DNA of 64,000 bases, from positions 11,458 to 75,457 of the IMG/VR virus record IMGVR_UViG_3300028888_000115; one strand, written 5' to 3'. Below, piece by piece: positions 1-64,000 of this stretch (positions are counted from its first letter, which is position 1; every line of letters begins with the position of its first letter). Source of the stretch: a virus. Taxonomy: Duplodnaviria > Caudoviricetes. The position numbers and the translations under genes were made by a program. The notes beneath the pieces were generated by a model. That model was given only the letters and a program-made list of their open reading frames with translations. It was not told the DNA's origin and searched no databases.

Positions 1-1
1 T

Positions 2-397
2 GCAAGTGTTTACGGTGACATCGTACACATAGACAAATCGACCGGAGCGGAGTACTCAGCGGTAGATATGTTCGGGAATGTAGGATGCAACCTGAAATGC
101 ACAAAGTGTGATCGCACAGGATGCGTGTACTGTGGCTTTGGATTTCACAACGATGGTGAGAAAACGAGGTTTCAGTTACTTGCGATAGAAGAGCCAAGGA
201 AATACGAATACAGTTTGAATGGCGGTCAGTGGGCGGATAACCCGTATTACGACCCTGCGGCACCGAAATTTGACGGCTCATGGAGAAATTGGAATCCGAA
301 AAAGATATGGGTCCCGTCAAAGCAAGGCCTTGGCATGAGGGTGGTTTTTGATTACGCGAACGAACTGTATGGCAAGGATTTTTACAGGTATGAGTGA
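2..397 (+). CDS. PAPS-reductase-like phage protein, C-terminal part (5' truncated)
   Basis: Frame open from base 2: ASVYGDIV...LKCTKCDRTGCVYCGFG, typical C-terminus of phage PAPS-reductase-like proteins. Confidence 0.55.
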   Translation, partial: ASVYGDIVHIDKSTGAEYSAVDMFGNVGCNLKCTKCDRTGCVYCGFGFHNDGEKTRFQLLAIEEPRKYEYSLNGGQWADNPYYDPAAPKFDGSWRNWNPKKIWVPSKQGLGMRVVFDYANELYGKDFYRYE

Positions 398-768
398 AGG
401 GGACGAGTATGGGAAAGAAGAAAAACGGCGTCAAGAAAGGTTCATACCAAGCGCAGACATATTCCAGACGAGTTAACGCGGCGAGAGAGGCGACCAACCT
501 GACAATATTCCAAGATGGTATGCAGCACGCGATTGATATTACATCGATGGTCTTGCACAAGACCTTCGGCTTTGGACCTGAACGGCTGAAAAAGTTTGGA
601 GACGGGTTTCAGGATAAATTCTCTGAGATTCAGCAGTATTCCAGAGAGGACAGGGCGGATGACAAGGACCAATGGTATTCCGAGGAGCGCTTCGAGAACG
701 AACTGAAAGAAGCGTGGGGACCTTACTACACGCCGAGAGCTATCCGGTATGACGAAGACAAGCTTTGA
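394..768 (+). CDS. hypothetical protein
   Basis: GTG start overlapping upstream stop; operon packing. Confidence 0.7.
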   Translation: MKGTSMGKKKNGVKKGSYQAQTYSRRVNAAREATNLTIFQDGMQHAIDITSMVLHKTFGFGPERLKKFGDGFQDKFSEIQQYSREDRADDKDQWYSEERFENELKEAWGPYYTPRAIRYDEDKL

Positions 769-1051
769 GCCGAGCTTCGATCTGTGTTACGTCCAAGGGT
801 ACACCGCAGCACTGCAGGACGTGCTGGAAGTCTTCGCAAACATTCAAATGGACCTCAAACGCCACAGCAGAAAGCAGAACTACAAAACCTACAAGGGAAT
901 TGTAGAGTGTATGCTGGAAAACCGGACGATCCTGAGAGAGACGGCGGACTCATTTGTGAGGTGCACGGATCGGAACGATACCGGCTATGAAATCTGGCGG
1001 GAAGCATGGTCAAGGGCCGAAGAGGAAAACAAGAATGAGCAGCGAGTTTGA
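749..1051 (+). CDS. hypothetical protein
   Basis: ORF, operon packing. Confidence 0.65.
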   Translation: MTKTSFEPSFDLCYVQGYTAALQDVLEVFANIQMDLKRHSRKQNYKTYKGIVECMLENRTILRETADSFVRCTDRNDTGYEIWREAWSRAEEENKNEQRV

Positions 1052-1637
1052 AGAAACGGTACGATCTCTACAATCATTTACTGGCGGGAAGAAATATCAA
1101 ACGATATATGCCGACCCGCCGTGGCGCTTTCAAAATCGGACTGGAAAAGTCGCGCCAGAGCACAAGCGCCTGAGCAGATACAAAACGATGAGCTTGGAAG
1201 ATATAAAAGCTCTTCCGGTTTGTGAGTTATCAGACGACAAAGCTCATTTATACCTGTGGGTACCGAACGCAATTCTTCCAGATGGATTAGCTGTGATGGA
1301 TGCGTGGGGATTCGAATACAAAGGAAATCTTGTTTGGGAGAAGGTTCGAAAGGACGGGGGACCAGATGGCCGGGGAGTGGGCTTCTACTTCCGGAATGTG
1401 ACAGAGATTCTGCTTTTCGGAATCAAGAGAAAAAGCATGCCAAATCGGACACTCGCCCCTGCAAGATCGCAAGTCAATCTGATCCGTGCTCAAAAGCGTG
1501 AGCACAGCCGTAAACCGGATGAGTTTATATCTTTGATTGAAGCATGTTCGCAGGGGACAAGAATAGAATTATTCAGTCGTGAGCTTCGCTCCGGTTGGGA
1601 TTGCTGGGGTGATCAGGTGGACATGCATACGGAATAA
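1035..1637 (+). CDS. MT-A70 family adenine methyltransferase
   Basis: IYADPPW, HLYLWVPN, HSRKPDE, IELFSR motifs. Confidence 0.9.
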   Translation: MSSEFEETVRSLQSFTGGKKYQTIYADPPWRFQNRTGKVAPEHKRLSRYKTMSLEDIKALPVCELSDDKAHLYLWVPNAILPDGLAVMDAWGFEYKGNLVWEKVRKDGGPDGRGVGFYFRNVTEILLFGIKRKSMPNRTLAPARSQVNLIRAQKREHSRKPDEFISLIEACSQGTRIELFSRELRSGWDCWGDQVDMHTE

Positions 1638-1646
1638 AAATGTCGA

Positions 1647-2642
1647 ATGGAAAATGAGCGGAAGATTCTACAGGGAGATGCCCTGACAAAACTCAAAGAG
1701 ATCCCGGACGAAACGGCTGACATGTGTGTGACATCGCCACCGTACTACGGACTCCGGTCATATAACGTGGACGGACAGATCGGCTTGGAGGATACACCGG
1801 ATCAATACATCTCAGCGCTGGCAGATGTCTTTGATGAGGTCAAGAGAGTCCTCAAACCGGACGGAACGCTCTGGGTTAACATCGGAGATAGCTACGCAGG
1901 AAGCGGGAAGGGCGCGTGGGAAAACAAGGAAGCGCAAAAGGAAAGCTACGTTCCAGACAGCGACTCTCCGCAATGCAAGATGCCAAAAACATGGGATGGA
2001 ATCAAAGCAAAAGACCTGATTGGGATTCCATGGATGCTTGCATTTGAGCTCCGAAAGCGTGGCTGGTATCTGAGGCAGGACATTATTTGGGAAAAATTGA
2101 ACCCGGTCCCAGAAAGCGTGATGGACCGATGCACGAAATCTCATGAGTATATCTTCCTACTTTCCAAACAGAGCCGATACTACTTCGACCATGACGCGAT
2201 GCAGGAACCGGCAGTCAAGGCTGCTGCGTTCGGCGAAAACCGCACAACGCGATACGGCGGAAAGAAGTATTCTGACCGTCCGGAATCGTTCTACAGAACG
2301 AAAAGCGGGAATGCCTACAACTACACGGGGTACCGCAATAAGAGAGATGTATGGAGCGTTGCGACCAAACCGTTTATGGAAGCGCACTTCGCAACGTATC
2401 CGGAAGAACTGATCGCCCCGTGCATCTTGGCCGGAAGCCGCGATGGAGGGACAGTTCTCGATCCGTTCAATGGCGCTGGGACAACAGGAGTTGTTTGCTT
2501 AAAAACTGGACGGAAATATCTCGGAATCGAACTGAATCCGGAATACATCGACATCTCTGAAAAACGTCTGCAAAAAGTGAAAGAGCAGATTGAGTGGGAG
2601 AAAGCACAGATCAGCTTTTTCGATACGGAGGAAACAGCATAG
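1647..2642 (+). CDS. N4/N6 DNA methyltransferase (beta class)
   Basis: VTSPPYY motif IV before VLDPFNGAGTT motif I; HFATYP. Confidence 0.92.
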   Translation: MENERKILQGDALTKLKEIPDETADMCVTSPPYYGLRSYNVDGQIGLEDTPDQYISALADVFDEVKRVLKPDGTLWVNIGDSYAGSGKGAWENKEAQKESYVPDSDSPQCKMPKTWDGIKAKDLIGIPWMLAFELRKRGWYLRQDIIWEKLNPVPESVMDRCTKSHEYIFLLSKQSRYYFDHDAMQEPAVKAAAFGENRTTRYGGKKYSDRPESFYRTKSGNAYNYTGYRNKRDVWSVATKPFMEAHFATYPEELIAPCILAGSRDGGTVLDPFNGAGTTGVVCLKTGRKYLGIELNPEYIDISEKRLQKVKEQIEWEKAQISFFDTEETA

Positions 2643-3473
2643 ATGACATTCGACTTGCAGAACGGCGACTGCCTGCAATTGCTGAAAAAGATACCGGATA
2701 AGAGCGTCAGTATGATTCTTGCAGATTTACCTTTCGGAACGACGAAGGCGCACTGGGACCATCCGGTCCCGTTAGACAAGCTCTGGAAGCAATACGAGAG
2801 AATCATCAAGGACAACGGCGTGATTGCTTTGTGGGCGCAGTCCCCGTTCGACAAAACTCTCGCGTGCAGCAACATGAAGCTCTACCGGTATGAGTGGATC
2901 ATTCAGAAGACAAGGCCAACCGGCTTCCTGAATGCAAAGAAAATGCCGATGAAGGCGCATGAAAATGTCTTGATCTTCTACAAGTCGCTTCCAACGTATC
3001 ATCCTCAGATGACACACGGGCACGAGAGAAAGGTTTCAACGGCTTACCAGAAGCGAAACAGCAAGAAGACGGAATGCTACGGCGACTATGGATTGACTAC
3101 CTACGACAGTACGGACCGGTACCCTCTGGATGTCCTGAAATTCAAATGGGACACGCAGACGAGCAAAGGTCACAGTGCACAAAAGCCGGTAGCCGCGTGT
3201 GAATACTTCATCAGGACATATACAGACCCGGGAGATACGGTTTTGGATAACGTGATGGGCTACGGTTCTACCGCGATTGCAGCATACAACACGGGACGAA
3301 ACTTTATCGGGATGGAACTGGACAAGGAAATCTTCAACAGCGCATTGCTCAGAATATCGATACAGACAGGGAAAACAATCAAGGAACTTACAGGGGAGGT
3401 ACAGAAGAGTGAAAGAGAAAATGCAGGAAGCAAAGGAGCAGGTGAGGCTGTTCTGGATATGCGCCAAGTATGA
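2643..3473 (+). CDS. N4/N6 DNA methyltransferase (beta class)
   Basis: ADLPFG, HSAQKP, VLDNVMGYGST. Confidence 0.88.
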   Translation: MTFDLQNGDCLQLLKKIPDKSVSMILADLPFGTTKAHWDHPVPLDKLWKQYERIIKDNGVIALWAQSPFDKTLACSNMKLYRYEWIIQKTRPTGFLNAKKMPMKAHENVLIFYKSLPTYHPQMTHGHERKVSTAYQKRNSKKTECYGDYGLTTYDSTDRYPLDVLKFKWDTQTSKGHSAQKPVAACEYFIRTYTDPGDTVLDNVMGYGSTAIAAYNTGRNFIGMELDKEIFNSALLRISIQTGKTIKELTGEVQKSERENAGSKGAGEAVLDMRQV

Positions 3474-3570
3474 TGTCAAGAGCGCGATTCTGGCGACGAA
3501 GATCCAGATTATGAGGCTAAAAATTGCTCTGGCAAAGAAAGCGGTGGAGGTACTTCGCGATGAGCTATGA
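3409..3570 (+). CDS. small hypothetical protein
   Basis: GGAGGT RBS then GTG at 3409. Confidence 0.5.
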   Translation: MKEKMQEAKEQVRLFWICAKYDVKSAILATKIQIMRLKIALAKKAVEVLRDEL

Positions 3571-4138
3571 TATTTCCCTCAAAGACCCAGTGACAAAAAA
3601 GACGATTGAGCTTAACGAACCGCACTTCATGCAGGGCGGCACGTATGCGATGGGCGGAACGAAAGAGCTCTGGCTGAACATCACGTATAATTATGGCCTT
3701 TACTACTACGAGGCGACGGACAAAGACCCGAGATTCGCCCACGACGAGGTCTCCTGCTATTACGCGGACGGAACGAAGGGCCCGATCGAAACAGAGTACG
3801 GAATTCGCGGAATCTACGGAAAAACCGGCGCGGAATCGATCCCGATGCTGGAAGACATGATTCGACGCATTACGGAGAAGTACCAGAAGGACGGCGAGTG
3901 GATTGAGACCGAGCGCACAAAAGCCAGGTGGTACGATGAGAACGGAAACGAGGTCGCAGACCCGTTCCACATGATCCTGCAAGGAAAGAATGTGACGAAG
4001 GAAGAGTACACGGTCATGGTTTCCGAGGGAGACACTGACGACTACTGGGAAGCCACGGCAGTCAACGCAATCAAGCCGCTGCACCAGCTGATTGCGATGG
4101 CAAAAATGAGACCGGACGGTGTGTGGGATGGAGATTGA
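3560..4138 (+). CDS. hypothetical protein
   Basis: ORF, operon packing. Confidence 0.75.
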   Translation: MSYDISLKDPVTKKTIELNEPHFMQGGTYAMGGTKELWLNITYNYGLYYYEATDKDPRFAHDEVSCYYADGTKGPIETEYGIRGIYGKTGAESIPMLEDMIRRITEKYQKDGEWIETERTKARWYDENGNEVADPFHMILQGKNVTKEEYTVMVSEGDTDDYWEATAVNAIKPLHQLIAMAKMRPDGVWDGD

Positions 4139-4514
4139 CGAGGTTTTCTTGGAAAAGGACGTCGAGCAAAGCCTTGAAAACATCCGGCAGACCTTGGAAC
4201 ACCAGAAGCAGACCATAGAGGATCTGAGAAAGCGCCTGCGGGAGTATGACAAGGACGCCGAAATCGTGAAGAGAGACCAGAGAATCCGGGACCTGTATGA
4301 TCACTCTTTGCAGCAGATGACAGACCTTGAGGTTCGGCGTGCAAGAGAATTCAGGGGAAAGCATCTTGCGCGATGCTGCGGGAACGGAAAATACAAGGGG
4401 CGAGGGAACACATGGGTTTACACTCTGACCGGAACCGGAATAGGAACCTGCATAGAAATCATGTGCCCGGTCTGCGGAGAATCGGAAGACATCACAGATA
4501 CCGATTCGTGGTAA
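4128..4514 (+). CDS. hypothetical protein (coiled coil, C-terminal CxxC)
   Basis: ORF; CPVC motif. Confidence 0.7.
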   Translation: MEIDEVFLEKDVEQSLENIRQTLEHQKQTIEDLRKRLREYDKDAEIVKRDQRIRDLYDHSLQQMTDLEVRRAREFRGKHLARCCGNGKYKGRGNTWVYTLTGTGIGTCIEIMCPVCGESEDITDTDSW

Positions 4515-4557
4515 ACGGAAACGGGCCGAATTGAAACGCTTGGAGGCTTAGAAGCAC

Positions 4558-5061
4558 TTGGATACGTCCAAACAGCAAAACTCAATACGAGGCGTTTCTG
4601 AGCCTCCTGACGGAATTGCGAGATTCACGGTGTACGGAGAGCCAGTTCCCAAATTGAGAGCCAGAACTGTCAGGCAACAAACAAAATCGGGGAAAACTGT
4701 CACGCACAGCTATACACCAGAAAAGACTGAGATTCAAGAATTCAATGTCGTGATGGTGTACAAGTCAATATACCGGGGATTCGGCTTTGACGCGGATGTC
4801 CCGCTGCGTGTCGTCGTGACATTTTTTCTTCAGATTCCGAAGTCAACCAGCAAAATCAGAAAGCAACGGATGCTGTCTGGACTTGTCAGGCCAACGAAAC
4901 GACCGGATGTTGAAAATGTGGCAAAGCTGATCATGGATGCGCTTAACACTGTTGCATATCATGACGATTCGCAGATCGTGGAACTTGAAGTGAGAAAGTT
5001 CTATTCGGACCAGCCGAGAACGGAGATATTCATAGCGAGGATCGGCGATGAAAACGAATGA
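4558..5061 (+). CDS. rusA: RusA family Holliday junction resolvase
   Basis: GEPVPKLRAR and KRPDVENVAKLIMDALN...DDSQIV motifs. Confidence 0.9.
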   Translation: MDTSKQQNSIRGVSEPPDGIARFTVYGEPVPKLRARTVRQQTKSGKTVTHSYTPEKTEIQEFNVVMVYKSIYRGFGFDADVPLRVVVTFFLQIPKSTSKIRKQRMLSGLVRPTKRPDVENVAKLIMDALNTVAYHDDSQIVELEVRKFYSDQPRTEIFIARIGDENE

Positions 5062-5392
5062 ATACGGAACTCAAATTGACCGGAACGGGTATGCGCCAAG
5101 CGTTGTGGAATCTGATCAGACGCGGTGCATGCTGTGCGGAAAGCGAAACTGCAAGCTGGACCGGCACGAGCCTTTCAACGGGCCCCTGAGAGAAAAGAGC
5201 AAGCGTCTTGGAATGTGGGTTCTGATCTGCCACGAGTGTCATCAGGGAACGGACGGAGCACACAGCAGCGGAAGCAAGGCACGAAAACTGAAAGCAATCA
5301 CCCAGTACAGCGCCATGAAGCATTACGGATGGTCAATGCAAGAGTGGCACCATGCGTTCGGAAAAAGCTTTCTGGACGATAGCGATCTTTAA
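5048..5392 (+). CDS. HNH-like zinc-binding phage protein
   Basis: CMLC...HEPFNG...LICHECH. Confidence 0.6.
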   Translation: MKTNEYGTQIDRNGYAPSVVESDQTRCMLCGKRNCKLDRHEPFNGPLREKSKRLGMWVLICHECHQGTDGAHSSGSKARKLKAITQYSAMKHYGWSMQEWHHAFGKSFLDDSDL

Positions 5393-5481
5393 TCTGACAA
5401 CAGAGGACGGAACGGAAGCAGGCAAAAGCGGAAGGTAAAGAATCTTATGAACAGGATAATTCTTTACAGGGAGGCTTTTGC

Positions 5482-5964
5482 ATGTACAAGAGTCAGGCTG
5501 ATGCGGTCAAAGAATGGCTGCAGGCATATCTGAAGGGCGTAAAGAAAGTCGACGACATGCTGGAACGACTCCGCACAATCCAAGCAAGGATGAAGAGCGT
5601 CGGCGCACAGGAGTTATCAGATATGCCGAGACCACCGAGCGCTCCAAAGGACAGAATGGCCGAGTACGTTGTCCAATGTGAGTCTTTGGAGCTTGCGATC
5701 AAGAAAGAATCACACGAATTGGAATTGTGCAGGCAGAACATCATGGACCTGACCGGACAACTCAAGAAACCGGATGCCTGCACCATGATCCGGTACAGGT
5801 ACCTCTATGGGTACGAGTGGTCCGAGATTATGGCGAAGCTCTATAGCGAACGAAAAGATCTCACAGAAAAAGAAAACGCCTATCGGCGTAAGATGTACCG
5901 GCTGCACGAATCGGCACTGAAGGAGATGGCGAAGCTGTGGAACAAGAGCGAAAAATCGAGCTGA
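5482..5964 (+). CDS. RinA/ArpU/DUF1492-like late transcriptional activator
   Basis: Coiled coil then IRYRYLYGYEWSEI sigma4-like HTH; position at end of replication/modification block. Confidence 0.7.
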   Translation: MYKSQADAVKEWLQAYLKGVKKVDDMLERLRTIQARMKSVGAQELSDMPRPPSAPKDRMAEYVVQCESLELAIKKESHELELCRQNIMDLTGQLKKPDACTMIRYRYLYGYEWSEIMAKLYSERKDLTEKENAYRRKMYRLHESALKEMAKLWNKSEKSS

Positions 5965-6278
5965 GGAACACACTTTTCTGTTTGGAAGGCGATAACGTAT
6001 ACTTTCGTGGCCTTGACGCCGGTCGGCAGTGGGAAGGCTATGAGTGCCCGTTGTTCAACTTCTGGAATGCGAAAACAGCAGCGCGGTACATCTCAAATTC
6101 GAGCGTCGAGGTCTCTTTCGACAAAGAGCAAGGTGCGTTTATCGTATCCAAGCGCGGAGATCCGAACAAATACCTGCTGAGGATGTACAAGATCGAAAAG
6201 GAGGTCTATGTCGACTTCGGCGGTACAGGAAGATGGAAGAAAATTGAGAAGGAAACAAAAGGGGAGGAGCAGAAATGA
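5937..6278 (+). CDS. hypothetical protein
   Basis: ORF. Confidence 0.6.
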   Translation: MEQERKIELRNTLFCLEGDNVYFRGLDAGRQWEGYECPLFNFWNAKTAARYISNSSVEVSFDKEQGAFIVSKRGDPNKYLLRMYKIEKEVYVDFGGTGRWKKIEKETKGEEQK

Positions 6279-6775
6279 GAGTAACATCCGCAGAGGCGAA
6301 CAAGATCCTCAGAACGAAGCAGGATGAACTGAATGCTTTGAAAGCTGTGGAAAACAAAAGCGCGGTCTTCGTCGCGGCGACGACCGAGGATGTCGAGGCG
6401 GCGAGACCGGAGTACGACATCAAATCGGTGCAGGAGAAGATTGTAAACGCGCAGGCCGAGATCCGGAAACTGAAGCACGCAATCAATCTGTTCAATGTGA
6501 GCCACAAGCCGGAAGGGTTTGACATGACGGTCGACGAAATGCTGATCTATATCCCGCAGCTTACCAGCATGAAAGGCAAATATCAAGGCATGGCAAGCAG
6601 GCTTCCGAAAACAAGGCGGGAATCCGGATACAGCAGAAGCGGCCTGATCGAGTATGAGTATGCCAACTATGATCCGGCTTTTGCACAAGAGCAGCTTGAC
6701 CGGATAACCGACGAGCTTTCCAGAGCGCAACTGGCTTTGGACAAGCTCAATACGACGGAAACCTTCGAGATCTGA
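6275..6775 (+). CDS. conserved coiled-coil protein (DIP1984-like family)
   Basis: TSAEANK...KLKHAINLFN...MLIYIPQL...LDKLN; resembles a conserved Firmicutes family I recall near RNA-repair genes. Confidence 0.6.
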   Translation: MRVTSAEANKILRTKQDELNALKAVENKSAVFVAATTEDVEAARPEYDIKSVQEKIVNAQAEIRKLKHAINLFNVSHKPEGFDMTVDEMLIYIPQLTSMKGKYQGMASRLPKTRRESGYSRSGLIEYEYANYDPAFAQEQLDRITDELSRAQLALDKLNTTETFEI

Positions 6776-6791
6776 TTTGAAGTATATTCCG

Positions 6792-6938
6792 GCAGCACTG
6801 TTTTCAATGAAAGTAATTCTTGGTTATTAGGGTTCAAGGTTGTTGTTTTTTGGTTATTCCTCTTTGTTATCGGTTGACGTTTATGTTCAAGGTACAAGAA
6901 GAAGAAAATTCTTAACAGAACGTCTTTTACAGTGCTGC
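6792..6938 (+). ncRNA. putative structured RNA with GUU-repeat loop
   Basis: Perfect 10-bp stem GCAGCACTGT (6792-6801) / ACAGTGCTGC (6929-6938); inner stem TTCTTG/CAAGAA; 72-nt G/T-rich loop with 10 GTT. Confidence 0.55.
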
Positions 6939-6987
6939 GAAAACTTAGGCGGCGGCGGAAGTTCGGTTTCAAGCTGCTACATAAAGG

Positions 6988-7028
6988 AATCCCGCAAGAT
7001 CCTCAGGACCCTGCGGGATTTTCTTCTT
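6988..7028. terminator. intrinsic terminator between convergent genes
   Basis: AATCCCGCA / TGCGGGATT stem followed by TTCTTCTT. Confidence 0.6.
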
Positions 7029-7239
7029 CAGATGAATCCGGGACACAATGGATTATTTCACTGATATCACAGTTCAGCAGGTTACATAGACGAGTCATAA
7101 TCTCCCATGAAACAAGCTCACCATTGCGTATTTGCTGGACGTAGCTTTCTCCTATAAGTTTTTCCTTCCTCAAACGATAGGTGGTATACCCTTTGCTTTT
7201 GAGGGCAGATAGGACATCGATTTTGTAACGGATTTGCAT
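7003..7239 (-). CDS. XRE/Cro-C1 HTH repressor (copy 1)
   Basis: LKSKGYTTYRLRKEKLIGESYVQQIRNGELVSWEIMTRLCNLLNCDISEII; GGAGG RBS. Confidence 0.88.
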   Translation of the reverse strand: MQIRYKIDVLSALKSKGYTTYRLRKEKLIGESYVQQIRNGELVSWEIMTRLCNLLNCDISEIIHCVPDSSEEENPAGS

Positions 7240-7292
7240 AAGCTTTTCCTCCAAATATGCACGAGATAAAAGTGCACAAAATGCACAAAATA

Positions 7293-7360
7293 AACACGTA
7301 AAATTCGTGCATAATGCGAATTGATAAACACGCGAATATCGTGTATACTAACCATGCTGG
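7293..7360 (+). promoter_or_regulatory. early sigmaA promoter P1 with operator(s)
   Basis: TTGATA 7321-7326, 17 bp, TATACT 7344-7349, then ATGCTGG; quasi-palindromes at 7293-7311 and 7328-7345. Confidence 0.75.
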
Positions 7361-7415
7361 TGAGAGAGGTAATGAGTTTGAGAGCCCGCTGCGGCGGGAG
7401 AAAGTGAGGATAAAG

Positions 7416-7694
7416 ATGCTGAGTAAGAAGGTTGCTGCTGAGAAGCTGGCTCGCTGGGAAGAACTCTCCGCGCTCGAAAAAGAGATCCTTGCTGAGAAGA
7501 GTGCCATCGAGGATGACTTCAAGCAGGAACTCGATCGCAAGGGCGTCGAGATTCTGGAAGTCGGAAACAAGAAGGTCCGCTGGACCTCTGTGGTGTCCAA
7601 CCGCTTCGACAGCACCGGCTTCAAAAAGAGTTTTCCTGAGCTCTACAAGGCTTGGACGAAGGCTGTTCCGTCTCGCCGGTTCTCGATTGGCTGA
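7416..7694 (+). CDS. hypothetical early protein
   Basis: GTGAGG RBS, ATG 7416. Confidence 0.8.
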   Translation: MLSKKVAAEKLARWEELSALEKEILAEKSAIEDDFKQELDRKGVEILEVGNKKVRWTSVVSNRFDSTGFKKSFPELYKAWTKAVPSRRFSIG

Positions 7695-7924
7695 TGACTG
7701 AGATAGACACTTGGGTTGGCGGGTGCAAGGTCCGGGCGTTCGATTGGATCGACGGAAAAAGCATTTACATAAACGTCCGGTACTTTGCCCCGGGGCAATC
7801 ACTTGAACGATCTCCTGCGATGGAGCGGTCGGTGTTGATTCCGAAGACGCCGGAGAACGAAGACAGGATGAGGACTCATCTTCACAGTATTGTGGATGGG
7901 ATCATGAAAGGAGCGACGCGATGA
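7694..7924 (+). CDS. hypothetical protein
   Basis: TGATG coupling. Confidence 0.7.
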   Translation: MTEIDTWVGGCKVRAFDWIDGKSIYINVRYFAPGQSLERSPAMERSVLIPKTPENEDRMRTHLHSIVDGIMKGATR

Positions 7925-8178
7925 AGTTCGTTTGCGAGTTTATCGGCGGTCCGATGGCCGGTAAGATGCCTCTGGAAGATGCGGAAAAGCTGACTGACAA
8001 GCGGAGCGCCGACTGGAGCAAGGACCGCGCGAGGGGCGGTCTGGTGCCGCGTGTCGAACTGGACAACCGTCCGAAGTTCAAGGATTATGCCGGTCCGATG
8101 TGGGACGGCGAGCGTCCTGGAGGAATCGCGATCCTGCGGTACGAGAGCTGGCCGGTGTATGACATGCTGAGCCGTTAA
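7921..8178 (+). CDS. hypothetical protein
   Basis: RBS, ATGA overlap. Confidence 0.75.
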   Translation: MKFVCEFIGGPMAGKMPLEDAEKLTDKRSADWSKDRARGGLVPRVELDNRPKFKDYAGPMWDGERPGGIAILRYESWPVYDMLSR

Positions 8179-8192
8179 GGAGGGAACTGCTG

Positions 8193-8693
8193 ATGAAAGA
8201 AGTGTTCGGGTGCGAATTTCTGACCGAGCGTCAGGAAATCGGGAAGGCCATGAATTTCGGCAAGTATCCTGTTCTCTGGATGGATATTGGAAATCCGAAA
8301 AAGGTCATCACAGAGGGTGATCATTACACTGGATGCAAGGCACGGTTTGCCTATCAGACGCGAAGCTGCGGAGAACTGATCTACAGCGGAACACTGGACA
8401 TGTACGCCGACGAGCAGAAGCCGGAAGTGAGATATGCGCCGTGGCTTTGGGATCACATCCATCTGTCGAGCTGGGGGTCCTGCGTAAAAGCTGACTTCGG
8501 ATACAGCGACGTGATGGAAGATCTGGAAAACGCCATGGCACCGATGATTCAGCCGGGTCAAGAGGTCGTCGTCGTGTTCAAAAACGAGGTGAAGAAGAGT
8601 GTGTCCGTGCGAAAAATGGTCACGAGCAGCCGCGTCGATCCGCATTGCTCTTCTATGATGATGATCGAAAACAGGAAGAAGACCGAGGAGTGA
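8193..8693 (+). CDS. hypothetical protein
   Basis: AGGAGG RBS. Confidence 0.8.
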   Translation: MKEVFGCEFLTERQEIGKAMNFGKYPVLWMDIGNPKKVITEGDHYTGCKARFAYQTRSCGELIYSGTLDMYADEQKPEVRYAPWLWDHIHLSSWGSCVKADFGYSDVMEDLENAMAPMIQPGQEVVVVFKNEVKKSVSVRKMVTSSRVDPHCSSMMMIENRKKTEE

Positions 8694-8723
8694 CCTCCTC
8701 GCAGAACCGGAAAGGAGAGCGCG

Positions 8724-8903
8724 ATGAAGAAAGCAAAACGGTATGAGTCCGGATATGCCTTCTGGCTGGATCTGGTCATTCAGTTTGGAAAAAATGGGGC
8801 GGTAAAGGTCGCAAATAACTACTTTGACTGCCCGGTCGCCGATGGAGATACCGAAGAGGCCCAGTTCCGCGAGGAACTGCGAGACGCGATGACAGCGTGC
8901 TGA
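8724..8903 (+). CDS. small hypothetical protein (59 aa, not in ORF track)
   Basis: AAGGAG RBS; MKKAKRYESGYAFWLDL... Confidence 0.65.
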   Translation: MKKAKRYESGYAFWLDLVIQFGKNGAVKVANNYFDCPVADGDTEEAQFREELRDAMTAC

Positions 8904-8916
8904 AAGGAGAAAAAGA

Positions 8917-9156
8917 ATGACCTGCTGCGGGAAATGCGCTCACTGCAAGAGAAGTCTGGCGACTCGGTACGATCCGCCTGAGAGCTGGTGCGAACTGAAA
9001 CGCGAAGAGTTCGAGATGGATGACGACGAGTACGAAGCGGAGCTGGCGGAAAAGTACGGTGTCGAGTGGTACGATGTCGCAATCGTCGAGTGTGAAGACT
9101 TCTTGGATGAGGACGATATTGCTTGGCTCCGCGCAGACTCGCGTGGCGATGATTGA
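8917..9156 (+). CDS. small acidic Cys-containing protein
   Basis: AAGGAG RBS; D/E-rich. Confidence 0.7.
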   Translation: MTCCGKCAHCKRSLATRYDPPESWCELKREEFEMDDDEYEAELAEKYGVEWYDVAIVECEDFLDEDDIAWLRADSRGDD

Positions 9157-9174
9157 GAAGGGAGGACGAACAAG

Positions 9175-9381
9175 ATGGATGAAGCATACATGACCGGAAT
9201 CAAGGATGTGGAGCCGTGGATGGTAGAAAAGGCCAGACAGCATTCGAGCGATGACCTGAAAAGCTGGATCTGGTCCGAAGTGTCCGGTGGCTCGCCTGTG
9301 CCGATGTGTCTGTCGGTGGAATCTCTGAGGATCGTCCTGAGAGAGCGCGGCGAAGATGGAAAGGGGTGGCACAACACGTGA
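9175..9381 (+). CDS. hypothetical protein
   Basis: GGAGG RBS. Confidence 0.7.
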   Translation: MDEAYMTGIKDVEPWMVEKARQHSSDDLKSWIWSEVSGGSPVPMCLSVESLRIVLRERGEDGKGWHNT

Positions 9382-9794
9382 ATCAGGAGCAAAAGGCCTA
9401 TGCAATGGCAAGAGCAGCGTATCAGCTTGCCAAAGACGAGATCAAACGGTACGAGCAGGATTTCATCGTCCGTGAGAACGTGCACAATCAGGACGGAAGC
9501 GTCCCTGATCAAATCTGGGCACTTGATACGGACTTTGACGAGGATTACTTCGATGCGCTCTGTGACAAGCTTGATTCGGAAGATGCCTTCAAAGCTCTTT
9601 GCAACGCAGAGACCGAGGCCTACAAGAAGCTTCAGGCCGCAGAAGATCGTCTGATTGATTTCAGCCTGTCTCTTCCGATGCCGGAGAGCGTGCGTCGGAC
9701 GCTTCAGGAGCACCGGAAAGAATACAAGATCCGGGACCGGCTGATCGATCTTGCCTTCCGGCTGGATACAAGAACCGTGAAAGCGAGGACGTAA
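9378..9794 (+). CDS. hypothetical protein
   Basis: GTGA overlap. Confidence 0.7.
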   Translation: MNQEQKAYAMARAAYQLAKDEIKRYEQDFIVRENVHNQDGSVPDQIWALDTDFDEDYFDALCDKLDSEDAFKALCNAETEAYKKLQAAEDRLIDFSLSLPMPESVRRTLQEHRKEYKIRDRLIDLAFRLDTRTVKART

Positions 9795-9795
9795 A

Positions 9796-9999
9796 ATGGA
9801 AAACGAAGACATGATCAGCACCAAGAATCCGGAACCGTTTGTCATCCACGAGGAATACTACCAGCCTTCCGAAAGAGCGCCTATCTTCGACGACCTGGAA
9901 GCTCTCTTGGAAGGAGCAGCAAAGCTCCACGAAGCGCATGATTTCGGTCACGCGGTCGGCCTGGTCTATCTTGCACTGGAAAAGGTGCGCTCAGTCTGA
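9796..9999 (+). CDS. hypothetical protein
   Basis: GAGG RBS. Confidence 0.65.
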   Translation: MENEDMISTKNPEPFVIHEEYYQPSERAPIFDDLEALLEGAAKLHEAHDFGHAVGLVYLALEKVRSV

Positions 10000-10227
10000 A
10001 GACGCGGCCTTTTCAATTTTGGAGTCCGGGACGTATTCGATAAGCTTTCCGGGTTGCTTGCCAGTGATAGCGCAGATCCGGTCAAGCGTATCAAACGAGA
10101 TGGACTTGCTCTCCTGAATGTTCCGGACGGTTTGAACGCCGATAATCTTTTCGCGGCGCAGACGATAGGTGGAATACCCGCAATCCTTCAAAAGCTGGAT
10201 CGGGTCAACACGCCAACGTATAGCCAA
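9991..10227 (-). CDS. XRE/Cro-C1 HTH repressor (copy 2)
   Basis: LKDCGYSTYRLRREKIIGVQTVRNIQ...ISFDTLDRICAITGKQPGKLIEY; AGGAGGT RBS and TTG start; paralog of 7003-7239. Confidence 0.88.
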   Translation of the reverse strand: MAIRWRVDPIQLLKDCGYSTYRLRREKIIGVQTVRNIQESKSISFDTLDRICAITGKQPGKLIEYVPDSKIEKAASSD

Positions 10228-10251
10228 TATATCACCTCCTGTAAGGGTATA

Positions 10252-10288
10252 TATACTAATTTTAGTACATAAACGAAATTTTGTCAAC
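10252..10288 (-). promoter_or_regulatory. promoter/operator of XRE copy 2
   Basis: TTGACA on minus strand (10283-10288); operator TATACTAATTTTAGTACA 10252-10269. Confidence 0.65.
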
Positions 10289-10337
10289 CTAACAGTTCGT
10301 CTGAATGTATATTTGAGAAGAGGATGTGCGCGCTACA

Positions 10338-11720
10338 ATGGGCGAAAACAAATTAATTATCAAAGACCACAATCTTGAGGCCTATGACAGAGTGAGAAGA
10401 CGATTTGAGAAAAGCAAGAGAACGTGTGTCATCAACGCTACCGGCACAGGTAAAGCTTACATTGCGCTTCAATGCATGCGTGACTATCATGGCAAGAAAA
10501 TATATATTACATCGTATATGGCAAATCTGAAAGAGTTCCAAGAAAAAGCGAACATATATCTCGGTGAAACAAACACAGATTTCTTGATCTATGCAGGAGT
10601 CAAAAACTATCTCCCAAAACTACGAAAAATGGAGCTGAAGCCAGAACTTATCATTTTGGATGAATTTCACAGGGCTGGGGCAAAAAAATGGGGAGAAAAT
10701 TTGAAGAAGATGTTAGCGGCCTGCCCAAACGCAAAGGTTTTGGGATTAACAGCAACTGAAATACGTTATCTTGACAACGAACGAGATATGGCTAATGAGT
10801 TATTCAATTCTGATATAGCTTATAGATTGCCATTAGACGAGGCACTAATGAGAGGAATTCTTCCAGAACCTCAGTATTCTGTTTGCATTTACTATGACGA
10901 CGAAGTTGAAAAAATGGAAAGGCTGATACAAGAGGGAAAGGTTGCTGACATTGAGAAGTCCAAAAAGATTTTAATGGCTGCAAAAAAATACCTCGAACAC
11001 ACAAAAGGGATTGCCGACTACTTTGATGAGATGATGCAAAACAAAAATGGAAAGTATATTGTCTTTTGTCAAGACTATAAGCACCTCCAAAGGATGAAAG
11101 AAGAAAGCCGGAATTGGTTTCATCATAGAGAAGTTCATTATTATGAAATGTACTCAGACGACGACATGGCATATGAAAACATGAAGCAATTCGAAAAAGA
11201 TAACAGCAATCTGCTAAGGCTGCTTTTTGTGATATCAATGCTGAATGAGGGGGTGCATATAGATGGAGTGGATGGCTGCATTTTGCTTCGCACAACGAAA
11301 AGCGCAAATGTCTACTTTCAGCAGATCGGTAGAGCGTTAAGTACTAACCGGCACGAATCACCGCTTATCTTGGATGTTGTGAACAATGCAGAGAATCTCA
11401 ATCAGGCAAATCATTTTTGGACCGGCGTTCGCAAGAAAGCGGGAAAGAAAGCAAAAAGAAAATCAGGTCGGCAACCAGAATTTCACGTCAGCGTTTTTGG
11501 AGAAAACAAAGATCTGGCGTTGCTAATCGAGGAGTTCTACCGGCTCAAGCAAGATGATGATAACTGGAGTGAAGAAGAATTAAACATTCTCAAAAAAGAA
11601 TTTCCAAAAATAGGAAGAGCCGTTTTCTTCTATTTAGAAAAGAAGACGCCGTTCGAATGCTATAAAAAGGCAAAAGAGCTTGGACTTCCTACAGGATATG
11701 CAACATTAAGCTTTAGGTAA
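10338..11720 (+). CDS. superfamily 2 DExH helicase (AT-rich insert)
   Basis: NATGTGKA (Walker A), ILDEFHR, GLTAT, EGVHI, QQIGRAL. Confidence 0.88.
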   Translation: MGENKLIIKDHNLEAYDRVRRRFEKSKRTCVINATGTGKAYIALQCMRDYHGKKIYITSYMANLKEFQEKANIYLGETNTDFLIYAGVKNYLPKLRKMELKPELIILDEFHRAGAKKWGENLKKMLAACPNAKVLGLTATEIRYLDNERDMANELFNSDIAYRLPLDEALMRGILPEPQYSVCIYYDDEVEKMERLIQEGKVADIEKSKKILMAAKKYLEHTKGIADYFDEMMQNKNGKYIVFCQDYKHLQRMKEESRNWFHHREVHYYEMYSDDDMAYENMKQFEKDNSNLLRLLFVISMLNEGVHIDGVDGCILLRTTKSANVYFQQIGRALSTNRHESPLILDVVNNAENLNQANHFWTGVRKKAGKKAKRKSGRQPEFHVSVFGENKDLALLIEEFYRLKQDDDNWSEEELNILKKEFPKIGRAVFFYLEKKTPFECYKKAKELGLPTGYATLSFR

Positions 11721-11742
11721 AATCACAAAACGCATAAAAATA

Positions 11743-11810
11743 AGCACAAATATTTGTACACAATGCGAATAGAAAAAGAGACGAAAATGTGGTAATATAT
11801 AGACGCTGGC
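11743..11810 (+). promoter_or_regulatory. early promoter P2 with operator
   Basis: Operator AGCACAAATATTTGTACA 11743-11760; TAGAAA-17-TAATAT with TGG; ACGCTGG after -10. Confidence 0.65.
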
Positions 11811-11876
11811 GGGGCCAGTAATTTGATGCCTGATAGATGCTGCGAAGCATTCGCCAAAGGCTGATTGGAGGACTCA

Positions 11877-12065
11877 ATGAGAAGGAAACTGTTCGCCGCT
11901 TCCGGTTCGTGTTCCGCCGAGGAAAAGATCATTGAGGGCCGCGTAGTAAATCAGATCACGTTTGTCAGCAACGAGTTCACGGGGACAATGGACGGGCAAG
12001 GCTTTTGGGATGATCTGGCAAAGCTGGCGCGGGAAAAAGGAAAGTATATCAGGCTGGTGTACTGA
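11877..12065 (+). CDS. hypothetical protein
   Basis: GGAGG RBS. Confidence 0.65.
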   Translation: MRRKLFAASGSCSAEEKIIEGRVVNQITFVSNEFTGTMDGQGFWDDLAKLAREKGKYIRLVY

Positions 12066-12092
12066 GACAAGCTGCTGCGAAGGAGGATAGCG

Positions 12093-12473
12093 ATGCTGGA
12101 AAAGAAAGAGGATCTGTTCATTGGCCAGTTTCCCGGATGCCTTGTCTTTGCGGACAAGACGGTCAATGAGAACGGGGATTACAAGGATCTGGCCCGTGTT
12201 TCTCATGCTGGGAACAAAACATACAGCGTCAATCCGGCTTCGCTGCCGGACTGGGTCAAGAAGATCATCGATGATCAGGCCGAACAAAAGAAGATGGAGT
12301 GGCAGGGATACGTCCGGCGTGAAATCGGCGGGCGTCCTGGGCCCTTCTACGAAAAGATGCTTGACGCGCTGCCGCTGACAGTGTTCGCAGACTGGGTGAC
12401 CACCAAGCGAAAGGGCATGACCATCGAGGAATGCTGCCGGGAGCTTCTGCCGATCTACGAGAAATACTGCTGA
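12093..12473 (+). CDS. hypothetical protein
   Basis: GGAGG RBS. Confidence 0.75.
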   Translation: MLEKKEDLFIGQFPGCLVFADKTVNENGDYKDLARVSHAGNKTYSVNPASLPDWVKKIIDDQAEQKKMEWQGYVRREIGGRPGPFYEKMLDALPLTVFADWVTTKRKGMTIEECCRELLPIYEKYC

Positions 12474-12485
12474 GGGAGGGACTCT

Positions 12486-12737
12486 GTGATGGAAGGAGCA
12501 GGCTATGAGGTCCGGTATCTGGTACCGACTGCGGAGGGAAACCAGAAAGAGCACTCCCTGACGGTTGGAAGCTATCAGGAATACGCGGGCACGATCAACA
12601 TGTGCAAGAAGCTTGGATACAAGCTGGTCATCAATCCGATGTGCACCAGATGCGCCAGTCTCGGGCATGACTGTCATGGTGAGGCCAATCACGTCTACAC
12701 CGGCTGCGTGTCTCGCAGGGTTGCAAGACATGTTTGA
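12486..12737 (+). CDS. small Cys4 protein (paralog A)
   Basis: NPMCTRC...DCHG..NHVYTGCV. Confidence 0.7.
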   Translation: MMEGAGYEVRYLVPTAEGNQKEHSLTVGSYQEYAGTINMCKKLGYKLVINPMCTRCASLGHDCHGEANHVYTGCVSRRVARHV

Positions 12738-12966
12738 GTTCCACTATGAATATCTGTGCGCTGCCGGGTGGCGTGAGGAAAAGGTCAAACAAATTGAGAG
12801 TTATGCGCAACTTGACGATCTGACGGCGGAGTGCCAGAAGAGAGGATGGACGATTCTCGAAAATCCGATTTGCCGGAGCTGCGCCAAGTTTCCGGAAGAA
12901 TGTCCGGGAACGAGAAATCACATCTGGACAGGATGCGTCAACAGGAAAGAGAGGGTGAACACATGA
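12730..12966 (+). CDS. small Cys4 protein (paralog B)
   Basis: NPICRSC...ECPG..NHIWTGCV. Confidence 0.7.
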   Translation: MFEFHYEYLCAAGWREEKVKQIESYAQLDDLTAECQKRGWTILENPICRSCAKFPEECPGTRNHIWTGCVNRKERVNT

Positions 12967-14018
12967 CGGAGAAAGAAATGCGGGCAGAGATGACGGAAAA
13001 GATGCTGAGTGGGGAAGGAAGGGTCTATCTGGATGCGATCACTTGGAAGTCCGACCGTCTCCAGTGGCTTCTGAAGGAATCGGAGACGAGAAACAAGAAA
13101 CTCTCCGAGGTGACCGGGATCAGGGAGAGCTCTCTGAAGATGTACGAGTCCGGATGGGCAAAGCCGGGGCTTGGGGCGATCATCAAGCTTGCGGACTATT
13201 TCCACGTTCCGGTGGATTTCCTGCTTGGCCGGTGCTCGGAGCGGGAGGATAATGAAATCTTCGAGCACTTCGCGGACTATTTCAGGGTCCTGCGAGACGC
13301 GTCTTATGACGCATATCTGATCAACAAGTACGCCGGTGACGACTACATCAAGAGCGATAAGGTCTTCTCATGGCCGTACAACTTGGTAGAGAACATCTAC
13401 CGCGTGGAGGGAAACGAGGCGGTGGAATGCAGCCTTGACGGTCTCAAAGAAGCGATCTCTACTCTGACAGACAGAGAACAGCGCATTGTTTACATGAGGT
13501 ATCGGGAGGACATGACGCTGGATGAGATTGCGGCAGAAGAACAGGTAGGCCGCGAAAGAGTCCGGCAGATCCTTGCAAAAGCGTGCAGGAAGCTACGACA
13601 TCCTACCAGAATTCGCCTGATCCAGTACGGGATTGCCGGGACGGAGAAGCTTCGTGAGCTTCGGGACAGGGAGCGAGAAATCGTCGCCCGGGAGCAGGAA
13701 CTTGATGACCGGGAGGCCGCGATTGCGGAGCGTGAAAAGGCGCAGGGCGTCCCAGTGCCGGAAAAAAAGGAACCGGCAAAGCCGGATGAACCGCTGAGCA
13801 ACCTGCGGCACGAGATTGAGGATTACGACCTGTCGGTCCGGTCCTACAACTGCCTGAAGCGAGCCGGATGCAAAACCATGGAGGACGTTGCGAAGGTGGC
13901 GGAAAGCGGGGGCCTGCTGAGAATCCGGAACATGGGCAGACGGTCGGCAGAAGAAGTGCTTGGGGTTCTGAAGGAAAAGTGCGGGCTCGATTACTCGGCT
14001 CTCTACTTTGCAGCCTGA
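12963..14018 (+). CDS. XRE HTH + sigma70 region 4 + RNA polymerase alpha-CTD fusion
   Basis: LSEVTGIRESSLKMYESG...LADYFHVPVDFLLGR (XRE); LTDREQRIVYMRY...TLDEIA...RERVRQI (sigma4); IEDYDLSVRSYNCLKRAG...IRNMGRRSAEEV (alphaCTD). Confidence 0.85.
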   Translation: MTEKEMRAEMTEKMLSGEGRVYLDAITWKSDRLQWLLKESETRNKKLSEVTGIRESSLKMYESGWAKPGLGAIIKLADYFHVPVDFLLGRCSEREDNEIFEHFADYFRVLRDASYDAYLINKYAGDDYIKSDKVFSWPYNLVENIYRVEGNEAVECSLDGLKEAISTLTDREQRIVYMRYREDMTLDEIAAEEQVGRERVRQILAKACRKLRHPTRIRLIQYGIAGTEKLRELRDREREIVAREQELDDREAAIAEREKAQGVPVPEKKEPAKPDEPLSNLRHEIEDYDLSVRSYNCLKRAGCKTMEDVAKVAESGGLLRIRNMGRRSAEEVLGVLKEKCGLDYSALYFAA

Positions 14019-14035
14019 GAAGGGAGAAAACGCAG

Positions 14036-14698
14036 ATGAGGAAATTCTGGTTTTCTGACAAGGACAAGAATCTGTTTTCCAGAGAGTTTGAATCTTTCAA
14101 CGAAGCGGAGAACTATGCGGAGGAAAACGGGTTTCAGTATTATTGCCCGTCCATTTACCGGTGCAGGAAGCTTGCACAGAAACGGATGGAAGAATACGGT
14201 GACACGAAGTACACGGTCTTCACGGTTCCTCATCTATACTGCGGTGACTGCAGATATAACGGGCGGAACTGCAAGCGTGTGGACCACGACGGCGTCAAGT
14301 TTCACAAGTCGCCGTTCCAATCATACCACGGCGGCGAGCATCATATCCCATGCCGTGATTTCGAGCCGAGATTTCCGCACTATGCAATGTACAGGGATCT
14401 CTGGCAGGGATTTAATGATTGCTGGCCTGTCTATGTGGACGCGTGGCTCGGGTGCAGAGAGCCGAAAGAACTGACGTTCCATCTCGGAGACGATTTTGAC
14501 ACGGACTATGCGGTGCCGTTCAACCTGTTCTTCTACGGCGGGATGATTCAGGACGGCGTCCTGATGGCAACAGAAAAGCGGACGACGGTTCGCGACAAGG
14601 TGGATCTCGGGGTCCAGCTTTATAAAATCAAGAGGACGCCGATTGGAGGCGTCGTGATCAAAACCGGCGAGTGTCTTCCGGTAAAGGAACCGACATGA
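14036..14698 (+). CDS. hypothetical protein
   Basis: GGGAG RBS. Confidence 0.7.
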   Translation: MRKFWFSDKDKNLFSREFESFNEAENYAEENGFQYYCPSIYRCRKLAQKRMEEYGDTKYTVFTVPHLYCGDCRYNGRNCKRVDHDGVKFHKSPFQSYHGGEHHIPCRDFEPRFPHYAMYRDLWQGFNDCWPVYVDAWLGCREPKELTFHLGDDFDTDYAVPFNLFFYGGMIQDGVLMATEKRTTVRDKVDLGVQLYKIKRTPIGGVVIKTGECLPVKEPT

Positions 14699-14907
14699 GA
14701 AAGATAACGACAGGGGTAGCGATTGCGATTTTCTCGGATATCCGGACGGAACGGTATACGACAGAAGAGAAAATGCGGGCCATTGAAATTGTGCTGGGGC
14801 TGAATCGAAACGGCGAAGTCCGGAAAACGGCTGCATTTGATGTGATAAAGTGGCTTATGGAACAGAATAACGTGGAGGGTATCAGAAGTGACAATCAAGG
14901 GGAATGA
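14695..14907 (+). CDS. hypothetical protein
   Basis: ATGA overlap. Confidence 0.6.
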   Translation: MRKITTGVAIAIFSDIRTERYTTEEKMRAIEIVLGLNRNGEVRKTAAFDVIKWLMEQNNVEGIRSDNQGE

Positions 14908-15145
14908 CGTAATCTATCTGTCGGACCGGCAGTATGTGGCGGTCACCCACAATCCGTTCGGGATGGGGATGCGGTACAACGTGTACCGGAAAAAGAACTA
15001 TCCATTGGGCGGAACCGGCTGGGAGTACCAGGACTCCTTCGACACGGTCTACGAGGCGGTTGGATACGCAAAGATGATGGTAGACATCCCTGTCGAATGG
15101 GAGCCAAAAACCTACCAAGATTGGGGGGTGCTCCTGCATGGGTGA
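14888..15145 (+). CDS. hypothetical protein
   Basis: GGAGG RBS, GTG start. Confidence 0.65.
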   Translation: MTIKGNDVIYLSDRQYVAVTHNPFGMGMRYNVYRKKNYPLGGTGWEYQDSFDTVYEAVGYAKMMVDIPVEWEPKTYQDWGVLLHG

Positions 15146-15788
15146 CGCACAGTTTATCTTTAACCAGACCTCCTCTGAGCGGAAACGAATTGGAAGAGGA
15201 GCCGCCGCGAGAAAGAACGGCGTCAAAAGCAAGAAGTGCAGCCTTCCGTCTGATCATCTGACGGCAGCGCAGAAAAAGAAGATGAACGGGGAGTGCAAGA
15301 AATACGATCTTTCAAAACCGATGAAATGGGACGTGTTTAAGACGCTTCCCTGTGACTTGCAGTCGGAATACATCAAGAAACTGGCTGCGATGGGCGCGAG
15401 CAGATCCGATGTCTGCGACATGTTTAGCGTGAGGACGGAAACCTACTCCGAATACATGAACAAGCACCACAAGGGAGAACGGTTCTTCGACCGGAGCAAG
15501 ACCGGGAACGGGAAGAATGACGCTTTCGTCGCGTGGTTTGTCGAGGAAGGAAACATCCAGACGGCGAAAGCGGGCCCGGAAGAGCCAAAAGTTGAACAGA
15601 CAGCAGAGGAAAAACACGGGATCGCGGAAATCGGCCTCGCGACCAAGATCGTCTCTCCTGTCCTTCAGTCCGGGAGCATGACCTTCGAGGGTCAGCCTGA
15701 AGCCGTATTTGCGCAGGTTATGACCATGATGAACGCAGGGGAACGCTATCAGATCACGGTAAACTTTCAACTGAAAAGCATTTTGTAA
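15138..15788 (+). CDS. hypothetical protein
   Basis: ORF. Confidence 0.75.
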   Translation: MGDAQFIFNQTSSERKRIGRGAAARKNGVKSKKCSLPSDHLTAAQKKKMNGECKKYDLSKPMKWDVFKTLPCDLQSEYIKKLAAMGASRSDVCDMFSVRTETYSEYMNKHHKGERFFDRSKTGNGKNDAFVAWFVEEGNIQTAKAGPEEPKVEQTAEEKHGIAEIGLATKIVSPVLQSGSMTFEGQPEAVFAQVMTMMNAGERYQITVNFQLKSIL

Positions 15789-15813
15789 ATGCTGTGCAGA
15801 ATTCACAGAATTA

Positions 15814-15880
15814 TACTCTAAAATTTGTACATATTGCGAATTGCAAATGTTCTAAAATTAGTGTATATTATAGATGCTGG
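15814..15880 (+). promoter_or_regulatory. early promoter P3 with two operators
   Basis: Operators 15814-15831 and 15848-15865; TTGCAA 15841-15846, 17 bp, TATATT; ATGCTGG. Confidence 0.75.
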
Positions 15881-15936
15881 GGGCGGTCCTCAGCGGCCTT
15901 CGGGCCTTGGCTTTTGAGTGGAAAGTGAGGTTTCGG

Positions 15937-16392
15937 ATGCTCGATAAAAACGGTGTGGAAATCAGGACCGGCGATGTGGTCCGCGTGAGCAACGCGTTCT
16001 TCGCGAATGACAACGGGACGTACTTGGTCGTTCACTCTGCCGGTGATCCGTCTTGGACCGGAAACGATCACTGCCTGTATCGGCTCCGCCGCGACGGAAA
16101 GATCAGCGCGAACAAGTACAAGACCGCCTTCTGGCCTCTTGGCGCTTGGACGAACGACAAGTTGAAGAACGCGGAAGCTCGGAAATGGAACGCGGAACAC
16201 GCGGAAATCGAAGTGATTCCGTTCGAGAAGCGTGATGGCGCTCGGGATTACTTCGCGGAAAAGGCCGATGAGCTCGGCGAGTCCATCAAGCTCGATGTGT
16301 GGAAGGGCTGGGATGAGAACTGCGACTGGATCGTGAAGAACAAGAAAGCCAAGAGCTTCTACGAGTCGGTTGCGGCGCGTCTGGCTGCGTGA
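15937..16392 (+). CDS. hypothetical protein (YopX-like N-terminal motif)
   Basis: LDKNGVEIRTGDVV. Confidence 0.7.
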   Translation: MLDKNGVEIRTGDVVRVSNAFFANDNGTYLVVHSAGDPSWTGNDHCLYRLRRDGKISANKYKTAFWPLGAWTNDKLKNAEARKWNAEHAEIEVIPFEKRDGARDYFAEKADELGESIKLDVWKGWDENCDWIVKNKKAKSFYESVAARLAA

Positions 16393-16403
16393 GGAGGTGC
16401 CTG

Positions 16404-16643
16404 ATGGAAAAGGAAAAGCTTCGCGACTTCTACATGAGCAAGTATCCGACCGACAGCTACGGAGAGAGCATCGATCCGGATGCGGATTTTGAAGGCCTGT
16501 TCGAGACTCTGGACCATTACGGTGATGTTTATGAGTACATCGGCGTCGGAGACAGCATGATCCGGGAGGCCCTGTTTTCCCGTCTGGCGGAAATCATGGG
16601 CTGTGGGTACGATGTTGTGTATGAGCAGTGGCTTGCTGCCTGA
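16404..16643 (+). CDS. small acidic protein
   Basis: GGAGGT RBS. Confidence 0.7.
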   Translation: MEKEKLRDFYMSKYPTDSYGESIDPDADFEGLFETLDHYGDVYEYIGVGDSMIREALFSRLAEIMGCGYDVVYEQWLAA

Positions 16644-16656
16644 GAAAGGAGCCAAG

Positions 16657-16881
16657 ATGTTTGCGGTTTCTCTTGACAGGGTTCGCGGACGGTCGACGAC
16701 CGGACAGTATTTCTACGGTGGAACGATGGAGTTCTCCAAGTTCGGAACGATGACGGAGGCAAAAGAGGAGGTATCCGACGCGTTCAAATCCGGATACTTC
16801 AATCATGCGAGGATCTATGACCAGAGCGACAGGACGGAGATTGAAAGGTTCTCCGGTGGTGAGTGGACAAAGGTCTGCTGA
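16657..16881 (+). CDS. hypothetical protein
   Basis: AAGGAG RBS. Confidence 0.65.
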   Translation: MFAVSLDRVRGRSTTGQYFYGGTMEFSKFGTMTEAKEEVSDAFKSGYFNHARIYDQSDRTEIERFSGGEWTKVC

Positions 16882-16895
16882 GAAAGGAGATTGTG

Positions 16896-17462
16896 ATGGG
16901 TTGGACTTTCTATCACGTTGACAGTTGGGATCTGGACAGGAAAGCGGAAATCGACAAGAAGTTCAACTGGGAAGAGGACGGACAGAGCGTCAAGGTCCTG
17001 AAGTCCGCGATGGTCGGTTCGACTTGGTACGGAGCTCTTCGAGTGGACAACGGCGAGAGCGTTGAAGTGACTGCAGAGGTTGTTCTGACGTCAATGAAGA
17101 GTCGAGACTACTTCAACTTCGGATACAAAGCGATGAGCGAGACGGTCGGGCCTGGCGAGTCGAAGTGTCCTGCTGGAATTCTGAAGATGCTGACTCCGAC
17201 AGACTCGGAATTTGCGAAGGCGTGGCGCGAGCGCTGCTGGAAGTATCACGAGTCAAAGAAGAGTCCGGACGCGCTGAAAAATCTTCCTTATGGGGCCGAG
17301 ATCCGCTTCAAGTGGGGCAACAGGGAAGTCGAGGTTGTCAAGCGTGCGCCGCGATATCAGTTCAAGACCGATTGGTGGCAGGTCAAGGGCGAGAAACAGT
17401 ACTGGGCGAAGAAGAGAATTCCGAGTGAGTACGTGGTGGTTTCGAGAGGGGAGGCCGCGTGA
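16896..17462 (+). CDS. DUF6927-like protein
   Basis: MGWTF...VLKSAMVGSTWYGA...FGYKAMSETVGP..CP..IL..LTPT..AWRERC. Confidence 0.65.
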   Translation: MGWTFYHVDSWDLDRKAEIDKKFNWEEDGQSVKVLKSAMVGSTWYGALRVDNGESVEVTAEVVLTSMKSRDYFNFGYKAMSETVGPGESKCPAGILKMLTPTDSEFAKAWRERCWKYHESKKSPDALKNLPYGAEIRFKWGNREVEVVKRAPRYQFKTDWWQVKGEKQYWAKKRIPSEYVVVSRGEAA

Positions 17463-17677
17463 TGGCTGAGACAAAGATTGATGTCAACGACTTCTATACG
17501 AGGCGAATTCGCGACTACGCACTGGCTGATCCGGAGACACGCAAAAAGAGCATGGCACATTGGCTTGAGTGCTATGCGGACGAATTTGCGAAGGGCAGAT
17601 TCGACGAGCACAGCGCAAGGGTGATCGCCAACATGGCTCTGGTGGACGCTGGCCTTGTGACACTGGAAGAAGAGTGA
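17459..17677 (+). CDS. hypothetical protein
   Basis: ORF overlap, RBS. Confidence 0.65.
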   Translation: MMAETKIDVNDFYTRRIRDYALADPETRKKSMAHWLECYADEFAKGRFDEHSARVIANMALVDAGLVTLEEE

Positions 17678-17692
17678 AGGGGGGTGCTGTGA

Positions 17693-18325
17693 TTGATCAG
17701 AACGGTTGCACATCAGGAACTTGGCGGCGGGTATGCGATGGGACCGAGATATACGGTGGATACCGCAGAACTGGAACCGGGCGTGTTTGAGACAATGGTT
17801 TTGAGAAACATGCCGTTCGGTGATGCGGATGAAATGGACTGCAAGCGGACGGACAATGAGGTCCAAGCGCAGCAGGACTTCCGAGAACTGCTGATGAAGT
17901 ACGCAGGGAAGACCCAGAACGCCTTCCTGAAGGCCGACATGAAGCCCGGAGGGCGGTACACAATCTTCCGCCTGAATGAATTCGGCTGGCCGGTTGCGCA
18001 GAAGATCACGTTTGAGAGCATGGAGCTTACGACCTACGCCCAGCACTGGGACACGGTTGCTCTCACGTATCGAGGGGCACGGAAGCAGAGATCCGAGAAA
18101 CAGTTTTTCTTCCATGGAAGCTTCGCTATCTGTGAGGGATGGCAGGACCTTCCTGAAAATTTTGGTCAGGAAGTGCTTAAAAGCACTCGTAGCGTGACAA
18201 TCAGTAAATCCAAGTACGGATGCTTCGACAGCCGGTACTTTGAGGATATCAAGAAGATCCTGAAAAACGTGCTTGTGGTGCTGGAAGACTACCAGACCGG
18301 TGCAGACGGCAAGGTGTATGCATGA
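17693..18325 (+). CDS. hypothetical protein
   Basis: ORF. Confidence 0.7.
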   Translation: MIRTVAHQELGGGYAMGPRYTVDTAELEPGVFETMVLRNMPFGDADEMDCKRTDNEVQAQQDFRELLMKYAGKTQNAFLKADMKPGGRYTIFRLNEFGWPVAQKITFESMELTTYAQHWDTVALTYRGARKQRSEKQFFFHGSFAICEGWQDLPENFGQEVLKSTRSVTISKSKYGCFDSRYFEDIKKILKNVLVVLEDYQTGADGKVYA

Positions 18326-18486
18326 TGCGGTATGCGGTCTATCGTCGGTTCTTCCGATGCCCGATCTGCGGAAACGTGACGACTGCGACGAAGAGAAGGG
18401 ATAGAATGACGCCGCGAGGACACCGGAAAAACATGTGGTGCTGGAAGTGCCAGAAGGTTGTAAACCATATCCAGATCAGCAGATGA
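18322..18486 (+). CDS. 54-aa zinc-ribbon protein resembling ribosomal protein bL33 (not in ORF track)
   Basis: MMRYAVYRRFFRCPICGNVTTATKRRDRMTPRGHRKNMWCWKCQKVVNHIQISR; ATGA overlap. Confidence 0.6.
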   Translation: MMRYAVYRRFFRCPICGNVTTATKRRDRMTPRGHRKNMWCWKCQKVVNHIQISR

Positions 18487-18527
18487 TGGGGGTGCGATTT
18501 TTGACTCTTTACTGTTCGGAAAGACGG

Positions 18528-20450
18528 ATGGAGAACGGCAAGCGTATTGTTGACGTTATCGTGGACGGCGGCAAGGCAAAGCTTTTTCTCGTGGAAAACA
18601 CCTCATGGGGCAAGCCGGTCTTTACTGTATATCTCCTGAGGAAAGGAAAGAGCGCATGGGGTAATGCATCGTATATCGACGGCGAACGCCTGTTCGATGC
18701 GAAAACCATTGCAGAGGCCAAGAGAAAGATAGCCAAATACATCGCAAACAACCCGGGACTGCTGGAAGAGGACGAACAGGAGACGGCAAACGTCGCCTAT
18801 CTGCCTGCGGGAGACGGAAAAGACTTCTATCCGACGCCGGATAATCTGGCTGGAAAACTGATTGCCGGTGTAGACTGGAAGGGCGTAAAGGAAATTCTTG
18901 AGCCGTCTGCCGGTAAAGGGGATCTGGTGGAAGCGGTACAGAAGATGACAGAGCAGTACAAGTACTGTGAGACCGTGCGCGGCGCTTCCAAAGGTGGAAA
19001 GAAGGAATTCGACGTTGTCGAACTGGACTATAACCTGCGTCTGATCCTCAGAGGAAAGGGAATGCGTCTGGTCGGAGACGACTTTCTCGAATTCCGGACC
19101 AACAAACGCTATGACCTGATTATCATGAACCCGCCGTTTTCTGAGGGGGCAAAACATCTGCTGCATGCGATTGAGCTCCAGAAGGAAGGCGGGCAGATTG
19201 CGTGCCTGCTGAATGCGGAGACGATCCGGAACCCGTATACCAATGAACGAAAGCTTCTGAAGAGCCTGCTGGCGAAATATGAGGCACGGATTGAATTTGT
19301 GCAGAACGCATTTGCAGACGCGCAGCGGAAAACCGGCGTGGAGGTGGCGGTGATCCACCTGAATATTCCGAAGACAGCAAGGGCGGAGTCCAATATCTTT
19401 GAAGGAGCGCGGAAAGCGGAGGAGCAGGATTTTGAGAACATCCGGAAGGATGACGGGCAGATGGTCATTGCGGACGATATTCTGAGCCTGATCGAGTACT
19501 TCAACGTAGAAGCCAGAGCCGGAATTGAGTTCATGAAGACCTACGACGCCCTGATGCCGCATATCATGGCTGGCGAAGACGGATACGGGGCCTTGATCGA
19601 GCTTGTGGTCGGCAAGAGCACGTTCCGGGGAATGACCAACGAGATTGTCAACAACTATCTCCGCAGCCTGCGCCTGAAATACTGGAATCTGCTTCTGGAC
19701 AGGCCGCAGCTTCGTGAAAAGATGACATCACAGATGCAGGCTGACTACCACTCGAAGGTGACTGAGATGGAGGAGTATGACTTCAATAAGCACAATGTCA
19801 TGCAGGTTTTCTACGACATCCAGATTCAACTGCAGCAGGGGATCGAAGACTCCATCATGAAGCTTTTCTCCAAACTCAGCGAAGAGCACTCATGGAGCCG
19901 GGAAGTGCAGAACGACAACATCCATTACTTCAACGGATGGGCCACAAACAAGGCGTGGAAGGTTGGCATGAAGGTGATTCTCCCGATCAACGGCTTCCGG
20001 TCCTTCGGATGGTCCGCCGAAAAGCTGGATGAGTACGATATCGTGAAGACGATCTCCGATATGGAGAGAAGCCTGACTTACCTTGACAAGGGCGAAATCG
20101 GGTGGCAGAGAGACCCGTATAACGTGATTCACATGGCAAACGAACTCGGAAACCAGAGAGCGGAACTGGACTTCACATACTTCACTGTCAAGTTCTACAA
20201 GAAGGGGACCTGCCATATCAAGTTCCGGAAAGAGGCAGAGCCGATTGTTGACCGGCTGAACATCTATGCCGCGAGGCAGCGGAACTGGCTTCCTCCGTCC
20301 TATGGAAGAAAGAAGTACAGAGACATGGACGAAAAGGAACGCGCTGTCATCGACGACTTCCAGGGCGAGGCAGAATATGAGAAGGTCATGGCGAACCCGG
20401 GCATGTATGTGATCGAGGCGGCGCAGATGACGCCGCTGCTGGCGGGGTGA
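18528..20450 (+). CDS. class I SAM-dependent methyltransferase with DUF4942-like C-terminus
   Basis: DFYPTP, ILEPSAGKG, IIMNPPF, KFYKKGTCHIKF. Confidence 0.8.
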   Translation: MENGKRIVDVIVDGGKAKLFLVENTSWGKPVFTVYLLRKGKSAWGNASYIDGERLFDAKTIAEAKRKIAKYIANNPGLLEEDEQETANVAYLPAGDGKDFYPTPDNLAGKLIAGVDWKGVKEILEPSAGKGDLVEAVQKMTEQYKYCETVRGASKGGKKEFDVVELDYNLRLILRGKGMRLVGDDFLEFRTNKRYDLIIMNPPFSEGAKHLLHAIELQKEGGQIACLLNAETIRNPYTNERKLLKSLLAKYEARIEFVQNAFADAQRKTGVEVAVIHLNIPKTARAESNIFEGARKAEEQDFENIRKDDGQMVIADDILSLIEYFNVEARAGIEFMKTYDALMPHIMAGEDGYGALIELVVGKSTFRGMTNEIVNNYLRSLRLKYWNLLLDRPQLREKMTSQMQADYHSKVTEMEEYDFNKHNVMQVFYDIQIQLQQGIEDSIMKLFSKLSEEHSWSREVQNDNIHYFNGWATNKAWKVGMKVILPINGFRSFGWSAEKLDEYDIVKTISDMERSLTYLDKGEIGWQRDPYNVIHMANELGNQRAELDFTYFTVKFYKKGTCHIKFRKEAEPIVDRLNIYAARQRNWLPPSYGRKKYRDMDEKERAVIDDFQGEAEYEKVMANPGMYVIEAAQMTPLLAG

Positions 20451-20454
20451 TGCG

Positions 20455-20688
20455 GTGAGCAAATATCAAGGCTGCGACGGATGCAATCTTATTCCATGTG
20501 GAAAGACAAAACTTGCAAAGAAATATTGCCCATACAGGCTGCACAGGATGCAGGCATATAGTCCAATGATGCCGAGGGCAGAAGATCCTGCAAAATGGGC
20601 AGACTGCGAAAGTGAGGAAAATGATGGACAAATTGATGCTTACGGCGGGTGCAGTGCTCACAACGATCGGAATCTACCTGATGTTTGA
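20455..20688 (+). CDS. small Cys-rich protein
   Basis: ORF. Confidence 0.55.
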   Translation: MSKYQGCDGCNLIPCGKTKLAKKYCPYRLHRMQAYSPMMPRAEDPAKWADCESEENDGQIDAYGGCSAHNDRNLPDV

Positions 20689-20766
20689 GGGTCACAAATC
20701 GGCTGGATGCGGATGCATGAGCGCCGGTCTCGTACTTCTTCATCAGAAATATCCGGAGGGCTTCTG

Positions 20767-20931
20767 ATGAAAACTCCACAGATCGTGTTAATAGCGCTGT
20801 ATTCCTTGAGCCTTGGAATTTCAATGGCCAAACATGGTAAACCGCGAGAACCGTATAATTTCTGGACCAGCTTTCTTGCGGTAATCATCGAGGTGGCGAT
20901 TCTATGGTGGGGAGGATTTTGGAGAACATGA
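20767..20931 (+). CDS. small membrane protein
   Basis: Two hydrophobic segments; GGAGG RBS. Confidence 0.6.
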   Translation: MKTPQIVLIALYSLSLGISMAKHGKPREPYNFWTSFLAVIIEVAILWWGGFWRT

Positions 20932-21611
20932 GAACTGGGTATATCAGCAAGGACGCGGCACTCAAAATCGCAATGATCGCCGTTGTGCCATATATTTTTT
21001 CCACGGAAAAATTCCAAGAATTTTGCACAGGGATCGAAAAGCTCGTTCGAGACTATCCGGAAGAGCCGGTGAACTGTAAGACGAGTAAAGAACTTCATGA
21101 CTTTGTTGCAAGTTTAAGAAGAGAGGCCAGCGACGACAAAGGACTGTACGGATGCTGCGCCGACATCATCGAAGCACTCTGCATAGAACTTGACCGGAAA
21201 AATGAGGTTATCGATTCTATGCGAAACTGGACGCCTGCTTCAGAGGGAAAGCCGCCACTCTATGAAGATGTCCTCGTGACCGATGGGGAAGACTATGCGG
21301 TCGGCTTCTGGAGAGATGATGCCAAAGCGTGGGATAGCTGCAATTTTGGGTGGCTGGAAAACAGGCAGGAACCTCCGTGCGGCATAAAAACAGTCACACA
21401 CTGGGTCAAACTTCCGGACCTTCCAAAGTTGGAAGCAAAAGGAACGGAACCGCGAAACTGCTATAACTGCGAATATGGCGATGATGGAGACAGCGAATTT
21501 GGGCTAAACATTGCCGGTCACTGCTGGAAACATAACGGCGAGGTTGATTTTGAACAGCCTCCAAAGATGAGCGGATGCGATGAGTGGAAGAAGAGGTCTC
21601 CCGATGATTGA
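20928..21611 (+). CDS. DUF551-domain protein
   Basis: WTPASEGKPP..DVLVTD...VTHWVKLPDLP. Confidence 0.7.
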   Translation: MRTGYISKDAALKIAMIAVVPYIFSTEKFQEFCTGIEKLVRDYPEEPVNCKTSKELHDFVASLRREASDDKGLYGCCADIIEALCIELDRKNEVIDSMRNWTPASEGKPPLYEDVLVTDGEDYAVGFWRDDAKAWDSCNFGWLENRQEPPCGIKTVTHWVKLPDLPKLEAKGTEPRNCYNCEYGDDGDSEFGLNIAGHCWKHNGEVDFEQPPKMSGCDEWKKRSPDD

Positions 21612-21987
21612 AGCATGTTCAGACTGCAAATTCGGACCTAAATCCAATAAATGGCCTTGTATCGATTGTCTGGAACACGACCGCAGCGAACCGATTGTTC
21701 AGATTAAGAAAACGAACACCTACATCGAACATGAGATTGTTGTAGACGGAAAGGTAATCGGAACCGCAGAGATCGAACCGAATGAAAAAGAACTGTCCAG
21801 ACTGACCATTTTTGAGCCGTATCAGAATCATGGATATGGGACGCGGGTGATCAAGAGTCTGATTGCCCGATACGGGATTCAGACACTTTGGGTGAGGTCA
21901 GACAACGAGCGAGCAATCCACGTTTATGAAAAATGCGGATTCGTGAGATCCAAAGAAACAATGTTTCAAATGACAATTAAGGAGTAA
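21604..21987 (+). CDS. GNAT family acetyltransferase
   Basis: PYQNHGYGT, NERAIHVYEKCGF. Confidence 0.85.
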   Translation: MIEACSDCKFGPKSNKWPCIDCLEHDRSEPIVQIKKTNTYIEHEIVVDGKVIGTAEIEPNEKELSRLTIFEPYQNHGYGTRVIKSLIARYGIQTLWVRSDNERAIHVYEKCGFVRSKETMFQMTIKE

Positions 21988-22175
21988 AAACATGGTTTAT
22001 TTATTCGTTCTTGCAATTTTCGTGACCGTTTGGTTTGGGTCTATCAACTTTACAAAGCTTGTCGGTAGAGAACCGATCCCGGCAATGAACTTCGTCATCA
22101 TGGCTGCGGCGATCACGGCTGTCATCACTCGGCTTATAGGCCTGTGGTAATCGTGTCAATTGGAGGAGAATAAAA

Positions 22176-22784
22176 ATGGCAACAGGATATACATGCTTCA
22201 TCGAGGACGGAAAGATCACAACGGCAAAGGGTTTTCTTTTGCTGTGTGCCAGAGCATTCGGCGCGTGCATTGAAATGAGGGATGAGCCACTGTCGGAACC
22301 TATCCCGGAGAAGTTCAATGGGGATGACACTTACCGGCTCTGGCTTGAAGATGCCAAAACGAAGCTCTCGAAGCTGAAAGCCCTGTCGCAGGACGAGGTG
22401 CATGCAGCTAATGAGGCTGAGTACCGAAAGCACGTAGACAGATGGAAAGCGGGACTGAAAGAAAGAGAAGAAAAACGTCAGGCCTATTTATCTGTGCTGG
22501 ATGGCGTTCAAAAGTGGACTCCGCCCACACAGGACCATGAAGGAGTGAAGATTTTCGCTCTTGATCAGATAAATATGTGTCTGAAAGACCTGCAACAGAT
22601 GGATAAGTTCACGGAAGAACCCGTCAAAGAGTCGGACGAAGAATGGCTGAGCACTCATATCAAGTACTGCGAATATGATATAAGACGCTATGAACAGCAA
22701 GTCGAAGAAGAGGAGCAGCGAACGGCTTCACGAAATCTGTGGCTCAGAGAACTGAGAGAAAGTCTGGACCGATTGGAGGAATGA
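22176..22784 (+). CDS. hypothetical phage protein
   Basis: GGAGG RBS; MATGYTCFIEDG. Confidence 0.8.
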   Translation: MATGYTCFIEDGKITTAKGFLLLCARAFGACIEMRDEPLSEPIPEKFNGDDTYRLWLEDAKTKLSKLKALSQDEVHAANEAEYRKHVDRWKAGLKEREEKRQAYLSVLDGVQKWTPPTQDHEGVKIFALDQINMCLKDLQQMDKFTEEPVKESDEEWLSTHIKYCEYDIRRYEQQVEEEEQRTASRNLWLRELRESLDRLEE

Positions 22785-22790
22785 GAACAG

Positions 22791-23462
22791 ATGGTAAGCG
22801 TTACACCGGTGAACGATCTGTCCGCAAGGTCCTGTAATTGCTGCACCGAGAAGGCGGATATCGAGATCCATTTTGCCAACTGGAACAACACAAGGGACTC
22901 GGTCATAGTCTTGTGCAATCGGTGTGCAAGCGATCTGAAGAGGAGACTGCGAGATGACACACTTGAACCGTGCAACATCGTTTGTCCGAACTGCGGCAAT
23001 GGAAACTATATGCGACATCTCGTTGGCAACGATGTTGGAAGGCTGGATTTGAAGTGCATAAACTGCAATTCATATTTCAACTTCTGGGAAATTCATGATC
23101 TTCAAAAAATGCGAGCCAGTGCCGCCGAAGGAGGAAACGTGACGGGCTTGAAATCACTCTGGCCGGAGCAGAGGATCATTGCGGTCTATGTGAAAACCCT
23201 TCCGGAATGCTGTACAGCCTGCAATTATCAGTATGTCACGGACGGCGACGATGGAGATTTGGTCTTCGGTTGCGACTTCCTGGGACCATCGTCAGAAACA
23301 AAGTTCCCGGATGATTTCGGGAGACGCCCTTGCTGCCCAATGAAAAAGGCAACGAAACGGATAAAAAAGACGGCGATCCGGTGCCGAGGGAGGAAACATA
23401 ATGTTTGGACACGATCCAATAACAGAGGCATATCTATTAAGGGAAGATCCATATTGGTATGA
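22791..23462 (+). CDS. Cys-rich hypothetical protein
   Basis: Several CxxC motifs. Confidence 0.6.
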   Translation: MVSVTPVNDLSARSCNCCTEKADIEIHFANWNNTRDSVIVLCNRCASDLKRRLRDDTLEPCNIVCPNCGNGNYMRHLVGNDVGRLDLKCINCNSYFNFWEIHDLQKMRASAAEGGNVTGLKSLWPEQRIIAVYVKTLPECCTACNYQYVTDGDDGDLVFGCDFLGPSSETKFPDDFGRRPCCPMKKATKRIKKTAIRCRGRKHNVWTRSNNRGISIKGRSILV

Positions 23463-23528
23463 CAAGTGGGAAGAACTGAGAGTTAAATATGAGCGAAGTG
23501 TGGGAAACAGCAAGCAGCCGAAGGAGAA

Positions 23529-23768
23529 ATGAGTATTTTAATAGAAGGCCTTACACTGCCAAAAAATGATGACGGAACATATTTTATTCCGTCATACGAA
23601 GTCAGAGGCGTTGAAATTGGTGCAGTTGTTATGACGCTGATGATTGACCAAAAAACGCAAAAACTGCGCGTGCAACTTTGGGGTAGCGATAATCCTTACG
23701 GTCTCGTTGATTCGTATCCGTGTTCAGAATTGCAGACTATCATCCCGGCAAGTGGAACGGAGGAATGA
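23529..23768 (+). CDS. hypothetical protein (paralog set 1/3)
   Basis: MSILIEGLTLPK...TIIPAS. Confidence 0.65.
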   Translation: MSILIEGLTLPKNDDGTYFIPSYEVRGVEIGAVVMTLMIDQKTQKLRVQLWGSDNPYGLVDSYPCSELQTIIPASGTEE

Positions 23769-24049
23769 GTGTGAATATCTATATTCCCAACATTAAACTA
23801 CCGAAAGATGAACCGGGTGCTTTTCAAGTCATTGTCCTGTATGTCGGGGCTGACGGGAAACTCAGAGCAGAATGTAATGGAACACATGAAGTTACTGTTG
23901 TCCCGCCTCATGGGCGGCTTGGCGATCTGGATGCACCGATTTCATTAATTGACACACGCGGCGAAAAAGTTGAAGTAACGGTTGCACACATCATAGAAAA
24001 GAATCGGGGAATCGTTAAAGCCGTCGTCCCCGCAAGTGAGGAGGAATGA
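23765..24049 (+). CDS. hypothetical protein (paralog set 2/3)
   Basis: IYIPNIKLPK...VPPHGRL. Confidence 0.7.
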   Translation: MSVNIYIPNIKLPKDEPGAFQVIVLYVGADGKLRAECNGTHEVTVVPPHGRLGDLDAPISLIDTRGEKVEVTVAHIIEKNRGIVKAVVPASEEE

Positions 24050-24366
24050 ACATGGGAATTTATCTACCTAACATGGAGATGCCGAAGGAAACAACCTTGA
24101 TTTCTATTGGACCTGGCGGGACAGTTGAGATTCACAGAAATGATGATCTCACATGGGTGCCTCTGAAAGAAAAAGCCGTCCCCGTCCCACCGCATGGGCG
24201 GATGATCGACGAAAGTGAGTTCTTCGCACGCCTTGACGATGGAATAAAAACAATTTCGTCGCTTGCGCTTCCGGAAGATTTTGTAGCGGTGTATACGCAA
24301 CTGGTGAAAGAGGTCAAAGAGGAAATCGGGAAGTGCCGAACAATTATACCGGCAGAGGAGGGCTGA
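24046..24366 (+). CDS. hypothetical protein (paralog set 3/3)
   Basis: IYLPNMEMPK...VPPHGRM. Confidence 0.7.
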   Translation: MNMGIYLPNMEMPKETTLISIGPGGTVEIHRNDDLTWVPLKEKAVPVPPHGRMIDESEFFARLDDGIKTISSLALPEDFVAVYTQLVKEVKEEIGKCRTIIPAEEG

Positions 24367-24616
24367 AATGTTTCATTACTACGAAGTTATTGAATTTTAC
24401 CCTTATCCTACGGCTTGCGGCTATCGCTGTTGGGATGGGAAAGAGTGGCGCGATTGCGACAAGCACGGGAGGCCGTATGAAAGAAAGTGAAAAATGGCTT
24501 GCATTGTGTGACCCGCATTGCCCGTTTAGGAGACATTTCCCGAGCTGCGTATGCTGTGATATAGCGTTGGAATACAGGCGGTGCAAATCCGAAGAACAGG
24601 AAGAGGAGGGCGAGTG

Positions 24617-25204
24617 ATGGGCTACAGACACTACCTGTACGCAGTAGACAAAGAATTGGTCGGTAAGATCAGAAAGTGCAAAACGAAAGAAGAGCTTGTC
24701 ACGCTTATGAAGACCGAGGCTCCGGACAGCGTGTCAGACGGAAGCGAAGATGAAGACAGCTATGTCCGGCTGTACGATATCGGGAAAAAGCTCTTCGAGT
24801 TTGGGAAGTACTATCCGAATGCCGATAATATGTACGAACATGGTGACAGCCTGTTCACTTCCGATGAGCTCAACAAAAAGTATGCGGACTATGGCGCGAT
24901 TATCATAGACCCCGATGGCCTGAAATGCGCAATAGACTGGTGCCGACAGTATGTTGTGGAGATCTATGAAGACCTGCTGAGAGAAAAATCCGTTGATCCT
25001 TTCGATGACCGAAGTCAGGAACTACGGATGCGGGACCATGCGGAGAGCTACCTGAGATGGTGGAAGTACGATCCGGCCAATATGGACATGTCCAGTGAGA
25101 ACATCGTCAGTTCATGGCTGTATGAGCACGAATACTTTGAACTTGTCCGGATCTATAAAACCTTCGACTGGGGCAAGAGTCAAATTATGTTTATGGGGTG
25201 GTGA
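24617..25204 (+). CDS. hypothetical protein
   Basis: GGAGG RBS. Confidence 0.75.
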   Translation: MGYRHYLYAVDKELVGKIRKCKTKEELVTLMKTEAPDSVSDGSEDEDSYVRLYDIGKKLFEFGKYYPNADNMYEHGDSLFTSDELNKKYADYGAIIIDPDGLKCAIDWCRQYVVEIYEDLLREKSVDPFDDRSQELRMRDHAESYLRWWKYDPANMDMSSENIVSSWLYEHEYFELVRIYKTFDWGKSQIMFMGW

Positions 25205-25363
25205 TCGTTTGGTAGAACATGTCAGCTTGTTCAAGAGAATAAAGTGCCTTCTCGGATTCCATGAACCCATGAAGTTCACGACGGTAATACCGTACAGGAA
25301 GGAATTCAAGGAATTCCAGAAGTGCAGAAATTGCGGAAGACGGTTGGAACCGAAGGAGAAAAC

Positions 25364-25531
25364 ATGAATATCCGAGACTGCGCCGGGTGCAAATTCTTTG
25401 TGAAGCACCACGGCAACAAAGACAAGCTTGGTGCACGGACGGTAAGCAATTATTGGTGCGCCAAGAAGAATGGCTTCATCCGTTCGTTTCCAAAGAAATG
25501 TCTGTTCAAGCCAAAGGAGGATCAAGCATGA
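25364..25531 (+). CDS. small Cys-rich protein
   Basis: AAGGAG RBS. Confidence 0.55.
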   Translation: MNIRDCAGCKFFVKHHGNKDKLGARTVSNYWCAKKNGFIRSFPKKCLFKPKEDQA

Positions 25532-25695
25532 GCGACTATGCGGTATCGAAGCTGATCACGGCTATGGGAATGTTTGTTCACGACCTGTGGGCGATACGCG
25601 GAGACACGGAAGGACCATACGACGAGACTGCCTACTATGATTTAGCGGCAGATATCACAAGAGGGTGCGATTTGCCACGGAGGGAAGAAACATGA
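25528..25695 (+). CDS. hypothetical protein
   Basis: GGAGG RBS, ATGA overlap. Confidence 0.55.
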   Translation: MSDYAVSKLITAMGMFVHDLWAIRGDTEGPYDETAYYDLAADITRGCDLPRREET

Positions 25696-26024
25696 ACGAA
25701 CTGGACGACCTGATCCGGCAGAAGAAGGAACTGGAGCAGAGGATCAAAGAACTGAAAAACAACGCGTCTGTCTGCGGACAAGTGAAGATTGACATGGAAC
25801 ACTATCCGACAGCAAAGCCGGACCGGTATTATCTGGCAGTATACTACAAGCCGCTTGGAGACGGCAGGCCGAAGTGGCAGACCGTTTTTTCGGCAAATGA
25901 CAGGCAGAAGGTAGTAGAGGTGATTCCTTCCATCATAGCGAATCTCCAAGATCTGTATGACCGCAATAAGGGAGAGCCAAAGACAAAGGAAAACCCGTTC
26001 GGAACCGTCAAATGGAACCCATGA
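25692..26024 (+). CDS. hypothetical protein
   Basis: ATGA overlap. Confidence 0.65.
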   Translation: MNELDDLIRQKKELEQRIKELKNNASVCGQVKIDMEHYPTAKPDRYYLAVYYKPLGDGRPKWQTVFSANDRQKVVEVIPSIIANLQDLYDRNKGEPKTKENPFGTVKWNP

Positions 26025-26036
26025 AGGAGAAGCGCT

Positions 26037-26453
26037 ATGAGCATCAGCAAGAAAACCAGAGAACAGGTTTATAAAAAATACAACGGGCGCTGCGCCTACT
26101 GCGGAAGGGAGATTGCCTACAAGGACATGCAGGTAGATCACTTCATTCCAAAAGACATGGAGTTCGTCTTCACGTCCGGAAACGTCCCGGGAATGGACAG
26201 CGTCGATGACATCGGAAATCTGATGCCGTCCTGCCGGAGCTGCAATCACTACAAGAGGGCAAACAGTCTGGAGATGTTTCGCCGGTGGATTGCGGAGATC
26301 CCGAGAAAGCTCAGAAACGACTACATCTACAAAATCGGTGTCATCTATGGCAATATCATCGAAAATGAAAAGCCGATCAGATTTTACTTCGAGATGGAGG
26401 CGGAAAGAAAAGCCAAAGAGGAGGACAGCAATGAGCAAGCAAACGATCTGTGA
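26037..26453 (+). CDS. HNH endonuclease
   Basis: CAYCG...VDHFIP...NLMPSCRSCNHYK. Confidence 0.9.
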   Translation: MSISKKTREQVYKKYNGRCAYCGREIAYKDMQVDHFIPKDMEFVFTSGNVPGMDSVDDIGNLMPSCRSCNHYKRANSLEMFRRWIAEIPRKLRNDYIYKIGVIYGNIIENEKPIRFYFEMEAERKAKEEDSNEQANDL

Positions 26454-26646
26454 CCTGTGCAAGAAGCCCATCACATTTGACCAAGTGGAAAAGGCCAGAC
26501 ATTTCAGAATCAAGGAAAGGCATTTTCCATTCTTCTCATTCGATGAATGGGCGGAAATAGACGCGCATGACGAATGTGTCAGAACGTTAATGGCTGCTTC
26601 GGTTGCTGGCGTTTACGACAGAGCTAAGGAAGGCAAGTCCGAATGA
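26431..26646 (+). CDS. small zinc-binding protein
   Basis: CDLC...HDEC. Confidence 0.6.
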   Translation: MSKQTICDLCKKPITFDQVEKARHFRIKERHFPFFSFDEWAEIDAHDECVRTLMAASVAGVYDRAKEGKSE

Positions 26647-26912
26647 AACTGATGGAGATTCTTGGCGATACTCCGGTGCCGGTTATCACGGAACGCACAT
26701 TCTATCCGGAGAGGATGAACCCGGAACTGGATGAAGAAGAGATCCGGAACGGCATGCTTTTCGGATATTGCGCGTGGGACGGAAAAAACCTGAGGCCTCT
26801 GGATGGAGACAACTATAGTCTTGATCGCGAAGTCGAACGGTTTGAGTGGGATCAGGAAGGAAACTTGACGTATTGGACGAGATACGAATGGGAAGGAGGA
26901 TCAGACACTTGA
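26643..26912 (+). CDS. hypothetical protein
   Basis: ATGA overlap. Confidence 0.7.
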   Translation: MKLMEILGDTPVPVITERTFYPERMNPELDEEEIRNGMLFGYCAWDGKNLRPLDGDNYSLDREVERFEWDQEGNLTYWTRYEWEGGSDT

Positions 26913-27121
26913 TTGAGTGCGGATTGATGAAGACAGCATACTTTCTTGACAGTGACCTAAACATCTATACAACTCCGGTGACAAACAGACGCGAGGCAAT
27001 CCAGATAGCCGAGCAGCACGGCCAAGAATTCATCGGATTTCTCACACCGAACGAGGCCGCAAGCATCGTGGAAGAACGGTCCGGAAAAGATTCTACACAC
27101 CGATAAAAATGCACAAGAATA

Positions 27122-27190
27122 TACACTAAAAATTGTACAGATTGTCAATTGCAAACAGCGGCCTGATATGGTAAAATTATCATGCTGGCG
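27122..27190 (+). promoter_or_regulatory. early promoter P4 with operator
   Basis: TACACTAAAATTGTACA 27122-27138; TTGCAA 27148-27153, 17 bp, TAAAAT; ATGCTGG. Confidence 0.75.
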
Positions 27191-27256
27191 GGTGGCTTTT
27201 CTTTTTGACCGTCGAGTGCTGAAAAGCATTTGACGGATGCTTGAAAGGAGCTTCAT

Positions 27257-27595
27257 GTGATTGACTTTCGCGAGTACAAGGATGCGGTTCGCGCTGCGGT
27301 AAAGGCGGCAGACGAACAGGACAAGAACTGGAAGTGGAAGGTTGCGGCAATCAACAAGGACGAGGTCACAATCGGCTGGGGGTATCTGGACTATCTCGGC
27401 GAAACCAGAAAGTTCACACTGAAAGCGATTGAGCGGCAGGAGTCGCTGGAGATTGTCGGGGAGGACCCGAACGGTCTGTTTCGTGCGTATTCGTTCGTCG
27501 GAGATGACGAACTGTTCTGCGACGTGAAGACGATTGAAGAGGGAATTGCGAACGCGGTAAAGAATCTGGCTCGTGAGGCCAGAAACCGGTACTGA
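27257..27595 (+). CDS. hypothetical early protein
   Basis: AAGGAG RBS, GTG start. Confidence 0.75.
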   Translation: MIDFREYKDAVRAAVKAADEQDKNWKWKVAAINKDEVTIGWGYLDYLGETRKFTLKAIERQESLEIVGEDPNGLFRAYSFVGDDELFCDVKTIEEGIANAVKNLAREARNRY

Positions 27596-27607
27596 GGAGG
27601 TGCTTTG

Positions 27608-27847
27608 ATGAAGGAATTCTTCGTGAAGGGTACGGTCGCTTGGACAGTCAGCTATGTGGCAGATGGCGAGAAAAGGTCGAAGGAAAGCAAAGCTGAGTTC
27701 GATCGGTTTGTGAAGGCCAAGAGCGCCGAGACCGCCAAAAAGGATGTCACAGACCGAGTGATTGAACAGAGAAGCCGCCGAAGCGCGTTCGGGACAAAGA
27801 GCAATGTCAGGATCACAGAGATCGCCGTGTATGAGAGGGTGGCTTGA
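27608..27847 (+). CDS. hypothetical protein
   Basis: GGAGGT RBS. Confidence 0.7.
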   Translation: MKEFFVKGTVAWTVSYVADGEKRSKESKAEFDRFVKAKSAETAKKDVTDRVIEQRSRRSAFGTKSNVRITEIAVYERVA

Positions 27848-28845
27848 TGCAAAACAAGATCCAGGACATCGTCCGATTCGCTACGGACTGCAAAACGGAC
27901 GCGATGAGATGGAACCTGCCGGACGAATTGCAGGACGAATATCCGTGGCCGTTTATTGAAAAAGTGACGACATGGATTGAGAAGTACGTGAGCGCGTCTG
28001 GCGGAGAAAAGGCCGACCAGACTGAGGTTGGAAATCATGTGCAGTCCATGTACATCGCGTATCACTGGTGCAAGTTCAAGAAGATCTATTCGATGAACAG
28101 CACATTTGCCCGGTATCTGGCCGAAACAGAAGATGCACCAATCTCCGTGAGCATTATCAGGAGGTTGCCTTTCAGGAGCTTTGCTCTGACGTTTGACGAT
28201 GACAAGAAAATAATCGATCTGTTCCCGCAGGTTTTCAGCAGCGTGGAATGCCTGCTGGTGACTGTCGGCATTGAGGCCGAAACAGATGTTTATATCAGCA
28301 TTGCGCTTGTTGGAACGTCTGCGAGAGGAAAGAGAATCGTTGCAACCGGGATCACATCCCTGAAGGATGGAGATTGCTACGAGACTGCGCTTCGTGACGG
28401 GGATAAGATTCTCTATACGGGGAGTCTGGAAGAAGCTCGGATGGAATGGAGGCCGGTGTACCGCCTCGCTCTGAATGCATGTCAGTACTTTTGTGCGTCC
28501 AATGCAGAAGTCCGAGATGTAAAGATCTCGAAAAACAAGAAGCCGAAAGTGATGGTCAACGGGAAAGAAAAGCCGGTTGCGGTCAGCATGTCAGAGGTTG
28601 GCTTCAGAATCGGGAAACGCTTCGAGGCGATGTATGCGCAGAGAGGAGAACCGGAGCAGCGCAGTGACGAGAGGTCATGGACACCAAAGCGCCCACACGT
28701 CAGGCGAGCGCACTGGCACCACTACTGGACGGGCCCGGGAAGAACGGTGCTGGAGCTGCGGTGGTTAGAGCCGGTATTTGTGATGGGCGATTCGGACAGG
28801 GTTGACGCCGTGGTCCACGAGGTCGGAAGAGAAAATGCGAGCTGA
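27847..28845 (+). CDS. AcrVA2-like protein (putative anti-defence)
   Basis: C-terminal RPHVRRAHWHHYWTG...LRWLEPVFV motif as in AcrVA2-family proteins; early operon. Confidence 0.55.
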   Translation: MQNKIQDIVRFATDCKTDAMRWNLPDELQDEYPWPFIEKVTTWIEKYVSASGGEKADQTEVGNHVQSMYIAYHWCKFKKIYSMNSTFARYLAETEDAPISVSIIRRLPFRSFALTFDDDKKIIDLFPQVFSSVECLLVTVGIEAETDVYISIALVGTSARGKRIVATGITSLKDGDCYETALRDGDKILYTGSLEEARMEWRPVYRLALNACQYFCASNAEVRDVKISKNKKPKVMVNGKEKPVAVSMSEVGFRIGKRFEAMYAQRGEPEQRSDERSWTPKRPHVRRAHWHHYWTGPGRTVLELRWLEPVFVMGDSDRVDAVVHEVGRENAS

Positions 28846-28856
28846 GAGGAAAACAG

Positions 28857-29099
28857 ATGGCAAGAAAACAACCGGAGACGATCAAGGAAAAATTCGCCTC
28901 CATGCGGATCGGACGGTATAAATCCGAGGTGAAGGTCTGGCAGTATTATTCGATCTTCAACTTCTGCCGGACTGCCGGAATCGACCGCGAAGAGTCGGAC
29001 CGCGTGGCAAAGTGGTGCAGAGATGCCGCAAGCGTCGGAAGTGAGTATATCACGCCGGAACTGTCCATTCGGATTGTAGAGAAAGAAATCATCATATGA
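28857..29099 (+). CDS. hypothetical protein
   Basis: GAGG RBS. Confidence 0.7.
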   Translation: MARKQPETIKEKFASMRIGRYKSEVKVWQYYSIFNFCRTAGIDREESDRVAKWCRDAASVGSEYITPELSIRIVEKEIII

Positions 29100-29130
29100 T
29101 TAAAGATATTTTTGATAAGGGGGTGATCAG

Positions 29131-29991
29131 GTGAACAAATTCGATTCGCTGGGCGATAGGATGAAAGGGTACGAAAACGTACAGAGATACTATCTCACGC
29201 GCCGCGTTCCGGTTATTGTTCGCCTTTAGCTTGACGGAAAAGCGTTCCATTCCTTCACGAAAGGAATGCAGAAGCCTTTTGACCGGTTCTTGATGACTGT
29301 GATGCAGGAAACGATGCTGAGCCTGTGCAAAGAAATTCAGGGCTGCGTGTTCGGGTACACCCAGTCGGATGAGATAACGCTGGTGCTGACAGACTATAAG
29401 ACCATCAAGACGGATGCGTGGTTTGGCTATAACATCCAGAAAATGGCAAGCGTGTCCGCGTCAATCGCGACATTGGAGTTCAACCGGATCTTCCGAGAAA
29501 AAAGTAATTATGTCAAGGCAGCGGCTTTTTTGGAAGGGAAAAAGGATGAATCCGGGGTGCTGAATCCGGAAGACGGTCTTGTGAGACGGGCAATGCTTCT
29601 GGCTTCAAAGTATAACAAGGCCTTGTTCGATTCCAGATGCTTCTCGGTCCCGGAAGATGAGGTGTGCAACTGCCTGATCTGGCGGCAGCAGGACGCCACT
29701 CGGAACAGCATTGAAGCTGCGGGGCAGGCAAACTTCTCGCACTCCGAACTGCACGGGAAAAGCTGCAACGAGATCCAAGACATGCTCTTCACAAAGAAGG
29801 GAATCAACTGGAACGACTATCCGACAGACTTCAAACGCGGAGCGGCGTGCTATCGTGTGAATACGACAGTGGAGATGCCTGACCGCATGACTCCTGGACA
29901 TAATATTGAGGTGACACGCCGCATCTGGACGGTGGACTGCGAGATCCCGGTGTTCTCACAAGACCGAGATTTCGTTGAAAAGTGGCTGTGA
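29131..29991 (+). pseudogene. thg1: Thg1-like tRNA-His guanylyltransferase interrupted by an in-frame TAG
   Basis: LGDRMKGYE...VIVRL*LDGKAFHSFT...YTQSDEI...FDSR...WRQQDATRN; TAG at 29227-29229 plus an extra CTT just before the catalytic Asp. Confidence 0.85.
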
Positions 29992-30002
29992 GGGGATAAC
30001 AA

Positions 30003-30689
30003 ATGAGTTTTTGGACCTATATCCGAGGCATGATCACGGTTGAACCGATGGGCCGCACACAGGCCGAGAAGCGGTATATTCTGGATACTGTCCTTGAGCA
30101 CCTTCCGAGAGTCACCGGATCAGAAAAAGACATGCATATTCATGTTATCCAGAGAGCAGGGCATGACATGTCATGCAGCAGTGATGAGTTCGGCATGCAC
30201 ACGAACAACCTGATCGGGTATTTAGGAGATTATGATAGCCGAACGAGAAGAGGATCGCTTCAGATCCAGACGCAGTACTTTCTTGTTTTGGAAGCGGATC
30301 TCAGGGACCGAGTATTTGAAGAGACGAAGAAAGAGTTTCTCAAGTGGCTGGTGCGTCTGGCTAAGAGAGTTTACGTATCCGACGTTTTTGTCGAGATTCG
30401 CAGCGATTATCCCGAAAGAGAGTGGGTGATCAGAGATCACTGGAATTTCGGCGATCTGTGTGAGGCACCGTCTTGGTCACTGGATGACAAAGAACTTTCT
30501 GATCCGAATTACACGGGCCCAAACTGGTGCGAGTTCATGATGTGGGATTATGGGCATGAAAGCGATATGCCGATGCTCCTGCTACACAAATACTTCAAGG
30601 ATGAAGTCAACGATGCTGAGGTGGAGCACCGCAGAAACCATGGAGGGCGTCACTGGACCAGACAGGAAAAATGGGGAGACCCAAAGTGA
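30003..30689 (+). CDS. hypothetical phage protein
   Basis: GAGG RBS. Confidence 0.8.
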   Translation: MSFWTYIRGMITVEPMGRTQAEKRYILDTVLEHLPRVTGSEKDMHIHVIQRAGHDMSCSSDEFGMHTNNLIGYLGDYDSRTRRGSLQIQTQYFLVLEADLRDRVFEETKKEFLKWLVRLAKRVYVSDVFVEIRSDYPEREWVIRDHWNFGDLCEAPSWSLDDKELSDPNYTGPNWCEFMMWDYGHESDMPMLLLHKYFKDEVNDAEVEHRRNHGGRHWTRQEKWGDPK

Positions 30690-31213
30690 GCAAAAGCATG
30701 GATAAAAGAAAAAGCAAATGTCGGACATGCATTCATAACGGTGAAAGAGGCTGGGATGGTCGGTGCTTCGACTGTGTGTATCCAGATTCCATAGATGGAA
30801 AACAATACGAATTGTATGAGCCGATCTTTGAACTCTCCAAGGAACACAGATGTGACTATTGCAACGGCCTTATTGGGGAGGACGGTGTGTGCCAAAGGTG
30901 CGGTGCAGAATTCAGTGTTACGCGGCTCCCAAAGGCTGATGGAAGCTATGTGCCGGTTGGTGTTATTCAAGAAAAAGAAAGCCAAGCGTTCGTGCTTGGC
31001 GGCACCGTCGTTGTGACTGAGGATCAAGCAAAAGTTTTTAAGGACAGTGCAGAAAACTATGCAAGGCAGCACATCACAAGGATGATTGCGGAAAAAATTG
31101 CTCAGGAAGAGCTTATTGAGCTTGTGAAGAGAGAGTTCCCGGATGTTGGGAGGACGTTTTACACAGGACGCCTCCGTGTACTACGCCCGGAGTTCAAATT
31201 TGGAGAGAATTAA
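30671..31213 (+). CDS. Cys-rich hypothetical protein
   Basis: ORF; start uncertain. Confidence 0.6.
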   Translation: MGRPKVSKSMDKRKSKCRTCIHNGERGWDGRCFDCVYPDSIDGKQYELYEPIFELSKEHRCDYCNGLIGEDGVCQRCGAEFSVTRLPKADGSYVPVGVIQEKESQAFVLGGTVVVTEDQAKVFKDSAENYARQHITRMIAEKIAQEELIELVKREFPDVGRTFYTGRLRVLRPEFKFGEN

Positions 31214-31216
31214 AAG

Positions 31217-31858
31217 ATGCTGGAAGAACTTGTGAACAATGCGGTATATCGGGCGTGCAGAGAAGTTTACGAGGATGCTCCAAAGATCCGCATCAAAGGG
31301 GAAAAGTATCCGCCAGACCCGTTGGAGGGCTTCTACTACAATGCGGGATACCACACACGGTTTGATTTTCTCCCTGGAGTAGACGGAAGGTCTGGACTTT
31401 GGAAAAAAGGCAGTCTGTTCCGTAAAGCGTGGCTGTACTTCAATGACAACGGCGACAAAATATTCCTTGGTTATGTTCGGGACCGATTTGACGGCGACCT
31501 GAAAGCCGGGATGATCCAGATGACAAACTACAACAGTCTGAGAGACGATTACATCAAATACTTCGGCGAGCGAAGGAGGAAACACTTGGAACAGGAACAG
31601 AAAGCGCTCGAAGCGGCTGGCGCTGCGCTGAGCGTAAGAAAGAGAACTCCGCAGAGTCACGGAGGTGTTGCAAATCTTCTGAAGGTTCTGACAAAGACCA
31701 TGACGGAACAGGGCAGCAGCATTCAGACCATCGCGAAAGTACAGTACGCGGTTTGCATTCAGGCGGGAATTGCCCTTCCAACTGACTTCCTGACTGACGT
31801 GATCGTGGCCGAGGAGATTATCAATGAAGAATGGGGTCACCAAGAAGACAAGATTTGA
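31217..31858 (+). CDS. hypothetical protein
   Basis: ORF. Confidence 0.7.
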   Translation: MLEELVNNAVYRACREVYEDAPKIRIKGEKYPPDPLEGFYYNAGYHTRFDFLPGVDGRSGLWKKGSLFRKAWLYFNDNGDKIFLGYVRDRFDGDLKAGMIQMTNYNSLRDDYIKYFGERRRKHLEQEQKALEAAGAALSVRKRTPQSHGGVANLLKVLTKTMTEQGSSIQTIAKVQYAVCIQAGIALPTDFLTDVIVAEEIINEEWGHQEDKI

Positions 31859-31882
31859 ATAGAACGGAAAGGGGAAAAGAAC

Positions 31883-32128
31883 GTGAAGAAATGGATCAAT
31901 GAAAACAAGCAGGAGATCGTTGGCGGTATTGTTGTACTTGCGGTGCTTCTGAGCATTATCTTGGGCATTGCAAAGTCGTTCGGTGCAAGTTTGCTCCAGG
32001 AAACCGAACCGCTTTCGCCAATATTCATTGTGTTTTGCGTGTGGGTTGCATGGTTTCTGTTCAAGCTGGCCTTTGAAACGGTCAGGATGGTCAATCAGAC
32101 GCGCGACAAAAAGACGGATGACAAGTGA
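31883..32128 (+). CDS. small membrane protein
   Basis: Two TM-like segments. Confidence 0.65.
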   Translation: MKKWINENKQEIVGGIVVLAVLLSIILGIAKSFGASLLQETEPLSPIFIVFCVWVAWFLFKLAFETVRMVNQTRDKKTDDK

Positions 32129-32442
32129 TGAAAGAGTTTGTTTCTAAAGACGAGGCAAAGAGCGCTCTGTCGGCAGCGTTCGCTTTCCATAGCTACGCCG
32201 GTCCTACGGCGTGCGCTGTGATTGACAGGTTACCTCCTGCGGACGTGGAAGAAAAGCGGCGGTGGCACGATCTGAGGAGCGATCCTGATGACCTTCCGGA
32301 AAAACAGGGAACCTATCTGATCGTCACCAATCAGGGCAAAGTCGTTTCTGCCACTTATGCGCCGAATTTCAAGAAATTCAACGGATCTGCTGGAAAGAGC
32401 GCGACCCATTGGCAGAACACGCCGGAGCCGCCGAAGGAGTAA
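32128..32442 (+). CDS. DUF551-like protein
   Basis: WHDLRSDPDDLPE...YLIVT...ATHWQNTPEPP. Confidence 0.65.
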   Translation: MKEFVSKDEAKSALSAAFAFHSYAGPTACAVIDRLPPADVEEKRRWHDLRSDPDDLPEKQGTYLIVTNQGKVVSATYAPNFKKFNGSAGKSATHWQNTPEPPKE

Positions 32443-32449
32443 CTTGAGC

Positions 32450-32662
32450 ATGGAGAAGCAGGAAACGTCAGAGACCAATAGCTGGGTGTATGTCGGAAAG
32501 GACGGACTGTACGAGGTAGGAACCGTCTTTGAGGCGGCAGGCGGAAACGACCCTGTCGGAGATGGATTCTACCTTAAAACGAGGCCGCACGCGTGCTCTA
32601 TGGCTGGATGCGCTGCCTGCGGAAACCGCCTTTGTCCGATTTTGTGCATAACGAAATCTTGA
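32450..32662 (+). CDS. hypothetical protein
   Basis: AAGGAG RBS. Confidence 0.5.
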   Translation: MEKQETSETNSWVYVGKDGLYEVGTVFEAAGGNDPVGDGFYLKTRPHACSMAGCAACGNRLCPILCITKS

Positions 32663-32694
32663 GAATCAAAAAGAACAGATGGAGGAGACGGAGC

Positions 32695-32955
32695 ATGAAG
32701 AAGTTTGCGATGGTACTTTTTGTGCTGATTGTGTCTGTTTTTCTTGTCGGGTGCGGCAGTAACAGACAGTGGTTTGACACGACCTACGAATTCGACTACG
32801 CCATGATCAGGCTCCCGGACGGCAAGGTTGTGGAAGGAACTGTGGAGACGTGGAGAGACTTTGATGACGGAGATCAGCTTCAAGTCCGGATAAACGGAAC
32901 GACTTATCTGACACATTCCTGCAATGTTGTTCTGGAAGCGAGGAACGGCGGATGA
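32695..32955 (+). CDS. small lipoprotein
   Basis: Signal peptide with lipobox LVGC. Confidence 0.75.
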   Translation: MKKFAMVLFVLIVSVFLVGCGSNRQWFDTTYEFDYAMIRLPDGKVVEGTVETWRDFDDGDQLQVRINGTTYLTHSCNVVLEARNGG

Positions 32956-33161
32956 CTGGACTGAGGCCTGGAGACAAGGTACGCATGACCGACAAGTACT
33001 TTGAAGGCGAACAGCACGCCGGGAAGGTCTGGAAAGTTCGGTCGTGGCCGTGGACCACCTGCGGAGAGGAAGTTGTACTTCTGGAAGGTTTCACAGGCGG
33101 ATACGCCGTGGATGGGTTGGAACTGGTAGAGAGAAGCAGCGAGGAGGTTTTCGGACCATGA
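32952..33161 (+). CDS. hypothetical protein
   Basis: ATGA overlap. Confidence 0.65.
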   Translation: MTGLRPGDKVRMTDKYFEGEQHAGKVWKVRSWPWTTCGEEVVLLEGFTGGYAVDGLELVERSSEEVFGP

Positions 33162-33481
33162 CAACGACAGAACTGATTGCATTGTTGAAAAAGAACGAGT
33201 TCGGCGGAGCAACCGGCAGACCGAGAGAAATCTCTTTCAGATTTCGCGACATGCTGATAGCGGACCCGGATATCGAGGTTGTTGGCACCGGTGACGGACT
33301 CATCACGGACATTGAGCTGGAACTGGTACAGGAAGACAACAGCAGAATCTATTTCAGCGACGGAGAAGAATACGAAGACCTCCTGATGAGATACAAGGCC
33401 CTTGGAACGCCAGAAGAAATTGAGGCCGTTATCGACAAGCGGCTGATAGAGATTGCGGAAGATCAAAGGCGGGAAGTGTGA
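33158..33481 (+). CDS. hypothetical protein
   Basis: GGAGG RBS. Confidence 0.65.
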   Translation: MTTTELIALLKKNEFGGATGRPREISFRFRDMLIADPDIEVVGTGDGLITDIELELVQEDNSRIYFSDGEEYEDLLMRYKALGTPEEIEAVIDKRLIEIAEDQRREV

Positions 33482-33984
33482 TGGCCGATAAACCGAAACT
33501 CTTTGTCATGTGCGGCATGAGCGGCAGCGGGAAAACGACGTTCGCAAAGCGATTTTGCGAAACGAGGGAACTCAGATACCTCAATCCGGATCAGTTCTAC
33601 GAACTGTTCAACGGAGACGAGCGAAACCACAGCAATGAGTTTGATGTCTGGATGGCAGTTTATCGGGCCTTGCATATTGCCGAGCAGGAGAAAGTCGATA
33701 CAATCCTTGACACAAACTGTCCGTCCTTCTCTGGACGAAACCAACTGATCGAATTCTTCCCGGACTTTGACCATCACCTCATCGTGATACAGGCGGATCT
33801 GGACCTTTGCCTGAAAAACAATGCCAAGAGATACAGGCAGATACCGGAAAACGAGATGCGGCGAATGTGGACCGCCTTCCAGTATCCGGAGATCAGCGAG
33901 TGGAAATACTGGAAGAGCATGATCTGGTACCGCAACATGAACAACCAAGGCTTCCAGCAGATGCACATGATCAGGCATATATAA
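33481..33984 (+). CDS. P-loop kinase (AAA_33 / polynucleotide 5'-kinase-like)
   Basis: MCGMSGSGKTT, LNPD, ILDTN, CLKNNAKRYRQIPE. Confidence 0.8.
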   Translation: MADKPKLFVMCGMSGSGKTTFAKRFCETRELRYLNPDQFYELFNGDERNHSNEFDVWMAVYRALHIAEQEKVDTILDTNCPSFSGRNQLIEFFPDFDHHLIVIQADLDLCLKNNAKRYRQIPENEMRRMWTAFQYPEISEWKYWKSMIWYRNMNNQGFQQMHMIRHI

Positions 33985-34017
33985 GCCCCGTCATACTGTA
34001 AATTTTATATAGTTTTA

Positions 34018-34085
34018 GGCACTAATATTTGTACATATTGTCAATTGAAAATCCGGATGCTTTTTGGTATACTGTAGATGCTGAG
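34018..34085 (+). promoter_or_regulatory. early promoter P5 with operator
   Basis: GGCACTAATATTTGTACA 34018-34035; TTGAAA 34045-34050, 17 bp, TATACT; ATGCTG. Confidence 0.75.
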
Positions 34086-34135
34086 AGGGGAGCTAACGGG
34101 TTGTTCCCGCTGCGGCGGGAGGAAGGAGATTGACA

Positions 34136-34501
34136 ATGGCGAAAGCTGCAAATCATTCATTCAAGGTCGGCGACATTCTGGCTTCTTCTTGGGGCTATGA
34201 ACAGACGAACATCAGCCTGTATCAGGTTGTGGCCTTGAACGGCGCTTCGATGGTGACGGTCAAGCCGTGCCGTCTTCCGGTCAACAAGGTCCACGCGGTA
34301 AGCGGAATGTCTGAGGACATCTCTTTCAAGCTCCCGATGCCGGGAACAATTGTGGCGGATGAGAAGGCGAAGCCGATTCGCCGGAAGGTCAAGAACTACT
34401 ATCAAGACAACAGGCCAGAGGGCGATCTGATTGAGATTTCGAGCTACGAGGACGCTCACCACTACAACGGCGAGAAGATGTATCGAAGCTGGTATGCATG
34501 A
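34136..34501 (+). CDS. hypothetical early protein
   Basis: FKVGDILASSWGYEQTN; AAGGAG RBS. Confidence 0.8.
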   Translation: MAKAANHSFKVGDILASSWGYEQTNISLYQVVALNGASMVTVKPCRLPVNKVHAVSGMSEDISFKLPMPGTIVADEKAKPIRRKVKNYYQDNRPEGDLIEISSYEDAHHYNGEKMYRSWYA

Positions 34502-34575
34502 CGGCGAAAGCCGCTTTTCTTCTGCTGGGAAGATGCTTTGAAGCGTTCAAAAGATGATGAACGGAGGGGGATACG

Positions 34576-35088
34576 ATGATCTGGACACCGACAGAAATCA
34601 AGAGCGGGCTTGATGACCGGTTTTGGGACAAGTACCACTCTGAGGATGTGCCGCCGATGGAAGAGCCAGCCGAAACAAAGGCCGGTGAACTGCTGAAAGC
34701 GGTCGGAATCATCGTCTTCCGGTATTTCAGCTACGGCGAAATGGTCGGCGGAGACTGGGACACTGAGTATGTCAATCCGGCAGCGAGATTTGTTGCCGAG
34801 ACTTATCCGGGAACAGAGCTTGCCGGAGCAATCAAGGCCATGTGGAAGGTGCAGTGGCACGATACTTACAAGAGCAGCTTGGCGGTCCTGACGAAGATGG
34901 TCATGGATTACTTGGAAAGCCACGAGAATCTTTTCACGGAGGAAAACGAGTGGGATTGCCTTGAATTCACGGGCCCGGAGGATAAGCCGATTGACGATGA
35001 AGAGGAAGAAGACGAGGACGAATGGGGTGGCAAAAGCCAGCGAGAAATCGATCTGGCCGAGTATCCGCCGCTGGATTGGAGGAGGTAA
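34576..35088 (+). CDS. acidic hypothetical protein
   Basis: GGAGG RBS. Confidence 0.75.
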   Translation: MIWTPTEIKSGLDDRFWDKYHSEDVPPMEEPAETKAGELLKAVGIIVFRYFSYGEMVGGDWDTEYVNPAARFVAETYPGTELAGAIKAMWKVQWHDTYKSSLAVLTKMVMDYLESHENLFTEENEWDCLEFTGPEDKPIDDEEEEDEDEWGGKSQREIDLAEYPPLDWRR

Positions 35089-35092
35089 AGGT

Positions 35093-35416
35093 ATGATCAA
35101 AGCGGATGGAATCTGGGCATTTCACGGCACGATGATTTATTCACCGCCGAACCCGAAGTTTCGGAAGGAGATCAAGGGTGACTTCGTTCACCGGCAGTTC
35201 GACGGCGAGGGGTACTGGTACGACGGATGGTCCAGTTATGATGACCGGTTCTGCGAGGTTCACGAAGATCTGAGCGCGGCGGATCTGGTCGAGGAACTGG
35301 AAAAGCGGATTGCGAGCCTGAAGGGGCTTGTGGTTACTGGCGAGAATCTTCCGGAGATTCAGGCGATTATCGATAACACGGAGACGTGGATCGATGGAGT
35401 AAAGGCAAGAATTTGA
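35093..35416 (+). CDS. hypothetical protein
   Basis: GGAGGT RBS. Confidence 0.7.
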   Translation: MIKADGIWAFHGTMIYSPPNPKFRKEIKGDFVHRQFDGEGYWYDGWSSYDDRFCEVHEDLSAADLVEELEKRIASLKGLVVTGENLPEIQAIIDNTETWIDGVKARI

Positions 35417-35440
35417 AAGGGAAGGGGACTGATTTAAACT

Positions 35441-36250
35441 GTGATTGGAGCAATTATCGGAGATATCGTTGGATCTCGTTTCGAGTTCCACAACACAAAT
35501 ACAAAGAAGTTCGAGTTCTTCACGGAGGAATGCCGGTTTACAGATGACACCGTGATGACTCTGGCGGTGGCTGAAAGCCTGATGCGCAGCAGAAAGAACA
35601 ACTACAAGGATCTCCCGAACGTGACCGCGCGGACAATGCACGAGATCGGCAGGCGCTATCCTCGTGCCGGGTACGGCGGACGATTCGCAAGATGGATGTT
35701 CTCGGAGATCTGGATTCCGTACAATTCCTGCGGAAACGGCAGCGCGATGCGCATTTCTGCCGTTGGAGATATTGCGGAGTCCGTCGAGGAAGCCAAGAAA
35801 CTGTCTGCCGCTGTGACGGAGATCACGCACAATCATCCGGAAGGAATGAAGGGCGCGGAGGCTGCGGCGGTCGCAAAGGTGATGCTCAAGACCGGCAGCA
35901 CGCTGAGTCAGGTCGAGAGCTATATCAACGACCACTACTACAAGCTTGACAAAACCGTCAATGAGCTTCGAGAGGAGACGCAGGGCCAGCATGGAAAAGA
36001 AATCTGCCAGGTTACCATGCCGCAGGCTTTCACTTGCCTGTTTGAAGGAACTGACTTTGAGGATGTCATTAGAAATTGCATCTCTATTGGGGGCGACAGC
36101 GATACGATTGCTGCTATTGCCGGTGGTATTGCTGAGGCGGTTTACCCGGTCCCGGTAGAAATGCAGAAGACGGCCAAGAAGTTCCTGACGCGGGATCTGA
36201 GGGACATCGCTGCAAGATGGGAGAGGTTCACCGGTGGTAAAGAAGGCTAA
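35441..36250 (+). CDS. ADP-ribosylglycohydrolase (DraG/ARH family)
   Basis: GAIIGDIVGS, FTDDT, SCGNGSAMR, THNHPEG, GGDSDTIAAIAG. Confidence 0.93.
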   Translation: MIGAIIGDIVGSRFEFHNTNTKKFEFFTEECRFTDDTVMTLAVAESLMRSRKNNYKDLPNVTARTMHEIGRRYPRAGYGGRFARWMFSEIWIPYNSCGNGSAMRISAVGDIAESVEEAKKLSAAVTEITHNHPEGMKGAEAAAVAKVMLKTGSTLSQVESYINDHYYKLDKTVNELREETQGQHGKEICQVTMPQAFTCLFEGTDFEDVIRNCISIGGDSDTIAAIAGGIAEAVYPVPVEMQKTAKKFLTRDLRDIAARWERFTGGKEG

Positions 36251-36458
36251 GGTTATTGAGCAGTATCAGGTCAACTTATACTGCGACAAGTGCGGAAAGA
36301 GAATCGATAAGTATTCTCAATTCCTGACGACATATCCTCCACAGTACGTATACCAATGCGAGTGCGGGTGGAAAACTACCACTACCGATGTATACCCGCA
36401 CACGGTTGTAGTGTTCGATGAGACAAATGCCGAGATCCTGCAGGATAAAGTCATTTAG
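36234..36458 (+). CDS. small zinc-ribbon protein
   Basis: CDKC...CEC. Confidence 0.6.
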   Translation: MVKKAKVIEQYQVNLYCDKCGKRIDKYSQFLTTYPPQYVYQCECGWKTTTTDVYPHTVVVFDETNAEILQDKVI

Positions 36459-36465
36459 GTGTGCT

Positions 36466-36729
36466 ATGAAAATGGAGATCAGTAAAACAGTTACGAAGAC
36501 CTACAAGATTTCTTTCATACAGTATTGGGGAAAGTACGGTGAGTTTGTAAAACAGCGTAAAGAAGTGTTCGGCGGAGACGGCAAGATGAAGAAGCTCTGC
36601 AAATGCTTCAACTGCGGACACAGGTTTGCTGACGACGAGGATATCAACGCTGCGTTTATGATCAGGCACCAGAATGTGTTCGTCTGCAACAAGTGCGCAG
36701 ACAAGCTGCGTGGAGAAAACGAAGAGTAA
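36466..36729 (+). CDS. small zinc-binding protein
   Basis: CFNC...CNKC. Confidence 0.65.
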   Translation: MKMEISKTVTKTYKISFIQYWGKYGEFVKQRKEVFGGDGKMKKLCKCFNCGHRFADDEDINAAFMIRHQNVFVCNKCADKLRGENEE

Positions 36730-37010
36730 GAAAAACCGGAGGGTGCGCCCTTGACGACCTTTTGTCCTTTCATCGTCGGGGTGGAGAAATAATAAACGTA
36801 ATAACTTAAAGCACCGCGAACCGCAGGCATGACGCGGACACGTAAAGACAGAAAGCGGGTCCTCCCAAAAATCCTTACAGAAGATGAACAGGGCGTGATA
36901 GGGGCCTGTGAGTAATCAGAAACGCCTTCTGCCTGCAAGCGCCGGTCAGTTTTGAACGGTCTGACCGGCAAACAGTTCTGGATGGTGCACAATCCAGAAC
37001 TGTCATATAT

Positions 37011-37095
37011 GTGCCTGTGGTGGAACTGGTATTCACATCCGATTTAAGATCGGACGCCAAAAGGATTGAGAGTTCAAATCTCTCCGGGCACACCA
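37011..37095 (+). tRNA. tRNA-Leu(TAA)
   Basis: Cloverleaf, TCCGA-TTTAAGA-TCGGA, variable arm, encoded CCA. Confidence 0.92.
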
Positions 37096-37098
37096 CGC

Positions 37099-37175
37099 GC
37101 TTCCGTGCTGCAACCGGTAGACAGGGGCGGCTCAAACCCGTCTGTTTCCGAGTTCGAATCTCGGCGGAAGCACCA
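37099..37175 (+). tRNA. tRNA-Leu(CAA) with short variable loop
   Basis: GCTTCCG/CGGAAGC, GGCGG-CTCAAAC-CCGTC, 5-nt variable loop, A73, CCA. Confidence 0.85.
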
Positions 37176-37199
37176 ATTAATCAGAAAAGGAGAGACAAG

Positions 37200-37844
37200 A
37201 TGGCGGTAGACATCCAGAAAGCGAAAGACGAATTCAGCATGATCTATGATCACATCGAAAGAGATGGGGCTATGGCGCTGTATGACTGGCTGGAAAACGA
37301 GACGGACTTTTTCAGTGCTCCGGCCAGCAGCAAGTACCATCTTTGCGAACCGGGCGGATTGTGCCAGCACAGCATCAACGTGTACAACCGACTCAAGATG
37401 TTCCTTGACTGTGAGTACGGCAAAAACAATCCTTACAGCGAAGAGACAATCGCGATTGTTGCGCTGCTGCACGACCTGTGTAAGACCGACTTCTATGAGA
37501 TGGATTGGAAAAACCAGAAAAACTACGACCAGGAGGTTGTCCGCAACGCACTTCCGAAAGAGAGAAAGAGCGATAACAGGGGAGAGTTCATCTGGGAGAG
37601 TGTTCCCACCTACACGATCCGCGAGCAATTCATCTATGGTCACGGAGAGAAGAGCGTTTATTTGATCCGGAACTATATGAATCTGACGGACGAAGAGGCT
37701 CAGGCGATCCGGTTTCACATGGGCAGCTTTACCGAAGCCGACAAGAACAATGCTGGCAAGGTCTACGCCCAAAGCCCTCTGGCCTTCTACTTGAATATGG
37801 CGGATGGAGCCGCGACCTTCTTGGATGAGCCGAGGGGTGAGTGA
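37200..37844 (+). CDS. HD-domain phosphohydrolase
   Basis: APASSKYH...GGLCQHSINV...ALLHDLCK...GHGEKS. Confidence 0.88.
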   Translation: MAVDIQKAKDEFSMIYDHIERDGAMALYDWLENETDFFSAPASSKYHLCEPGGLCQHSINVYNRLKMFLDCEYGKNNPYSEETIAIVALLHDLCKTDFYEMDWKNQKNYDQEVVRNALPKERKSDNRGEFIWESVPTYTIREQFIYGHGEKSVYLIRNYMNLTDEEAQAIRFHMGSFTEADKNNAGKVYAQSPLAFYLNMADGAATFLDEPRGE

Positions 37845-38158
37845 TGGAAATTCCGGAAGCAAAGTCGCTTAGATGGCTGGCGAATATGTTCCCGTATACA
37901 GAAGGAGCGGTGGATCAGGTCGACAAAATGAGCAACTGCATCCATCTGTATGCGACGAACGGCGCGAACAAGATTGACGAACTGGCGAACAGAAAGCAGG
38001 GAACATGGATCTATAACACAGACGGATGGACTCCACACCTTCGGTGTTCGGAATGCGGATTCAACTTTCCGGTTGTTGCTGCCGAAGATGGAGATCCTAC
38101 GCCGAGAAAGTTTTGCTCCAACTGCGGAGCTCCCATGATGGAAGGAGAACTGATATGA
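37844..38158 (+). CDS. zinc-ribbon protein
   Basis: CSECG...FCSNCGAPM. Confidence 0.7.
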   Translation: MEIPEAKSLRWLANMFPYTEGAVDQVDKMSNCIHLYATNGANKIDELANRKQGTWIYNTDGWTPHLRCSECGFNFPVVAAEDGDPTPRKFCSNCGAPMMEGELI

Positions 38159-38565
38159 CCGCAAAAGAGATGGCGGAAATCCTCAATGGTCGGGAATACG
38201 GCATGGAGGTAGATTCGGACGACAAAGCTGCGGCGAAGGCCAGCGGACTTGTGATCGTCTACGGGTACTCGGATGACTGCGCGGAACTGGAAGGGGCAAT
38301 CGATGACGAGGTGTCCTGCTACGATGGCGGCGGGTTCTCTGTCACCAAAGACCGCGTTTGGAACGGTCCGGATTGCGGAAACGACAGGTGCGAGTTCTAC
38401 CAAGCCGCAAAGAAGGAAGCCAAATTGATTACTGCGATTTGGTGTGATCCGGAATCTGGGGCGTCTTGGTCTTACAAGACGGACATCCCGCACGAGACCT
38501 TCAACATCTACGAAGACGGAGAACTGTTTTGTATCGGAATCGTATTCAGCATAGACGACCTGTAA
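38155..38565 (+). CDS. conserved phage protein
   Basis: AKASGLVIVYGYSDD...IPHETFNIYEDGE. Confidence 0.8.
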   Translation: MTAKEMAEILNGREYGMEVDSDDKAAAKASGLVIVYGYSDDCAELEGAIDDEVSCYDGGGFSVTKDRVWNGPDCGNDRCEFYQAAKKEAKLITAIWCDPESGASWSYKTDIPHETFNIYEDGELFCIGIVFSIDDL

Positions 38566-38778
38566 ACTGGCTGACGGAGCGGCAAAGGCAATATCTGGAA
38601 AGAGCCTGCCAAGCAGCCGGTCTGGCTCTTCCAAAGAATCCGGATACGATGCTCTTGTGCGGCGGTTCAAGGGGCGGCGGAAAGCTTTTCTTCAAATGGG
38701 CTTATGAGGCCGGAATTGAGAATCCGATGCTGATAAACGTCCTGACGGAAGAGGGCATGGAATTGAGAAAAAAGATAC

Positions 38779-39807
38779 TTGGAGATTTGTGAGGTGATAG
38801 CTACGAAGAAAGGAAAAGAGGTCCCGGTGATCCGGGACATGACGGAAGAGCAGACAAGGGAAATGTTCTATCGATGCGAGCCAATACTGATCGGATATGG
38901 CGGAAGCATCGCTTACGGGACCAATCTCCCGACCTCGGACGTGGATATTCGCGGGATCTACATGAATCCTCTGGATGAGTTTATCGGATGCCGTCCTGTA
39001 TCGGAGCAGTACTGCCCATCGGGAACGGATATCACAATCTACAGCCTGAAGAAAATGATGCATCTGCTTTTGCAGTGCAATCCGAACGTGATTGAAATTC
39101 TCGGGCTGAGGCCGGAGCACTACCTGTACAAAACCGAAGAAGGCCAGATGTTGGTGGACAACGCGGAAATCTTTCTGTCCAAGCACGCGGCTTACACCTT
39201 CGGAAACTATGCCAAGTCGCAGTTGAACCGCCTGATGAACAAGTCCGGACGGGCAAACGATCAGGTGGTCTCGAACGAGGTCAGGTCAATTTCCAAAACG
39301 CTGAGCTCTATCCGCAAAAGGGAAGGCCTGCAAAACATCCGAATCGACGAGGTGGACGGCGTGCCGGTTCTGACCATCAATGAGTCCATGCCGATTGACA
39401 AGTTTGCCAGCATAACCAACGAGATCAACAATGTCCACTTGGACTACAAGTCCAGTTCCCGCAACCGCAAGGCCGTGGAGCACAGCAAACTGGCAAAGCA
39501 CATGATGCATCTGCTGCGTCTGTACATGATGGGCATTGACATCTTGGAATCCCACAAGATCGTCACATATCGCGAGGCGGAGCACGACCTTCTCATGGAC
39601 ATCCGCAACGGGAAGTACCTGAAAGAAGACAAGACCACGCCGACTGCTGAGTTCGACGAGCTTCTGGCGGATTACACGGCGCGGTTTGAAAAGGCGGTGG
39701 AGGAGACGACGCTTCCAAAGCGACCGGACACGGATAAGGCCAATGAACTGATGATGCGGCTTGTCCGCATGCACTATGACGGACTGTCAGGAGGAACGAC
39801 ACGATGA
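38779..39807 (+). CDS. RlaP-like (Pol-beta superfamily) nucleotidyltransferase
   Basis: GGSIAYGTNLPTSDVDIRG, NPNVIEIL, KHMMHLLRL; start uncertain. Confidence 0.85.
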   Translation: MEICEVIATKKGKEVPVIRDMTEEQTREMFYRCEPILIGYGGSIAYGTNLPTSDVDIRGIYMNPLDEFIGCRPVSEQYCPSGTDITIYSLKKMMHLLLQCNPNVIEILGLRPEHYLYKTEEGQMLVDNAEIFLSKHAAYTFGNYAKSQLNRLMNKSGRANDQVVSNEVRSISKTLSSIRKREGLQNIRIDEVDGVPVLTINESMPIDKFASITNEINNVHLDYKSSSRNRKAVEHSKLAKHMMHLLRLYMMGIDILESHKIVTYREAEHDLLMDIRNGKYLKEDKTTPTAEFDELLADYTARFEKAVEETTLPKRPDTDKANELMMRLVRMHYDGLSGGTTR

Positions 39808-40445
39808 CGGATATTGATAAGTTGAAAGAAGAATACAAGAATGTCAGAGCCGTGTTCGGAGCTTTCAAGTGCCGTTTGGACGCGGCAATTCAGAAAGCGG
39901 AGTGTATCGCCAACGCGGAAGAAATCGCCTACCAGAAAGGATATGAAAGCGGCAAAGCTGAGGCAGAAATCCAATTGCTCAATGAAAACGGCGAATGGGC
40001 CAAAAAGCTGAAGCAGACAGCCTATCAGAAAGGCACCCGGGACGGAAACGTCGAAGGCGCTCTGGCGGCGTGGGATATTGCCACGATCATCGTGACGCCG
40101 GAGGAAGACGGCGGCACCATTCCGACAAAGGACCTGAGAGAACTGTTCGACGTCGAATGTGACTATGAGGTTTTCAAACGGTATACTCCGAGCGAGGCTC
40201 TGGCAAAGCTTCAGGAGTACGACAAACAGATCCGGGTCGGAGATGAGGTCATTGCGGAAGGTGACGCAAAGTATATTGTCACGCAGATCAAGAACAATGA
40301 CGGATGCAAAACATACTCCGGCATCAATTCCGATGGAGAGACGTTCTGCTATTTTGAGACGGACGGCGTAACCAAGACAGGAAAACACGTGGATCTCTCC
40401 AAAATGTTTTCTTCCATCCGGGAGGAATCAGAAAAGAATGAATGA
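39804..40445 (+). CDS. hypothetical protein
   Basis: AYQKG repeats; IRVGDEV. Confidence 0.7.
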   Translation: MTDIDKLKEEYKNVRAVFGAFKCRLDAAIQKAECIANAEEIAYQKGYESGKAEAEIQLLNENGEWAKKLKQTAYQKGTRDGNVEGALAAWDIATIIVTPEEDGGTIPTKDLRELFDVECDYEVFKRYTPSEALAKLQEYDKQIRVGDEVIAEGDAKYIVTQIKNNDGCKTYSGINSDGETFCYFETDGVTKTGKHVDLSKMFSSIREESEKNE

Positions 40446-41364
40446 GAATTACCGGAATCTGTTTCGCGCGATTTCGGCGAACGACCTTCCCAAAACAAGG
40501 GCCTATGCTCAGGTAATTCTCCGGACTAACAGCACGGCAAAAGACGCCCAGTTCTGCGAAAATATTTTGCAGAAGATGGATGATCAGGATAAGGCTGGAC
40601 CGGAGATCCCGTATAACCTGAAGGGGGTTATTCGGACCAGCAGTTCGCCGTTCGGATTTCATGCGGACAGGTATTACCTTTCGCCGCGCGAGAAAACGGT
40701 CATCGAACACATCAAGAAGATGTATCAGGTGTCCGGGAAGCTCGCTGAGCTTGGGATCAGATACACCAACGCGGTTCTCCTGCACGGAGAATCCGGAACC
40801 GGTAAGACTACCTTCGCGCAGTACGCTGCAATCTTGCTTGGGCTTCCGTTCTTCTATGTGAGCATCACACAACTGATCGACTCCTACATGGGCAAGACGG
40901 GTCAGAACTTGGAGAATGTCTTCGAGTTCGCCAACTCGCAGCCGTGTGTCCTCGTCCTGGACGAGATTGATCAGATCGGCTCCAAAAGACGGGATGACGG
41001 CGGTGTATCCGGAGAGATAAAGCGCGTGCTCATTACGATTTTGCAGAACATGGACAGACTCCCGAATCATGTTGTTCTGGTCGCCGCGACAAACCGCCCG
41101 GACTCATTGGATGATGCTCTTGTTCGCCGCTTTGCGGTCAAGCACGAAATCACCCGCCTGAATTTGGAAGAAAGCGAGGCTTTTGTCAGTCGGTATATGT
41201 CAAGTCTCGGCTTGGGATGGGCAGGCTCCGTCAGAGCGTTCCTTTTGTCTTTGGGTGCAGACAAATGGAACTACACACCGGCTGAGCTTTCCCAGCATTT
41301 AAATGAAAAGATTGCCGAGGCGATCTACACGGGCGAGCAGGACCCGACGATTTATCTGAATTGA
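40438..41364 (+). CDS. AAA+ ATPase
   Basis: GESGTGKT, VLDEID, AATNRPDSLDDALVRRF. Confidence 0.92.
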   Translation: MNENYRNLFRAISANDLPKTRAYAQVILRTNSTAKDAQFCENILQKMDDQDKAGPEIPYNLKGVIRTSSSPFGFHADRYYLSPREKTVIEHIKKMYQVSGKLAELGIRYTNAVLLHGESGTGKTTFAQYAAILLGLPFFYVSITQLIDSYMGKTGQNLENVFEFANSQPCVLVLDEIDQIGSKRRDDGGVSGEIKRVLITILQNMDRLPNHVVLVAATNRPDSLDDALVRRFAVKHEITRLNLEESEAFVSRYMSSLGLGWAGSVRAFLLSLGADKWNYTPAELSQHLNEKIAEAIYTGEQDPTIYLN

Positions 41365-41377
41365 GGAGGACGGACAG

Positions 41378-41653
41378 ATGAGGCGAAAGATTGCCAAGCG
41401 TCTGAAGAGGGAAATCGTCAAAATGGGGGCCGTCATCCAAAAAGACGGTTGGGATGTTCCGAGGAAAAGCGTCCCGAGAAAAGAGAACGGCTACATCTTC
41501 AAAGTCATGTATCGGGGCTGGTCCATATTTGCAGCCGGTGAAGATGAACTGGAATCCTTCAGAATGGTCCTGGACGTCATGAAAAACGACTGCGAAGAGA
41601 TTTTTGTTCGCGAAAATAAAACCGATGGAGGAAAACAAGATGACCAAAGTTGA
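41378..41653 (+). CDS. hypothetical protein
   Basis: GGAGG RBS. Confidence 0.7.
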   Translation: MRRKIAKRLKREIVKMGAVIQKDGWDVPRKSVPRKENGYIFKVMYRGWSIFAAGEDELESFRMVLDVMKNDCEEIFVRENKTDGGKQDDQS

Positions 41654-41924
41654 GCAGCATGCTAAGGTCTGCAAGGAACTGAATGAGCTTTACAGCAGAA
41701 AGAATTCTGATTACGGAGATTCTTTCGGCAAGAGCTATGAGGAGTTTGGCCCGGTTATGGCGGCAATCCGGATGGGCGACAAGCTCAATCGATACAAGGC
41801 TCTGATCAAGGGGCGTCAGCAAGTCAATGACGAAAGCGTCAGGGACACCCTGATTGATCTTGCCAACTATGCTGTCATGACGGTTGTGGAGATGGATCTG
41901 CAAGCGAAGGGCGGCGAAACATGA
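41640..41924 (+). CDS. DUF1599 / nucleotide-modification-associated domain 1 protein
   Basis: KNSDYGDSF...IRMGDKLNR...ESVRDTLIDLANYAVM. Confidence 0.8.
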   Translation: MTKVEQHAKVCKELNELYSRKNSDYGDSFGKSYEEFGPVMAAIRMGDKLNRYKALIKGRQQVNDESVRDTLIDLANYAVMTVVEMDLQAKGGET

Positions 41925-42349
41925 CCGAAACAGAGACCAGCCGAGATCCGGTCGTCGGACGCCTTGACAAAGCCACACTCGATACATTGAGAATGGTGTA
42001 CAAAAAAGGCACCAAAGTGGTAGCAATCAAGGTCTTTGGGTTTCCTTCCGGGAAGATCGGATACGTGAAAGAGGTCCTTCCAAACGGAAACATCAAACTC
42101 CGGTGGGAGTCCGGCGAGGACACCGAGATCATATATGGGAAAGAAAGCATCCGGGAATTCACTGCCGGAAAGTGCATCTTGAAACGAGACAAGGAAGAGG
42201 CGGAAGGCGGCTGCGATGACTTCGTGTGCGAGCGCTGCGGATGGAACATCGATGTCGCCGAAGCACGTCTCCAAAGAATCCGAAACGATGAGATGCACAG
42301 AAACCCGGACGGCACAAAAAGCCTCAGAGTCCAGAGCGCGAGAGTGTGA
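41921..42349 (+). CDS. DUF4314-like protein
   Basis: LRMVYKKGTKV...G.V..V...G.I...W.SG...II.G.E. Confidence 0.55.
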   Translation: MTETETSRDPVVGRLDKATLDTLRMVYKKGTKVVAIKVFGFPSGKIGYVKEVLPNGNIKLRWESGEDTEIIYGKESIREFTAGKCILKRDKEEAEGGCDDFVCERCGWNIDVAEARLQRIRNDEMHRNPDGTKSLRVQSARV

Positions 42350-42357
42350 TTTTGGGG

Positions 42358-42386
42358 TTGACGTATGTCTAATTTTAGTGTATAAT
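42358..42386 (+). promoter_or_regulatory. sigmaA promoter with operator in spacer
   Basis: TTGACG-17-TATAAT; ATGTCTAATTTTAGTGTA 42365-42382. Confidence 0.75.
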
Positions 42387-42432
42387 TCAAACATAACCGA
42401 AAAGCATTTGATGAAAGCCACACAGTTCACTC

Positions 42433-42490
42433 TTTGTTCATGAAAGTGACACCTTGCCGTGTTAAAATGACTATGATGGAGAAAGTGTAG
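42433..42490 (+). promoter_or_regulatory. 58-bp conserved element (putative late promoter), copy 1
   Basis: Near-identical to 62221-62278; first 21 nt identical. Confidence 0.7.
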
Positions 42491-42512
42491 ATACACTCCG
42501 AGATAGTAATTG

Positions 42513-42547
42513 AACGCGGCTGAGAGAAGCCGCGTTTTCCTTTTTTT
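42513..42547 (+). terminator. leader terminator-like hairpin
   Basis: AACGCGGCT/AGCCGCGTT followed by T-tract. Confidence 0.7.
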
Positions 42548-42559
42548 GAGGTGAGCGCG

Positions 42560-43258
42560 ATGATTGACAAAAGAGCGATCCGAAGGTATCATAAACGGGT
42601 AGATGCGAGACTTGCAGCGAGAGGCAAACGGTTCGACGGGAACCGGTGGGAAGAAGACAAACACCCGAGAGCGAAGGACGGAAAGTTCGCCTCCGGGAAC
42701 GGCGGACCATCAAGGCAGAGCGAAAGCAAGCCAGCGGCGAATGCGGCAGGCTCGGCAAAGCCAGTTGCAAAATCGAGGATCGAGCTTGACGGACCGTCCG
42801 GAAGCAAGGGCTTTGCTGACAAGTACATGGCGTCGCATCCCGATGTCGCAAAGGAGGCCTCGAAATACAGGGGTGTCCTGAACAAGGTGAAAACCTTCAA
42901 GGCGGACGAGGACGGAACCTTCAGCGCAACAACCGGAGAAAGGCTTGACCTGACCGAAGGGTTCTGCGTTACCTTCCACCAAAACCTGAAGATCGGCGAC
43001 GAGTACGGCGCTTATGATGACGACACGTATTCCAAGATGTGTGCCATTACGAAGCACGAACTCAAGTCCAGCGATGTCTACATCGGCTATTACGGGAATC
43101 CGGAAGTTTCGTTCAATTGCCCGGATGAGAAAACGGCGATGGACTTTGCGATCAAGCATAACCAGAAGTCGATTTACAACTGCAAGACCGGAAAGACCAT
43201 TCTGAATAAGCACTACAATCCGGAGACAAATCCGATAGAGGGCGATAACGATGGCTAA
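42560..43258 (+). CDS. putative capsid-cargo protein 1; HPRxxxGKF motif; C-terminal SAM-lyase-like domain (tentative)
   Basis: AIRRYHKRVDARLAARGKRFDG leader; WEEDKHPRAKDGKF; IGYYGNPEVSF...AMDFAIKHNQKSIY. Confidence 0.6.
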   Translation: MIDKRAIRRYHKRVDARLAARGKRFDGNRWEEDKHPRAKDGKFASGNGGPSRQSESKPAANAAGSAKPVAKSRIELDGPSGSKGFADKYMASHPDVAKEASKYRGVLNKVKTFKADEDGTFSATTGERLDLTEGFCVTFHQNLKIGDEYGAYDDDTYSKMCAITKHELKSSDVYIGYYGNPEVSFNCPDEKTAMDFAIKHNQKSIYNCKTGKTILNKHYNPETNPIEGDNDG

Positions 43259-43550
43259 GATCGATATTGGAAAACTGAATGAATCCGTTTCATCCTTTGT
43301 GGAAAACCCGCATTGGAAGAAGTATCTGGAAGAAGCTCCGTCCGGCGAGTGCAAGGCGTACATCAAACTGAACTTCTATCTCAGCGACATCGAATCAGAT
43401 GGCCCGGAGAAAGACGCGGTGATCGACAAGATGAACGCCTACGAGGATAAGCTTGGCCTTGCAGACTGGAAGCACCTGCTGAAATACGCAGGGAACAATC
43501 CCTTCGCCGGTAAGTGCAAGAAGCGGATTGCAGAGCTCTCAGAACAATAA
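43251..43550 (+). CDS. small protein, putative immunity partner
   Basis: Overlaps stop of cargo 1; NPHWKKYLEEAPS. Confidence 0.6.
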   Translation: MAKIDIGKLNESVSSFVENPHWKKYLEEAPSGECKAYIKLNFYLSDIESDGPEKDAVIDKMNAYEDKLGLADWKHLLKYAGNNPFAGKCKKRIAELSEQ

Positions 43551-43599
43551 ACGATACGGGTTGGTAAACCCCGGCATAAAAACCGAAAGCTTCCAATAT

Positions 43600-43675
43600 T
43601 GCGGCGTGGTAGCAGTGGTAGCTCGCTGCCCTCATAAGGCAGAGGTCGTTGGTTCGAATCCAACCGCCGTAACCA
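43600..43675 (+). tRNA. tRNA(CAT) (Met or Ile2)
   Basis: CTGCC-CTCATAA-GGCAG; lacks the initiator GGG/CCC pairs; CCA. Confidence 0.9.
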
Positions 43676-43826
43676 AAGGTCGGGTAGCTCCCGAATGATC
43701 TCAGTAGCTTGTCGGTGTGCCTGAGAGAGAATAACAAAGGCCTTTCTGAAAACTCCTTGCGCGTGAACGGTCGTGCGCAGGCTGGGGCGCGAGTGAGATA
43801 ATCTAAGAAGGGAAACCGCACAATAC

Positions 43827-43903
43827 AGCCCTGTGGTGCAGTTGGTGAACACGTCGGCCTGTCACGCCGAAGATCGCGGGTTCAAGTCCCGTCAGGGTTG
43901 CCA
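43827..43903 (+). tRNA. tRNA-Asp(GTC)
   Basis: Cloverleaf, G73, CCA. Confidence 0.93.
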
Positions 43904-44097
43904 ATACGTCTCATCTGAGCGTGGCACAACACAGCCTGTTGACGCAAGGGCTGCACGGGCGAAATCAGATGCCGGGGCGGGGTTACATCCCACGGAGCGT
44001 CACCGTGCTCGCAGAAACGGACTCGGTATGTCCCAAACCATCGTGAGAGTATACCTTGGATGGCACAAAGCGTTTAGAAGTGCCCGATCAGCCTTCT

Positions 44098-44182
44098 GCG
44101 CGTATCCCGGACGGTCCGGGACCAAGGACTGTGAAGAGCGTGTTCGATTCCGCGAACTCGAAGGTTCGACTCCTGACAGTGC
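44098..44182 (+). ncRNA. degenerate tRNA-like element containing CTGTGAA (His-type loop)
   Basis: 6-bp D-like hairpin, V-like hairpin, AGG-TTCGACT-CCT T-arm; no anticodon stem, no CCA. Confidence 0.35.
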
Positions 44183-44209
44183 TGGTGCAATATCAGTCCT
44201 TTTTCATAC

Positions 44210-44298
44210 GCGGAATGATGCCGTCCGGCGACGGCTGCGGCCTTGAAAACCGTGGGTAGCAGAGATGCTATGGGGGTCGGCACCTCCGTTCCGCGCCA
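44210..44298 (+). tRNA. tRNA-Ser(TGA), non-canonical 8/4 fold
   Basis: 8-bp acceptor GCGGAATG/CGTTCCGC; D-stem GCCGTC/GACGGC with CGGC loop; T-arm GGGG-GTCGGCA-CCTC; G73, CCA. Confidence 0.85.
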
Positions 44299-44301
44299 GA
44301 T

Positions 44302-44391
44302 GCAGTGTTGCCAGAGCGGTAATGGGCCCGCTTGGAAAGCGGAAGCCAGGTTGAGAAGCCTGCGAAGGTTCGATCCCTTCACGCTGCGCCA
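44302..44391 (+). tRNA. tRNA-Ser(GGA)
   Basis: Canonical class II cloverleaf, CCA. Confidence 0.92.
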
Positions 44392-44394
44392 GAT

Positions 44395-44484
44395 GCTTCG
44401 TTATGCCGGACGGCTCCGGTCCTTGCCTCGAAAGCAGAGGGTGCCCGATGAGGGCATGGGGGTCGGCACCTCAGCGAAGCGCCA
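44395..44484 (+). tRNA. tRNA-Ser(CGA), non-canonical 8/4 fold
   Basis: 8-bp acceptor GCTTCGTT/AGCGAAGC; D-stem GCCGGA/TCCGGT with CGGC loop; same T-arm; CCA. Confidence 0.85.
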
Positions 44485-44487
44485 CAT

Positions 44488-44562
44488 AGAGCTGTCGTCT
44501 AAGGGTAAGACACGAGGCTTTGACCCTCGTATGTGAAAGTTCGAGTCTTTCCGGCTCCGCCA
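44488..44562 (+). tRNA. tRNA-Gln(TTG)
   Basis: CGAGG-CTTTGAC-CCTCG; CCA. Confidence 0.92.
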
Positions 44563-44566
44563 GTAT

Positions 44567-44652
44567 GGAAGAGTGGCCGAGTTGGTCAATGGCGGCGGAC
44601 TGTAAATCCGTTGGCACTGCCTACACAGGTTCGAATCCTGTCTCTTCCACCA
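44567..44652 (+). tRNA. tRNA-Tyr(GTA)
   Basis: GCGGA-CTGTAAA-TCCGT; variable arm; CCA. Confidence 0.93.
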
Positions 44653-44655
44653 CAA

Positions 44656-44732
44656 GGTCCCATCGACTAACAGGCAAGGTCACCAGCCTTTCACGCTGGC
44701 AATGCTCGGTTCAAATCCGGCTGGGATCACCA
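44656..44732 (+). tRNA. tRNA-Glu(TTC)
   Basis: CCAGC-CTTTCAC-GCTGG; CCA. Confidence 0.92.
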
Positions 44733-44735
44733 CAT

Positions 44736-44811
44736 GGGGTCGTAGCTCAGCTGGGAGAGCGCCTGCCTTGCAAGCAGGAGGCAGAGGGTCCGAGCCCCTC
44801 CGATTCCACCA
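44736..44811 (+). tRNA. tRNA-Ala(TGC)
   Basis: G3:U70; CCTGC-CTTGCAA-GCAGG; CCA. Confidence 0.92.
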
Positions 44812-44814
44812 CAA

Positions 44815-44891
44815 GGTCTCTTCGTCTAAAAGGATAGGACGCAAGCCTCTCAAGCTTGTAATGCTGAGTTCAAGTCTCGCAGAGATCACCA
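44815..44891 (+). tRNA. tRNA-Glu(CTC)
   Basis: CAAGC-CTCTCAA-GCTTG; CCA. Confidence 0.92.
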
Positions 44892-45013
44892 GCACATCTG
44901 ACCGCCGAGGACGCGTACTCGGGAGATACCCGCAGATAGACGGAGAAGAAGCGGGGCTGAGCGGCACGGTGCAGACCCGACACCCGCAGGGTCCATGCCG
45001 CAAGCGGGTATAT

Positions 45014-45090
45014 GGCTCATTAGCTCAGTTGGTTAGAGCGCATGGCTGTTAACCATGATGTCGAAAGTTCGAGTCTTTCATGAGCCTCCA
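45014..45090 (+). tRNA. tRNA-Asn(GTT)
   Basis: CATGG-CTGTTAA-CCATG; U73; CCA. Confidence 0.92.
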
Positions 45091-45387
45091 CCAAGTGGCT
45101 GTGCTGCAGTGTTTGCATCGAAGCACCTCCTTTCGTAAATCCACACGTCTGCTGGCCGTGCTTGCGCTACGGTTGTTGGATGAAACAAAGCAGAGCCGTG
45201 AACCGGAACAACGTGCGTACTGGGAACGCACGCCGGGAAATCGGCACAATACAGAACTGTTGGCTTTGATTCCTGACTTGTACCGAAGGCTTCGGTCCCA
45301 CCGAGGCGATTGATGTAGGTAGCATCTGGGGCTCATGAAAGCCGCAGGCCCGATTAAAGCTCCGCGAGACGGGCTATCGGGCAATAC

Positions 45388-45462
45388 AGGTTGGTGGTGT
45401 AATGGCAACATGCCGGTCTCCAAAACCGTGCGATCAGGGTTCGAGTCCTTGCCTTCCTGCCA
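45388..45462 (+). tRNA. tRNA-Trp(CCA)
   Basis: CCGGT-CTCCAAA-ACCGT; G73; CCA. Confidence 0.9.
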
Positions 45463-45473
45463 AAAAAGAATAC

Positions 45474-45562
45474 GGAGCGTTGGCCGAGTTGGTAAGGCAC
45501 CGGATTGCTAATCCGTGGTTAGGGGTAACTCTACGAATGTTCGAGTCATTCACGTTCCGCCA
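45474..45562 (+). tRNA. tRNA-Ser(GCT)
   Basis: CCGGA-TTGCTAA-TCCGT; variable arm; CCA. Confidence 0.92.
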
Positions 45563-45985
45563 TTTCCGGGTAGCTGCCGGATGATGTCAGAGCAGATGCA
45601 CCAGAGGCCTGACAGAGAATATGAATGGTAGACCGACCAAAGCGGGGCGGAAGCCCTGCACAAGGCCTATGGCGGTACTACAAGTGAGGGCAACGTCGAA
45701 GGAACGCGACTGATTTGTGCGGGATGGCAAACCCACAAAAAAGAACAAACACGCCCCGCTGCGGGTGACAGCACCAAAGGAAGCTGAGACGTCCGGTTTC
45801 CGGGTCTATCACTTAAAGCGGGGAATAGGCCGAATAAAACAGGAACTTGGCCGTAGGGCAGTGAAAGTGCGAATGCGTTGTAGCTGGCTGATGATGGCAG
45901 ACAGAGCAAACGGCTGTAACGACAGGACGTGAGAATTAGCCGTCTACTGAAAGGGAAAGAAATCCCATCAAAGCTGTTTGCTCAC
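45563..45985 (+). ncRNA. large structured ncRNA, GOLLD-like (tentative)
   Basis: About 420 nt directly 3' of a tRNA, no credible gene; segments GCGGGT..CCAAAGGA, GTAGGG..GTGAAAG and terminal GGG..AATCCC..AAAGC resemble the GOLLD 3' domain as I recall it. Confidence 0.45.
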
Positions 45986-46052
45986 AATTCTATATCGGAT
46001 ACCGTCATGCCGAAAGGTGTGGCGGTATCTTTGCTTTGGGGAGAGAGCAGAA

Positions 46053-46301
46053 ATGAGTAAGTCGAAGGATATTCGCACGCTCTGCGCCTCCTGCAGAGCA
46101 GAATACGAGGAAGCCGGATTTGAACTGATCAAAGTCTGGGTGAAAAACAAAGAGGAATGTGACTGGTGCCGCGTGAGACTGGGGTGGACCTATGAAATAC
46201 GCGGAAAGAGACAACATCTTCGTAGCTCAGATGGCAAGAGCGCTGAATACTCCCAATTCAGGGGTCGCGAGTTCAAGTCTCGCCGAAGATGGACGCGATA
46301 G
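46053..46301 (+). CDS. small zinc-binding protein
   Basis: LCASC...CDWC; 3' end overlaps the tRNA-like element. Confidence 0.55.
   Translation: MSKSKDIRTLCASCRAEYEEAGFELIKVWVKNKEECDWCRVRLGWTYEIRGKRQHLRSSDGKSAEYSQFRGREFKSRRRWTR
46216..46291 (+). tRNA. tRNA-like element with 9-nt anticodon loop (TACTCCCAA), no CCA
   Basis: ATCTTCG/CGAAGAT acceptor; normal D and T arms; CTGAA/TTCAG stem. Confidence 0.65.
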
Positions 46302-46436
46302 GCCGCAGTTTGCGGATTTTCTGCGGCGCTTTCATGTTAGTCGCTCCTCCGCCCCACGATTGCTGGCTGCTGCTTGGGAAGTAACAGTCGCGGGCAAACA
46401 AGCAATGCCGGTGGAAATCCGGCCTATTGACGAACC

Positions 46437-46468
46437 TACAGCCTGCGGAAACGCGGGCTTTTTCTTTT
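46437..46468 (+). terminator. intrinsic terminator-like hairpin
   Basis: AGCCTGCG-GAAA-CGCGGGCT then TTTTCTTTT. Confidence 0.65.
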
Positions 46469-46477
46469 GGAGGAACT

Positions 46478-46951
46478 ATGGAACTGATTCAGGTCCCACT
46501 TGACCAACTGAAACCTTATCAAAACAACCCAAGATACAACGATGACGCGATTGACGCGGTCGTCGAAAGCATTGATCAGGTCGGGTACATCACGCCGATT
46601 ATCGTGGATGAAAACTGGCAGATCCTTGCCGGTCATTCCAGATGGAAGTCGTTGAACGAACTGGGTGAGGACAAAATTGACGTCATCCTCGTCCCGGGAC
46701 TGACCGAAGAGCAGAAGCGTAAATTCCGACTGCTGGACAACAAGACGGCGGAGATTGCGTCGTGGGATCTCGATAAGCTCCAAGAGGAACTGGAGATGGT
46801 CGATTTCGGCGGCTACGATTTCTGGTCAAAGGAACTGGAACAGATGGCCGACAACCTGATCGCCGACAAGCCGAAGAAGAAAGTGATCATCTGCCCGAAG
46901 TGCGGAAAAGTTGTGCAGGGCTTGGTGGATATGGACCAATACGACGAATGA
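46478..46951 (+). CDS. ParB/Srx N-terminal domain protein
   Basis: LKPYQNNPR..SIDQVGYITPIIVDE...ILAGHSR..RLLDNK. Confidence 0.88.
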   Translation: MELIQVPLDQLKPYQNNPRYNDDAIDAVVESIDQVGYITPIIVDENWQILAGHSRWKSLNELGEDKIDVILVPGLTEEQKRKFRLLDNKTAEIASWDLDKLQEELEMVDFGGYDFWSKELEQMADNLIADKPKKKVIICPKCGKVVQGLVDMDQYDE

Positions 46952-46952
46952 T

Positions 46953-47411
46953 ATGGAAAAACATCTTGTAACTATGAAACTGAGCGAGATTATTCCCTAC
47001 AAGAATAATCCTCGTAAAAATAAAAGCGCGGTCAAGACCGTTGCGGAGAGCATTCGACAGACCGGATACAACAATCCGATTATTGTAGATGAGAACAAAG
47101 TGATTCTGGCCGGACACACAAGGCGTCTGAGCCTGATTCAGCAGGGAGTAGAAGAGGTGCAGGTGCTTCAGGTGCTTGGACTTTCTGAGACTGCCAAGAA
47201 AAAGTTCCGACTTCTGGACAACAAGGTCGGAGAGTTCGCGTCGTGGGACTACGTTGCTCTGACAGAGGAACTTGCAACGCTGGATTTTGGCGGTCTGGCT
47301 CTGGACTGGGGCATTGAGTTCAACATGGACGACGCGGAGCCGAAGGAAAAGAAAAAGAAGGAAAAGCCGGAGTATGTCTGCCCGGAGTGCGGTTTCCACT
47401 TCAAGGCCTGA
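46953..47411 (+). CDS. ParB/Srx N-terminal domain protein (tandem paralog)
   Basis: IIPYKNNPR..SIRQTGYNNPIIVDE..ILAGHTR..RLLDNK; C-terminal CPEC. Confidence 0.88.
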   Translation: MEKHLVTMKLSEIIPYKNNPRKNKSAVKTVAESIRQTGYNNPIIVDENKVILAGHTRRLSLIQQGVEEVQVLQVLGLSETAKKKFRLLDNKVGEFASWDYVALTEELATLDFGGLALDWGIEFNMDDAEPKEKKKKEKPEYVCPECGFHFKA

Positions 47412-47420
47412 GGTCGAAAG

Positions 47421-47873
47421 ATGGTAGAACTGACACCGAGCTGCATGGACAGAAATCTGTTCATGAGAATGGCAAAGGATTATGTGGATACCCTCAGCCA
47501 ATATGATCACGAAATCAAGTGGGATGAACTGGCTTGGGAACAAGGGATGTGGTACTCACAGTTTATTGTAGAGGACCGGACTGTGCAGGGATTCATACAG
47601 ACTGAAATCGTCCCGTTCAACGTTTTTCCGAGTGCGTTTTATATTGCTGAGTTCTATGTTGTTCCTGAGGCAAGGCACCGGCACATCGGTACGGAGGCCG
47701 TAAAGGCCGCTACTCAGTCGTGGAGCGGGGATGCGTTTTTATATATCCTCGACAAAAATGTTCCGGCACGCTTCTTCTGGACCGATGTAGAGGCGGAACT
47801 TGGATGGAAGCGAATAGAAAGACCGGAGATCCGAAAAGAATCCGGATGTGAGCTCAGAGTGTACAAAACCTGA
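47421..47873 (+). CDS. GNAT-fold acetyltransferase
   Basis: YIAEFYVVPEARHRHIGT; N..ARFFW. Confidence 0.7.
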   Translation: MVELTPSCMDRNLFMRMAKDYVDTLSQYDHEIKWDELAWEQGMWYSQFIVEDRTVQGFIQTEIVPFNVFPSAFYIAEFYVVPEARHRHIGTEAVKAATQSWSGDAFLYILDKNVPARFFWTDVEAELGWKRIERPEIRKESGCELRVYKT

Positions 47874-47887
47874 AAGGATGAGAAAGC

Positions 47888-49021
47888 GTGGATGACATTG
47901 TAAAGAAATACCGCATGCGCCGAGATGCAAGGATTGCGGCCAAAAAAGCCCACGCGGACGACCAGTGGATCACAATGCGAGGAACGCATGTCCTGATAGA
48001 CGACGGCGGGCAGGTATCAAAGGGGCCTGAAAAGCTGAAAAACGTCGTGAAGCAGGGCGGCGGGTACAAGTCAAAAGCTGACCGGAAGTACGGAAGCAGC
48101 GACAAATACAGCAAGGCGATGAATAACGGCTGGAATGTGAAACCAGCCGTGGAACAGACAAAAAGAGAACGAAGACCGCTTGCAGACATACACAAAGAGT
48201 TTGAAGACAACAGGTACCGTCTGGAAGACTCTTTGAAGAAACGCGACAAGGCCAAAGAAAACTATGAGATGAGCAATGGCAATTACGATTTGTACATGGA
48301 TGATCCGGGAACGTCTGAAGAGTTCAAAGAGATGTTCCGGAAAGACCTTGCCATGACTCAGAAAAAATATCATGAAGCAAAGAGCGAAGTAGACCGGCTT
48401 TCGGAGAAAGACAGAGCCTTGAAAAAAGAACTGTCTGAAGAGCGCGACGCGGTCAAGAAAGAAGACCAAGCGGCAATCAGGTCCGGTCCTGTGGCATACG
48501 TCAGGTCTGAAAAAGTCGTTACGGCGATTCGCGGCAACGAGAGCTTGATCAGAAAGAAAGATTACGAAAAAGGAGCTTGCGTGGACAAAAACGGCAGACT
48601 CTTGTTTGAGGCAACTGACGGCAAAGCGAGTCAGATCGACCTTGAAGCGTATAAGGACAAACTGAAAGACACCGTGTTCACGCATAACCATCCCCGGGGT
48701 TCAACACTCAGCGTGGATGACGTCAGCTGTGCCGTCGCTCATGGAATGGCGGAAGTGAGGGCTTGTCATCGAGACGGTGCATACTCTCTTGTCAGGCAGT
48801 ATTCGCTGGATGGCGAAAAGCCTGCAAATTACATGGACTTCGCTTGGGACTATCAGGAAAGCGTCGCAAAGTATGACCGCGAAGTTATCGATCCAATCTG
48901 GAGGCGTGGACCGCAGGTACAGGAAACTGCGGACAGGTGCAATAAAATGTACGACGATTACCGCCGTCTGTGGCTGGAACTGAATTCGAAGAAATACGGA
49001 TGGATTTATTCGGAGGAGTAG
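47888..49021 (+). CDS. putative capsid-cargo protein 2 with C-terminal JAB/MPN-like domain
   Basis: IVKKYRMRRDARIAAKKAHADD leader; WITMRGTHVLID motif; FTHNHPRGSTLSVDD. Confidence 0.7.
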   Translation: MDDIVKKYRMRRDARIAAKKAHADDQWITMRGTHVLIDDGGQVSKGPEKLKNVVKQGGGYKSKADRKYGSSDKYSKAMNNGWNVKPAVEQTKRERRPLADIHKEFEDNRYRLEDSLKKRDKAKENYEMSNGNYDLYMDDPGTSEEFKEMFRKDLAMTQKKYHEAKSEVDRLSEKDRALKKELSEERDAVKKEDQAAIRSGPVAYVRSEKVVTAIRGNESLIRKKDYEKGACVDKNGRLLFEATDGKASQIDLEAYKDKLKDTVFTHNHPRGSTLSVDDVSCAVAHGMAEVRACHRDGAYSLVRQYSLDGEKPANYMDFAWDYQESVAKYDREVIDPIWRRGPQVQETADRCNKMYDDYRRLWLELNSKKYGWIYSEE

Positions 49022-49025
49022 GATC

Positions 49026-49163
49026 ATGAAATACACAAGGGAAGAACTGCAAAAAGGGGTCACGGTACTTGATAAGTCCGAGAAAGACTGCATTTATCGG
49101 GTCCCGACTCCTGAGAAGAAAAAACAACCGGAGAAGAAGACGGGCCGACCGGAAAGGACGTGA
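49026..49163 (+). CDS. small hypothetical protein (45 aa)
   Basis: GGAG RBS; directly after cargo 2. Confidence 0.5.
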   Translation: MKYTREELQKGVTVLDKSEKDCIYRVPTPEKKKQPEKKTGRPERT

Positions 49164-49167
49164 CAGC

Positions 49168-49344
49168 ATGGGACAGGCGAAACCGAAGATGGACGGAATT
49201 AAGGACAAATACCTCAATATCATCGAGCATGTCTACGGCATTCCGAGAATCCTTTTGGAAGACATGACCTATGACAAGATCGATGACTATGTCTACGACG
49301 AGCTGCAAAGGCGCGAAAGAGAAAAAGAAGCCGCCAAGAAGTGA
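49168..49344 (+). CDS. small hypothetical protein
   Basis: AAGGA RBS. Confidence 0.55.
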   Translation: MGQAKPKMDGIKDKYLNIIEHVYGIPRILLEDMTYDKIDDYVYDELQRREREKEAAKK

Positions 49345-49446
49345 GGATGACTTGAGATGGATGAGCTTATGAACCTCATGAGAAAACATTGGAAGAAGAT
49401 CCTCGGGGAAGAGGAGACGGAAAACGAGGAGTAAGAAAGAAACGGC

Positions 49447-50103
49447 ATGAACATCGTAAAATCTGCAATTGTCATCGAAGACGGTCCGGAATACGACAAA
49501 CTGCTCCAGAAGATCGAGCGGATCGGACGGACCTGCTACAAGAGCGAAGACCAAATCGGCATTGGGAGTGCCGAGAAATTTGTCAACCGCCTGATTGCGT
49601 CCGGTCACGAGTCGGTCATCGAACACGGGAGCATCACGGTGAGAGTAATCTGTGATCGTGGAGTCAGTCACGAGATTGTCCGGCACCGGCTGGCGAGCTA
49701 CAGCCAAGAGAGTTCGAGATACTGCAACTACACGGCGGATAAGTTCGGAAACGAGATTACCGTCATTGATATAGCAACAGGTTTTCAATATGACCTGTCA
49801 AGTGAAAAAGACATCAAGAAATACCAGATCTGGACCCAAGCAATGCTGGACGCGGAGAAGCACTACTTTGAGATGATCGAAGCCGGTGCAAAGCCGGAAG
49901 AGGCAAGAAGCGTGCTTCCGAACTCCACAAAGACAGAGATCGTCATGACGATGAATCTCAGAGAGTGGAGACACTACTTCCGGATGAGATGCAGCAGCAG
50001 GGCCCATCCGCAGATTATCGAAGTCAGCAAAATGATTCTCAAGGTCTTTGCGGAACGCTATCCTGCATTCTTTAGAGACCTTGCGCAGGAATACTCCGCC
50101 TGA
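49447..50103 (+). CDS. thyX: FAD-dependent thymidylate synthase
   Basis: GRTCYKS, GHESVIEH, VSHEIVRHRLASYSQESSRY, ARSVLPN, NLREWRH. Confidence 0.95.
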   Translation: MNIVKSAIVIEDGPEYDKLLQKIERIGRTCYKSEDQIGIGSAEKFVNRLIASGHESVIEHGSITVRVICDRGVSHEIVRHRLASYSQESSRYCNYTADKFGNEITVIDIATGFQYDLSSEKDIKKYQIWTQAMLDAEKHYFEMIEAGAKPEEARSVLPNSTKTEIVMTMNLREWRHYFRMRCSSRAHPQIIEVSKMILKVFAERYPAFFRDLAQEYSA

Positions 50104-50136
50104 ATTGGCGTCAGCAGATACAATGAGGTGACAAAG

Positions 50137-51330
50137 ATGGAGAGACATGTAGCAGCCTACAAGAGGCGCAGAGCACAAAGGCTCTGTGAGCGATACGGAT
50201 TCAGATATGACTCGTTGAATTTAGATTCAGGACTTGGCTGGCTGTTTGGTCTTGCCACGGATCTTGGAATCAAGACAAAGGGTATGAAGATTCCTGAAAT
50301 CTTCAAGGCTGTGAATGAGAAGCGTGCCCAGAAAGGGCTTGAACCTGTTGGACACAAGGGAAATGTTTCCGGAAAGAAGGGTTCATTCAAGCAGACAAGC
50401 CGGAAGGGACCGGAGGTCAATCAGTCCCTCGTGTCCAATGCGAAGGAGGAAGCCAAAAAGAATATGGCGACCTCCTACAAAACTGCGAGCGGAGCTAATT
50501 TCCCGAAGCCAAAGGCTGGCGCGAAGTTTGACAACAGTGTTATGTCCGGCGTTGAAAAGAGCGCAAAGGATCTCGGAAAAGAAAAGGAATTTGACGACAT
50601 CGTGAAGAGCCTGAAACCGACCGATTATGTCTATATGAAAGACCCCGTGACGGGTGATCAGGTTGCTTCCGTTCCTGGCTTGGCTCAGCGTTTCGATAAG
50701 ACAATGACCGGGCGGTCAGAAGAGTGCCAGAGGATCTACGACCAGAAAATCAAGAAGGGCGCACAGATCTCGAAAGACATGATTGATGCAGTCAACGGAA
50801 TCGGGTGCCGTCTGTCCGGACTGGAGAACTGCTTCAAGGGCGGCGACTCCACGTCAAGGAAGATTTCTACCAAACGCAGCGAGGCAGAAGCAAGAGGAAA
50901 AGAAACCAAGACGGACGAAGGATACACTGCTGGTTTTGGTGATATCATCCGATTCACGGCCTTGTGTGACCACGATGACATCGCAGAAACGGTGACAAAG
51001 CTGGAAAGCGCTATGCAGAAGAAGGGCTATGAGCTCAACGAAAGAGACAATAAGTGGGTTACCGGAGACGGCAGCTACAAAGGCGTGCATGTTGAATTCA
51101 TTTCTCCGACAGGCGAGCGTTTTGAGGTTCAGGTACATTCTACTGTCGCTCTGGCATTCAAAAACAAGGGTCACAGATACTACGACAATGCACGCGTGGA
51201 AGACGTGAGCACTGCGAATGGCAAGAAGCGCCACGATGCCGCCATTGAGAAATGCAAGAGCATCTGGAAGACTTGCCCGATCCCCAAAGGAATTGAGGAC
51301 CTGAAACCGATCCCCAAAAAGAAACGGTAG
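50137..51330 (+). CDS. putative capsid-cargo protein 3 with C-terminal RelA/SpoT (toxSAS-like) synthetase domain
   Basis: HVAAYKRRRAQRL..FRYDS leader; FKGGDSTSRK, GDIIRF, SYKGVH, FEVQVH, GHRYYD. Confidence 0.82.
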   Translation: MERHVAAYKRRRAQRLCERYGFRYDSLNLDSGLGWLFGLATDLGIKTKGMKIPEIFKAVNEKRAQKGLEPVGHKGNVSGKKGSFKQTSRKGPEVNQSLVSNAKEEAKKNMATSYKTASGANFPKPKAGAKFDNSVMSGVEKSAKDLGKEKEFDDIVKSLKPTDYVYMKDPVTGDQVASVPGLAQRFDKTMTGRSEECQRIYDQKIKKGAQISKDMIDAVNGIGCRLSGLENCFKGGDSTSRKISTKRSEAEARGKETKTDEGYTAGFGDIIRFTALCDHDDIAETVTKLESAMQKKGYELNERDNKWVTGDGSYKGVHVEFISPTGERFEVQVHSTVALAFKNKGHRYYDNARVEDVSTANGKKRHDAAIEKCKSIWKTCPIPKGIEDLKPIPKKKR

Positions 51331-51344
51331 ATCGGATATTATCC

Positions 51345-51373
51345 TTGACAATGTACTAAAATTAGTGTATAAT
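51345..51373 (+). promoter_or_regulatory. consensus sigmaA promoter with operator in spacer
   Basis: TTGACA-17-TATAAT; TGTACTAAAATTAGTGTA 51352-51369. Confidence 0.85.
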
Positions 51374-51394
51374 GACCATGGAGGTGAGCGGGCT

Positions 51395-51643
51395 TTGAGT
51401 GTGAGAAAAGAAGTGTTCTATTATCAGGATCGCGATGACGATTCAGGGATTGCTCGTTCGGTTCGTGATGAGACCGGGACCGACTATCAGTTCTGGAACT
51501 ATGAGAAGCACGACTGGGTATCTCCGAAAGATTCGATTGCGATGGACTTCTGCCATGACTACGACAACACGCGCGTGATCAGTGAGGAGGAGGCAAAAAA
51601 GGCAATCGAAGAGGCTGAAAAGGAGATTGAAAGCCGAAAGTAA
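51395..51643 (+). CDS. small protein, putative antitoxin of the toxSAS
   Basis: GGAGGT RBS, TTG start; W..W...D...RVISEEEA. Confidence 0.6.
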   Translation: MSVRKEVFYYQDRDDDSGIARSVRDETGTDYQFWNYEKHDWVSPKDSIAMDFCHDYDNTRVISEEEAKKAIEEAEKEIESRK

Positions 51644-51655
51644 GGGGATGGTAGC

Positions 51656-52075
51656 TTGATTTCGATGGTCTGGCAGGCAGAGGCCTTTGCGAAAGAAAGG
51701 CACTTTGGACAGTTTGACCGCGCCGGAGTTCCGTATATCGAGCATCCGCGTGCGGTTGCGGCGAAGGTGGACACGGATACGGAAAAGGTTGTCGCGTTCC
51801 TGCACGACACGGTGGAGGACACCAACACAACGCTGGATGAGATCCGGAACAAGTTTGGCACTGAGGTCGCGGACGCGGTTGAATGCCTGACTCACAAAAA
51901 GGGTGTTCCGTATATGGAATACGTCAAGGGAATCAAAACGAACGACCTTGCGCGGAGGGTGAAACTGGCGGACCTGAGCCACAACATGGATCTGAGCCGT
52001 CTGCCGAAGGTGACCGATGCAGACCTGAAGCGCGTGGAGAAATATAAGGCTGCTTACGACTTTCTGGTCGAGTAA
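51656..52075 (+). CDS. small alarmone hydrolase (Mesh1/SAH-type HD protein)
   Basis: H.GQFDRAGVPYIEHP, AFLHDTVEDT, VKLADLSHN. Confidence 0.9.
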   Translation: MISMVWQAEAFAKERHFGQFDRAGVPYIEHPRAVAAKVDTDTEKVVAFLHDTVEDTNTTLDEIRNKFGTEVADAVECLTHKKGVPYMEYVKGIKTNDLARRVKLADLSHNMDLSRLPKVTDADLKRVEKYKAAYDFLVE

Positions 52076-52170
52076 AGGCCGACCGGGCGTTCGTTCGAGA
52101 TAGATAACGAGATTATAAGGACGACGCTCTGAGGGGTGCCGTCCTATATTTTTGCATAGGACGGTGCGAG

Positions 52171-53886
52171 ATGGAAAAGAGCCGAGCGAAAGCGATTGCG
52201 GACTACCGCAGGAGAAGAATACAACGGCTGAGAGCCAGGTTCGACGATGATAACGACGAGAACAATGCCCCGGCACCGGCTGGCGGGCATGGAAATACAA
52301 AACTTCCGTTCGGACTTTGCCGGAGGGAAGGCATCAAGGTAGACCCGACATGGACCCCGAAGGATGCGTGGAATGCTCTGGAAGGCAAGGGATACTCTGC
52401 CAAGGAAGCCTATAAAGAACTGAAGGAAACCGGCAAGGTGGCTCCGAGAGCACCGCAGAAACCGGTGAGGACTCCTGCTGAGATCAAGAAGATGGGCAAG
52501 TCCGTTTCCGACCTGAAGAAGGCTATGAAGAAGCGGGATAAGCTCGAAAAGGACCTTTCGACGGCCAACGTCGAGATTTCGAGAGCGATTAACACCAAAA
52601 CGAGGTATGAGTCCGCATCCGAAAAGTACAAGAAGATGGCCGACGAGATGGTCCAAAAGTACGGTTCCGAAGAAAACATCCCTTCAAAAAGAGAGGGAGA
52701 ATACGGCTATCCTCCTTTGGCGAGCTATCAACTGTATCGTGACAACGAGAGAAGCTATGCCAAGGACGCCGAGAACATTGGAAAGACGCTCCCAGACCTG
52801 ATGCGGAAGCACGAGGATATTCAGAAACAGTTGGCTGAGTATCCGAGCAAAGAAGATCACAAGAAACAGTATGATCAGGCGGTTGACGACCTGCTGTCCA
52901 GTTCGCCGTACACCGACAAGGTGCGAGACTATAGAACAATCGAGGAAGAGTCAGAAGGCGCGAGGGTGATTCTGGAAGAGGCAAAGAAAAAGGTCTCATA
53001 CGCCCAATCGCATATCGAGTTCTATGAGTCGATGGCCCGGAGAGCAAGAGAACGTGGAGACGAGGAAACCGCGAAGTTCTATGAGGGCAACGGTCTTGCT
53101 TCCAACAGAAAGCTTCTCGAAGTCAATCAGGCCAATGTCGACAAGTACTCCAAACAGGTCGAGGACTATGACAGACGGATGAACGAGGCAAAGGGCGACG
53201 CTGCGGACAAGGACTGGAAGCAGATTTATGAGCTTTCGGTCGAGAAAGACACCGTGCAGGATGGACCATACACCGAGCTTGAAAGAGCGGCTGAATCTCT
53301 GTCAAGGGAAAAGGTCAAATACGTTAATCCGGTCAAGTATATGACTCCGCCGTCAGAGGAGAAGATCATCTTCGACCTGCGCGGCAGTGACAAGACAAGC
53401 GGCTCCTGCGCTTCTCTGGCGTTTGCCTATTTCGTAAACAAGTCCGGATACAGGGTGCTTGACTTCCGTGGCGGAGCATCACGACGGTTCTTCTCGTATA
53501 ACTGCGGTGATGTGATCCGGAGACTTGGCGGAACGGTCACACACGACAGCGACGGCTTCAAAATCGCAAAAGACCATCTTTCGCAGGTGGAAGAGGGCAA
53601 GGAGTACTATTTCGCGGCAGGAAAGCATGCTGCGGTTGTCAGAAAGAAAAACGGAAAGCTTGAGTTCCTTGAACTGCAAGACAGAACTGGCGGATGGGAA
53701 GAGCTCAATGACTCCGTTCTCAAACAGCGGTTCAAGGTCAAAAGGACCAGTCGTCGCGGCAGTGAGTATTCGTATCTGATCAGCGGAGACAAGCTGACCG
53801 GAAATAAAGAGCTTATTTCCCTGACGGGATATATCAATACGGCATCGGACAAGCAGAAGAAAGGCGCTGGGGGTGGTATCAAGTGA
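52171..53886 (+). CDS. putative capsid-cargo protein 4 with C-terminal papain-like cysteine peptidase domain
   Basis: AIADYRRRRIQRLRARFDD leader; GHGNTKLPFGLC module; GSCASLAFAY..VLDFRGG..GKHAAVV..LELQ. Confidence 0.75.
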   Translation: MEKSRAKAIADYRRRRIQRLRARFDDDNDENNAPAPAGGHGNTKLPFGLCRREGIKVDPTWTPKDAWNALEGKGYSAKEAYKELKETGKVAPRAPQKPVRTPAEIKKMGKSVSDLKKAMKKRDKLEKDLSTANVEISRAINTKTRYESASEKYKKMADEMVQKYGSEENIPSKREGEYGYPPLASYQLYRDNERSYAKDAENIGKTLPDLMRKHEDIQKQLAEYPSKEDHKKQYDQAVDDLLSSSPYTDKVRDYRTIEEESEGARVILEEAKKKVSYAQSHIEFYESMARRARERGDEETAKFYEGNGLASNRKLLEVNQANVDKYSKQVEDYDRRMNEAKGDAADKDWKQIYELSVEKDTVQDGPYTELERAAESLSREKVKYVNPVKYMTPPSEEKIIFDLRGSDKTSGSCASLAFAYFVNKSGYRVLDFRGGASRRFFSYNCGDVIRRLGGTVTHDSDGFKIAKDHLSQVEEGKEYYFAAGKHAAVVRKKNGKLEFLELQDRTGGWEELNDSVLKQRFKVKRTSRRGSEYSYLISGDKLTGNKELISLTGYINTASDKQKKGAGGGIK

Positions 53887-54164
53887 AGCGGATCTACAAG
53901 GAGAACAAGGACGACAAGGTTTGGTGGCTGGACAATGAGAAAGCGATTGGAGAATTCGCCTTTACGCTTGACAAGAAAACGTTCTACAATCTGTTTGCGG
54001 ACTATCCGGACAAACTGTCCGTGCAGGACTGGATCACGTTCAATGAGGAGAACGAGTATTGGGTGAAGTTCTTCAAAGAGAGGAACGAGGACTATGTGAT
54101 GAAGCACGCCGAAGAGCTTGAGAAGCTTGGGCGTGAAGACCTGATCAGGGCAATCATGAGCTGA
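53883..54164 (+). CDS. putative immunity protein
   Basis: GTGA overlap; DKVWWLDN..IGEF.F..DKK..YNLFADYP..N.YW..FF, a family I recall downstream of MuF toxin genes. Confidence 0.7.
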   Translation: MKRIYKENKDDKVWWLDNEKAIGEFAFTLDKKTFYNLFADYPDKLSVQDWITFNEENEYWVKFFKERNEDYVMKHAEELEKLGREDLIRAIMS

Positions 54165-54262
54165 GCAGGGTATCCGGCAGCAAAGAAGAGGGAGAATTAA
54201 ATACGTATCTTAGACGTCACTGAAAGGTGGCGTCTTTTTTATATCCAGGAGGAGCAAACAAA

Positions 54263-54964
54263 ATGCCGAGGAAAAAAACCGAGACCGCACCGGTTGCTGA
54301 GGCAAAGAAGAAAAAACCGAGTACGGCAAGTAAAACAACAAGATCCCGAGAAAGCAAGGAGAAGACCACCGCGACAAAGAAGACGACTGCCCAGAAGAAG
54401 CCGAGGACCAAAAAGGAGCCGGAAGTCGAGACCGTTGTAGCTGAAATTGTTGACGATGGTAACAAAAAGAAACGTCGATACGGAAAAAACAACAATTTGA
54501 TTCCAAATTCGGAACGAACTCCGAGCGAACGCCGAGAAAATGCAACAAAAGCCGGTATTGCATCTGGAGAAGCAAGACGCAAGAAAAAGAACCTCCGTGA
54601 GTTCGGCAAAGACTTCATGATGCAGACGACATCACCGGTCTTTCAAAGTCTGATGGAGACCCATCAGGTAGAAGAAGACGATATGACCAATGCTGCAGCA
54701 CTCTTTGTCCGAATGTTCAATAAGGCGATGAGCACAGGGGACCTGAATGCCGCGCGGCAGGTTGTCGAGTGGGCAGGAATGGCACCGCTTCAGGAAATGA
54801 GGGAGAATGAGGCGGTTGCGAGAATGTCACAGGTGATCCAGCTTGCTCAGGGTGATACAGAAGATGAAGAAGAGGAAACGAGCGATGTGATCATCTATCT
54901 TCCGGACAATGGAATAAAAGTCGGAAGCCCGGAGGACTACGGACTGAACCTCACCGAGGAGTGA
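54263..54964 (+). CDS. terminase small subunit-like protein
   Basis: NLIPNSERTPSERRENATKAGIASGEARRKKK; immediately upstream of TerL. Confidence 0.7.
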   Translation: MPRKKTETAPVAEAKKKKPSTASKTTRSRESKEKTTATKKTTAQKKPRTKKEPEVETVVAEIVDDGNKKKRRYGKNNNLIPNSERTPSERRENATKAGIASGEARRKKKNLREFGKDFMMQTTSPVFQSLMETHQVEEDDMTNAAALFVRMFNKAMSTGDLNAARQVVEWAGMAPLQEMRENEAVARMSQVIQLAQGDTEDEEEETSDVIIYLPDNGIKVGSPEDYGLNLTEE

Positions 54965-54970
54965 TGACCG

Positions 54971-56377
54971 ATGGCGACAAGGACTCTGCGTCCCCAAGAA
55001 GGTCCGCAGACGGCTTTTCTTGCCAGTTCGGCTTCTGTAACCATATATGGCGGAGCTGCGGGCGGAGGAAAGACCTACGCCGAGCTTTTGGCACCGCTGA
55101 GATACAAGGACGTCAAGGGCTTTAACTATACCATTTTCAGACGCGAGTATAAGCAGATCTTCAACGCTGGCGCACTCTGGGACGAGGCGATGGAGATGTA
55201 CTCCGGAATCAGGAGGGCCGTGCCGAAGTACACGACCGGTCAATGGCTGTTCCGGGACAAAAAGGGAAGCGTCGTATCGAAGATTACCTTCGCCCACATT
55301 GAGAACGACCTTGCGGTCCACACCTATCAGGGCTCACAGCTCTGCGGCATTGCTTTTGACGAGCTGACGCACTTCACGGAAAAGCAGTTCTTCTATATGC
55401 TGACCCGTAACAGAAGTACCTGCGGCGTGCCTCCGTTCGTGCTGGCGACAACGAACCCGGATGCGGACTCTTGGGTGGCTGAATTCATCTCATGGTGGAT
55501 TGATCAGGTAACTGGCTATGCGATCCCGGAGAGAAGCGGTGTGATTCGCTGGATGGTCCGAATTGACGACAAGGTCAGATGGGGCGATTCCCGGGAAGAA
55601 CTGATAGAGACCTATCACCTGACTACCAAAGAAGAACTGGCGATGATCAAGTCGGTGACCTTCATTGCTTCGAGCATCTATGACAACAAGGCCCTTCTGA
55701 AATCTGACCCGTCCTACCTTGGCAACCTGATGATGCAGCCGGAAGTCGAAAGAGAAAGACTTCTCAAAGGAAACTGGAAAATCAAGGCGGCAGCGGGACT
55801 CTACTTCAAACGCTCTCAGGTTACGATGGTGGATGAAGATCCATTGATGATGAGGGAGATTGTCCTGACGTGCAGAGCGTGGGACCTTGCGGCAACAGAA
55901 GACGACGCGGCAAAAGACCCGGACTACACGGCTGGCGTCCTGATGGGCCGATTCAGGAGCGGAGAAGTGATTGTTCTGGATGTGATCAATCAGAGAGTCA
56001 AGGCTGGCGAGGTCGAAAAGCTGATCTACAACACGACCGTAGCGGATGCGCAGAAATACGGCTTTGCCTACAGAGTCCGTATCCCTCAAGACCCGGGTGC
56101 GGCAGGAAAGATCGTTGCAAATTCCTACGTGCAGAAGCTTTCCGGGTACTCCGTGATCACGGAGAGGGTAACCGGAAGCAAGGTCAACAGGGCAACGCCG
56201 TTTGCGGCCCAGTGGCAGAACGGACACGTAAAGGTTTTGAAGGGCGAGTGGAATGATATGTACTTCAAGCAACTTGAGTCATTCCCAGAATCCAAGCACG
56301 ACGATATGGTCGACGGTAGCTCTGACTCTTTCAACGAACTGAGCAAGCCGCTGTTTGACCCGAGCAATCTCATATAA
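54971..56377 (+). CDS. terL: terminase large subunit
   Basis: YGGAAGGGKT, AFDELTHF, ATTNP, RAWDLAA, HDDMVD. Confidence 0.95.
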   Translation: MATRTLRPQEGPQTAFLASSASVTIYGGAAGGGKTYAELLAPLRYKDVKGFNYTIFRREYKQIFNAGALWDEAMEMYSGIRRAVPKYTTGQWLFRDKKGSVVSKITFAHIENDLAVHTYQGSQLCGIAFDELTHFTEKQFFYMLTRNRSTCGVPPFVLATTNPDADSWVAEFISWWIDQVTGYAIPERSGVIRWMVRIDDKVRWGDSREELIETYHLTTKEELAMIKSVTFIASSIYDNKALLKSDPSYLGNLMMQPEVERERLLKGNWKIKAAAGLYFKRSQVTMVDEDPLMMREIVLTCRAWDLAATEDDAAKDPDYTAGVLMGRFRSGEVIVLDVINQRVKAGEVEKLIYNTTVADAQKYGFAYRVRIPQDPGAAGKIVANSYVQKLSGYSVITERVTGSKVNRATPFAAQWQNGHVKVLKGEWNDMYFKQLESFPESKHDDMVDGSSDSFNELSKPLFDPSNLI

Positions 56378-56402
56378 TTCTTTTGTAAGGTTGGTGTATC
56401 TG

Positions 56403-57965
56403 ATGGCCGACAAAGATGCGATTAGACGATACAAGCAAAGACGCGACGCCAGACTTGGCTTCAAGACATCCATGCACTATGACAGCGTGGACGAGTACAG
56501 GAGACGCCGCGCGGAACGTCTTGGAATCCGCCTTGACGCCGATGACGATGAAAACAAGGGTGGGACGGGAAGACGCGGCGGCGGTCATGGAAACACCAAG
56601 ATCCCCTTTGGGCTTTGCCAGAGAGAAGGGATTGAGGTAAAGCCCGGATGGACACCGCAAGACGCATGGAACGCCTTGGAGGGCAAGGGCTATTCTGCTG
56701 GTGAGTCATACAAGGAACTGAAAGAGACAGGGAAGGTCTCAAAGAAAGCGGGCGGAACGTCCAAGACTGCTGCGCCGGGGAAGAAAGACTATGTAGCGAT
56801 GGACTATGATACCATTGCCAAGGAGTACGAGGACCACAACCGCCGTTATAAGGAGTCAGAAGAAAAGTACCGGAACAAAGGAAAGAGCATAAAGGCGATC
56901 AATGCGATGGCAAACCGCATCAAGACCATGAAGGAGCGCGGCGACTATCACGGAGAGAGCTATGAAGAGCTTGAAAAGGCTGCAAACCAAGATCCGTCTG
57001 ACCTTGACGGAGACTCTTTTGCCCGGTACTATGCGCAGACCTTTGCGAAGAAGGCAATGGACATGTTCGGTCGCGATGTTTTTTCAAAGAGTGATGACGA
57101 AGTTGCCAAGATGGCGGCGGAGAGAGTGGAAGAGCTTGAAAGCATCAACTTTGCAACGCTTAACGAGGAGCGTGCCGCGATCCAGAAGGCGATGACCGAA
57201 AAGGCAAAAGAGAAGTATCCGAATATATCCGATTGTGATACGCCAATTGCGCTTGAGGCAAGAATGCGCGGCGACGACTTCTTCCAGACCGGAGACCTCC
57301 TGTCCGGCACGATGGCTTATCATGCACTTGACACAAAAACGATCGGCGGCATCGGAAAGGCGATGGATGGCATTAAGCAGAAGTTCCCGGAACTGAAAGG
57401 GAAACTGCATCCCTTCCTCGTAGGCGATGATGTGGAGGCAAATGCGTATGCCCACTGCGAAATCAGCGCGTGGAGCGATGCGCAGGTTGTTTTGAGCAGC
57501 AAGAGATTCGGCGACGGTGAGAAGCTTCAGGAGAGCCTGAAGAACGACGTGAAGGAAGGCTTCCATCCGAGAGGGACGGCAAGCTTTGAGGCGGTTGTTA
57601 CTCACGAGTACGGTCACGCAATCGACGACTGGCTGAGCAAAACGTACAAGGAAGAGCTTGGCGGAAAGCCGTTCTGCCAATATGTGATCGGCAGGATCAT
57701 GGAAAACCACCCGCATGAGGATAAATACAGTATCATGCGGAAGGTGAGCAAGTATGCGGTAAACAACAAGTCTCCTGAAGGAATGGAGTTCCTTGGTGAG
57801 GCGTTTTCGGAATACTGCTGCGCAAAGAAGCCGAGACCTATTGCAATGGAAGTGGGGCAGATTATGAAAGAGTTCATCCAAAACCCAAAGAGTGCTCTTG
57901 AACCGAAAAAGCCCAAGTGGACGTTTGCGCCGCCAGACGACGAAGACGACGCCCCACTGTTTTAA
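56403..57965 (+). CDS. putative capsid-cargo protein 5 with C-terminal zincin metallopeptidase domain
   Basis: Two tandem leader copies; GHGNTKIPFGLC module; THEYGHAID; SKYA...EFLGEAF. Confidence 0.78.
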   Translation: MADKDAIRRYKQRRDARLGFKTSMHYDSVDEYRRRRAERLGIRLDADDDENKGGTGRRGGGHGNTKIPFGLCQREGIEVKPGWTPQDAWNALEGKGYSAGESYKELKETGKVSKKAGGTSKTAAPGKKDYVAMDYDTIAKEYEDHNRRYKESEEKYRNKGKSIKAINAMANRIKTMKERGDYHGESYEELEKAANQDPSDLDGDSFARYYAQTFAKKAMDMFGRDVFSKSDDEVAKMAAERVEELESINFATLNEERAAIQKAMTEKAKEKYPNISDCDTPIALEARMRGDDFFQTGDLLSGTMAYHALDTKTIGGIGKAMDGIKQKFPELKGKLHPFLVGDDVEANAYAHCEISAWSDAQVVLSSKRFGDGEKLQESLKNDVKEGFHPRGTASFEAVVTHEYGHAIDDWLSKTYKEELGGKPFCQYVIGRIMENHPHEDKYSIMRKVSKYAVNNKSPEGMEFLGEAFSEYCCAKKPRPIAMEVGQIMKEFIQNPKSALEPKKPKWTFAPPDDEDDAPLF

Positions 57966-58036
57966 TTTAAGAAACCGAAAAAGTGGCTGGTCTGCGGATC
58001 AGCCTCTTTTTGTCGTTATACAGGGAGGAATAAGCA

Positions 58037-61000
58037 ATGGATACTCTCGCAATTGCTCTGTACCGGCAGCGAAGGGAAGAACGCCTTGCTGCGCGTGGGA
58101 TCAGAGTCAAGAAAAGGCAGTACCGAAAATCCAAGGACCTGAAAAAACTGGATAAACAGCCTCCGGTGCCGACCTTCCGGAAAGACGCAGACGGAGACGA
58201 TGATCAGCAGAACGAGCAGAAGCGAGGCGGTGGCGGCGGTCACGGTAATACGAAGCTTCCGTTCGGCCTGTGCCAGAAATACGGCATCGAGATCGGCGAT
58301 GGATGGACGCCAAAGGACGCGTGGGATGCTTTGGCCGGTAAAGGTGTGACTCCCGGAGAAATTTACCGGAAACTGAGAGCAGGCGAAGAGATCGGTCCGG
58401 ATATCAAGACGGAGCCGCCGAAGAAAGATCCGGTCAAGACCATTGACGGTTCCGGTGGCAAATACTATCTCAAAGACCTGAAGGCACGTCAGACTTGGGG
58501 CTATCGTGGCGAAAGGCCGTGGGCTCTGGAAGGAACGCCAGAGTGGCGTGATGATGTGCCGGAAGACGAAAGACACGGATATCGGTCTACATGGCTTGGC
58601 AGATTCGCAACGCTGACAGACATGTATTACTTCCTGAAAAGGAAGGGCGTGGAAGAGTTCATGGACCCTGAGACAGGAGAACTGGTGAATCCGGTCGAGA
58701 TGGAGCTTCCGACCATGCTTTATTCGGACGGCGAGCGTGGATACAGCGCTATGGCGATCGGTATGAAGAAGGACCTGTATGCGATCACCGGCACTGACTT
58801 CATGGGCAAAAAGCGAGCTGTGAAGGAGTTCCGGTCTCTGGAAGACGCGAAGCAGTGGCTTGAGCGTCACGGCGTTTCCGAGGATGACGTGAAACTGTCT
58901 CCCGCACTCAAAAAGAGAGAGACCGAACGTCTGAGCTGGCTGACTTCCGACAAAAAAGAATACGTGGAGGTCGACGGCGTCAGATACGGCGACCTGAGAA
59001 TGCAGAAAGAGCGCTATGGCGGATGGTATGAGTTGTTCGGCGAAGATGAGGACGGACGACAGAAGAAACTGAGCTTCTCATCCAAGACCGAACTGCTGAA
59101 ATACCTGAAGGATCAGGGCGTCGAGAAGGTCAGAGACCAAGACAAGAGCATTGTGAATCCGACCGAACTGGATATTCCGGATGCTCTGGTGAAAATCGAC
59201 AACACATCTTATCAGAGCTTCGAGTACCAGCTTAGAGGCGGAGACCTGATGCTTTACGGCACAGATCTGGACGGAGAAACACACTCCATCGACTACATGA
59301 GGAAGTACGAGACCTTCGAGGCCTTCAGAGAGAGGATGGCCGAAAAGGGCATCGAGTCCGACGACTGGATCAGCGAAGACGACGAAGTCAAGGAGCATAT
59401 CAAGAGAGTCAAAAAGGAGCAGGAGGATCAGGAACGCCGGAGGAAGGAGTTCCCGAGCAAGGCAGTTCCGGTTCTTGGCGGCATGTACATGGAGCCGAAA
59501 CTGGTTTGGAACGGTCCCGGCAGTTCTTTGGAACTGAGAGGATACGACAGCTACGGCAGAGACTATTGCATCGCCACGCAGAGCAACATGGCTGACATGA
59601 TCGACCTGATGGAAAAGAACGGGCTGAATCCGGGCGACCTTATCAAGGACCATGAGCTTCGGGCGGAATACGACCGCATTGACAAGATCAGGAAAGACTT
59701 TGACGCTACGGCGGAAGACTTCGGATCTGGCAAGTATGCGGATATCTCTGTTTCTGTGGATAGTCTCGGGGAATACCGCCTTGTTGGATACGAGAGAAGC
59801 GGCAAGCTGCGCAGACTCACCTACGGCGGCGACATGTATTCTCTCACGGACCAGATGGAAAAGGGCGGTATCACAGATATCGACAAGTACATCAAGGACG
59901 ACAAGATCCGTCAGGAGTACGAGACCTTCAAAAAGCGTATTGCAGAGTTCGAGCAGAAGGCAATCGATATCGACGGCTACAGACTGTCAGACGTTGAAGT
60001 TGTGGCAGCGGATGACCCCGGCAAGTTCAAGGTGATCGGCTACGACAAGAAGGGCAGCAGAAAAACAATGTCCATGAGCACGGACATGTATTCCACGGTT
60101 CGGTATGCCAAGTCGAGAGGATTGAATGTTGAAGACTTCATCAAGCAGCCGGAGGTCAAGCAGGCTTATCAGGAGTACAAGAAGATTCAGGAGAAGTTCG
60201 ATTCTGAGGCCAAGGACTTCGGCGGCGAAAAGTATCTGGACCTGAAAATGGAGTATGACAGTGACGGATGGTACCGTCTGAAGGGCACAGATATCCGAGG
60301 CAGACGCAAAACGATTGTCGAATCCACAAGCGCCTACACGATGGACGAGAAGCTCAAGACCTCCGGCATGAGCAGCGACCTGACGATAGATTCCTTTGAT
60401 CCTTCCGAGAGTATGAAGGAGCGGAAGAAGGTCCTGCAAAAGGCCAAAGACGCGGTTGCGAGCGGCGAGTATTATGATATGGGCGTTGACGGGCAGGCCT
60501 TTAAGTCTATCCACGCGGACAAGATCGGCGACAAGTGGTCCATCAAGGGTATCGACATTGACGGAAAGGAAAAGCAGATTACCGAGACCTCCGACTGGGA
60601 CGAAACGGTAGACACCCTTGAAAAGTTCAATGTTAAGGACTACAAGCTTCTGACAAAAGACGGGACCTACGGAAGACCTGCGGACGGCATGCGTCATGTG
60701 ATGCTGCTGAGGGGAACAGACGGATCGTTCCGGGTATATGCGGACAGCGCGTCCAAAGGAACGCACGCTGAGGTGTACTCCACGACGACCGAGGAAGCAG
60801 CCAAACAATGGCTTCGAGATAACAATGTGGATACCGGCAGCATCAAGACCAGAGGAATGAATCCGAACGACGATGCGCCGAGAAGCCACACCCAGCCGTC
60901 CCTGAGCAAGTTCGATGTGTACCGCATGGACCGGATCAGCAAGAGCTATATCGACGACCTGACAGCCGATGAAAAGAGCGAGATCGCCGAAATGCTGACA

Positions 61001-61768
61001 ACGGTATTTCAGACGGGAGCTTATCGTGTAGCGAGAAGCACATCGAGCTTCGGCGCGATCATCGAGAACGGCTATAAGAGCCAAGTAGAAACCGGCAAAG
61101 GCGGTTCCGGTGCTGCGCAGGACAAGGAACTCAGAAAGAAAGCCTCCAAAATCTTCTACGGTCACGATGGCCTTGACGACAAGGATTATGAGAAGTGCGG
61201 CTATATCGGATTTGCGGATGAAGCGGAAGACTGGGACGACAGTGCACATCCGGGCTATGGCGGCAGAAGCCCCCTGACCTACACCTTGCGGAAAGACACT
61301 ATGAAGGACCGCACGACCTACACCTACGGCGATTCACTGAATACGAGACGCTGGATGGCCTGCGCTGGCTATGCCGGGGACAAGCCGACAATCGAGGGCA
61401 TGTCTGCATTGGACAGCGACTACTACGTCAAGAATGCTCTGGAATCCTACCGAAGGTACAAGAACGGCGAGATCAGCTACAAGGAAATGTTCGATGATAT
61501 CCGAAGGTATGCAAACAACGGGTACATTGAACTTCAATTCCACGGCCCCGTTACGGTTGCGGATATCGAGAAGGTCTCTTTCAACAGCAAGAAGGATCTG
61601 GAAGCGGCGTTCAACAAAATGTCCGACACCCGCAGAAAGAAAGTCATCGGACTGCTGCGCCAGAACGGAGTCCAGTTGATCTATCGAGAGAACAGACGAA
61701 GCGAATTTCAGGACGCTTGGGAATGGATAAAAGATCAATATCCAGGTGACTTTTCGGCAGAAGTGTGA
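58037..61768 (+). CDS. putative capsid-cargo protein 6 (1243 aa): leader, about 9 internal repeats, C-terminal ART-fold (DUF3626-like) domain
   Basis: AIALYRQRREERL..RKDA; GHGNTKLPFGLC; YKSQVETG..RTTYTYGDSLN..YIELQFHGPVTVADIEKV. Confidence 0.7.
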   Translation: MDTLAIALYRQRREERLAARGIRVKKRQYRKSKDLKKLDKQPPVPTFRKDADGDDDQQNEQKRGGGGGHGNTKLPFGLCQKYGIEIGDGWTPKDAWDALAGKGVTPGEIYRKLRAGEEIGPDIKTEPPKKDPVKTIDGSGGKYYLKDLKARQTWGYRGERPWALEGTPEWRDDVPEDERHGYRSTWLGRFATLTDMYYFLKRKGVEEFMDPETGELVNPVEMELPTMLYSDGERGYSAMAIGMKKDLYAITGTDFMGKKRAVKEFRSLEDAKQWLERHGVSEDDVKLSPALKKRETERLSWLTSDKKEYVEVDGVRYGDLRMQKERYGGWYELFGEDEDGRQKKLSFSSKTELLKYLKDQGVEKVRDQDKSIVNPTELDIPDALVKIDNTSYQSFEYQLRGGDLMLYGTDLDGETHSIDYMRKYETFEAFRERMAEKGIESDDWISEDDEVKEHIKRVKKEQEDQERRRKEFPSKAVPVLGGMYMEPKLVWNGPGSSLELRGYDSYGRDYCIATQSNMADMIDLMEKNGLNPGDLIKDHELRAEYDRIDKIRKDFDATAEDFGSGKYADISVSVDSLGEYRLVGYERSGKLRRLTYGGDMYSLTDQMEKGGITDIDKYIKDDKIRQEYETFKKRIAEFEQKAIDIDGYRLSDVEVVAADDPGKFKVIGYDKKGSRKTMSMSTDMYSTVRYAKSRGLNVEDFIKQPEVKQAYQEYKKIQEKFDSEAKDFGGEKYLDLKMEYDSDGWYRLKGTDIRGRRKTIVESTSAYTMDEKLKTSGMSSDLTIDSFDPSESMKERKKVLQKAKDAVASGEYYDMGVDGQAFKSIHADKIGDKWSIKGIDIDGKEKQITETSDWDETVDTLEKFNVKDYKLLTKDGTYGRPADGMRHVMLLRGTDGSFRVYADSASKGTHAEVYSTTTEEAAKQWLRDNNVDTGSIKTRGMNPNDDAPRSHTQPSLSKFDVYRMDRISKSYIDDLTADEKSEIAEMLTTVFQTGAYRVARSTSSFGAIIENGYKSQVETGKGGSGAAQDKELRKKASKIFYGHDGLDDKDYEKCGYIGFADEAEDWDDSAHPGYGGRSPLTYTLRKDTMKDRTTYTYGDSLNTRRWMACAGYAGDKPTIEGMSALDSDYYVKNALESYRRYKNGEISYKEMFDDIRRYANNGYIELQFHGPVTVADIEKVSFNSKKDLEAAFNKMSDTRRKKVIGLLRQNGVQLIYRENRRSEFQDAWEWIKDQYPGDFSAEV

Positions 61769-61774
61769 TATAAT
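61766..61774 (+). promoter_or_regulatory. extended -10 promoter for the downstream small gene
   Basis: TG-A-TATAAT at the end of cargo 6. Confidence 0.5.
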
Positions 61775-61791
61775 ATAAAGGGTGATAAAAG

Positions 61792-62154
61792 ATGAAGCTG
61801 ATAGGAAAACTGGATGGTCTTCCACTCTTTGAGGTCGAGGAAGGAAAGTATATCGCCGTCAATCCGGACACGGAAACCTGCAAGGTCCTGTGGAGCTGGC
61901 TGGCGGTCCTCGGCAGATGGTACGACACCTTTGAGAAGTGCGACGAGTGCGAAGAGGAAGTGGCGTGCCTGCATCTGATCGAGCAGAACAAGGAAGAGCT
62001 TGCGGAGCATCTGACCACCATCGAAAAAGAGAAGGAGTCGGACGATTTCCAAGAGTGGATGGAAAAGCAGCAGGAGTTTTATGACTGGCTGGACAGCAAC
62101 CGGGAGTATGACTTCACGGAAGGCTACGTGGACGAAGAAGAGGACGAAGGCTGA
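61792..62154 (+). CDS. acidic small protein, putative immunity partner of cargo 6
   Basis: Follows the ART-like domain; own extended -10. Confidence 0.6.
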   Translation: MKLIGKLDGLPLFEVEEGKYIAVNPDTETCKVLWSWLAVLGRWYDTFEKCDECEEEVACLHLIEQNKEELAEHLTTIEKEKESDDFQEWMEKQQEFYDWLDSNREYDFTEGYVDEEEDEG

Positions 62155-62220
62155 CAGTTCTCTATTTTGTTTCCACGGCGGATGACAAGCGGCACTTTAC
62201 AAGTGCTTTAAGGTTTACGG

Positions 62221-62278
62221 TTTGTTCATGAAAGTGACACCTGCTTGTGATAAAATTGCTATGATGGTATAGGTGTAG
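62221..62278 (+). promoter_or_regulatory. 58-bp conserved element (putative late promoter), copy 2
   Basis: Near-identical to 42433-42490; upstream of portal. Confidence 0.7.
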
Positions 62279-62318
62279 GGTGCAAAAGGAACCGACACCA
62301 CCAAAGAAAACATTAGGA

Positions 62319-62357
62319 CCCGGTAACGTTCTTGGCGTTACCGGGCTTTTTCTCTTT
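62319..62357 (+). terminator. leader terminator-like hairpin upstream of portal
   Basis: CCCGGTAACG/CGTTACCGGG followed by T-tract. Confidence 0.7.
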
Positions 62358-62400
62358 ATGCGCAGAAGGGCGCTGCCCTTCCGGAAAGGAGGGCGCAACG

Positions 62401-64000
62401 TTGGCAAAGACCAAAACACGGAAACAGGCGCAGTTCAATATGGACTTCGCGGACGGCACGGCCAAGATGCTGGAATCGTATACAGGTGTGCAGGCGGTGC
62501 GTCCGCTGAATGACAGAGTGTTCCGGGGCGATGGCGGCTACCAGAACATGCTGACCAAGTACGGAACGTCCAGAGATGCAAGCGAGTATTACAACTACGT
62601 TGCGGATGCGGATGTCACCGACATGGAACTGGCGACGTTCTACGAGCAGAACGGTTTGTTCGCAAGGGTGATTGACGCCCCTGCGGAGGAGGCCGTGAAG
62701 CACGGCTTTGAGATTGTCGATCTGGAAGACGACAGCATTCAGGGTTTCACCGACGAGTGCCTTGATGAACTGGACTGGGAAGAAACTGCGATGCAGAGCC
62801 TTAAATGGGCCAGACTGTTCGGCGGTTCGATTGCGGTGCTTCTGATCAATGACGGTCGAAGCATCGACAGACCGGTCAACTGGGACCAAATCAAGTCCAT
62901 CGACGATATCCGGGTGTTCGACCGGTCGGTGATTTCACCTGACTATTCGAGCATGTATGAATATGATAACCTCAAAGGGCAGGACCCCTTCCGGACCAGA
63001 GGCAGCAGACTCGGATATCCGGAGTGGTTTCACGTTTCCGGCAGAAACGGATCGTTCACTGTCCATGAAACCAGGTGCCTGATTTTCCAGAACGGAGTGC
63101 TTCCTGAGAACACCACGACATCTCAGTATCAGTTCTGGGGTATTCCGGAGTACGTCCGAATTAATCGGGCGATCCGGGACGTGGAGATTGCGCACGGGAT
63201 GGCACCGAAGATGCTGGACCGTTCGGTGCAGGCGATCTATAAGATGGCAAATCTCTCCAACCTGCTTCAAACGGAGCAGGGAGAAGACGTCGTTCTGAAA
63301 AGGCTGAAGATCATCGACATGGCAAAGGGCTTGATGAACAGCATGGTCCTTGACGCCAACGGTGAGGACTACGACTTCAAGTCCTTCTCCTACACCGGAG
63401 TCTCCGATGTCATCAACACGACCTGCAACTATCTGTCTGCGCTGACCAATATCCCGCAGACAATTCTGTTCGGAAGATCCCCGGCTGGCATGAACGCAAC
63501 CGGCTCTTCCGATTTGGAAAACTATTACAACTATGTAGAGAGAATCCAGAAGCGGATGCTGCGAAGCAATTTGCGGTATCTGCTTTCTGTTATCCTCCAA
63601 GCGGGCAAACACACCGGCGAAATCAAGAAGATCCCCAAAATCAAGATCGAGTTCAACTCCTTGTGGTCCATGACGGAGACCGAAAAGGTTGCTCTGGACC
63701 TTCAGAAGGCACAGGTTGAAAGTGCCAAGGCGCAGACCGCAGCGGCTTATGTGCAGATGCAGGCGATCGATCCGGGCGAGGTCCGGAAAAAGCTTGCTGA
63801 TGAAGGCGAGTTCGATGTGGAAACGCTGCTGGATGATTTCAGCGAGGAAGAACTGGAAGAAAACGACCCGAAGAATCAGCAGCAGGAGGGCGGAGATCCG
63901 ATGGCTGCAATGATGGGTGGCGGCGATGGCGGCGGCGAGAATCCGTTTGCCGCGATGATGGGCGGCGGCGGTGAACAGCCGCAGGCCCCAGAGAAACCCG
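62401..64000 (+). CDS. portal protein, DUF1073 type (3' truncated; absent from ORF track)
   Basis: AGGAGG RBS, TTG start; FRGDGGYQN, LFARVIDAPAEEA, ARLFGG, IPQTILFGRSPAGMNATGSSDLENYYNYV. Confidence 0.9.
   Translation, partial: MAKTKTRKQAQFNMDFADGTAKMLESYTGVQAVRPLNDRVFRGDGGYQNMLTKYGTSRDASEYYNYVADADVTDMELATFYEQNGLFARVIDAPAEEAVKHGFEIVDLEDDSIQGFTDECLDELDWEETAMQSLKWARLFGGSIAVLLINDGRSIDRPVNWDQIKSIDDIRVFDRSVISPDYSSMYEYDNLKGQDPFRTRGSRLGYPEWFHVSGRNGSFTVHETRCLIFQNGVLPENTTTSQYQFWGIPEYVRINRAIRDVEIAHGMAPKMLDRSVQAIYKMANLSNLLQTEQGEDVVLKRLKIIDMAKGLMNSMVLDANGEDYDFKSFSYTGVSDVINTTCNYLSALTNIPQTILFGRSPAGMNATGSSDLENYYNYVERIQKRMLRSNLRYLLSVILQAGKHTGEIKKIPKIKIEFNSLWSMTETEKVALDLQKAQVESAKAQTAAAYVQMQAIDPGEVRKKLADEGEFDVETLLDDFSEEELEENDPKNQQQEGGDPMAAMMGGGDGGGENPFAAMMGGGGEQPQAPEKP

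Follow-up and report, generated by a model that had tools for sequence, protein, structure and literature searches.

A predicted phage toxin module of the Apk type with a shared N-terminal leader and a putative operator-bearing promoter ahead of its two antidote genes

The window analysed here is a stretch of 64,000 nucleotides from a tailed-phage record (IMG/VR IMGVR_UViG_3300028888_000115), in which three consecutive plus-strand genes form the locus under study. The first, at 50137–51330 (ATG 50137, RBS GAGGTGA), encodes a protein of 397 aa in which an N-terminal leader is followed by a disordered linker and by a toxin domain of the Apk/EAS type, with the fold of RSH alarmone synthetases. 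The leader occupies residues ~1–68 (about 70 residues; 50137–50340), and the confidently folded region, delimited by the AF2 model, Foldseek and tblastn, residues ~95–397 (50419–51330). An intergenic region of 64 nt separates the toxin gene from the second gene, at 51395–51643, which encodes a small immunity-like protein of 82 aa; this region contains a perfect match to the sigma-70 consensus promoter, TTGACA-17-TATAAT (51345–51373, plus strand), carrying in its spacer a palindromic, operator-like motif (51352–51367) with the core ACTAA-AA-TTAGT. The third gene, 12 nt further on at 51656–52075, encodes an HD hydrolase of 139 aa.

A preliminary description of the locus had proposed a RelA/SpoT synthetase domain with intact motifs, and this was confirmed. 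Neither RelA_SpoT nor any other Pfam family was found in the 397-aa protein at E ≤ 0.01, and homology was established through PDB, PHROGs and tblastn. In phmmer searches of the PDB, residues 192–395 matched the exported alarmone synthetase of S. albidoflavus, SaEAS (8vx3, E 1.3e-7), and the match improved to E 3e-14 with a profile of 13 homologues. The AF2 model (pLDDT 84.8) retrieved by Foldseek the same structure first (E 2.7e-10, TM by target 0.80–0.82), followed by Tas1 (6ox6_A, E 7.7e-7) and then by RelP/SAS1. Residues ~190–395 are alignable with SaEAS, Tas1 and the Apk2 toxin domain, and residues 95–190 form a lineage-specific N-terminal subdomain. The positions K234..S238..K242, D269..R272, Y314..H318 and E330-V-Q332 are invariant across the 13 homologues, D269 being aligned with the catalytic D121 of SaEAS. 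In tblastn, the toxin domain matched the C-termini of MuF proteins (25–29% identity, 84–95% domain coverage, E down to 4e-11) annotated as ‘head morphogenesis’ in phages of S. pneumoniae, P. multocida, M. haemolytica and Aggregatibacter, which are the characterised Apk2 group (PMC12226406). The product of 50137–51330 thus has a RelA/SpoT-type synthetase fold and is most closely related to SaEAS, to Tas1 and to the Apk2 toxin domains found in phage MuF proteins. Relatives of the toxin were found at five loci in IMG/VR and in none of 185,579 representative prokaryote genomes; a megablast of the region 46–58 kb against phage records gave as its sole match an irrelevant 100-bp Streptococcus stretch.

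The third gene had been described as a Mesh1/SAH-type HD hydrolase, of which the HD hydrolase part stood (Pfam HD_4) and the Mesh1 assignment did not. The structure of Aph1, a (p)ppApp hydrolase (7smg_A), was matched over residues 8–139 at E 1.7e-27, far better than MESH1 (about 4e-12 to 4e-13), and the H..HP, HD, D and N motifs are invariant in four homologues. The specificity signature of Aph1 consists of D24, R96, D116, R119, K133 and Y134, and a double mutation of D24 and R119 broadened the specificity of the enzyme (PMC10083569). Five of these six residues are kept in the window hydrolase (D24, D116, R119, K133 and Y134); the sixth position, R96, which is not placed near the active site in PMC10083569, is Gly in the window and Gly, Arg or Lys in three aligned relatives. 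With the better E-value and the signature residues excluding a Mesh1/SAH identity, the hydrolase belongs, as judged by homology, to the Aph1 family rather than to the Mesh1 type, and is predicted to provide (p)ppApp-specific enzymatic immunity.

The identity of this partner bears on what the toxin makes. (p)ppGpp, (p)ppApp and pyrophosphorylated tRNA CCA ends had all been considered as products; since the partner hydrolase belongs to the Aph1 family, (p)ppApp is the most likely, and tRNA pyrophosphorylation less so. The toxin’s own motifs were compared with the Apk signature (syn2/syn3/syn4 R-Y-T / G-x-N / Y-H) and with that of RSH enzymes (A-V-R / S-x-H / I-R). Syn2 (R-F-T) and syn4 (V-H) are Apk-like; syn3 (G-V-H, with A-x-H in homologues) combines features of G-x-N in Apk and of S-x-H in RSH enzymes, which makes the assignment of the product provisional.

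The small ORF, proposed earlier as a second antidote, was retained in this role at 51395–51643, with a TTG start 8 nt downstream of the RBS GGAGGTG (51380–51386). A longer reading from GTG-51365 was rejected, since this start lies inside the −10 box and so cannot sit on a transcript from the 51345 promoter. Searches with the ORF and with a four-sequence profile against PDB sequences gave chance matches only, and a word-indexed homologue search with the ORF returned only itself. Its AF2 model (pLDDT 82, built on four sequences) had no Foldseek match at E ≤ 0.001; in a wide VIA-align search of 48,161 chains it placed Tis1 (6ox6_B) first, with 67 of 76 residues aligned at an rmsd of 4.1 and a Z of 4.4, less than 1 above the next rows. 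By hhalign, it matched five IapK sequences over 63 columns (probability 67%, E 5e-5). These weak but consistent matches point to a Tis1/IapK-like immunity protein. Between the window and the relatives L001, L003, L015 and L018 the small proteins are 28–31% identical, compared with 59–62% for the toxins and 61–67% for the hydrolases; the same pattern of a fast-changing small immunity and a conserved hydrolase was described by Paulet et al. The 82-aa protein is probably a fast-evolving inhibitor that would bind and block its cognate toxin. In the L018 locus two small immunity genes stand in tandem, the second of which is 55% identical to that of the window, despite a toxin of the L015 type in the same locus; this second gene is an orphan, non-cognate immunity gene.

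Taken together, the module most probably is the published Apk-IapK-Aph1 trio with ‘bicistronic immunity’ of Apk2 toxins (PMC10083569, PMC12226406). It shares with the Apk2 modules the carriage by a phage, the three-gene order (synthetase toxin domain, small immunity of ~70–80 aa, Aph1 HD hydrolase of ~140 aa), a homologous toxin domain, a homologous hydrolase with the specificity signature, and the fast evolution of the small immunity next to a conserved hydrolase. What is new here is that a short common leader replaces the fused MuF head domain and that the antidotes lie behind a conserved, operator-bearing promoter of their own. Unlike the Apk2 toxins, in fact, the window toxin has no MuF domain and carries the leader and the extra subdomain (95–190), MuF being a separate gene in a near-identical phage; moreover, the genes of canonical Apk2 loci are 1–2 nt apart or overlapping, translationally coupled and without a promoter, in contrast to the 64-nt region described above, and they follow the portal gene, whereas the window module lies upstream of the terminase. 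The P. aeruginosa pair Tas1/Apk1-Tis1 (PDB 6ox6) has the same toxin fold, and Tis1 is the best match of the small-ORF model, but this pair is a T6SS effector with its immunity, delivered through PAAR rather than by a phage and lacking a hydrolase partner, and its similarity is weaker than that of SaEAS. The latter remains the closest solved structure by sequence and fold, with a syn4 of the E-V-Q-x-H type in common; the concept of exported alarmone synthetases covers modular N-terminal delivery domains (Sec, LXG, PAAR, MuF and DUF4157; PMC12691689), and the leader of the window is not among these five. Type II toxSAS (FaRel, FaRel2, PhRel, PhRel2 and CapRel) likewise combine an RSH-fold toxin with an adjacent neutraliser, which can be a small alarmone hydrolase; however, they are stand-alone TA or defence modules, several of them targeting tRNA, and the module differs from them by polymorphic-toxin features, namely the common leader, the orphan immunity gene and the phage head context.

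The perfect promoter carrying the phage motif, already pointed out in the preliminary description, is the sole TTGACA-N16-18-TATAAT in the 64 kb (0.02 expected). It precedes both antidote genes, and no promoter was found in the 12-nt gap between them, so that the earlier claim of two separately promoted antidotes holds, in the window, for their separation from the toxin and not from each other. In relatives the arrangement varies. The toxin is followed by the small ORF in all loci examined; the HD hydrolase was recognised in L001, L003, L005, L013, L015, L018, L019 and L020 and not in L012 and L014. Of the 11 relatives sampled, 10 have a strong sigma-70 promoter directly 5′ of the small immunity gene or of the hydrolase gene. 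L001, L003, L015 and L018 have a 12/12 promoter at the matching site, L005, L019 and L020 a 10–11/12 promoter ahead of the immunity gene, and L013 a 12/12 promoter ahead of the HD gene only, while none was seen in L014. In L005 and L020 a second 11/12 promoter precedes the HD gene and each antidote has a promoter of its own, as had been claimed for the window; no tRNA was found in the 289-nt immunity–hydrolase spacer of L005. Of all the strong (≥11/12) plus-strand promoters in the relatives’ loci, 8 of 12 are directly 5′ of an immunity or hydrolase gene. Since no terminator was seen between the toxin stop and the 51345 promoter, read-through into the antidotes would also be possible. In colicin operons the immunity gene lies 3′ of the toxin gene and has a separate constitutive promoter in addition to read-through transcription. 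The window resembles them in having a downstream immunity gene with its own promoter as well as possible read-through; but colicins are plasmid bacteriocins under SOS control, and the immunity promoter of the window carries a phage operator.

The 16-nt spacer motif recurs elsewhere in the window, with five recurrences at up to three mismatches (0.23 expected) and a sixth copy in the spacer of a second promoter, TTGACG-17-TATAAT, at 42358–42386 (plus strand). Six copies were counted in the window and seven exact copies in a near-identical phage, against 0 for a control pattern, and L001 has a perfect 14-bp palindrome, CACTAATATTAGTG, at the matching promoter-spacer site. A predicted sigma-70 promoter with a repeating spacer palindrome is thus conserved at one gene junction. 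A third promoter with the motif in its spacer, TTGCAA-17-TATATT, is at 15834–15869 (plus strand), and a minus-strand gene for a Cro/C1-type HTH protein of 78 aa (HTH_26, 9991–10227) has its own 11/12 promoter with the same palindrome across the −10 box. The HTH_26 protein is a candidate operator-binding regulator, and only a candidate: in G003, a diverged phage, the operator has a second exact copy that does not lie beside an HTH gene and matches instead the 11745-type site. The 42358 promoter leads, through a leader and an intrinsic terminator (42513–42547), to the first leader-bearing gene (42560). Consensus promoters with the operator are found ahead of some cargo genes with the leader as well (42358; L021:1883), which weakens a simple split into early antidotes and late cargo. 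This class of promoters is not reserved for antidotes, and the cargo may not be strictly ‘late’.

The leader of the toxin, noticed in the preliminary description, was borne out by hhalign, which aligned the leaders of the toxin family and of the cargo family with a probability of 97.3% and E 1.8e-11. It is made of a basic Y-K/R-x-R-R-x-x-R-L helix and a degenerate FGL..GI.. module, is also present on the ORFs at 52171, 56403 and 58037 and, more weakly, at 47888, and was found by profile search in 402 representative clusters. A hairpin of 12 bp without a T-tract (52136–52167, plus strand; z −3.1), just 3′ of the hydrolase gene, overlies the Shine-Dalgarno region of the following gene with a leader (ATG 52171). 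This single leader type is joined to many unrelated C-terminal domains, which are also known as C-terminal extensions of MuF proteins. Among 94 leader-bearing proteins, Pfam recognised one ADP-ribosyltransferase, one DUF7675 and one Methylase_S, nearly all the other C-terminal domains being nameless, and the PHROGs matches were mostly to ‘head morphogenesis’ and confined to the C-terminal parts. The putative role of the leader is to recruit ‘cargo’ proteins to the procapsid for ejection with the DNA.

The phage is temperate, as judged by the tyrosine integrase at the record start, and of gut type. The leader-bearing genes lie around the terminase and portal genes and, in a phage nearly identical to that of the window, around a MuF gene that stands alone. 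The toxin gene of the window has as neighbours ParB-like, GNAT and ThyX genes, upstream of the terminase and outside the head module; by contrast, it directly follows a Phage_Mu_F gene in L005 and L014 and a portal-NUDIX fusion in L012. The ORF upstream of the toxin in L019 appeared MuF-like by eye. No PF04233 match was found by Pfam in the 75-kb record; nevertheless, a MuF-independent system was rejected, since the phage G001, 98% identical, has a separate MuF gene (~313 aa) ~16 kb downstream of the module, just past the end of the window.

The reading that we prefer, with a probability of about 0.6, is that of a phage polymorphic-toxin module of the Apk type, consisting of a leader-bearing synthetase, a small inhibitor, an Aph1 hydrolase and an operator-controlled antidote cassette. 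The 397-aa protein would be an adenosine 3′-pyrophosphokinase-like synthetase converting ATP/ADP most likely to (p)ppApp; the 82-aa inhibitor would act on its cognate toxin, and the 139-aa HD protein would clear the product regardless of which toxin variant made it. The toxin and other cargo would be recruited to the procapsid by the leader and ejected with the DNA. The two antidote genes would form a cassette of their own behind a perfect promoter for the host RNAP, and, as the palindrome in its spacer is shared with other promoters of this temperate phage, including that of the Cro/C1-type gene, they would be transcribed whenever the operator is unoccupied, on entry or upon induction and irrespective of the toxin, and once more by read-through when the toxin gene is expressed. 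A toxin made late and carried in the virion, with antidotes made early, is plausible and fits the placement and conservation of the promoter, the head-module position of the toxin in relatives and the orphan immunity gene of L018.

Several other readings were weighed against this one. The promoter-like sequence might not work as an antidote promoter, having arisen by chance or serving to bind a protein in some other role, since consensus scans are no proof of function and the predicted 5′ UTR is only ~15 nt; this is the least probable of all, as the match is unique in the window and promoters of 10–12/12 with a 17-bp spacing recur at the same junction where the toxins are only 35–62% identical and the flanking intergenic sequence differs, with an estimated ~0.008 such matches expected by chance per intergenic region. 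It is very unlikely, too, that the toxin is a tRNA 3′-CCA pyrophosphokinase like FaRel2, PhRel2 or CapRel, whose modification the HD protein would reverse. The product is not readable from sequence, and several toxSAS do act on tRNA and can be countered by small alarmone hydrolases (cited in PMC12691689); but CapRel (7ztb) ranked 32nd against the toxin model, behind SaEAS, Tas1, RelP and SAS1 (E 1.2e-3, TM ~0.2), the sequence relatives are Apk2 domains shown to make only (p)ppApp (PMC12226406), and the partner hydrolase has retained the residues for adenine specificity known from Aph1.

Two further readings accept the biochemistry and differ on where and when it acts, and both seem rather unlikely, to the same degree. 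The module could act only in the producing cell, with nothing packaged, either draining ATP or inhibiting purine synthesis for host takeover, or as an addiction or abortive-infection TA of the prophage, the promoter keeping the antidotes in excess. An antitoxin with its own stronger promoter is the classical logic of TA systems and of colicin immunity. The company of nucleotide-metabolism and DNA genes, in place of head genes, agrees with this, and what MuF toxins do in the phage cycle has been described as unknown (PMC12254948); nevertheless, the toxin directly follows a portal or MuF gene in three relatives, the same leader is found on many unrelated domains known also from MuF proteins, and a toxin that never exits the producing cell would leave the extra non-cognate immunity of L018 difficult to account for. 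Alternatively, the cassette could chiefly protect lysogens, as an immunity moron expressed by the prophage against the toxins of superinfecting relatives and not as an immediate-early lytic unit, which overlaps in part with our preferred reading. The integrase, the orphan immunity gene of L018, the perfect promoter placed in L013 only on the broadly acting hydrolase and the interchangeability of Aph1 enzymes between toxins (PMC12226406) are in favour of it, but the spacer palindrome is the same as in other phage promoters, and, if it is bound by the prophage repressor, the cassette would be off in lysogens.

Descriptions of (p)ppApp toxins that phages carry together with two immunities appeared between 2023 and 2025, and the literature gives their part in the life cycle of the phage as unknown (PMC12254948, PMC10083569). 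The lineage of the window splits parts that the published modules fuse or couple: the toxin is free of MuF and bears a portable leader, and the antidotes appear detached from toxin transcription by a conserved, operator-bearing promoter of host type. These separated parts offer handles for testing the injection of toxins of this kind and the time at which immunity is required. We tentatively consider it possible that the leader is a docking tag loading a changing set of effectors, among them the predicted (p)ppApp synthetase, into the capsid beside a stand-alone MuF/portal complex; ejection of the DNA would carry the toxin along, the antidotes, under their operator-controlled consensus promoter, would come on as an immediate-early function that ends a brief shutdown of the host imposed by the toxin, and surplus non-cognate immunity genes such as that of L018 would be traces of warfare among related phages that compete for the same cells. 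The leader is carried by hundreds of otherwise unannotated phage proteins and, if it is a packaging tag, they would make up a large set of putative ejected effectors of gut phages.

The toxin, the small ORF and the hydrolase at 50137-52075 can be firmly assigned to the published Apk-IapK-Aph1 kind of module, and we put the probability that the three proteins are of Apk, IapK and Aph1 type, respectively, at about 0.85. The phage is temperate, as a tyrosine integrase gene stands at the start of its 75.5-kb IMG/VR virus record (estimated completeness 80%), of which bases 11458-75457 are the window. The genes of the region, all on the plus strand, encode a ParB-like protein (46911-47411), a GNAT protein (47421-47873), a 377-aa unknown (47888-49021), ThyX (49447-50103), the 397-aa toxin (50137-51330) and, after a gap of 64 nt, the 82-aa ORF (51395-51643), the 139-aa HD protein (51656-52075) and a 571-aa protein (52171-53886); beyond these come DUF7675, what is probably the small terminase, TerL (54971-56377), two further large unknowns and the portal, which runs from 62332 to the end of the window.

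When the toxin was searched against the PDB by phmmer, the single real match was to 8vx3, the structure of SaEAS, an alarmone synthetase that Streptomyces albidoflavus exports. This match covered residues 192-395 at E 1.3e-7 and improved to E 3e-14 with a profile built on 13 toxin homologues; no match of Pfam RelA_SpoT to the toxin reached E 0.01. In the AlphaFold2 model (mean pLDDT 84.8) residues 1-65 form weakly predicted helices, 73-89 are a disordered linker, and a domain beginning near residue 95 is predicted with confidence; its top Foldseek match was again 8vx3 (E 2.7e-10, TM by target 0.80-0.82), followed by Tas1 (6ox6_A) and then by RelP/SAS1/Rel, with CapRel much lower. The synthetase motifs named in the preliminary description proved invariant, or nearly so, across the toxin family, and D269 is aligned to SaEAS D121, the residue mutated for enzyme inactivation (PMC12691689). 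Compared with the published Apk/RSH signature, the toxin is Apk-like at syn2 (R-F-T) and at syn4 (V-H) and hybrid at syn3 (G-V-H). In a tblastn search of 50,697 phage records the toxin domain was found solely at the C-terminal end of 'head morphogenesis / minor head' proteins, in phages of Streptococcus, Pasteurella, Mannheimia, Haemophilus and Aggregatibacter (identity 25-29%, coverage 84-95%); these C-terminal domains are the group characterised as Apk2 (PMC10083569, PMC12226406).

The hydrolase had been described as a Mesh1/SAH HD enzyme. The HD hydrolase assignment stands, whereas the Mesh1 type does not, since the best PDB match, over the full length, was 7smg, Aph1 of Bacteroides caccae (E 1.7e-27), against about 4e-12 to 4e-13 for human MESH1. 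Of the six residues given by Ahmad et al. as the (p)ppApp signature (D24, R96, D116, R119, K133 and Y134; PMC10083569), the hydrolase keeps all except R96, which is replaced by Gly. Aph1 mutated at D24 and R119 gains ppGpp hydrolysis (PMC10083569), and the kept signature is the strongest of the indirect arguments that the toxin product is (p)ppApp.

The small ORF starts at TTG 51395, with GGAGGTG 8 nt before it; a longer reading from GTG-51365 would have its start within the -10 box. Sequence searches with it returned near-identical copies and nothing more distant, and orthologues picked from syntenic loci share about 29% identity, keeping the V-x-Y-Y-Q-D start and two Trp. The AF2 model (pLDDT 82), built from no more than 4 sequences, consists of a small beta-sheet and a helix at the C-terminus; Foldseek gave no match for it. 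When the model was compared exhaustively with 48,161 representative chains by VIA-align, rank 1 went to 6ox6_B, that is Tis1, the immunity protein of Tas1 (67/76 residues aligned), at a low Z of 4.4 and with the next rows within 1. Independently of VIA-align, hhalign of the family against five IapK proteins of canonical Apk2 phages gave a probability of 67% (E 5e-5, 63 columns), and with moderate confidence we consider the small ORF a distant Tis1/IapK relative.

Gene order was examined in related metagenomic and IMG/VR loci, whose toxins are 35-62% identical to that of the window. The toxin is followed by the small ORF in all of them, and HD genes resembling Aph1 were identified in L001, L003, L005, L013, L015, L018, L019 and L020, and in neither L012 nor L014. 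Between the window and the L001, L003, L015 and L018 phages, toxins are 59-62% and hydrolases 61-67% identical, the small proteins only 28-31%; conserved universal enzymatic immunity beside diverging specific binding immunities is a pattern already reported (PMC12226406). In L018 (4174-4665), a single perfect promoter precedes two tandem small immunity genes. With 88% identity to the immunity cognate to the L015 toxin, itself 98% identical to the L018 toxin, the first gene is the cognate one; the other shares 55% identity with the immunity of the window and is therefore an orphan immunity. Orphan immunities are a hallmark of polymorphic toxins. In L013, the stretch just ahead of the Apk-type triad (2175-4943) encodes an ADP-ribosylglycohydrolase and, as toxin, a 626-aa ADP-ribosyltransferase, a predicted second toxin/enzymatic-antidote pair within one block. 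In L012 (2750-5041), a locus lacking a recognised Aph1-like HD gene, a portal-NUDIX fusion protein is encoded directly upstream of the toxin; it is speculation that the NUDIX domain might be an alternative enzyme degrading the toxin product.

The TTGACA-17-TATAAT promoter previously noticed at 51345-51373 is indeed the sole perfect match in 64 kb (0.02 expected). A 12/12 promoter occupies the corresponding junction in L001, L003, L015 and L018, and 10-11/12 promoters precede the immunity gene in L005, L019 and L020, with an additional 11/12 promoter before the hydrolase gene in L005 and L020. L012 has a weaker one (9/12, perhaps with an extended -10). Toxin and immunity are coupled in L013, where the perfect promoter precedes the hydrolase only, and none was found at the L014 locus. 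Of the 12 plus-strand promoters in the relatives' loci that score at least 11/12, eight stand right before a gene for an immunity or a hydrolase. In canonical Apk2 phages (n=3) the three genes overlap or are 1-2 nt apart, with no promoter found among them. New with respect to the published systems is that the antidotes have a promoter of their own, conserved and operator-bearing. As no terminator was found from the toxin stop to the 51345 promoter, read-through from the toxin transcript could also occur. Downstream of the hydrolase gene, a 12-bp hairpin without T-tract (52136-52167) spans the ribosome-binding region of the gene for the 571-aa leader-bearing protein. The second promoter of L005 lies within the 289-nt spacer separating its immunity and hydrolase genes (7506-7794), and the block upstream of this second promoter (ATGTTGCCAAAAT..) repeats the block preceding the immunity gene; ARAGORN found no tRNA in this spacer.

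The detached, leader-bearing architecture of the toxin is also new. Its N-terminus is similar to the N-termini of the proteins encoded at 52171, 56403 and 58037 and, to a lesser degree, at 47888; hhalign of the toxin-family leaders against those of the other proteins gave 97.3% probability (E 1.8e-11). Among 1.84 billion representatives, the leader profile matched 402 clusters at E <= 1e-3 and 171 at <= 1e-10, nearly always N-terminally, in proteins of 81-1886 aa. Their C-terminal parts are mostly without Pfam families and match the C-terminal regions of 'head morphogenesis' families in PHROG, one matching Bxa ADP-ribosyltransferase. A Phage_Mu_F gene is directly upstream of the toxin in L005 and L014. 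None was found in the 75.5-kb record, and the 98%-identical, more complete phage G001 encodes a stand-alone MuF (313 aa) at a position equivalent to just past the window end, within the order 260-aa leader-bearing protein, MuF, operator-bearing promoter, 459-aa leader-bearing protein (L021, G001:105177-108482). This stand-alone MuF rules out a 'MuF-independent' toxin system as a claim; 'not fused to MuF' holds.

According to the preliminary description, the toxin would be packaged in the virion and ejected, and the antidotes would be made at once by the host RNA polymerase. Such delivery and timing fit the orphan immunity gene, the promoter logic, the leader shared between proteins and the head-module context in which the relatives have the toxin; we hold it tentatively, at somewhat less than even odds. 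Operator-bearing promoters also precede leader-bearing genes, so that this promoter class is not exclusive to the antidotes: in G001 a further perfect TTGACA-17-TATAAT with the palindrome, after MuF, drives the 459-aa protein, and at 42358-42547 an 11/12 promoter (TTGACG-17-TATAAT at 42358) with a motif copy inside its spacer precedes, in this order, an approximately 150-nt leader, a strong intrinsic terminator and the first leader-bearing gene (ATG 42560), a layout which, by analogy, recalls lambda PR'/Q antitermination.

The spacer motif occurs in the window, at <=3 mismatches, at 10254(-), 11745, 15848(+), 34020 and 51352 (0.23 expected). Its core is a palindrome, a perfect 14-mer in L001, retained in L003, L015 and L018 although the adjoining intergenic DNA differs; an exact search of G001 found it 7 times and the reversed control 0 times. 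The 10254 copy overlaps the -10 of an 11/12 promoter driving a 78-aa minus-strand Cro/C1-type HTH_26 gene, whose product is a natural, unproven candidate for binding the palindrome; no HTH gene adjoins the second exact copy in the diverged phage G003. The copy at 34020-34035, with a 10/12 promoter at 34045, adjoins a gene for a 168-aa AAA_33 / Zeta-toxin-like kinase (33478-33984, +). A 395-aa protein encoded at 12831-14018 (+) unites three domains, XRE-type HTH_3, sigma-70 region 4 and the C-terminal domain of RNA polymerase alpha, in a fusion that is unusual among phage transcription factors.
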